Below the pieces are notes generated by a model. That model worked only from the letters and a program-made list of their open reading frames with translations, was not told the DNA's origin and did not search any database. From an uncultured Thermococci archaeon (GTDB lineage: Archaea > CAYQAE01 > CAYVLA01): a DNA stretch of 31,405 nucleotides. Of the stretch, positions 1 through 31,405 are shown one piece after another (the first letter of the stretch is position 1; each line of letters begins with the position of its first letter). The DNA lies in assembly GCA_964549615.1 (NCBI GenBank), contig CAZJVP010000087.1:1-31405 (forward strand). The letters are read 5' to 3'. A program made the position numbers and the translations under genes.

Positions 1-20
1 CAGACCGTCTGCGCGGCCAT
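1..20 (-). CDS. 5' end of a gene running off the left edge (MAAQTV...)
   Basis: ATG at 20-18 preceded by purine-rich AGAGGGGGGAAG, with a TATA-like GATAAATAC (minus strand, 69-61). Confidence 0.4.
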
Positions 21-744
21 CTTCCCCCCTCTAAAGGTTCTGGACTGGAAAACGTCGCTCGTATTTATCGTCCATTTCACCGAAAGTTGGCTGGCTAGGC
101 CGGCCTGAACGATTCGTACACATGCCGCGATCGCGAGACACCACAAGGCCGTCACCAAGATGGCTTGCCTTCTCTTTCCTACGCGTTTCGTGCTTCCCAA
201 AGGACGATTGGCACGCTGCATCCCCGAATTCTCCCAAAAGCCCGTCTGCCTTATCAGCCAAGCATAGTTTTCCGCGCTCTTAGCCTTTTCTCAGCGTTTA
301 TCTGCCGGCCCCGACCGAGCTGGCCCCACGGAGGGGAACCAAGCATCCACCCAGCAACCGTCTAGAGAGCCGACGGCTTGAAAAGCTACTGCAACGCTCG
401 CTCGGGAGTAAACGCGCTAAGGCTGCTCTAGGAATTTGGTGACGCTACAATCGGTTCGTGCTACGCACCCAGACCAACGGGACCCCCAATGGATGTGTCT
501 CCGCCTATACGCAGATACAGTGCGGACAGCACATGGGATATTTCAGGGTCCATGATCGATAACTATACCATCCAGTCATGCCTGTTGCACGAGGACTATG
601 ATCACTCACACCGCCATCCACACAGTCCTGGTCAAGCACGGCTATGCGACCACGAGCTGGAGGCAGGGGCAGGGGGAGGCAGGAGACTTATTTTGCCAAG
701 AGGGAGATGAGTCGGGGTTGTGCAAGAAGGATGCCTTAGCGCAT

Positions 745-3700
745 ATGGCTGATGAAGCTGGACCGATGGGGAGGGTCGGCGCCATTGGACGCGGCAGGCG
801 CCGTCGTAGAGCCTTCGCCGTCCTCGGACTTTGCCTCGTTTGCTTGCTGAGCGTGGGCGGGTTTGCCCGCCGAACCTCGCTTGGCCTCCAGGGCATAGGG
901 GGAATGCCTGATCCTGCCGAGGGCGCGGCCATGCAGAGCCGCGCTGCAAACATGACCGTGAGCAGGACATGTCCGTGGGATAGCCGGCTCTCCATCGACA
1001 TCTCAATCCCCTGGGCGCCCTCCACCTTCCTCTACGCCTCCGCCACCTTTCCCATCGACTGGTTCCGCTTCTTTCCCGCGGTTGACACGATCTTTCTGTA
1101 CTACGAGATCGACGTTCACAAGGACGTATGTGAGAAGGTCGACCTACTACACGGAGAGAATAAGACCGTGTTTGCGGTGCTCGACCCCTTGCTGCCCAAC
1201 AACCGGACCCTCCTTGACCTTTTCTACGATCCGGAGGCTCTTAGCGCTTTCACCATGGAACTCGCCGCCACGGTGTCCAACCTCACGCATCTGGGCGTCG
1301 ACGGCTTTGTGCTTGGGGATGAGTGGCCGAGAGGATGCTCCCAGGACGTCGGGGTTCGGACGCTGGCAGCCCACAACGAGACATACTTCGCGGAGACGGG
1401 AAGATGGATGAAGCCCGGCGGAGGCGACAGGGTGGAGAGGGCCCAACCCGCGGCGTGGCTCTACCGGAGGTCGATCCAAGCTTGGAACAGCATCGCTCGG
1501 GATCTTCGCAACTCCTTCCCAGGGGTACGGCTGGGGACGAATGTGGACCTATTCTGGAGACCTGACTATGGCAGCGACGATCCCTTCATGTGGAAGGCTG
1601 ATCACTGGCTGCCGGACCTTAACGTGGGGGCATATGATTTCATCGTTTCCCATTACTACACCGCCATGCCCCTACTTTCGACGGCCGACGACGTGGACCA
1701 ATCAAGCCTCAAGATCCTGGACTCCTCCTTGGACAGGATGCTGGCGGCCACCGAGCGGCAGGAAAAGGCGCTATACCTGATGTTGGCGGCCCACTACAGG
1801 GAACCCTGGCTCATCACCCCTGCGCAGATGCTGGCCGAGTGGAATCTTGTATCTCGAAAAAACATCTCGGCTATAGGGTGGTTTGCCTTCGATTCGTGGG
1901 AGACGGGCCGGACCGCCCGATGGAGGGAAGCCAACTACGTGGGAGGCCAGGCCCCCTTCAAAGTTGAGAGACCACTTCTAATCCGTGCCCTGAGCAGCGC
2001 GAGGGAGGAGGCCATCCTGGAGGATCATCTGCGTGGGCTCACAGCTTCATGCGAGCCATCCATAATTTCCGAAAGACCCGGCCACAGCCTCGAAGAGGAA
2101 AAGTTCGTCTCAGCCAGTTTTTCCCCGACCGCCAGGTTTCTCCTGCTGGTCTCGAAAACCAGGATCCAGGTTCGAAACGCGTCGGAGCCATCCACGATTC
2201 TCCTAGAAATCCGGGCACGCGGAGGCCTATTCGCATCGGCCGATTGGTCGCCCGATGAGACGCACCTAGTCTACACAACCACGGACGGCGAGCTTGTGAT
2301 CCTCGCCACAGGACTCCCGAACGAGGATGGCCCGCCTGGGCACAAGGCATCCGGTGAACCAGCCGGGGAGGAGAGGCACCGCTTGGCCTTGGCGCGCCTC
2401 GGCCGGGTCGCCTGGTGTCCCATGGGGGGGACGATAGCCTGCGAGGCGGGCGGAGGCATACTGTTGATGAACGTGTCTAACGAGCATCTGGACCCGAAAA
2501 CCAGTCGCTGGGTTATCGCCCCGGGGGATCAAGCTACCTATCTCTGCGGATGGTCGCATGATGGAACGTACCTTGCAACCAGAGAAAACGATCGTCTGGA
2601 CATCTGGAACGTAAAAGACCTGACCTTAGCCGCGGCGATGGACAGGGCGGGGGTGGGTGGACCAGGGCATGCCGGTGTATTCTGGTCGCCCAAGGGCGAT
2701 CTGCTTGCAGTGCTGATACGCAGCGTGGACCGCGAGGAGCTCGCTGTCCTAGATGTTGAAAGGAACATCACAAGGATATGGGGCCTCCGCATGGGTAGAT
2801 CACAGGTCGTCAACGGGACGCTGATCCTCAGCTCGATGCCGCCTGGGACGAATATGGCGGAGGCATGGCGCTTGGCAGCAAATGTACGCACGGCGTGGAT
2901 ATATATTGAGCCAACAATCAATGGAACATGGACGGTTGGCCAGCCAGCCGATGGGGGGTGGATGTGGGAGTTCCGGGGGACTTTGGCAAGGGTCGCATGC
3001 GTTGCCTGGAACGCTCGCGGGGACGAAATTTCAGTGTGCACCGAGGATGGCTGCCTATTTCAAATCAGCCCTTTGGACGAAACAGGTCCGCCGCCGTCCA
3101 TCACACTCCTCCCTCTGACGGATGGAGGAGCCACCAGGCCGGCTGGCTGGCTTCCCGCCATTGCCTGTGATGCATTCCAACCGCTTGCCGCAGCGCCGCC
3201 AGTAGTGTCCCTCTCTTTCTCGCCCGCAGAAATTGCAGGCAGGTTTAGGTGGGTCGCCTGCCGTACCGATAAGGTCTTCGTAGGACCCATGGGGAGGCCC
3301 TTTCAGCCGATCCTTGGAGCGGGGGCAATATCCATCCTCGAGGTCGCGCCTCCAGGCCCGGCCCGGGCGCTTGACTGGTCTGATCATCACGGCTTGCTGG
3401 CGGCGAGCTTTGGAGAGCCCGAAAACAGCATAAGGTTATGGAAGGTCGAGCCCGACGGATCGAGCACCTTTCTGTTCTCGCTGTGGGATGAGGAGGGGCC
3501 GAGAGAAATAGCATTCTCGCCCGCTGGCGATGGCCTCGCATTCCTGACCGACGCAGGGAGGCTGAAGCTTTGGAACCTCGCCAACGGCCAGGTGTCCATC
3601 TTGTATGACCTTCCGCCAGCGCTGGAGATGGAGGTGAGGTCGATAAGCTACTCTCCCGATGGGAAGTGGCTGGCCTTCACATCCAACTGCGCCGAGGTGG

Positions 3701-4599
3701 CAGTATTGAACTTGCTCACCCTCGACGCCGCACCGGTTGCCCAAGAGGCCCCATTCTACGCAGCGTGGGCACCGGATGGAACCATCTTGGCCATAGCGTC
3801 AAGCGAAGGCATATCCCTCTGGAGTATAGACGACTCGGGCACTCTGCGGCTGTTGGAGCACCCCACATGCGGGCCTGCAAGGTGCCTCGCGTGGTCACCG
3901 GATGGAAGATACCTCCTGGTCGGTCTTGAGACGAGCAGGGAAGGCCTCACGGACATCCAGCTTTTCCACTGGAGCGGTGAGGACCTCCTTCTTCTCGCAA
4001 CGAAAACGATCGCCTTTGACTGGGAGCCCGACCAATGTCAGCGCCTGTTCGCCTGGTCGCCGGACTCGCTCACCGCGGCAGTTGCTTTCGGCCTTGAGGA
4101 GTACAATGATCCTTGGAGAGAGGAGTGGGTCAAATCAACAGCACCATCAGGATTGATTTGCCTGAGATCGGTCAAGTTTTACTTCGACAAGCTTCGGCCC
4201 GGCGTCATCCTGTGGGACGCATCGGCCGAGCCGTCCAACCTCTCCTCCTTCCCAACGCTTAGCGATGCCATCATCTCCGTTGTGTGGTTGGGGGAGGGCG
4301 GGTTCCTGGCGTCCGCATCAGGCAATGGGCAGGTCCTGCTATGGGACGTGGGGTCGTTCTTGCCGGTGGACGAGACGGGGCCGTTGAGTCAGATCGCTCT
4401 CATCGCGTCAGCATGGCTGATCCTGTCTGCACGAAGGCCGCGCCGCCGACCAGGGGCGGGAGCCGTATCTGCAGGTCCAGGCCGCCTCGAGTGTGCGCAT
4501 TCTGTGTTACGCCGGCGTTGCGTCCACCCGCTCCGGGGAGGACGATCGTCGTGCGGTTCAGTATCCGGAGGGAGTGGGGCGCTACCCGCCGGTCGCTGA
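745..4599 (+). CDS. Large secreted, membrane-anchored protein: N-terminal TIM-barrel (glycoside-hydrolase-like) domain plus WD40/beta-propeller repeats
   Basis: ORF is open from 598, but the start is more likely ATG 745 or 766, before an Arg-rich plus hydrophobic signal peptide (RRRRRAFAVLGLCLVCLLSV). Repeated W/F-S-P-D-G and LWD/LWN/IWN motifs. C-terminal hydrophobic segment followed by RRPRRR. Confidence 0.8.
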   Translation: MADEAGPMGRVGAIGRGRRRRRAFAVLGLCLVCLLSVGGFARRTSLGLQGIGGMPDPAEGAAMQSRAANMTVSRTCPWDSRLSIDISIPWAPSTFLYASATFPIDWFRFFPAVDTIFLYYEIDVHKDVCEKVDLLHGENKTVFAVLDPLLPNNRTLLDLFYDPEALSAFTMELAATVSNLTHLGVDGFVLGDEWPRGCSQDVGVRTLAAHNETYFAETGRWMKPGGGDRVERAQPAAWLYRRSIQAWNSIARDLRNSFPGVRLGTNVDLFWRPDYGSDDPFMWKADHWLPDLNVGAYDFIVSHYYTAMPLLSTADDVDQSSLKILDSSLDRMLAATERQEKALYLMLAAHYREPWLITPAQMLAEWNLVSRKNISAIGWFAFDSWETGRTARWREANYVGGQAPFKVERPLLIRALSSAREEAILEDHLRGLTASCEPSIISERPGHSLEEEKFVSASFSPTARFLLLVSKTRIQVRNASEPSTILLEIRARGGLFASADWSPDETHLVYTTTDGELVILATGLPNEDGPPGHKASGEPAGEERHRLALARLGRVAWCPMGGTIACEAGGGILLMNVSNEHLDPKTSRWVIAPGDQATYLCGWSHDGTYLATRENDRLDIWNVKDLTLAAAMDRAGVGGPGHAGVFWSPKGDLLAVLIRSVDREELAVLDVERNITRIWGLRMGRSQVVNGTLILSSMPPGTNMAEAWRLAANVRTAWIYIEPTINGTWTVGQPADGGWMWEFRGTLARVACVAWNARGDEISVCTEDGCLFQISPLDETGPPPSITLLPLTDGGATRPAGWLPAIACDAFQPLAAAPPVVSLSFSPAEIAGRFRWVACRTDKVFVGPMGRPFQPILGAGAISILEVAPPGPARALDWSDHHGLLAASFGEPENSIRLWKVEPDGSSTFLFSLWDEEGPREIAFSPAGDGLAFLTDAGRLKLWNLANGQVSILYDLPPALEMEVRSISYSPDGKWLAFTSNCAEVAVLNLLTLDAAPVAQEAPFYAAWAPDGTILAIASSEGISLWSIDDSGTLRLLEHPTCGPARCLAWSPDGRYLLVGLETSREGLTDIQLFHWSGEDLLLLATKTIAFDWEPDQCQRLFAWSPDSLTAAVAFGLEEYNDPWREEWVKSTAPSGLICLRSVKFYFDKLRPGVILWDASAEPSNLSSFPTLSDAIISVVWLGEGGFLASASGNGQVLLWDVGSFLPVDETGPLSQIALIASAWLILSARRPRRRPGAGAVSAGPGRLECAHSVLRRRCVHPLRGGRSSCGSVSGGSGALPAGR

Positions 4600-5520
4600 C
4601 CGGTGTAGTGCAACGGGCTCAGCATCCCGAGGTCGGTGCGGCCTCCGCCGTCAGCGCAGTTCTCCAGTATGAGGCGGGAAGCGCTTTCTGAGACGATTGT
4701 ACATGCCCTAGACGGATTCGTAGTATTGCCACAGCTTGGACATTCCGGATTAGCGCGATCGATGCCCCCGGTCCCGGTCTTCTTGCCGCAGCGCTCTAAT
4801 GGCCACTCGGGATGCTCCTTGGCTATGCCTCCGAGCCGATCCGGTCCGCGTCGACCCAAAGCCCGCAGAGAAGCCCTTTCTTCCTCCCGTAACGGAAAAC
4901 TGGCTCAAGCCCGGCGGGCAGGTGGTCGCCGCACTCCAGTCCCCGACCGTGGCAGTTAGACCCCCTATTGCCGAACCACCCAGCATCCACGACGTAGATG
5001 TCTGCCCCGATCTCAAACATGAGGCTCTCCTCGCTCATCTCGTGCTCGTGGTAGGACCGGTGATCGTAGGTCACGAGCCCGCTCCTTCCTCAGGATGCGC
5101 CGGCAGCACGCCTCGGCGCAGATGCCTGTGCCACGCCTGCACGCACCGTCCAAGTCGGAATGGAACGTGCCCAGGTGAACCTTCGGGCTCGCGACCGTCT
5201 CGCCGAGTCCGAGAACCCTCATGAGTAGGGCTGGTAGGTCCAATGCGAAAGCCCAGGAAAGCATCCCTCGAGTTGCCGTACTGCTCGCGAGTGAACTCCA
5301 TGGCCCATTTCCCGACGCTCAAGCCCCCGATGACCGATCCATCGATGCCCCGGTCGAATGCATCTTGGGAGTCGCCGCAAAGGTCTTCCTTCCCATCCTG
5401 TAGAACACCTCACGAACTGGATGGGCTTGGGTCTACCCGCAGGCATTTTGCCACGAACCGGGGCAGCGGATATTCGACACCGATGTTGCCGAACGTAAGA
5501 TCCTCGCCTGCTCCCGTCAC
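4590..5520 (-). pseudogene. Degraded GH36 alpha-galactosidase (melibiase)
   Basis: GH36-type motifs are spread over different frames: VVDAGWFG, LPAGLEPVFRYGRKKGLLCGLWVD, IAKEHPEW, ENCADGGGRTDLGML. In-frame TGA at ~5410-5412, frameshifts (e.g. ~4830) and deletions. Confidence 0.8.
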
Positions 5521-5619
5521 GCATGAGTGGACTTCGCGTAAGAAACAGGCCTTTGCGTCCCCGGGATCGGCGCTTCGACGTAGCGGCATCTCCTGCGAGC
5601 TTGCGCACCCGAAAGGAGC

Positions 5620-5628
5620 TTAATATAG
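5620..5628 (+). promoter_or_regulatory. Archaeal TATA box upstream of GH2
   Basis: TTAATATAG preceded by purine-rich GAAAGGAG; SD-like GAGGTG just before ATG 5684. Confidence 0.5.
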
Positions 5629-5683
5629 TAGGTGTGTCCGACGGGTCCGGCAGACCAAGCCAAAGGCTCAGAGAGGTGCAACT

Positions 5684-8611
5684 ATGGCAACCAGACTCCT
5701 TTCGCTCGATGGGGAATGGCAACTGGCCGTCGACCCCAACAACGTGGGAATTGAGAGGAAATGGTGGAAAAGGCCGGAGCAGGGGCAGCGACCCGCCCGC
5801 GTCCCTGGAATCATCCAGGAGGCTTTCCCCGCATACCACGGAGTCGCCTGGTACCGGCGGACATTCAGATGCCCCCGACATCCAGACGAACAAGGACGGT
5901 TCCTCTTGCGATTCTGGGCAGTCGACTACCTCTGCGATGTGTGGCTAAACGGCGTGCACGTTGGAGGCCACGAAGGTGGGGAGACGCCCTTCGAGCTGGA
6001 TGCCACCGATTCGATCAAGCCCGGCGGCATCAACCATCTGGCAGTGCGCGTCCTGAACCCGACAAACCACCCGATCGATGGGATGACGCTTGGGCAGACT
6101 CCCCACAGGAACAAGTCCATCCCGCCCCTTCCGGGGAGCTCCTACAACTACGGCGGCATCACGGAATCCGTGGAGCTGCTGCTGGTCCCAGCCGTGCGCG
6201 TGGAGGACGTGTTCGTCAGGCCGGACATCAAGACCGGCGGGGTGAGAGTCCAAGTCACTGTGCGCAACTTTACGAAAGCTACCCGAAAGGTCGCCATCCA
6301 GATCTGCCTATCTCCGGCTGCTGGGGGAATAACGCTCACATCCACCCAGGTCGAGTGCAGGGCGAAACCTGAGGATACGGTAGCCCTGGCAGAACTTCGG
6401 CTTGACAGGCCCCGCCTGTGGCAACTTCACGATCCCTATCTTTACAGCGCGACGGTTCGCCTGTGGCTCGATCCTAAGCGGATCATCGACGAGCGCTCCG
6501 TGCGGTTCGGCTTCCGCGACTTCCGGGTCGTGAACGGCTTCTTCCATCTCAACGGGAAGAGGATCTTCCTGAAGAGCGCCCATACCGGCAACCACTGCCC
6601 GATTGGGCAGATCGTCTCTCCCGCAGCAGCCCCGGACCTATTGCAACGGGACCTCATCTACGCAAAGGCCTGCGGACTGAACGCAGTCAGGTTCATCGCC
6701 GGCGCGGCCCACCCCTGGCAGCTGGACTTGTGCGATGAGATCGGACTGATGGTTTACGAGGAGTCCCTGGCGAGCTGGTGCTTGGAAGACTCGCCCAATA
6801 TGGCCGAACGGTTCGACCGATCGGTGGCCGAGATGATCCGTCGTGACAGGAACCATCCTTCCGTTGTCATCTGGGGCCTTCTGAACGAAACCCGCGATGG
6901 CCCCGTGTTCCGGCATGCCGTCGAGGCCTTGAAGCTGGTCCGGTCCCTGGACGACACCCGCCTAGTCCTGTTGGGTAGCGGACGGTGGGACGGACAGTTC
7001 AACATCGGCTCCGTCAGCAATCCAGGAAGCGACCGATGGGAGTGCGTCTGGGGAATGGAGGATCCCAGCTACAGCACGCCCTTCGCTTGGGGATCTGGCG
7101 GATACGCGAAGAACGCGGGCGATGCCCATATCTACCCCTCGACGCCCCAGACTCCCGAGGCAAACAACCTGATTAGGACCCTCGGCAAGGACGCGAAGCC
7201 GGTCTTCCTCTCGGAATACGGCATCGGGAGTTTGCTTAACGCCATCCGCGAGCTCAGATTCTACGAGCAGGCGAAGGCCAATCCGGAGCTGGAAGACGCG
7301 TGCCTGATGCGTTCCATGGCGGAGAGCCTGATCGCCGACTGGAAACGCCTTGGCATGCAGGCGGCCTATCCCTTCCCCGAGGACATGCTGCGCGACAGCC
7401 AGAGGCTTCACTGCCGACAGCGGTTGCTCGGCTTTGACCTCATCCGATCGAACCCGAAGATCTGCGGCTTCAATGTGACCGGGATGCTTGACCACGGCAT
7501 GACGGGCGAGGGGCTTTGGACGTTCTGGAGGGAGTGGAAGCCGGGCATCGCCGATGCGCTTTCCGACGGCTGGGCACCGCTTCGATGGTGCACCTTCGTG
7601 GAGCCCATGCACGGCTACTCGGGGCAGGCCTTCAGGATCGAGGTCGTGCTGGCAAACGAGGACGTGCTCCCTGCGGGGAAGTACCCCGTGACGGTCAAGA
7701 TCTTCGGGCCGGATGGGCCGGCATGGGAGAAGCACGTGCTCGCGCATATACCCACGCTTAGGGTCGGGGAGCTTGCACCGCTGGCCCTCACCATTCTGCT
7801 TGAAACGGTCGTCCTCAAAGGACCGCCGGGCAGATACGAGCTGCGCGTTTCGATGGATGCAGGCGGAGCTCCGGCAGGCGGAAGGCTGACGTTCTATCTC
7901 TCCGATCCCCGGTCCCTGCCCCGTGTGAAGGCCGCCGTGGGCACCTGGGGTATCGATGAGCGCGTCACAGCGTGGCTTCGATCTCACGGAGTGTCCTGCC
8001 AGAGCTTCCCATCCTCCCGCGGCTCCACCCGAGTGATCTTGGTGGGAGATCCGCCTGCCAACGAGAAGACGGCGGATAACTGGCGAACTCTGGCGGGGTG
8101 CGTGGCTAGGGGTGCCGTGGCGATCTTCACCTCGCCAAAGGCCTTCCGCAGGGGCGAGGACGGAGTTGGCTGGCTGCCCCTCCCAAAGAAAGGCAGATAC
8201 TACGAGTTCGGCGATTGGCTCTACCACAAGGAATGCGTGGCGAGGCCCCACCCAATACTCCAGGGATTGCCGGACAGAGGCACCATGGACTGGGACTACT
8301 ACGGCCCCGTGATCCCGCACGGGTTGTTCGCCGACCAAGAGACCCCCGACGAGGTCGTTGCAGCGGCATTCGCACTTGGATACCCGTGTCCCGGCGGCTA
8401 TGCGTCCGGCATCCTCGTTGGCGTTTACAGGTTCGGCCAAGGGAGGTTCATAGTGAACACGCTCAATGTCCTAGACAACCTGGATGCGCATCCAACTGCG
8501 GACCGAATCCTCTTGAACATGGTCAGCTACGCCAGCCAGAACGCGCTTCCATCCCCGTCCGACCTGCCTCCCGGCTTTGAAAGGCTACTGGCCGACATCG
8601 GGTATGAGTAG
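5684..8611 (+). CDS. Glycoside hydrolase family 2 (beta-galactosidase/beta-glucuronidase-like), cytoplasmic
   Basis: LSLDGEW, VAWYRRTF, VWLNG..VGGHEGG.TPFE, FGFR, LDLCDEIGLMV, RDRNHPSVVIWGLLNE (acid/base Glu) and PVFLSEYG (nucleophile Glu); extra C-terminal domains. Confidence 0.92.
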   Translation: MATRLLSLDGEWQLAVDPNNVGIERKWWKRPEQGQRPARVPGIIQEAFPAYHGVAWYRRTFRCPRHPDEQGRFLLRFWAVDYLCDVWLNGVHVGGHEGGETPFELDATDSIKPGGINHLAVRVLNPTNHPIDGMTLGQTPHRNKSIPPLPGSSYNYGGITESVELLLVPAVRVEDVFVRPDIKTGGVRVQVTVRNFTKATRKVAIQICLSPAAGGITLTSTQVECRAKPEDTVALAELRLDRPRLWQLHDPYLYSATVRLWLDPKRIIDERSVRFGFRDFRVVNGFFHLNGKRIFLKSAHTGNHCPIGQIVSPAAAPDLLQRDLIYAKACGLNAVRFIAGAAHPWQLDLCDEIGLMVYEESLASWCLEDSPNMAERFDRSVAEMIRRDRNHPSVVIWGLLNETRDGPVFRHAVEALKLVRSLDDTRLVLLGSGRWDGQFNIGSVSNPGSDRWECVWGMEDPSYSTPFAWGSGGYAKNAGDAHIYPSTPQTPEANNLIRTLGKDAKPVFLSEYGIGSLLNAIRELRFYEQAKANPELEDACLMRSMAESLIADWKRLGMQAAYPFPEDMLRDSQRLHCRQRLLGFDLIRSNPKICGFNVTGMLDHGMTGEGLWTFWREWKPGIADALSDGWAPLRWCTFVEPMHGYSGQAFRIEVVLANEDVLPAGKYPVTVKIFGPDGPAWEKHVLAHIPTLRVGELAPLALTILLETVVLKGPPGRYELRVSMDAGGAPAGGRLTFYLSDPRSLPRVKAAVGTWGIDERVTAWLRSHGVSCQSFPSSRGSTRVILVGDPPANEKTADNWRTLAGCVARGAVAIFTSPKAFRRGEDGVGWLPLPKKGRYYEFGDWLYHKECVARPHPILQGLPDRGTMDWDYYGPVIPHGLFADQETPDEVVAAAFALGYPCPGGYASGILVGVYRFGQGRFIVNTLNVLDNLDAHPTADRILLNMVSYASQNALPSPSDLPPGFERLLADIGYE

Positions 8612-8758
8612 GCAGACCACGCGAGTCAGGCTGCCGTCCATCCCGACGGTCGGTCTCCCTCGCGCATGAGCCACCTGTCCTGCGTCCTGGCCGCCACAAG
8701 CCGGATATCCGAGGACGCAGATAAATACCGATGCAATTCAACTTCAGGACGGGATACC

Positions 8759-9805
8759 GTGAAGGCAGCAAGGCTCTACGGCCCGGGCGACATCAGGATC
8801 CTCGATGTGGAAACGCCCAAGCCTGGCCCGCATGATCTGCTATGCAGGGTGGTGAGGGCCGGCATCTGTGGGACGGACCACTCCATCTTCTCCGGGAGGT
8901 TCGTCGGCGTCAGGGATGGCTCGGTCAAGTTCCCCATGACGCCCGGGCACGAATGGTCGGGAGTCGTAGTGAGCGCCGGAGCCTCGGTCACCGGATTCGA
9001 GCCGGGCAACAGGGTGGTCGGAGACACTGCGGTCTCGTGCGGAACGTGCTACGAGTGCCTCATGGGCCAGTACTCGCGGTGCCGAAGAGGGCGGGCCGTC
9101 GGCACACTGAATGCCTGGGACGGCGCGTGGGCCGAGTACATCCTGATGCCCGCCCGGCACGTCTTTCACGTCCCCGGCGCCGTCAGCTACGACAACGCAG
9201 CCATGGCCGAACCCGCCGCAACCGCCCTTCACGCCGTGACGCAGGCCGGGGTCGAACCAGGCGACGCGGTTCTGGTGTTTGGCTCGGGCACAATCGGCAT
9301 CGCTGCAGCCAAGCTCGCCAAACTGTCGGGCGCCGCGAGGCTTGTGGTGGTCGGCAGAAGGCGGTTCAAACTTCGCGTAGCATTGCGCCTAGGTGCCGAC
9401 GGAATCATCAACACCACAGAGACATCCCTGAAGGAGGGCCTGATGCATCAGTTCGGCAGCCAGGAGGTCGACAGGGTGATCGAGGCATCAGGATCGGTCG
9501 ATCTTCTGAGGGCCGCGCTGGACATCGTCCGCACCGGAGGATCAGTAGCAACGGTGGCCTTCTACGACTCAAGAATGGACGGCCTCGACATAGATCGCGT
9601 CGTCCTCAGGGGAGTAACAATCAAAGGGGTGTCGGGCAGCCTGGGGATGTACCGACCGATACTGCAGCTAATGGACTGCGGCATGCTAGATCTTGCCCCG
9701 CTGATCACGGCAAGGCTGACCCTGGATGATCTTCCCGCCGCCCTCTCCCAAAGCAAGGCGGGCGGCAGAGGGATCAAGTCCATGATCGACATCAGTGAAC
9801 CATGA
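8759..9805 (+). CDS. Zn-dependent medium-chain alcohol/polyol dehydrogenase
   Basis: GICGTD, PGHEWSG, structural Zn motif CGTCYECLMGQYSRC and GSGTIG Rossmann motif. GTG 8759 preferred over ORF start 8666 because of TATA-like GATAAATAC at 8720-8728. Confidence 0.92.
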   Translation: MKAARLYGPGDIRILDVETPKPGPHDLLCRVVRAGICGTDHSIFSGRFVGVRDGSVKFPMTPGHEWSGVVVSAGASVTGFEPGNRVVGDTAVSCGTCYECLMGQYSRCRRGRAVGTLNAWDGAWAEYILMPARHVFHVPGAVSYDNAAMAEPAATALHAVTQAGVEPGDAVLVFGSGTIGIAAAKLAKLSGAARLVVVGRRRFKLRVALRLGADGIINTTETSLKEGLMHQFGSQEVDRVIEASGSVDLLRAALDIVRTGGSVATVAFYDSRMDGLDIDRVVLRGVTIKGVSGSLGMYRPILQLMDCGMLDLAPLITARLTLDDLPAALSQSKAGGRGIKSMIDISEP

Positions 9806-9983
9806 GCGGGCGCAAGGCGCGCTCGCGCATCCCTGTGCCCCGGCGAGCAAGCATGACGGAGGAAATGTTTTTGGGGACACATGGACCAAGAACGTCGCCT
9901 CACAGGGACGGTGCCGCGCATGAAACAGCAGGATATGTCGCTTGGAAGCGGAACCACCTACGATGAGGACGGAGAGAGATAAA

Positions 9984-10175
9984 GTGCCCATAGTCCATGT
10001 GAACGTGTGGGAGGGATTTGGCCCTAGGAAGGCGAAGGCCGTGATAGGTGGGATAACGAAGATCTTTGCTGATCTCGGCGTTCCCGCGCCAGCGGTCGAG
10101 GTGGTGGTCCACGAGATTCCGAAGTCGCACTGGGGAATCGGCGGGGAGCCTGCCTCAGAGAAGTTCAAAGACTGA
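9984..10175 (+). CDS. 4-oxalocrotonate tautomerase family protein
   Basis: GTG start gives catalytic Pro1 (PIVHVNVW...); VEVVVHEIPKSHWGIGG motif; ~63 aa. Confidence 0.9.
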   Translation: MPIVHVNVWEGFGPRKAKAVIGGITKIFADLGVPAPAVEVVVHEIPKSHWGIGGEPASEKFKD

Positions 10176-10254
10176 GTTCGATAGCTAACGCCCCGCCAGG
10201 GGCCAGCCAGCATGTGCACAAAGATATTTCTCAAGTTGCCTTCAGTGGCTTGCC

Positions 10255-11490
10255 ATGGACGCGACTAGGCAAGCCCTCCTGATCTCATTCTTGACGCTGC
10301 TAGCAACGCTTGCGTCCGCGGACCTGGCTGTCGCACAGAACCGAACCGGCATCGTCAGGGTGCTCTACATCGGGGAACCCTTTGCCATCTGCCAACCGGC
10401 TCAAATCATGGCTTCCGAGCCCCTCACCGATCTGACCAAGATCGAGGCATCGTTGTGGATAGGCACGACGGCCGCGGTGATGAGGTCGTTGAGGATGTAC
10501 ATGCCGCGCAGCTACGCCGACGTAGTGGCAAAGTACGATGCGGTGGTGATCAGCGACGCAAACGTGCAGATCTTCGAACACAAACACATCGTCTGGATGG
10601 CGGACAGCGTGGAGAAGGACGGGCTGGGGCTCTTCATGCCCGGCGGATATGAGGGACTTGGAGGCTTTCGCGCAAATCCGTCTTGGGGTCCGACCAAGGT
10701 CGGGGAGATCCTGCCGGTCATAGTTTATGATCAGGGATTCTATCTTGAACAGCCAATGGCCGTTGACATCCCCTCCCTGAAGATGGACGACCCCTTCATC
10801 AGGAGCCTGCCCTGGGACACCCTGGTAAGCCCCTACAACATCTTCGGCCAGGGCGGAGGCATGAACCAGATGACCCAGAAGGATGGGAGCATCCTGCTCG
10901 GGAACCTGAAGAGGTTGAAGGATGGTTTCATAATACCGTGGCTCGTCTACTGGGACATAGGCAAGGGGCGATCTTTGGCCATGAGCGCCGACTGGTCTGG
11001 CGCCGGGACGGGCCTGTTCGGCTACTGGGATTACTTCGGCGACTTCGTGACAGGACTCATGCTCCATATCGCGCAGAGGAAGATCCCCGACGACTACCAG
11101 CTCCTACACAACACGAGGGTCAAGTACGTCGAGTACGCAGAGAAGAAGAGCCTCGTGCTATCGCTCCTCGACTTCATTGACAAGTTCGGCGCCAACCCAC
11201 GGCCCGTGGAGGCCAAGATCGCCGAGGCGGATGAGTACAGAAAGGCCGCGAGCCGCGACTACATTTCCTACGAGTTCGACCTTGCCCTCGACGGCGTGAC
11301 CCGAGCCCTAAGGGTCCTTGGCGAATCGACAGACCTCGCCTTCAGGCTCAAGGACAGCGCGTTCTTCTGGGTCTACGTGACCGAATGGTCGGCGGTGTCC
11401 GGCACGTTCGTCCTCGCCGGCTCCATCGTGTACTCGCTCATGATCCGAAGGAGGATGTACAAAGGGGTCGTGACGACCAAGCTACGCTAG
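10255..11490 (+). CDS. Uncharacterised secreted, C-terminally anchored protein with class I glutamine amidotransferase-like domain (family A, copy 1)
   Basis: Signal peptide, VRVLYIG, RMYMPRS, YDAVVISD, GLFMPGG, GKGRS, LDFIDKFGAN, C-terminal TM WVYVTEWSAVSGT. Clear paralog of 19860-21080. Confidence 0.85.
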   Translation: MDATRQALLISFLTLLATLASADLAVAQNRTGIVRVLYIGEPFAICQPAQIMASEPLTDLTKIEASLWIGTTAAVMRSLRMYMPRSYADVVAKYDAVVISDANVQIFEHKHIVWMADSVEKDGLGLFMPGGYEGLGGFRANPSWGPTKVGEILPVIVYDQGFYLEQPMAVDIPSLKMDDPFIRSLPWDTLVSPYNIFGQGGGMNQMTQKDGSILLGNLKRLKDGFIIPWLVYWDIGKGRSLAMSADWSGAGTGLFGYWDYFGDFVTGLMLHIAQRKIPDDYQLLHNTRVKYVEYAEKKSLVLSLLDFIDKFGANPRPVEAKIAEADEYRKAASRDYISYEFDLALDGVTRALRVLGESTDLAFRLKDSAFFWVYVTEWSAVSGTFVLAGSIVYSLMIRRRMYKGVVTTKLR

Positions 11491-12311
11491 GGCGCCCAGT
11501 TCATGAACTTCGCCAGAACCTTCTCGAGCTTCCCGTCAACGTAGATCCTGATCAAGCTCAGGCACCTTCCGTGCCCCGTCCATCCCCTCAACTCAATCAT
11601 CACCGAAATGGGCTCGTCGGGCTTGAGGTTCTCGAAACGTATCCTTCCGTTGACGGGGGCCTCCGAGATCGGCCTCTCCCCGGGCATGAACTCCTCACCG
11701 CGCTTCAGCGCCCGATACACCGTCTCGTTCCCGCCTCGCGTGATCGTGATCTTCGCCAATTCGTATATGTAGTAGTAGAACTCCATCCTGCCCTTCATGA
11801 GCGTCGCATTCGCCTCGGCCGGCAGGAGGATGTACGAGGATGTCGCATCGCCGGCCAACTGCCAGGAGGTGAGGGCGCACATCGCACGGCCCATGTCGTA
11901 CAGGAGGTACTCTTGGCTGCGTCCATCGATGGACAGTTGGCCCTGCACCTTCTCCGGCTCGAATCCCAGCTGTTCTAGGAGCCTTTCCTGCAATGCCAGA
12001 TGGGACAGGTTTGCCTCCCAAGCCTCGAAGGACAGAACCTCAGGTAGCCCGCTGGTCTGCGCGGCACTGAAGAAGCTGTATTGGATCGTCAGCTCCTGTA
12101 TCTTCTTCCTAACGACCAGCCCGAGCGAGAACCTGTGCGTCTCATCGAAGTCCAGTAGCGCGACCAGCTGCGCCGGCGCCACGTTCCTTATGACCGTGAC
12201 GGGCTCAGCCGCGCGCCGGAGGAACAGAAAACAGAATAGGATGGTTGAAAGCACCAGAGCAATGGCTATCACGCCGACGAGCCGTCTATCCAATCCGCTG
12301 CCACTGAGCAT
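11487..12311 (-). CDS. Uncharacterised protein with single N-terminal membrane anchor (family B, copy 1)
   Basis: 274-aa ORF with TM LVGVIAIALVLSTILFCFLFL. Its stop shares the CTAG at 11487-11490 with the convergent gene. TATA TTTAAG at ~12324-12319 suggests the true start may be TTG 12293. Confidence 0.8.
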   Translation of the reverse strand: MLSGSGLDRRLVGVIAIALVLSTILFCFLFLRRAAEPVTVIRNVAPAQLVALLDFDETHRFSLGLVVRKKIQELTIQYSFFSAAQTSGLPEVLSFEAWEANLSHLALQERLLEQLGFEPEKVQGQLSIDGRSQEYLLYDMGRAMCALTSWQLAGDATSSYILLPAEANATLMKGRMEFYYYIYELAKITITRGGNETVYRALKRGEEFMPGERPISEAPVNGRIRFENLKPDEPISVMIELRGWTGHGRCLSLIRIYVDGKLEKVLAKFMNWAP

Positions 12312-12403
12312 AACGGTTCTTAAAGCTTAGCGAGGCCTTGGCCACGTTTCCATGTCAGATCCGGTGCGTGGTAGAGCTATTCTCCCTCGGTCAGGCAATC
12401 GGG

Positions 12404-12890
12404 TTGAGATCTGCCAGATGACTTGTAATCGCCTTCGTCGCGGCTGAAATTCTGGCTCAGCCGGCCCTGGCCAGGCATCCCAGAAGGGACCCGGTATCCG
12501 GTGGGATAAGGGTCCTCCACTACGGCGACGCCTTCGCACCAAGCCTCCACCCAGCCTACGTTGCCGACCCGCTGACCGGCCTTGTGGGGCTGACCGGCAT
12601 GGCCGGAACAGCCCTGAGGTCGACAAGAAGATGAGGGTCTTGATGCCTCGCACCTACAGGGATCTGCTGGACAAGTACCAGTTCACCATCAGCCAGGCCA
12701 TCGTCGGCAACTTCAGATCCGACCACATCCATTGACTAAGGGATTCGGCGATCGAGAATAGCCTCGGCATCACCATGATGAGCGGCCACCGCACCTTCGG
12801 CAGCCGCTTCGGCGAGTAGCCCGGCGGCACCGTGCTGCAGGACGCTCTCCCGGTCTTCTGTCCCACCGAGCGCTACCGGGCGGATGATCC
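12404..12890 (+). pseudogene. Truncated, disrupted paralog of family A
   Basis: Translation gives a signal peptide, then RRDPVSGGIRVLHYGDAF, a frameshift near 12610, then KMRVLMPRTYRDLLDKY...DHIH*LRDSAIENSLGITMMSGHRTFG...*...VLQDALPVFCPTERY. This is colinear with 10255-11490 and 19860-21080. Confidence 0.85.
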
Positions 12891-13208
12891 TTGCGATCTG
12901 GGGGCCCAAAGCTCAGAGAGGGTGAGGTTCTTCCCGGTGAAACTGGGCATCGCCTGCACAAGGGTTGCGCAACGGATCTCCAACGTCCTGAAATCACCCC
13001 TTGCAAGAACTCCGAGGGAAAAACCCATCTTCTCCTTGGTCGTCACCGACCCAAAGGGATAGAGCCTCTCGGGATGAACGTTCTTCAGCACCACCAGCGG
13101 ACTGCAAACTTCCTCCCGCGCCACGGTTAGGACGACAAGCCCCGAGCTCGTCAGGACGATCAGCATGATCGATGCCAAGCTGGCATCAACGGAGAGTCTC
13201 GACGGCAT
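12873..13208 (-). pseudogene. Truncated paralog of family B
   Basis: TM followed by PLVVLKNVHPERL...FSLGVLARGDFRTLEI, which aligns with PVTVIRNVAPAQL...FSLGLVVRKKIQELTI of 11487-12311; ends after ~110 aa. Confidence 0.75.
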
Positions 13209-13335
13209 CGACGTTTGCGGCGTAATGACCCGCAAGTTGCTCGGCCGCGTCCTGCCTCCTAACGAAGAGTTCCGTTCACCCGACCCCACTACGGTACCGC
13301 ATGCGGTGGAGGCTCCAGGTGGGAAGGCTCAGATC

Positions 13336-14550
13336 TCACCGATGCGGGGTCCTGTCCAACTCCAGAGCGATTATCGTGTCGATCTCGTCCCTTGCCGACT
13401 CGGGTACATCCATCGTTTCGCGATCCCCGACGCGGCCCTGCGGGACGGAACCCCCGTGCAACAAGGATGCCGATCTGACCCGGGCGGCTAGGCCCTCCAG
13501 CTCCAGCCTGCCTCCCCGCCAATCCGTCAGGTGAAGATAGGCCTTTCGAGCCCTGAAGACGGCGTAACCCCAGGCCGGCGGCGGGATGCCTAGCGGGCGC
13601 GTTCCGTAGATGGACTCGCCGTTCAACTCAAGCCATGCCCCGATCTTCCGGAACCGCTCGGCCTGTTCGGGCTGTATCCCGCCGCTCCCCATGGGAGCGA
13701 GGTTCAGTAGGTAGTTGCCCCCCAGCCCGACGATCGCGACGAGCTTGCGTATGAGCTGCTCAGCGGACTTGAAGTTCCTGTCGCTCTCCTTGTACTCCCA
13801 TGAGTCGTTCACGGTGTCGCAAACCTCGAACGGCCAATTGTCGGGCCCTGGCGTCGGCATCGGCCGCGGATCCCCTTCCCCCTCGTCGTTCAGCCAGCCC
13901 ATCTCGCCTGGGAGAGTTGGAACCGACCTCTCGCACTCATAGAAGTCCCTTCCCATGACGAGGGCCTGAGGCTGCAGCTTTCGGATCATCTCGACGGCTT
14001 GGGTGACGTGGTAAGGGTAGTCATGCCCATGCCACGGCCCCGGGTCGAGCCAGAAGCCCGCAATCCGACCGTAGTTCGTGCAGAGCTCACGTATCTGGCC
14101 CTGGTAGAAGCGCACGTAACGCGCCCATTCATGGGGATGGCCCGGCTTGAACGCGGGATGGTGGAGGTCCGGGAGGGAGTAGTAAAGGAAGAGCGGCATC
14201 CCCTGGACACGGCACTCCTCGGTAAGCAGCTTGACGAAATCGCGTCCTGCCGGCGAGTTGGGGGAACTGAAATCGGTAAGCCGGGTCGAAAACAGGCAGA
14301 AACCGTTGTGGTGCTTGGCGGTGAAGGTGATGTACCTGGCACCGGCCTGCCGTGCCAAGCCCACCCATAAGCGAGCGTCGAACTCCTCGGCGGTAAACTG
14401 CTTCATTGCATCCTCCGGGCATGCCCAGTTTTTATGGCCGGTAGGAAGCGAAAACAGGCTCCAGTGTATGAACATGCCGAACTTGGCATCCTTGAAATGT
14501 TGCTGCTCGCGCGTCAACGGCGGCGGTGCGCATAACTTTGGGCCCACCAA
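13336..14550 (-). CDS. Alpha-L-fucosidase family (GH29)
   Basis: DAKFGMFIHW, FDARLWV..A..AGARY, TAKHHNGF, GQIRELCTNYG, FWLD (nucleophile Asp), GGNYLLN and NGESIYGTRP. Start likely TTG 14550 or GTG 14547, because the ORF start at 14736 overlaps the divergent gene. Confidence 0.9.
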   Translation of the reverse strand: MVGPKLCAPPPLTREQQHFKDAKFGMFIHWSLFSLPTGHKNWACPEDAMKQFTAEEFDARLWVGLARQAGARYITFTAKHHNGFCLFSTRLTDFSSPNSPAGRDFVKLLTEECRVQGMPLFLYYSLPDLHHPAFKPGHPHEWARYVRFYQGQIRELCTNYGRIAGFWLDPGPWHGHDYPYHVTQAVEMIRKLQPQALVMGRDFYECERSVPTLPGEMGWLNDEGEGDPRPMPTPGPDNWPFEVCDTVNDSWEYKESDRNFKSAEQLIRKLVAIVGLGGNYLLNLAPMGSGGIQPEQAERFRKIGAWLELNGESIYGTRPLGIPPPAWGYAVFRARKAYLHLTDWRGGRLELEGLAARVRSASLLHGGSVPQGRVGDRETMDVPESARDEIDTIIALELDRTPHR

Positions 14551-14584
14551 GCTAACCCCATCTGCTTTCCCCGCACATTCATAA

Positions 14585-16609
14585 GTGCCACCGTCCGCGA
14601 TCCCGCCGGAGCAAAGGACCATGCTTGTGATGTTCAGGATCAGCCCAGCGCACTGGCTCAAAGACGAGAACCTCAAGGGCCTCGTGGATTTCCTCAGACA
14701 GCACCGCAGGCTGGTGGATGAGCTTGCGTTCTTCACGCATCACACGCACGCCCCGCTGCCGCTTGAGGAAATGAAGACCCGGTTCGAGCGGCTCGAATCG
14801 GTGATGATGCTGGTTCGAGAGCAGTTGGGAGTGAGGGCGGGCATCAACGTGATTGCAACAATGGGGCACCACGAAGAGAACCTGGAGGCATCGCTCGATG
14901 AACCTTGGCAACGCGTTGTGGACGAGAATGGCAAGGTCTGCAGAGGTACGTTTTGCCCCGGCGATCCCAGGTTCCAAAGGTACGTCAGCATGCTATACAC
15001 GCTTGCCGCCAGGGCCCGGCCTGACTTCATCTGGGTCGACGACGACGTGAGGATGGCCGGACACATGCCCGTGGCGAAGACGTGCTTCTGCAGGCGTTGC
15101 GTGGCGCGGTTCGCGCAGGAGACGGGCCGAACCCTCACGCGCCGAAAGCTCGTCGCAGCGCTGAACGGCTCCGCCAAGAAGGACCCCATCGACCTAAGGA
15201 GGCTGTGGCTGGAGCACAACAGAAGCATGATCGAGGAGCTCCTCGCCATCGTCGAAAAGGCCGTTCACGCGGTGGACCCGTCATTGCCGATCGGGTTCAT
15301 GACCGGAGACCGATTCTACGAGGGCTATGCCTTCCGGCGATGGGCCAAGGCCCTATCCGGCCCGAACCGTGTCGAGGTGCGCTGGCGCCCGGGCGGAGGT
15401 TTCTACTGGGACGATCGCCTCATCGGGCTCGTCGAGAAGGCCCACGATGTCGGCCGACAGGTGGCCGCCCTGCCAGGCGATGTCGGCGTGGTGCAGTCCG
15501 AGATCGAGAACTTCCCCTACCAGCGCCTGAGGAAGAGCGTGCACGCGACCATGGTCGAGGCCGCGGCCCACGTGGCTGCAGGGGCATCCGGCATTGCCTT
15601 CAACGTGCTCTCGATGTTCGCCGAGCCATTGGATGAGTACTCTCCTTTCTTGGAGGCTCTTCACTGGGCGCATCCCTTCTTCGAGGAGATCCAAAAGCAG
15701 GCGGGCCGCACCCCGGCAATGGGCATCTGCCCTGCGTGGAACGAGGACCTCTTCGCCGCGAACGGCCGCCGGGGCGCATGGTTTGACCGGCCAAGCGTCA
15801 TCGATGCCCTTCAGAAGCAGTACGTCTTGGCCGAGATCGGGCTGCCCATCTGCTATGAGCCGGGCCGCGCCCAGGTTGCCACGTTTTCGGGCAACACGCC
15901 TCGAGCCTTTGGCAAGCACGAGCTGGAAAGCTTCCTGGGCAAAGGGGTATACCTTGATGTGGCCGCTTGGCATGCCTTGGATCAGTTGGGCCTCTCCGGA
16001 CTGACCGGCGTGCGCCCAGTTGGGACGATCGATCACGACGCCACCGAGGTTTTCACCAACAACCCGATCAACGTAGGATGCGCCGGCAGGCAGCGCGACT
16101 GCCGACAGTCCTTCTGGCCGGAGGCCGCCTACAGCCTCGAGCCCACCGTGCGGCATGTTCAGGTCCTAGCGGAAATCGTTGACTACATGGGTCGCCCGCT
16201 CGGGCCGTGCCTGACGGCATATGAGAACGAGCTTGGCGGGAGGGTCGTGGTCGCGGGCTACTATCCCTGGTTCATGATCCACAACGAGGCCAAATCCGCT
16301 CAGCTGAAGCGAATCTTCGATTGGTTGAGTTTCGACCGTCTTCCGGCAGTCGTGCAGAGCTTCGACAAGGTCGTCATCTGGGTTCGCAACGCAATGGACC
16401 GGCCTGCAATCATCATGATCAACGCCTCGTTGGATCCCGTCAAGCGCCTACTCCTCACAGTGCGTCCTGGCGCGGATAGCTACGAGGTCATCCCAATGCG
16501 CGGAGAACGAACCATCATCAAGGCAAAGCACAATGGTTCCAGAACAACCCGCGACCTGATCATCGAGAACGTCGCTCCGTGGAGTGCCTACATGCTCGTC
16601 CCAGCATAG
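14585..16609 (+). CDS. Uncharacterised glycoside-hydrolase-like protein (TIM barrel plus beta-galactosidase trimerisation/GATase-like domain)
   Basis: 674-aa ORF with FCP.DP.F, PDFIWVDDDVRM, CFCRRC, SEIENFPY and YENELGGRVVV; start GTG 14585 or ATG 14621. Confidence 0.7.
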   Translation: MPPSAIPPEQRTMLVMFRISPAHWLKDENLKGLVDFLRQHRRLVDELAFFTHHTHAPLPLEEMKTRFERLESVMMLVREQLGVRAGINVIATMGHHEENLEASLDEPWQRVVDENGKVCRGTFCPGDPRFQRYVSMLYTLAARARPDFIWVDDDVRMAGHMPVAKTCFCRRCVARFAQETGRTLTRRKLVAALNGSAKKDPIDLRRLWLEHNRSMIEELLAIVEKAVHAVDPSLPIGFMTGDRFYEGYAFRRWAKALSGPNRVEVRWRPGGGFYWDDRLIGLVEKAHDVGRQVAALPGDVGVVQSEIENFPYQRLRKSVHATMVEAAAHVAAGASGIAFNVLSMFAEPLDEYSPFLEALHWAHPFFEEIQKQAGRTPAMGICPAWNEDLFAANGRRGAWFDRPSVIDALQKQYVLAEIGLPICYEPGRAQVATFSGNTPRAFGKHELESFLGKGVYLDVAAWHALDQLGLSGLTGVRPVGTIDHDATEVFTNNPINVGCAGRQRDCRQSFWPEAAYSLEPTVRHVQVLAEIVDYMGRPLGPCLTAYENELGGRVVVAGYYPWFMIHNEAKSAQLKRIFDWLSFDRLPAVVQSFDKVVIWVRNAMDRPAIIMINASLDPVKRLLLTVRPGADSYEVIPMRGERTIIKAKHNGSRTTRDLIIENVAPWSAYMLVPA

Positions 16610-16634
16610 GGCCCCCTTTCGAGGGTCCGGTCGA

Positions 16635-17540
16635 TCAGGGTTCCGCCACCTCCAACCCCTGCTCCCTGAGGATGTCCTCAAGCTCCCTTACGAGCTGGTC
16701 GGCCTGCGTCTTGAGCCCGGCAAGCGGGTAGGGCCTGTGCAGCCAAGAGTACTTGCCCGCCGAGGCGGGATTGAACGGCAGAAGCGAGATGCGCGTTGCG
16801 CCGAGCTCCAATGCCTTGCGCCCGATCGATGAAACGTCTTGGGGGGAGTCGTTGATTCCCGGGATCAGGGGCACCCGCACGATCACGTCCGATCCGCATT
16901 CCAGAAGCCTTGCCAGATTGTTCAGTATGGGCTTGAGAAAGACGCCGGTATACTGGAAATGCACCGCCGCATCATGGTGTTTCACGTCGAAGAGAAACAG
17001 ATCGGTCACCCCAGTTAACTTGTGAAGCGCCCTCCATGGCGCATAGCCACAGGTCTCTACGGCCGTGTGTATCCCCTTCTCTTGACAGAGATGCAGGACG
17101 GCGTGGGAGAAGTCGGCCTGCAGCAATGGCTCGCCGCCGGTCAAGGTGATGCCCCCTCCCGACTGCTTGAAGAAGGGCAGAAGCCTCTCCGCATGCCCGG
17201 CCACCTCGTCCGCGCTCACAAGTTCCCCCTTGATCTCCAGCGCCCCCCTCGCACAAGCCCGAATGCACTCTCCGCACAGGCGGCAGCCGCTCCTGTCCCG
17301 CGGGTCGTTGGGATCCTTGCTGCGCAGTCCCATGGGGCAGGCTTCAACGCACCTGCCGCACTTGGCGCACCTGGTCTCGTACCAGACGACCTCAGGCTTG
17401 GCCGAAACGGACTCGGGGCTGTGACACCACACACAGCGCAGCGGGCAGCCCTTGAGGTACACGGCCATGCGCAGGCCAGGCCCATCGTGGGCCGCCATCT
17501 CGTCCAGGGCAAAGATCAGGCCCTTGGCTGGAGTGCTCAT
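16635..17540 (-). CDS. Glycyl-radical enzyme activating enzyme (radical SAM) with ferredoxin-like insert
   Basis: HDGPGLR, KGCPLRCVWCHSPES (CxxxCxxC), two CxxCxxCxxxC motifs, GGITLTGGEPL, HTAVETCG and RVPLIPGIND; ATGA overlap with the GRE stop. Confidence 0.95.
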   Translation of the reverse strand: MSTPAKGLIFALDEMAAHDGPGLRMAVYLKGCPLRCVWCHSPESVSAKPEVVWYETRCAKCGRCVEACPMGLRSKDPNDPRDRSGCRLCGECIRACARGALEIKGELVSADEVAGHAERLLPFFKQSGGGITLTGGEPLLQADFSHAVLHLCQEKGIHTAVETCGYAPWRALHKLTGVTDLFLFDVKHHDAAVHFQYTGVFLKPILNNLARLLECGSDVIVRVPLIPGINDSPQDVSSIGRKALELGATRISLLPFNPASAGKYSWLHRPYPLAGLKTQADQLVRELEDILREQGLEVAEP

Positions 17541-19738
17541 ATCTCCATTTCCGTCCTTGCGATGACGTCCTCCTGCGCATCCGGCGAGAGCAAGGTGAAG
17601 GGGACGAGGTAGCCGCCGATCCGCACGAGTAGGTCGGCGTAGTCCTCCGGATGCTTCTGCGCGTCCCTGAGGACCTCCGAGCTGGTCACGTTGATCTGCA
17701 CCATATAGATGCCGAGGCCGAACGCCGTCTCTATCAGGCTTTTCAAGCGCTCTATCCCCGCCTCGGTCTGCAGCGCGTTGGGGGACAGGCGCAGGTTGAA
17801 CACGATCCCACCGAGACCCCTGGATTGATCAAGGCCGATTGTGGACAGGAGCATGGAGAGCGCGCCCTTCAGGCGGACTCCGGTGCAGGCCCCGACGGTG
17901 TTGGCTAGGGGTGTCCCGGCCCTGCGGCCGTCCGGGGTGGCGGGCGTCTCGCGGCCAAAACCGATCCATATCGTCCAGCCGAGGAAGCCCGGGAAGACCG
18001 GCCCGCCGTAGAAGTTGCGATGGCCCTCGATCGCGGAACACCACCTGCCCGAAACCTCGGCGAAGAGCCGGTTGATCCACTCGACGTCGTTGCCATGCTT
18101 TGGGCAGTCAAGCACATCCCGCCTCAGATCCTCGTAGCCCTCGAAGTCGACAAGAATCGCCTGCCTGAAATCCTCAAGGCTGTACCTTCCCTGCTCCTCC
18201 ACGAGGACCTTGATGGCGGCAAGGCCGTCCACGACGTTGGAGATGCCGACGGCCTCCGGCTGAAGGAAGTTGTACAGCGCGCCTCCGTGCGAGATGTCCC
18301 TCCCGCTCTCCATGCAGCCCTGCACGAAACAGGAGAGAAGCGGGAAGGGACGGTACCACGACTCGACAAGCTGGTCCCTGATCCCTGCCGCGATTGCCTC
18401 GTGGGCTGCATAGTCCAGCTGTCTGAGGAACGCCTCCTTGAGCTCGGCGAAGGTCTGTGGAATCCCCGTGTCCGGCCTGTCCTGCGTTCCCTTGGTCGGG
18501 TGCCGGCCGCCGAACATCGCGTACAGAAGGGACATCGGTATGTTCACATACGGCCACGCCACCCAGGGATTCGTGCGCCCCTGGATCGAGGTCTCGGTGC
18601 AGGTGCTCGGTAGGTGCTCGACGGCATGCTCGTACGGTATGCCGTACCGGACGAGCCCCTTGATCACGAGATCCGTGTTGAAGAAGGACGGCTGGCCCAT
18701 CCCGTTTCGCAGCAGCCGACAGGCACGGCGCATGAACTCCGGATCGATGTCCTTGTGCCAAAACACATCTGCACCCGGGAAGTAGACCCTCGTCCTGTCG
18801 CAGATCTCGAGGCATTTGTAGCTCAGCTCGTTGGTCGCATCGCTGCCGTCCGGGTTACGGCCTGCGATGCCTATTATGACGGCGCTCATGCTGCGCCTGT
18901 CGAACTCGTTGCACTTGATGAAGAGCTGCTCGAGAAGGGCGTCCGCCTCCTCCTTATCCCTTTCCGCCTCGTAGAAGGGAAAGAGGTACCGATCTATGTG
19001 GCCCGGACCGAAGCAGTGATGGGAAGTGCCGGCCTCGACGGCGACCGCAAGGAATGTGAACCACACGAGCTGTATCGCCTCCCTGAAGGTTCTGGGAGGT
19101 TGGGACGAGATGTGGTCGCAGACGCCAGCTATGACACGCAGCTGGGCTCGCCAGTCCGGATCCTGGGCGTCTCTCTCAAGCTCTCTAGCCAGCTCCGAGT
19201 AGCGCCGGATGAATCCCTGGAAGGACTCAAGCGATCTTCTGGATGCATTGTACAGCTGAAGCTTCTCGGGGGCCGTAGGATCGGTTGGGTCCACCGCCTC
19301 CTCGAACTCGCTGATGCGCTCCCTGATTCCGTCCAAGCCTAGTCTCAATATGGTCGGGAAGTCGGGCGCCATGTGTCCCTCGGAGGCGTTGCACCAGTAG
19401 TTCTGCTTCGAGAGATACTCCCGAGCCGCCTTCAGCGCCTCCTTCATTCGCTCATCGGGATGCGTATTGGGGTGCCACCCAACGAGGATCTCCCCCTCCC
19501 TGATCGCGATGGGCATGTTCTTTAGGATGTGGGACGTTGCATGCGCCACGCGCGCGATGCGGAAGGGCTCCCCCTCGGTCTGGCGAAAGGCCTCCGCAGC
19601 AAGGAGCGTCCTTTCCTCAAAGCGAGCTGCATCCCTGCGGACGCACTCCCTGAGGTGCGCACACCAGGTCCGCAGCTTGCTTGGTGGCTCCGTCTTCGGC
19701 AAAGCTTGTGCGAGGGAGGACACGCGACACACCGCCAA
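17537..19738 (-). CDS. Glycyl radical enzyme (PFL superfamily), unknown substrate
   Basis: GEILVG, GH..PDF, PPRTFREAIQL, DGSDATNELSY, Cys loop PSTCTE (Cys~380), PKHGND, ATPDGRRAGTPLA, QINV and Gly loop LLVRIGGY (Gly~709). TATA-like TATTAAAAA ~30 nt upstream of the TTG. Confidence 0.95.
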   Translation of the reverse strand: MAVCRVSSLAQALPKTEPPSKLRTWCAHLRECVRRDAARFEERTLLAAEAFRQTEGEPFRIARVAHATSHILKNMPIAIREGEILVGWHPNTHPDERMKEALKAAREYLSKQNYWCNASEGHMAPDFPTILRLGLDGIRERISEFEEAVDPTDPTAPEKLQLYNASRRSLESFQGFIRRYSELARELERDAQDPDWRAQLRVIAGVCDHISSQPPRTFREAIQLVWFTFLAVAVEAGTSHHCFGPGHIDRYLFPFYEAERDKEEADALLEQLFIKCNEFDRRSMSAVIIGIAGRNPDGSDATNELSYKCLEICDRTRVYFPGADVFWHKDIDPEFMRRACRLLRNGMGQPSFFNTDLVIKGLVRYGIPYEHAVEHLPSTCTETSIQGRTNPWVAWPYVNIPMSLLYAMFGGRHPTKGTQDRPDTGIPQTFAELKEAFLRQLDYAAHEAIAAGIRDQLVESWYRPFPLLSCFVQGCMESGRDISHGGALYNFLQPEAVGISNVVDGLAAIKVLVEEQGRYSLEDFRQAILVDFEGYEDLRRDVLDCPKHGNDVEWINRLFAEVSGRWCSAIEGHRNFYGGPVFPGFLGWTIWIGFGRETPATPDGRRAGTPLANTVGACTGVRLKGALSMLLSTIGLDQSRGLGGIVFNLRLSPNALQTEAGIERLKSLIETAFGLGIYMVQINVTSSEVLRDAQKHPEDYADLLVRIGGYLVPFTLLSPDAQEDVIARTEMEI

Positions 19739-19859
19739 TGCTGACCCGCCACCTCGTCACAAGCTTTTTAATATGCTTCAGCGAACCTCGCCATTCGTGC
19801 CGGGAGGATGCCTCCGGCCTAGACAGCATCGCTCCTTCAGCAAGGCCTAGGAATGGTCC

Positions 19860-21080
19860 TCAGACGTTGAACCTCGTGGACGCCACCGGTTTGTAGGCAG
19901 CCTTCCTGACCATGAGGGTCCACAGCACGGCCCCGCTGAACATCGCAGTGCCGCTCACCGTGAACCACTCGATGACGTAGACCCAGACCAGGGCCTGGTC
20001 CTTCGCATCGATCGCAAGGTCGGCAGCCACCTTGATGCTGCTGAGGGCCTCATCGAGGGCGGACAGGCTGGCCTCGTATTCTCCCTGGATGTAGAGCTTG
20101 ACCATCTCCTTCCTCAAATCGTCGGACTTCTTCAGCTCGGCCTCGGCCTTCTTCAGGTTGGCGCCGAACTTCTCGGCGAAGTCCAGGACCGAAACGGTGA
20201 AGGACCTGCTGGAGTAGAACCCCGTCAGCTTCCTCCGTAGCTCCAGGAACATGGATGTGTCCTCGGGTATCTCCACCCTAACCGAGTAATAGATCAGGTT
20301 GCTCAAAACCAGTGGGGCGTAAGCCCACCTGTGGAAGTCCTGCGGGCCGTTGCCGCCCCAGTCGAAGACGAATGCCTCGCTCCTCCCCTTCCCCATGTCC
20401 ATGTACATCAGGATCGGCGAGCCGGGAGGGTTGCGATCGCTGCGCCCCACGACCACGCTGCCCTCCCTCTCTCCCACCCTCTGCTGGTTGAACAAGAAGA
20501 CCTGGCCCCAGGGTATCTTCCTCACCAGCGGATGATCTTCATAGCCTTCGGTTGGCACGAGATGGTAGGCCCTGCCGAGGTCGTAGAACTCCGGTATGCA
20601 CTTACACGGCAGGATGTCCGCGACGGGGGAGGGATCCCAGCTGGGATGGCCCCACGCCGGGTAACCTCCGAACGTCTGCGGCCCTCCCGCCATCAGGAAG
20701 CCCTGCCCGCCATCGATGACGGCCGACTTTATCCAGTTCTGCAACTTGGCCGGGAAGAATGGCTCCCGGGCGTCGGCGATGATGATCATGTCGAAGTCCT
20801 CATTCAACCTTTTCTCGGTACGGGGAATGTACATCCTGAGCCTGGCCGCCGCCTCCTCGATCGAAAGGTATGCACCCGTGATGAACTCGACCGGTACCGG
20901 GCTGAGCTTGACAAGCGGGTCCTGCGCGATGATCGGGGTGACGAAGCCGGCCTCCATGAGGGAATCCCCCATATACAAAACCCTGATCAGGCCGGTCTGG
21001 GGGTCAACCCTTGGCTGCGCCCAGACGGAGGCGGGCAGAACAAGTGCGAAGACCAAGGAAGCCAACGCCGTCCTTGTCAT
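19860..21080 (-). CDS. Uncharacterised secreted, C-terminally anchored GATase-like protein (family A, copy 2)
   Basis: Signal peptide, IRVLYMGD, RMYIPRT, GFLMAGG, GKGRS, LDFAEKFGAN and WVYVIEWFTVSGT TM; SD GGAGAGG. Confidence 0.85.
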   Translation of the reverse strand: MTRTALASLVFALVLPASVWAQPRVDPQTGLIRVLYMGDSLMEAGFVTPIIAQDPLVKLSPVPVEFITGAYLSIEEAAARLRMYIPRTEKRLNEDFDMIIIADAREPFFPAKLQNWIKSAVIDGGQGFLMAGGPQTFGGYPAWGHPSWDPSPVADILPCKCIPEFYDLGRAYHLVPTEGYEDHPLVRKIPWGQVFLFNQQRVGEREGSVVVGRSDRNPPGSPILMYMDMGKGRSEAFVFDWGGNGPQDFHRWAYAPLVLSNLIYYSVRVEIPEDTSMFLELRRKLTGFYSSRSFTVSVLDFAEKFGANLKKAEAELKKSDDLRKEMVKLYIQGEYEASLSALDEALSSIKVAADLAIDAKDQALVWVYVIEWFTVSGTAMFSGAVLWTLMVRKAAYKPVASTRFNV

Positions 21081-21322
21081 CTTCCTCTCCTTATGACAGG
21101 CAAAATCGATACCGGGATAAAACTGTGAGGGTGTGAAGCGACGCTTGGCCGCCGCCGCTACTCGTCTGCACCCGTCAGGATACTAGGTTTCGGTCCTGAC
21201 GACAAAACTACACGGCGGCTTACACCTTGTAGTTCCGCTCCCCATCCGACGGCAAGGCTGAACGACCCATCCCTACAATCCAGGGGTTGATGCTGAAGGA
21301 TCCGGCAGCATGACCCGCATGG

Positions 21323-21865
21323 TTACCTCTTACAGAATGGGCCTTCCAAGCAATAGACCGTGAGTCTTCCCTTTCGTGGGCACTTCGCGGCCAAGTCGCA
21401 TCTCGGACACAGCCGGGAAACGTCCTCCACATCGAGGGTACCCATCTGTTCGTGCAAGGCATAGAGGAGTTTGAGGTACTTCCCCTCCGCTATTCTAGGT
21501 ACCTCGTTCCGGCGGTCCAGCCCGTACCATTCGTACAGCCGCCTATCTCCCTTCGAGGAGTTGCATGTCCTGCAGACCCACACCGCGTTGTCAGGCGAAT
21601 CAGGCCCGCCCCTACACCTTGGTAGGATGTGCTCCAGGGTTAGGTCCCTTCTGCCTCCGCAGTAGATGCAGTTCTCCGGTCTCTCCCGCTCCTTTATGTA
21701 CTCCCTGATCGAGCTTGACCAAGAGATCTCTCCGAGGGCGAGCTTCCTGAACCTGTTCATCACGAACGCATACTGTCGCTTTCCGGCGCCCGCGGACTCA
21801 GAGATGATCTTTGCATACTGCCAATAGATCAAGTCTCGAATCGTCCTGACTGCAGGCGGCGGCAT
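21323..21865 (-). CDS. HNH endonuclease
   Basis: CIYCG...LTLEHILPRCRGG.D..DN....CRTCNSSKG; additional C-terminal Cys cluster; SD GGAGG. Confidence 0.9.
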   Translation of the reverse strand: MPPPAVRTIRDLIYWQYAKIISESAGAGKRQYAFVMNRFRKLALGEISWSSSIREYIKERERPENCIYCGGRRDLTLEHILPRCRGGPDSPDNAVWVCRTCNSSKGDRRLYEWYGLDRRNEVPRIAEGKYLKLLYALHEQMGTLDVEDVSRLCPRCDLAAKCPRKGRLTVYCLEGPFCKR

Positions 21866-22266
21866 CGAGTCCCTCCCGGCAACGAGCTATGATAGGCACT
21901 AAAGTGCGCCAAACCCAGTTGCTGAAGCGAGCTATTCAAATGTAACGCTTGTCGGCGAGCCGCCAAGGTCGGAGGACCAAGAAGTAACCTCCGCACCAAA
22001 ACAGCCGAATCTGCGTCGGGACGGTCCGATCTTAGGACCGGAATCATATCTTCAAGCGTTCTGGGAATAGCGAAGAAGGCGTCTCAAAGTGTGTCCGTTC
22101 CTGCGGACGTTCTTCGCTTCCTTTGGAAGCCGGCCTTAGCACTCTGCCGCTCCTCGGAAAATGGCGGGTTGTCCCGGGACTAGGCAGAACGGCCGCAATC
22201 CCAATCACGACCTGACTCTGGCTCTATGGCGAAGGCCTCGAAGGCGCAGCCATGGTGCCTGGAGCC

Positions 22267-22701
22267 CTATTCGTTCTTCGTCGCTTCTCTTATCCTGCCT
22301 GGGAATAATTCGTGTCTGTTCTGCTTTTCGACCAGCTTTCCGAGTATCTCCACCTCTTTGTCGAGGTAGGAGTCAAGAACGGATGGCGAGTCCGGTCCCA
22401 GCATCCAGTAGGGCTTTGCCAGTATGAGTTCGCTGAGGTTGCCGGGCCTCACCAGGACGTATCGAACCTCTGTATTCAGTGTCTCGATCTTTGTGTATGG
22501 ATTGTAGGATGCGACTTTGGCCGCTTTTCTCACCAGGACGCCTCGATAGACCGATTCCGGCCACGGTTCCCTTCCGTATGACGGGTCCGTCCTGTATACA
22601 ACCCTACCGCCGAAGCCCCCTGCTGTATAGTACGAATACGATGACCAGGCAATGACGACCCCCGCAGAGATGAAGGCAGCAACTTTGAGGATCCATCTCA
22701 C
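22267..22701 (-). CDS. Hypothetical protein with N-terminal membrane anchor/signal
   Basis: 144-aa ORF with hydrophobic N-terminus (WILKVAAFISAGVVIAW) and a protein-like beta-rich C-terminal part. Confidence 0.7.
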   Translation of the reverse strand: MRWILKVAAFISAGVVIAWSSYSYYTAGGFGGRVVYRTDPSYGREPWPESVYRGVLVRKAAKVASYNPYTKIETLNTEVRYVLVRPGNLSELILAKPYWMLGPDSPSVLDSYLDKEVEILGKLVEKQNRHELFPGRIREATKNE

Positions 22702-23410
22702 CTGCTCTCGGCCAAGGGTCCTCCCGGGTCTGCCGGACCCTCTCGGCCGCGTTCGCGGGATCGAAGTGGTCTGCGAAATGCACCCTTATTCCCCTCACTC
22801 CGAACTGACGATGCATGGAGAAACGAATTCAAGCTGTCGAACCAGGCTTCTTGGTGCCAGTGGTTTAGGCCAGCCGTCGTCCATGCTTGGACGAATCTCG
22901 ATAGATGGGCAGCCACCGACGTACTCGGTGGTATCGATCTTGGCGCATTTCCAGCCCGTGTCAAGCGTGCCGCCCGCGGCCAGAGGTAGGGTCTTCAGCA
23001 AGGTGGACGTACAAGGATCGATGAGATTGACGGCCGCATTGGTCACGACGCTGATGCTCTGGTCGGACCTGGCCCTGAAGCAGATCGCCGTATATGTGAG
23101 CCGCAAGTCCGTTTAGCCCCAGGACAAGCTCGACTGTGAACTTTTGGCCTGCGTGATCGACCACCCACCCAGATCACCAAAGCTTCGTCCAGATAGATGC
23201 GGTTGCCTTCCCCCGAGAGGCTGCCATTCCCCAATCCTTCAGCCAGCCTCATCTGCCACAGAGTCTGGCCGTTCTTCGTGCCTATCAGTTCTTTGGGACA
23301 AACCAGTCCGGAAGGTGAACTCTATCCAGCGAGTCACGCTCTCCTTCGGGAACAGTTGGGCAGGGATGTTTCCTGAGGCTGGCCGGCCGCCTCCTCGAAC
23401 TCATATTCCA
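22700..23410 (-). pseudogene. Probable fragmented gene of an extracellular beta-rich protein
   Basis: Protein-like segments continue across frameshifts (ELIGTKNGQTLWQMRL..., QKFTVELVLG, TLDTGWKCAKIDTTEYVGGCPSIEIR); no single intact ORF. Confidence 0.35.
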
Positions 23411-23500
23411 TCCGTTGGGAGCCTGCTAATCGAGCCGGGACATGCGGATCACGATTTTCCAAACCAAGAATGAAGGCAGGGTTTCGCTCGCTGTAGTGAA

Positions 23501-23573
23501 CGGGCCCGACGGGATTCGAACCCGCGACATCAGGCTCCGGAGGCCTGCGCCCTATCCACTAGACTACGGGCCC
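23501..23573 (-). tRNA. tRNA-Arg(CCG), no intron, CCA not encoded
   Basis: GGGCCCGTAGTCTAGTGGATAGGGCGCAGGCCTCCGGAGCCTGATGTCGCGGGTTCGAATCCCGTCGGGCCCG: acceptor GGGCCCG/CGGGCCC, anticodon stem CAGGC/GCCTG with loop CT-CCG-GA, T loop TTCGAAT. Confidence 0.97.
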
Positions 23574-23695
23574 GCTTGGATGAGATCAGGCCGAACTGTA
23601 AAATGTGTTCTCGCCAGAAACGTCCGTCCCAAGCAGGCATCACTTGGCGAATCCCGCATGAGGAGCTTTATCTAGGTGGCCTCCCACCAACAAGC

Positions 23696-25321
23696 ATGTC
23701 CAATTTCAGCCTTAGATCTTGCGGCATCGTTCCCCCGCACGATCCCATTCCCGCCGAACGCCGTGCGGCGCAGGAGCTCCAAGACTGGATCGGGAAGATC
23801 GCTGGAAGCCCCCCGAAGATGCTGGAGAGCAAACGAGGCAGGTGCATCATCCTCCGATACTCGCCCGACCTGGGATCAGAGGAGTTCTCGATAGTGCTCA
23901 GGAAAGGAGACATCATCATATCTGGCGGCCGGCCGAGGGGGGTGCTCTACGGCACCTACGAGCTTCTTGACCGGTTCGCCGGGATCAGGTGGGTTGCGCC
24001 TGACGAAACCATCCTCCCGTCCGATCGGTCGGAGATAACGATCCCCTCCGAGGGCTTCTCCTTCTCGCCGAGGCTGGCCTACAGGGAGCCCTTTTTCACC
24101 GAGGCGTTTGATGGCGACTGGGCAGCAAGGAACCGGATGAACTCCCACTTCGCAAGGCTTACGGATATCCACGGGGGCAAGGTTACCTACGAAGGCTTCG
24201 TCCACACCTTCAACCTCCTCGTCCCGCCGGCGGAGTTCTTCAGCTCCCATCCCGAGTACTTCTCGGAGATCGATGGAAAGAGGATTGCGGAGAAGACCCA
24301 ACTGTGCCTCACGAACCCGGACGTCGTGCGCATAGCCGCCGAGCGGGTCATGTCATGGTTCAAGAAGAACCCGAACGCCAACATAGCCTCTGTCAGCCAG
24401 AATGACTGGTCCAACGCCTGCCAATGCCCCAACTGCTCCAAGGTGGATGAAGAGGAAGGATCCAAGGCGGGTTCGCTGCTGCATTTCGTCAACCAAGTGG
24501 CGGAGATCGTCGAAAAGGAGTTCCCTGACAGGTGGATCGACACCATCGCCTACCAGTACACCAGAAAGCCCCCTGCAAACGTAAGGCCTAGGAGGAACGT
24601 CATCGTCCGTCTCTGCAGCATCGAATGCTGTTTCTCCCACCCTCTGGCTAGCTGCCCCGAGAATGAGAGCTTCAGAAGGGACACCCAGGGCTGGGCAAGG
24701 GTCGCCCATACATTATACGTCTGGGACTACGTCACCAACTTCGCGCACTACATCATGCCCTTTCCCAACCTCAGGGTTCTCCAGCCCAACGTTCGATTCT
24801 TCGTCCAGAACAACGTGAAGGGCATATTCGAGGAGGGGAACTACTCGCCAGGAGGAGGCGGGGAGTTCGCGTCCTTGAGGTCCTACCTTCTTTCCAGGAT
24901 ACTTTGGGAGCCGGAATGCGATGTGGGCAAAGCCCTGGAGGAGTTCACGTCCGCCTACTACGGCCGCGCCGAGGCTGGAATTCGGACCTATATCGAGCTC
25001 CTGCATGACCGCGTTGACGAAGGCAAGCTTCACGTGAGGATATTCGACAGGCCCGACCGGTTCCTCGATCTTCCGTTCGTAGACGATTGCCTGTCCATCT
25101 TCGACGATGCCGAAGCCGTAGCTGCGGAGGCCCGCCACAAGCAACGCGTCCGGCTCGCCAGGCTTCCCCTGACCTACTCGAAGATCTTCCTGATGGACCC
25201 CTCCGACCCAGCCAGGAAGGCGCTGCTCCAGGACTTCCTCAAGGAGTGCAGATCGTTCGGCATCACCAACATTTCCGAGGCCAAGACCATCGAACGGTTC
25301 GCGCAAGAGAACCTGGCCTGA
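23696..25321 (+). CDS. DUF4838 domain protein (GH20/GH67-like N-terminal domain; putative glycoside hydrolase)
   Basis: GGRPRGVLYGTYELL, FVHTF..LVPP..FF..HPEYF, QLCLTNP, SVSQND, CQCPNC, AYQYTRKPP and VWDY. ATG 23696 lies ~25 nt after TTTATCTA. Confidence 0.88.
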   Translation: MSNFSLRSCGIVPPHDPIPAERRAAQELQDWIGKIAGSPPKMLESKRGRCIILRYSPDLGSEEFSIVLRKGDIIISGGRPRGVLYGTYELLDRFAGIRWVAPDETILPSDRSEITIPSEGFSFSPRLAYREPFFTEAFDGDWAARNRMNSHFARLTDIHGGKVTYEGFVHTFNLLVPPAEFFSSHPEYFSEIDGKRIAEKTQLCLTNPDVVRIAAERVMSWFKKNPNANIASVSQNDWSNACQCPNCSKVDEEEGSKAGSLLHFVNQVAEIVEKEFPDRWIDTIAYQYTRKPPANVRPRRNVIVRLCSIECCFSHPLASCPENESFRRDTQGWARVAHTLYVWDYVTNFAHYIMPFPNLRVLQPNVRFFVQNNVKGIFEEGNYSPGGGGEFASLRSYLLSRILWEPECDVGKALEEFTSAYYGRAEAGIRTYIELLHDRVDEGKLHVRIFDRPDRFLDLPFVDDCLSIFDDAEAVAAEARHKQRVRLARLPLTYSKIFLMDPSDPARKALLQDFLKECRSFGITNISEAKTIERFAQENLA

Positions 25322-25655
25322 TCCGGGCCTGAGGAGAAGGTCCAGGGAAGTAGGAAGGATCTCAGAAACCGCTTCGCGTCGGGCCAACCCGCGAAACGTT
25401 GGGATAACACCCCGGTCAAACAAAACCACTATATGTTCCTAACAGCTTCATGGTTTGCGATCCCAAGGGACATCGCGGTCGGCTTCCAAACGAATCAGGA
25501 AAGGGGAAATAGGGGATTCTTCTCAGGCGACCTCTACCTGACTCCCCTTGGGATCTCTTCCAATCAGGGCCAACCCATCCTTGGCCCAAGTTGCGTTCGC
25601 CCCACGCGAGCGGCGCCCGGGCGAAGAGGCTGTTTACAGACGCTTCAGTGGCGCT

Positions 25656-26216
25656 CTACCTTGGCTTCATCTTGGCAAGGAGCCTGTCCGTCGTGGTTAT
25701 GTCCGCCTTGTACGCCATCCTGAGGTACTCAAGGCCAGCGACGTGGTCCTTCTCGGCGAAGGCTTCCACTCCATCCTCCGGAACGACTATGTTGAATCCC
25801 CTGAAGAAGGCATCCGCCGCGGTATGCCTTATGCAGATGTTCGTGTGGAGTCCCGTCAGTATGACCGTCCGAACGCCCAGGTCCCTCAGGAGAAGCTCGA
25901 GGTCGGTCTGGTAGAACCCGCTGTAAGTTCGCTTCGGCACGACGAAGTCGCCCTTCTCCGGCTTTATCTCGTCTATCACCTGCGCGCCCTGGCTGCCCGC
26001 GATCGCATGTTCGCCCCAGACGCTGAACTCGTGATCCAAGCCTGGGATGTGGGCATCGTTCGAGTAGATCACGGGGATCCCGGCCGCTCTTGCCGCCTTG
26101 GCGAGCCTCTGGATGTTAGGAACGATCCTGGATGCCCGGTCGCACTTGAGGGCGCCCTTCACGAAGTCGTTCTCCATGTCCACGATGATGAGGGCCATCT
26201 TTCCTCTTGCTACCAT
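25656..26216 (-). CDS. Isochorismatase/nicotinamidase family cysteine hydrolase
   Basis: ALIIVDMENDF, KRTYSGF and GLHTNICIRHT (Asp-Lys-Cys triad). Confidence 0.92.
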   Translation of the reverse strand: MVARGKMALIIVDMENDFVKGALKCDRASRIVPNIQRLAKAARAAGIPVIYSNDAHIPGLDHEFSVWGEHAIAGSQGAQVIDEIKPEKGDFVVPKRTYSGFYQTDLELLLRDLGVRTVILTGLHTNICIRHTAADAFFRGFNIVVPEDGVEAFAEKDHVAGLEYLRMAYKADITTTDRLLAKMKPR

Positions 26217-26485
26217 GTTCCATCCCTGGTGCCTGCCCAACCGGCCTCATATTTCTTTCGAAGTGGCCTCCATGGCGCCCTCGCACGGCAAGACCCATGC
26301 GGACCAACGACAATGCGTCTCGGCACACCAGAGGAAGCGGGACCGGGCTCCGACGCAGGGAATCCGAATCTGAAAGGGCAAGGCGAAAAGCTGCAACCGA
26401 TCGTCCCGGGAAGTGAGTATTCGAGACCCCGGTATGTAACGTTTAAGAAGCCGAATCCAGAGCGCGGGCCAAGGAGGTGACACTC

Positions 26486-26674
26486 GTGAAAGCGAGCGTT
26501 GACAAGGACCTCTGCACCGGATGCGAGCTTTGCACCGAGACGTGCCCGGAGGTTTTTGAGATGAAGGGTGACGTCAGCACTGTCAAGGTTGAGGTCGTCC
26601 CAAAGGATGCAGAGGACTGTGCCAGGCAGGCGGCCGAGGAGTGCCCCGTCGAGGCCATAACGATAGAGGAGTAG
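26486..26674 (+). CDS. Monocluster [4Fe-4S] ferredoxin
   Basis: CTGCELCTETCPEVF...AAEECPVEAI; strong SD GGAGGTGA before GTG 26486; TATA TTTAAG at ~26442. Confidence 0.93.
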   Translation: MKASVDKDLCTGCELCTETCPEVFEMKGDVSTVKVEVVPKDAEDCARQAAEECPVEAITIEE

Positions 26675-26857
26675 CAGTAAGGTTCCCTTGCGCCCAGTCC
26701 TTTCGGACCACGGCGAGCTCCTAGCCAACCCTTCGTGGAAAGGCAGGCACGCCTTAGCGGGCCATGAAGCGTTGGCGCTGGTACCGTGGGCGGAGTTCTG
26801 GTCGGAATGCATGCAGCCGTGCGTAGGATATGTGAGAGGCGCCGCTCCCAAGAGAGC

Positions 26858-27964
26858 TTGGAACCCAAGGAACGCGTTCGAATAGCCCTTGACCACAGGG
26901 AGCCCGACCGGGTGCCCATAGACTTCTGGGCGGTCGAGGAACTTACAGGGCGGCTCTTGCGAGCCTTGGGCATGACGAACGAGGAGGAGATGCTGGAGGC
27001 ATTCGGGGTCGATTTCAGGGTGATCCGGGGCCCCAGCCTCTCTGGCCTGAAACTCGAGCGGTACGCGGACGGAAGTTTCAGGGATTTGTGGGGCGTGGTG
27101 AGGCGCCCCGTGTCGTTCGGCCGGGGCACCGCTAGGGGAAGGTACATGGAGGTCGCGTTTTCGCCACTCGGGCACATGAAGACGGTCGAGGAGGTCGAGA
27201 ACTACGAGCATTGGCCGTCTCCGGACTGGTGGGACTACTCCAATGTGAAGCAGGAGTGCAGGGAACACGAGGATTACTGCGTCGTGTTCGCGGGGGACAG
27301 GCTGGACCGCACTGCACAGCTTAAGACCGCGATGTACATGCGCGGGATGAAGGAGATCCTCACCGACCTTCGGAGGAACCCGGAGATAGCGAAGTGCATC
27401 TTCCAGCACGTGGCCGAGTACTTCCTGGAGTACAACCGGCGCGTGTTCGAAGCGGCCGACGGCCTCATAGACATCTTCATGATGGGCGACGATTTCGGCA
27501 CCCAGAACGGTCCAATGATGCCCGATGATCTTTGGGCCGAATTCCTCGAGGAGGGGTTCAGGGAGTTCATACGCCTCGCCCACGAGTACGGAATCCTGGT
27601 TATGCACCACACCTGCGGGTCCGTGCGTACGCTCATCCCGGCGTTCATACGGGATGGGCTCGACATCCTGCAATCGCTACAGCCCCGCGCCAAGGGAATG
27701 GATCTTGGATCCCTCAAGAAAGACTTCGGCCAACAGATATCCTTTCATGGCTCAATCGACGTACAGCATACGATGCCGAGAGGAACCGAGGCGGATGTCA
27801 GAAGAGAGGTCGCCGACCGAATGGCGGCGGGCAAGCCCGGGGGAGGCTTCGTCATATGCACGGCCCACAACCTGCAGGTTGACGTGCCGACCAAGAACGT
27901 GCTCGCCTTGGTCGAGTCGTACCATGAGCTGGGCGGATACGGGGAAGGTTCGGCGCAAGGATAG
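26858..27964 (+). CDS. Uroporphyrinogen decarboxylase / MtaA-CmuA methyltransferase family protein
   Basis: N-terminal PKERV..ALDHREPDRVPIDF, MGDDFGTQ, MHHTCGS, SFHGSIDVQ and AHNLQ; start TTG 26858 (ORF open from 26786). Confidence 0.88.
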   Translation: MEPKERVRIALDHREPDRVPIDFWAVEELTGRLLRALGMTNEEEMLEAFGVDFRVIRGPSLSGLKLERYADGSFRDLWGVVRRPVSFGRGTARGRYMEVAFSPLGHMKTVEEVENYEHWPSPDWWDYSNVKQECREHEDYCVVFAGDRLDRTAQLKTAMYMRGMKEILTDLRRNPEIAKCIFQHVAEYFLEYNRRVFEAADGLIDIFMMGDDFGTQNGPMMPDDLWAEFLEEGFREFIRLAHEYGILVMHHTCGSVRTLIPAFIRDGLDILQSLQPRAKGMDLGSLKKDFGQQISFHGSIDVQHTMPRGTEADVRREVADRMAAGKPGGGFVICTAHNLQVDVPTKNVLALVESYHELGGYGEGSAQG

Positions 27965-28015
27965 CACGTATATATTACTGACCAGCTTCCCGCTGACGTG
28001 GGTGGCGAATAAGTC

Positions 28016-28639
28016 TTGTCCCGTGAACTCAGGCTCCCGCAACACGTCCTCATGGAGGACGCCAGCGGCATCAGGATACTTGACAGGCGCACGGGCACAG
28101 AGCATCATCTCAGCGCTCCGATCGAGCCCGTCATCAGGACGCGAACGTCGCCTGTCAGGCTGCTCGCCGTCCCAGCGTCCGCCGTCCTAGCGCTGTACCT
28201 CTCCTCTATACTCGCCAGCGGGCTGGTTTCGCACGATTGGCAGGCCGCCCTTCTCCTTCTAGCCATGGCGATCCCCTTCGTCGTCGGGAGAGCGTCCAGT
28301 GGCAAGCTCGCAGTCCTCGCCTACCTCGTAGCCTTCATGGCCCTTGGCTACTTCCTTGGGATCCTTGAATCCGGCACGAGGCTTGGCGTTATTTTCTTCG
28401 GGGGAGGGCCGGGCACCGCCAGATCGTACGATGTCGTGCCCGCCTCCAACCTGCTGCCCGTTGCGCTTGTGGGACTCCTTCCCTACGTCTCGGCCGGCAT
28501 GCTTGGCGAGGTTCTCGTGAGCTTCGACGTTACCTTGAAGTCGCCCTCCGGCGACTACACGCTCGTGCTTCGCCACAAGGGAATGGCCAAGGAGGCCGTG
28601 GCATTCGTCTCCCGGGGCGATCGGGGGCAAGCCCGATGA
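28016..28639 (+). CDS. Hypothetical multi-pass membrane protein
   Basis: About four hydrophobic segments; TATATATT at ~27969; ATGA overlap with the next gene. Confidence 0.7.
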   Translation: MSRELRLPQHVLMEDASGIRILDRRTGTEHHLSAPIEPVIRTRTSPVRLLAVPASAVLALYLSSILASGLVSHDWQAALLLLAMAIPFVVGRASSGKLAVLAYLVAFMALGYFLGILESGTRLGVIFFGGGPGTARSYDVVPASNLLPVALVGLLPYVSAGMLGEVLVSFDVTLKSPSGDYTLVLRHKGMAKEAVAFVSRGDRGQAR

Positions 28640-29337
28640 ACGGGCTTCCACGTAACGTCCTGGATGATCCGACCCTCAGGAATCGAACAGGGGTTTTTGC
28701 CGACCGATGCGAGGCCGGCATCATGCTGGCAAGGTTCTTGCGAAAGACCGTCGCACGCGAGCCCCTCCTGCTGGCGATTCCTTCTGGTGGCGTCCCGGTT
28801 GCCGTCGCAATGAAGAGGGAGCTGGGCGGAGCCCTCGGCCTGATGCCCGTCAGGAAACTGGCGATACCGTTCGAGCCGGAGGCCGGGTTCGGAGCTCTCT
28901 CCCTGGACGGCGAGACCGTATTGAATGAGGATCTCGTTGGCGCGATCGGACTCACGAACGAGCAGATAGACAGATCGATCTCGTTGGCACTTTCGATGCT
29001 GCGCAGAAGGATGAGGCTATTCGGTTCGGGCGGCGAACTTCCAGACATCCGCGGCAAATCGGTCATACTCGTCGACGACGGGCTCGCCTCCGGCTACACC
29101 ATGCTGGCAGCGGTTCGGTCGGCAAGGAAACGTCTGGCCGCGGAAGTCGGGGTCGCGGTTCCCACAGGTTCCCTTGCTGCAGTCGCGATGGTGGCACCCG
29201 AGGCATCGTGGGTTTGTTGCTTGAATGTGAGAGGCGGCCCCTCCTTCGCCGTCGCCGACGCATATCGGGAGTGGTATGACGTCCCTGATGCCGAGGCGGC
29301 CCTCTTCCTTCGGCAGGCTACCCGCAGGGGGCCGTAG
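28636..29337 (+). CDS. Type I phosphoribosyltransferase family protein
   Basis: FADR.EAG..LA, LAIPSGGVPVA, VRKL..P..PE...GA and PRPP-binding VILVDDGLASGYTM. Confidence 0.9.
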   Translation: MNGLPRNVLDDPTLRNRTGVFADRCEAGIMLARFLRKTVAREPLLLAIPSGGVPVAVAMKRELGGALGLMPVRKLAIPFEPEAGFGALSLDGETVLNEDLVGAIGLTNEQIDRSISLALSMLRRRMRLFGSGGELPDIRGKSVILVDDGLASGYTMLAAVRSARKRLAAEVGVAVPTGSLAAVAMVAPEASWVCCLNVRGGPSFAVADAYREWYDVPDAEAALFLRQATRRGP

Positions 29338-29464
29338 CGCGATTCCAGCCCAAAGCGGATGGATCTCCTCCTTGGGCCTTGTCAGCCCGGATTGGCGTCT
29401 GGATCGGCGGTCCCGAGACACAAGCATTTAAGAGATTTGCGACGCTTTCAGTGCCGGTGGGAAG

Positions 29465-29749
29465 TTGCTCATCGGAGGTCTCGGCGCAGGCGAGCTCCTG
29501 CTGATCGTGCTCATCATTTTGCTACTCTTCGGGGGGCGGAAGGTCCCGGAGCTCATGCGCTCCTTGGGAGAGGGAGTTAGGGAGTTCAGGAAGGCATCTA
29601 GGGGGATAACCGAGGAGGAGACTCCCCGCCCGAAGGAGAAGACCGAGAGCCAGAAGCTCAGGGAGGCAGCGGCCGCCTTGGGGATCGCGACGGAAGGCAA
29701 GACAGACGAACAGATCCGAAAGGAGATCTCCCTCAAGGTCGGCGGGTAG
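29465..29749 (+). CDS. tatA: Twin-arginine translocase TatA/TatE subunit
   Basis: GLGAGELLLIVLIILLLFGGRKVPELMRSLGEGVREFRKA; archaeal-type tail LGIATEGKTDEQIR; TATA TTTAAG at ~29427. Confidence 0.93.
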   Translation: MLIGGLGAGELLLIVLIILLLFGGRKVPELMRSLGEGVREFRKASRGITEEETPRPKEKTESQKLREAAAALGIATEGKTDEQIRKEISLKVGG

Positions 29750-29791
29750 ACCCTGTCACATTTAAATCGAAGCGGGTTTCCTGCGGCCTCG

Positions 29792-30022
29792 ATGGTCAGC
29801 GCATTCGTCATGATCGTCTCGACGCCGGGCGCCGAGAAGGAACTCGCCCAAGACCTCCGGCGGCTCTCTGAAGTCAAGGAGGTCTGGGAGGTCTACGGCG
29901 AATATGACCTGGTCGTCAGAGTTGAGACAAACTCCCTCCAGCTGTTGGACACCTTCGTCAGGGAACGCGTGAGGAGGATGCCGGCCGTGCGCCTCACCAC
30001 GACGATGATCAGCGTGGACTGA
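29792..30022 (+). CDS. Stand-alone Lrp/AsnC ligand-binding (RAM) domain protein
   Basis: AFVMI...PG.E, VWEVYGEYDLVVRV and V..TTTMI; TATA TTTAAAT at ~29761. Confidence 0.9.
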   Translation: MVSAFVMIVSTPGAEKELAQDLRRLSEVKEVWEVYGEYDLVVRVETNSLQLLDTFVRERVRRMPAVRLTTTMISVD

Positions 30023-30038
30023 GAACGAAGGGACTAGG

Positions 30039-30656
30039 TTGCAGTACCTTTTCGTATCCTGGGAGCGGCTGGAGGAACTGCTGGCCAGATTGGCATCCTC
30101 CATCAAGAAGCGGGGTTTCAAGCCCGACATCATCGTTGGCGTTTCGCGCGGCGGACTTGTGCCAACCAGGTTGATATCGGACTTCCTCAACATCAAGGAC
30201 GTTGTCGTGCTCGGCGTCGCGTTCTACGAAGATCTTGGCAAGACCTCGAACGAGCCGAGAATAACCCACCCCCTATCGCGAGACATACGGGGTAAGAAGG
30301 TGCTGCTGCTTGACGACGTATCGGATACCGGGGGGAGCTTGGAACTGGCCAAGGAGCATGTGCTCTCGTTCAAGCCCGCCGACCTTCTGGTCTGCACTCT
30401 CCACCGAAAGCCCTGGTCCACCTTCAGGCCGGACATCTATGTGGAGGAGACGGACAGGTGGATAATATATCCGTGGGAGAAGGTCGAGGCCGGCATCCAC
30501 ATACTGTCCCACCTGAAGGCCGGCCAAGATCGCGCGACGGCACTGTCGGACCTCGGCTTCTCCAAGGGTGACATTCGGCTCTTGGGGGACCTCGAGGTCC
30601 TCGATCTAGAGCCTGATCTTCTTGGACGCAACGACGATGACACCGAATGCCGCTAG
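30039..30656 (+). CDS. Purine (hypoxanthine/xanthine-guanine type) phosphoribosyltransferase
   Basis: SWERLE, PDIIVGVSRGGLVP, KVLLLDDVSDTGGSL and WIIYPWE. Confidence 0.88.
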   Translation: MQYLFVSWERLEELLARLASSIKKRGFKPDIIVGVSRGGLVPTRLISDFLNIKDVVVLGVAFYEDLGKTSNEPRITHPLSRDIRGKKVLLLDDVSDTGGSLELAKEHVLSFKPADLLVCTLHRKPWSTFRPDIYVEETDRWIIYPWEKVEAGIHILSHLKAGQDRATALSDLGFSKGDIRLLGDLEVLDLEPDLLGRNDDDTECR

Positions 30657-31223
30657 TCCCAACACGACCACCCAGAGCTGGATTCGCAGCAAGAACAGGC
30701 CCGATGCGAGAACAAGGCACCTCAGGACCTTTCCGATCAGTGTGCCCAGGAAGAACAATCCCATGTTGTAGCGCATGTAGCCCATCACGATTCCCAGCAG
30801 GTCCATGGGCAGCGGGGTGAAGGCGAAGACAGGTATTGCCCAGAACCCGTACCTGGACGTCCACTCCTGGGGGTCGGTGTGCCTCTTGATTCGACGGCCC
30901 ACAGCGAAGTACAGGGTGTGGGGGGGAATGCCTTTTCTCTTGCGCACCATCCACTTCTCCAGCGACAACACGTTCTTCGAGAGCCTACCCACTGCATAGG
31001 CGACCAGCTCTCCGATGGCAGACGCAACTCCCGCCGCGACTCCGACCTCGACCGGTTTGAGCCCAACCTCGACCGACCAAGGGATGTACATCACGTCCGC
31101 AACGGGAAAGAAGAAGAGCGAGGAGGCCGAAACTAGCGAGACGACGAACACGCCTGGGATCCCGGCGCTCCTGATGAGCGAGCTTGACCATTGCAGAATG
31201 TCGGCCACGAGACTCGGCCTCAC
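30606..31223 (-). CDS. DedA/VTT (SNARE-associated) family membrane protein
   Basis: G.ASAIGELVAY.VGR and FAFTPLPMDLLGI..G..RY...F..GT.IGK..R; BRE/TATA GAAAACGATATAAAC upstream; start could be GTG ~31208. Confidence 0.85.
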   Translation of the reverse strand: MRPSLVADILQWSSSLIRSAGIPGVFVVSLVSASSLFFFPVADVMYIPWSVEVGLKPVEVGVAAGVASAIGELVAYAVGRLSKNVLSLEKWMVRKRKGIPPHTLYFAVGRRIKRHTDPQEWTSRYGFWAIPVFAFTPLPMDLLGIVMGYMRYNMGLFFLGTLIGKVLRCLVLASGLFLLRIQLWVVVLGLAAFGVIVVASKKIRL

Positions 31224-31281
31224 AGCTTAGGGCGGGTTTATATCGTTTTCCCAGAATCGAGGAGCGTGTGTTATCCCATAA

Positions 31282-31405
31282 TTATTTCCTCTTTTCTGGG
31301 CGTGCTTTTTGTGGGTCATCTAGGTCACTTCGCGGCAGGTTCCAGTTCCCGGTAAAGTAGATGGCTGGCCCTCCCGAGAACCCTCTCAGCTCCCAGCCTG
31401 CGCCA
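31282..31405 (-). CDS. 3' end of a gene entering from the right edge
   Basis: Open frame ...GWELRGFSGGPAIYFTGNWNLPRSDLDDPQKARPEKRK-TAA. Confidence 0.35.
   Translation of the reverse strand, partial: GAGWELRGFSGGPAIYFTGNWNLPRSDLDDPQKARPEKRK

Follow-up and report, generated by a model that had tools for sequence, protein, structure and literature searches.

The 31,405-nucleotide stretch of DNA analysed here (the window), a contig of an uncultured Thermococci archaeon, carries a gene for a glycyl radical enzyme (GRE) on its reverse strand (17537-19738). The open reading frame (ORF) has a TTG start and encodes 733 amino acids; a GTG five codons downstream is an alternative start and would give a protein of possibly 728 residues, which is the length of the database cluster that is 100% identical to the window GRE (P0003). 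Pfam profiles PF02901 (429.1 bits, cut-off 24.3) and PF01228 (78 bits, cut-off 22.2) matched the protein. An AlphaFold2 model (pLDDT 90.8, pTM 0.91) compared with solved GREs in Foldseek had the GRE fold (TMq 0.85-0.90). The window GRE is a PFL-like member of the GRE superfamily, with a PFL-like barrel and a C-terminal glycine-radical domain. The adjoining gene on the same strand (16635-17540) encodes a GRE-activating radical SAM enzyme of 301 amino acids, which scored 294.2 bits on the NCBIfam GRE activase model TIGR02494 (cut-off 174.35). Its translation contains CPLRCVWC and two CxxCxxCxxxC ferredoxin-type cluster motifs; the latter lie in a ferredoxin-like insert (residues 51-100; 17241-17390, reverse strand), across which Pfam placed Fer4, Fer4_6, Fer4_7 and Fer4_9 in addition to Radical_SAM. 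The two genes overlap by four bases (ATGA), read directly in the sequence, which points to translational coupling. The ORFs, translations and sequence bear out the original prediction of a 733-aa GRE coupled to an activase with two extra cluster motifs. In related loci the activase adjoins the GRE or is separated from it by one or two inserted ORFs. By sequence and position the activase is the cognate partner of the GRE; both genes are intact, and a working two-gene module is the best reading.

Several neighbouring genes had been predicted to act on carbohydrates. Pfam identified a GH29 alpha-L-fucosidase (13336-14736, reverse strand; PF01120, 231 bits), a GH2 enzyme (5684-8611, forward strand) and the expected polyol dehydrogenase, a Zn-dependent medium-chain alcohol/polyol dehydrogenase (8666-9805, forward strand; PF08240 and PF00107). 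The best NCBIfam matches of the dehydrogenase, threonine 3-dehydrogenase and scyllo-inosose 3-dehydrogenase, all fell under their cut-offs. Pfam also confirmed a DUF4838 protein (23576-25321, forward strand). A 674-aa protein convergent with the activase (14585-16609, forward strand) had no match in Pfam or NCBIfam. The Atlas neighbours of this 674-aa protein are hypothetical; putative glycosyl hydrolases are the closest clusters with a name, and we treat them as no more than a lead. The first 152 bases of this ORF overlap the GH29 gene, so its true start is probably later. By BLAST it forms a cluster (cluster 6) with proteins of the related loci L087, L125 and L149, and it is likewise convergent with the activase in the three most closely related loci whose DNA could be used. 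As predicted, there are no microcompartment genes among the 24 ORFs of the window, and a search of the entire assembly (99.46% complete) gave 0 matches to the shell family PF00936. An archaeal host was confirmed by the archaeal SSU/LSU operon that the assembly carries on contig C46. The window contig has the signature expanded surface-protein family of this assembly (136 matches spread across many contigs, including two in the window). That the host is anaerobic would follow from the oxygen sensitivity of GREs.

We located all six motifs quoted in the original prediction in the 733-aa translation: TSHHCF (position 238), GHIDRY (246), HLPSTCTE (375), PWVAWPY (391), FLGWTIW (585) and VRIGGYLVPF (705). 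Residue conservation was scored in 120 family sequences (database clusters), using window GRE numbering. The Cys loop HLPSTCTE (residues 375-382; 18593-18616, reverse strand) aligns to Cys433/Glu435 of glycerol dehydratase (GD), and its catalytic Cys380 and Glu382 are each present in 120/120 members. The Gly loop VRIGGYLVPF (residues 705-714; 17597-17626, reverse strand) aligns to RVAGY of GD. The stretch R706-I-G-G709-Y710 fits R-[VI]-x-G-[FWY], with Cys380 on the opposing loop, and the radical Gly709 is found in 119 of the 120 members, the single miss being a gap. The residue preceding Gly709 is Gly; in GREs this position is usually Ala, Ser or Cys. Cys loops of the form [ST]-C-[VT]-E also turn up in neighbouring compact GRE clades, as do R-V-G-G-Y Gly loops. 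The loops had been called non-canonical: the motifs are real, but the loops are only mildly unusual, with catalytic residues conserved in 118-120 of 120 members and similar loops in sister clades. GHIDRY did not survive as a feature of the enzyme class, since it marks one lineage only (15/120) and 104 of the 120 members have the usual R...Q. The retained CxE (C380-T-E382) was found in every member. Some decarboxylases also keep CxE, so CxE alone is no proof of elimination. His122, the equivalent of GD His164, is present in 118/120 members. A 2026 review (PMC13450708) ties CxE to eliminases and isomerases: it is retained, with the Glu hydrogen-bonded to the substrate, by every characterised C-O, C-N or C-S eliminase and by the three isomerases. 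The same review describes the roles of GD His164, Cys433 and Glu435, with His164 protonating the leaving hydroxyl (PMC13450708).

Among the matches listed, the family comprises 120 database clusters with 52-100% identity to the window GRE; the identity shared by members is 52-86%. It is sharply bounded: at the 50% representative level a single match at 878 bits was followed by a fall to 483 bits and 39% identity for the nearest protein outside the family. In the tree, the 13 family rows group as a single clade (support 100, stem 0.73) within a 40-row clade of compact GREs (697-748 aa; support 99) that holds no characterised member, apart from the clade of PflD, YbiW, HypD and PD-, CutC- and HpfG-like rows. 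The window GRE clustered with none of the characterised GREs compared, and the substrate residues of GD are replaced or deleted in it. By its sequence, it belongs to a discrete, sharply defined, uncharacterised clade. The data support the proposed new GRE class as an uncharacterised clade, but not as one with new chemistry. Family members occur in archaea and in uncultured genomes labelled, by their sources, as Armatimonadota, Planctomycetota and Desantisbacteria. The neighbouring compact clades (P0123-P0134 and others) have the same length range, [ST]-C-[VT]-E loops and frequent R-V-G-G-Y, and their representatives gave no NCBIfam match at E <= 1e-200. They differ from the window GRE in identity (<=39%) and in lacking the family-specific signatures LPSTCTETS, NPWVAWPY, QPE, PGFLGWTVW, RGLGG..FN.R and GGYLVPF.

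The closest solved relatives of the window GRE are eliminases. Searching solved GREs with phmmer gave 357 bits for GD (1r8w), 327 for propanediol dehydratase (PD; 5i2a), 312 for HypD and 305 for YbiW, and the family profile and Foldseek returned the same order (TMq 0.89 to 1r8w); decarboxylases, X-succinate synthases and PFL scored far lower. With the B12-independent GD of Clostridium butyricum (1R8W/1R9D) and the PDs (5I2A/5I2G of Roseburia inulinivorans; 9RCO-9RCR) the window GRE has in common the ten-stranded barrel (TMq 0.88-0.89), the Cys-x-Glu loop, the radical Gly, the His164 equivalent and a TIGR02494-type activase with a ferredoxin-like insert. These best matches, together with fucosidase, rhamnosidase and alcohol dehydrogenase neighbours that would fit propanediol formed from 6-deoxy-sugars, could suggest a known enzyme in disguise, be it a dehydratase of glycerol or 1,2-propanediol, a formate lyase of the PFL type or a decarboxylase. 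We consider such an orthologue very improbable. Identity to GD and PD is just 26-28%, and does not exceed 29% to any solved GRE in Foldseek; the window GRE is ~55-110 residues shorter than GD and PD; and in every motif segment compared the PD-like row departs from the family, apart from the catalytic His, Cys and Glu and a small number of further conserved positions. The family is also separate in the tree from the clade that includes the PD-like row, and the window genome lacks microcompartment genes. In the profile search, the window GRE scored below every NCBIfam GRE cut-off. On TIGR01774 (PFL2/glycerol dehydratase subfamily) it reached 453.7 bits against a cut-off of 678.2, and four labelled tree representatives (P0139, P0198, P0210 and P0217) reached ~694-910 bits. 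The equivalog models were missed by far: HypD (334.9 versus 1100), CutC (303.7 versus 1050), HpfG (319.7 versus 1000), HpsG (300.7 versus 1000), PflD-type NF007437 (318.5 versus 1109), IAD (223.9 versus 1100) and HPAD (188.7 versus 1150). Pyruvate/ketoacid formate lyase was rejected because the loop, S-T-C-T-E, has no adjacent Cys-Cys and TIGR01255 gave 77.5 bits against 994.2.

Two other solved groups invite comparison. The YbiW/PflD isomerases (8ID7, 8ID0, 8YJO) are sugar-acting GREs that, like the window GRE, have CxE and the conserved His, and their phmmer scores are similar (YbiW as above, PflD 291 bits). They convert 1,5-anhydroglucitol-6-P and 1,5-anhydromannitol-6-P to 1-deoxyfructose-6-P. 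Three loci of relatives (L103, L108 and L111) contain a class II ketose-bisphosphate-type aldolase, two of them also a kinase-like gene and an MFS transporter, and so recall the YbiW/PflD route, which runs from a transporter through a kinase and the GRE to an aldolase, although the aldolase occurs in only 3/35 loci. The window GRE differs from these isomerases in tree clade and in all pocket segments, and neither a PTS nor an aldolase gene lies next to it in the window. Archaeoglobus fulgidus PFL2 (2F3O; 776 aa), the one archaeal PFL-like GRE with a solved structure, resembles the window GRE in its archaeal host and fold (TMq 0.89, 29% identity; 301 bits by phmmer); it was not among the tree rows. 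The review describes its function as debated, with GD and alkylsuccinate synthase both having been considered (PMC13450708).

The distinctive trait of the window GRE is its predicted pocket, which we assigned by sequence alignment to GD. His240-His241-Cys242 (19013-19021, reverse strand) lie on a strand aligned to GD Gly280-His281-Ser282; His240 and Cys242 occur in all 120 members and His241 in 93, and the sister clade P0123-P0128 has the same GH-x-C motif as GHGCFC or GHHCFC. The strand PGFLGWTIW (residues 583-591; 17963-17992, reverse strand) aligns to GD 637-645 (PGLYPSSIN), and its Phe585, Leu586, Trp588 and Trp591 are each present in 120/120. GD Ser282, Tyr339, Asp447 and Tyr640, which we take to be glycerol-binding contacts, correspond in the alignment to Cys242, a loop deletion, Ala394 and Leu586, respectively, all family-invariant replacements; the Tyr339 loop is removed by a 9-residue deletion. 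Other predicted changes relative to GD are His446 to Val393, Ser642 to Trp588 and Asn645 to Trp591. The predicted pocket would have an invariant His240/Cys242 pair, Trp588/Trp591 and Ala394 at positions that are polar in GD.

Such a pocket could host chemistry new to GREs. Cys242/His240, predicted to lie opposite the Cys loop, may act as a second H-atom donor or acceptor, or as a metal or acid-base site, in a radical epimerisation or another redox-neutral sugar rearrangement in place of a plain 1,2-elimination. The invariance of both residues, their recurrence in the sister clade, their alignment to GD Gly280 and Ser282 (the latter a substrate contact), the lost Tyr339 loop and the compact clade without a characterised member are all consistent with this proposal, which we nevertheless find doubtful: a Cys242 facing the substrate is a prediction from sequence alignment, a conserved Cys may be structural, and the complete eliminase triad of Cys, Glu and His that is kept offers a simpler explanation.

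We surveyed gene context over ±8 kb in 35 loci whose flanks reached 5 kb or more; these include groups with the same gene order (L098/L099, L117/L118, L133/L140, L108/L111 and L097/L138). A glycoside hydrolase, CBM, sulfatase, fucose isomerase or class II aldolase was present in 15 of the 35 loci, a raw count in CAZyme-rich lineages. Oxidoreductases of the ADH, AKR, GFO or SDR type were present in 11, and an SSF symporter immediately followed the activase in seven. The Zn-dependent dehydrogenase cluster recurred near the GRE in L093 and L149. Hints at deoxy-sugars came from a fucose-isomerase-like gene adjoining the activase in L107, a GH106 rhamnosidase in L149 and GH29 genes near the GRE in L087 and L115 as well as in the window. 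The other 20 loci were without carbohydrate context, four of them (L003, L004, L126 and L131) without any labelled gene class, and two neighbour types of the window are non-specific, belonging to families expanded in the host genome (GATase1-like, 136 matches; URO-D-like, 38 matches). The predicted carbohydrate-locus context is thus seen in part of the family and absent from the larger part, and we regard it as suggestive only. The same radical eliminase chemistry may instead act on a non-carbohydrate substrate, for instance a small diol, an amino alcohol, an organosulfonate or an osmolyte imported by nearby SSF, MFS or ABC transporters, the glycosidases being incidental in CAZyme-rich genomes. 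The 20 loci speak for this alternative, as do mixed contexts with ETF and a two-component system (L004, L101) or purine and housekeeping genes (L128, L134, L146); the archaeal L134 and L146 are among several loci embedded in housekeeping genes. Since the polar GD residues are replaced or deleted, the predicted pocket, more hydrophobic than that of GD, could suit a non-sugar, more hydrophobic substrate. According to the review, recently found GRE eliminases all act on small non-sugar molecules (PMC13450708). We still hold a non-carbohydrate substrate to be rather unlikely, as glycoside hydrolase, sulfatase and sugar-isomerase neighbours recur in distant sublineages (45-100% identity) and GH29 has only six matches in the 3.2-Mb genome, which by simple arithmetic puts the chance of one lying within 8 kb at ~3%.

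Taken by analogy of motifs, the window GRE is probably a 1,2-eliminase or isomerase-type enzyme for a hydroxylated, possibly sugar-derived substrate that matches no known one. We infer elimination or isomerisation as the type of reaction and, weakly, a glycan-derived class of substrate. The activase with its two auxiliary [4Fe-4S] motifs would put the glycyl radical on Gly709, and a thiyl radical on Cys380 would then take a hydrogen from a hydroxyl-bearing carbon. Deprotonation of that hydroxyl by Glu382 would give a ketyl radical, from which the vicinal leaving group (a hydroxyl, ring or ether oxygen) would depart with His122 as acid. The product radical would regain the hydrogen to yield a carbonyl product, which may be passed to the neighbouring NAD(P)-dependent oxidoreductases. 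The substrate would sit among the invariant Trp, Phe and Leu and His240/Cys242 of the predicted pocket, where GD has the polar residues that hold glycerol, and the gene neighbourhoods tend to favour a glycan-released compound, possibly one that derives from a 6-deoxy-sugar. A more far-reaching proposal is a transformation new to GREs, in which C-O cleavage, dehydration or epimerisation of a molecule derived from glycans (such as a 6-deoxy-hexose or another sugar freed by neighbouring fucosidases, rhamnosidases or sulfatases) would take place in the Trp-lined pocket with His240/Cys242; we consider this unlikely.

GREs carry out difficult anaerobic chemistry without oxygen or B12, and to our knowledge the assignment of each new GRE clade has so far brought a new pathway to light. 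According to the 2026 review, whole GRE clades and all archaeal PFL-like GREs are still without an assigned function (PMC13450708). Uncharacterised GRE clades being common, the window GRE is a good experimental target rather than a surprise. Because its pocket is near-invariant across the family, one biochemical assignment would annotate hundreds of sequences. Such an assignment could also uncover an anaerobic step by which fucose-, rhamnose- or sulfate-bearing glycans are broken down in sediments. If the new transformation were true, this would be the first archaeal PFL-like GRE with an assigned function.

The gene for the glycyl radical enzyme (GRE) lies at positions 17537-19738 of the reverse strand, with 733 codons counted from a TTG, and its product matches the Pfam families PF02901 (429 bits) and PF01228 (78 bits). 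The database cluster identical to this GRE (P0003) is 728 aa long, so translation may start at a GTG five codons downstream. An ATGA overlap joins the GRE to the activase gene (16635-17540, reverse strand; 301 codons), which matches Radical_SAM and, at residues 51-100, several Fer4 families in Pfam. In the activase translation CPLRCVWC is followed by two CxxCxxCxxxC motifs, and the protein exceeds the NCBIfam cut-off for GRE activases (TIGR02494; 294 vs 174). These results bear out the original prediction of an ATGA-coupled activase with a two-cluster insert, and the six motifs that it quoted from the GRE all lie where it placed them. The protein belongs to the GRE superfamily, and the GRE/activase pair is real, intact and strongly conserved.

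We compared the GRE with models of the known subfamilies and with solved structures. It scored below the cut-off of the NCBIfam PFL2/glycerol-dehydratase subfamily model (453.7 vs 678.2), 3- to 6-fold under the HypD, HpfG, HpsG, CutC, PflD-type, IAD and HPAD equivalog cut-offs, and more than 10-fold under the cut-off of the PFL model. The top matches among solved structures were eliminases and isomerases, namely the glycerol dehydratase (GD) of C. butyricum (357 bits), propanediol dehydratase (PD, 327), HypD (312) and YbiW (305); A. fulgidus PFL2 reached 301 bits, CutC 298 and PFL only 69. Searching the solved structures with the family profile left this picture unchanged. A family alignment of 55 sequences yielded a confident AlphaFold2 model (pLDDT 90.8, pTM 0.91), which superposed on these solved GREs with TMq 0.85-0.90 at 23-29% sequence identity.

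A word-indexed search collected 120 database clusters at 52-100% identity to the window GRE, referred to here as the family. Their source names read only 'pyruvate formate lyase family', 'formate C-acetyltransferase' or hypothetical, and they derive from MAGs labelled Armatimonadota, Planctomycetota, Desantisbacteria, Latescibacteria, Brocadiia and Theionarchaea. When representatives at 50% identity were searched exhaustively, one match was obtained at 878 bits, the next being at 483 bits and 39% identity. Apart from P0113 there were 149 representatives, of which we scanned 128 against NCBIfam at E <= 1e-200, omitting fragments and P0262-P0271. A single scanned representative passed an equivalog cut-off (P0240, HypD), another fell just short of that for HpfG (P0210, 974 vs 1000), and proteins below 760 aa among the 128 gave no NCBIfam match at this threshold.

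We then placed the family in a FastTree phylogeny of 157 rows, comprising the query, 12 family members spanning the identity range, 141 representatives of at least 640 aa (eight shorter ones were dropped) and E. coli YbiW, PflD and PflB. The three E. coli proteins are its named references; the PD-, CutC- and HpfG-like rows are representatives labelled by NCBIfam, and GD has no labelled row. All 13 rows of the family formed one clade (support 100, stem 0.73), nested in a 40-row clade (support 99) whose members are all compact (697-748 aa). PflD, YbiW and HypD, together with the PD-, CutC- and HpfG-like rows, formed a separate 71-row clade. FastTree support has to be read with caution, and we base the separateness of the family on the identity gap as well as on the tree. 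Rather than clustering with a characterised GRE, the family is placed apart by both tree and cut-offs, in line with the original prediction. We found nothing in print on this clade, including in the GRE literature on Theionarchaea, Armatimonadota, Planctomycetota and Bathyarchaeota. A review on these enzymes (PMC13450708) describes whole clades, and all archaeal PFL-like GREs, as still unassigned. As a side observation, compact GREs of about 700-750 aa (representatives P0123-P0260) account for 40 of the 157 tree rows, the family included, and contain no characterised member.

Residue conservation was counted in an alignment of the 120 family sequences. Cys380, Glu382, His240, Cys242, Trp588, Trp591, Phe585 and Leu586 are each present in 120/120 sequences, Ala394, Arg640, Glu495 and Gly709 in 119/120 (the remaining sequence having a gap at Gly709), and His122 and Arg463 in 118/120. 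Correspondences with GD were read off a HMMER alignment, with residues counted by hand. His122, Cys380, Glu382 and Gly709 align with GD His164, Cys433, Glu435 and Gly763, the first three of which are catalytic in GD according to the same review (PMC13450708). Judged from this alignment, the dehydratase radical relay and acid-base pair are intact in the window GRE. At other positions, Cys242 aligns with GD Ser282, Val393/Ala394 with His446/Asp447, Leu586 with Tyr640, Trp588 with Ser642 and Trp591 with Asn645, and a nine-residue loop carrying GD Tyr339 is deleted. We take GD Ser282, Tyr339, Asp447 and Tyr640 to be the glycerol contacts. The aligned residues thus indicate that aromatic and hydrophobic residues, along with a His/Cys pair, stand where GD has its substrate-holding set. 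In its working the window GRE most resembles GD, PD and the YbiW/PflD isomerases, but it stands outside their families, since it falls below their cut-offs and lacks their substrate residues. With its invariant His240/Cys242 pair and Trp-rich strand, the enzyme could also follow a different chemistry.

The active-site loops had been described as non-canonical. The motifs are present, but three features proved weaker than claimed. GHIDRY belongs to a sublineage only, with His247 in 15/120 and Arg250 in 14/120 sequences and the usual R...Q in 104/120, while [ST]-C-[VT]-E Cys loops and R-V-G-G-Y Gly loops also occur in other compact clades. The signatures that are truly specific to the family are LPSTCTETS, NPWVAWPY, QPE, PGFLGWTVW, RGLGG..FN.R and GGYLVPF.

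By motif definition, the GRE sequence falls in the eliminase/isomerase class. According to the review (PMC13450708), CxE is retained in every characterised eliminase and isomerase, its Glu being placed on a substrate hydroxyl, and in GD the leaving group is protonated by His164. By analogy with these enzymes, we propose that the activase would generate the Gly709 radical and that the Cys380 thiyl radical would then abstract a hydrogen from the substrate. Glu382 would deprotonate a hydroxyl, a vicinal oxygen-linked group would depart with the assistance of His122, and return of the hydrogen would yield an aldehyde or ketone. Such a product could then be processed by neighbouring reductases or dehydrogenases. 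An elimination or isomerisation of this kind is the most likely reaction type on the strength of the analogy.

We next considered the surroundings of the pair. The GH29, GH2 and dehydrogenase neighbours of the original prediction are real by Pfam: a GH2 gene (5684-8611) and a Zn-ADH gene (8666-9805) on the forward strand, and a GH29 gene (13336-14736) on the reverse strand. The forward strand also carries a DUF4838 gene (23576-25321, by Pfam), a URO-D-like gene of distant MtaA/CmuA type (26786-27964) and a gene (598-4599) whose 1333-aa product has WD40/beta-propeller repeats in the C-terminal portion; an HNH endonuclease gene lies on the reverse strand (21323-21865). The 674-aa ORF converging on the activase matches no Pfam or NCBIfam family, and its sole lead, from the ESM Atlas, is glycosyl-hydrolase-like. 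Read from its first GTG, this ORF shares 152 bases (14585-14736) with the 5' end of the divergently oriented GH29 gene, and its true start is probably further downstream. Conservation of the 674-aa gene, the Zn-ADH and the GH29 extends only to the closest relatives (74-90% identity) and may simply reflect synteny.

The assembly comprises 3.21 Mb in 104 contigs, is 99.5% complete and holds one PFL-like gene. A partial rRNA operon on another contig has archaeal SSU and LSU by Rfam. The GRE module is flanked by two GATase1-like (PF07090) genes (10255-11490, forward; 19860-21080, reverse), members of a surface-protein family with 136 matches at E <= 1e-10 over many contigs of the 3.2-Mb assembly. 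Their number led us to reject them as specific neighbours; the presence of two members of this hugely expanded family on the contig nevertheless ties it to the bin. The reference set contains just five genomes of the host phylum, and one same-genus genome has a GRE orthologue with 74% identity. The reported absence of microcompartment genes holds for the window and extends to the whole assembly, in which we found no BMC shell genes.

Gene neighbourhoods were compared across 67 loci, of which 63 came from metagenomes; the others were the window, the same-genus genome and two loci of species genomes. ORFs were called by a GC3-guided script and clustered by BLAST, with Pfam run on one representative per cluster; some shadow ORFs over the activase persist in the set (cluster 1). 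In six loci an ORF of about 165 aa on the same strand splits the GRE and activase (L095:12281-12895, L123:1080-1571, L130:847-1344, L135:756-1253, and also L102 and L105). We rejected this ORF as a GRE small subunit: it has no Pfam match, and its sequence, as we read it, resembles PIN or VapC-type toxins, which would make it a mobile insertion splitting the pair. Unrelated to it is a flavodoxin-like ORF (PF12724) between GRE and activase in L146 (12297-12719), an archaeal contig also bearing thermosome and Ku genes. Its product could plausibly pass electrons to the activase. Within the GRE itself, some family members, in L104 (9782-12475) and L131 (6923-8944), carry about 90-120 extra residues, inserted between what are positions ~180 and 196 in the window protein.

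Neighbours were tallied within 8 kb on either side of the GRE in the 35 loci with at least 5 kb of flank, five pairs of which share gene order and were kept without dereplication. A glycoside hydrolase, CBM, sulfatase, fucose isomerase or class II aldolase was present in 15/35 loci by raw tally; the families include GH29, GH36, GH38, GH106, GH116, GH123, GxGYxYP, DUF2961, DUF4838, CBM96 and ThuA. NAD(P) oxidoreductases (Zn-ADH, Fe-ADH, AKR, GFO/IDH/MocA or SDR) occurred in 11/35 loci, an SSF symporter directly after the activase in 7/35, and none of the tallied classes in 4/35. The 339-354 aa protein after the symporter has secreted beta-propeller/PEP-CTERM proteins as its Atlas neighbours and gives no information on the substrate. 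URO-D-like genes, seemingly the most frequent neighbour, were found in 9/35 loci, and in L103, L133 and L140 they sit immediately beside the GRE or activase; we rejected them as non-specific because the genome holds 38 PF01208 matches.

Hints of a 6-deoxy sugar came from GH29 in the window, L087 and L115, a fucose-isomerase-like gene adjoining the activase in L107, and a GH106 rhamnosidase in the locus of the same-genus genome. The genome has six GH29 matches, which by our own arithmetic gives a chance of about 3% of finding one within 8 kb. It also has two class II aldolase/adducin-type genes and two Fe-ADH genes, and no fucose isomerase above cut-off. Sulfatases were seen only in L112, L121 and, beyond 8 kb, L003. 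The surroundings are plainly housekeeping in L128, L134 and L146. Directly upstream of the GRE, L004 (2796-8600) and L101 (2004-9600) carry ETF alpha/beta-like genes with ferredoxin motifs, an FAD oxidoreductase, and a GAF histidine kinase with a response regulator; a response regulator is also upstream in L003. The predicted carbohydrate context is therefore present in 15/35 loci but gives way to housekeeping or regulatory surroundings in others, and the link of the GRE to carbohydrates is only suggestive.

Taken together, the window GRE represents an uncharacterised compact clade. It probably catalyses an elimination or isomerisation, and its substrate would be hydroxylated and possibly derived from glycans. 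The clade is a good experimental target, with new chemistry so far only a possibility.
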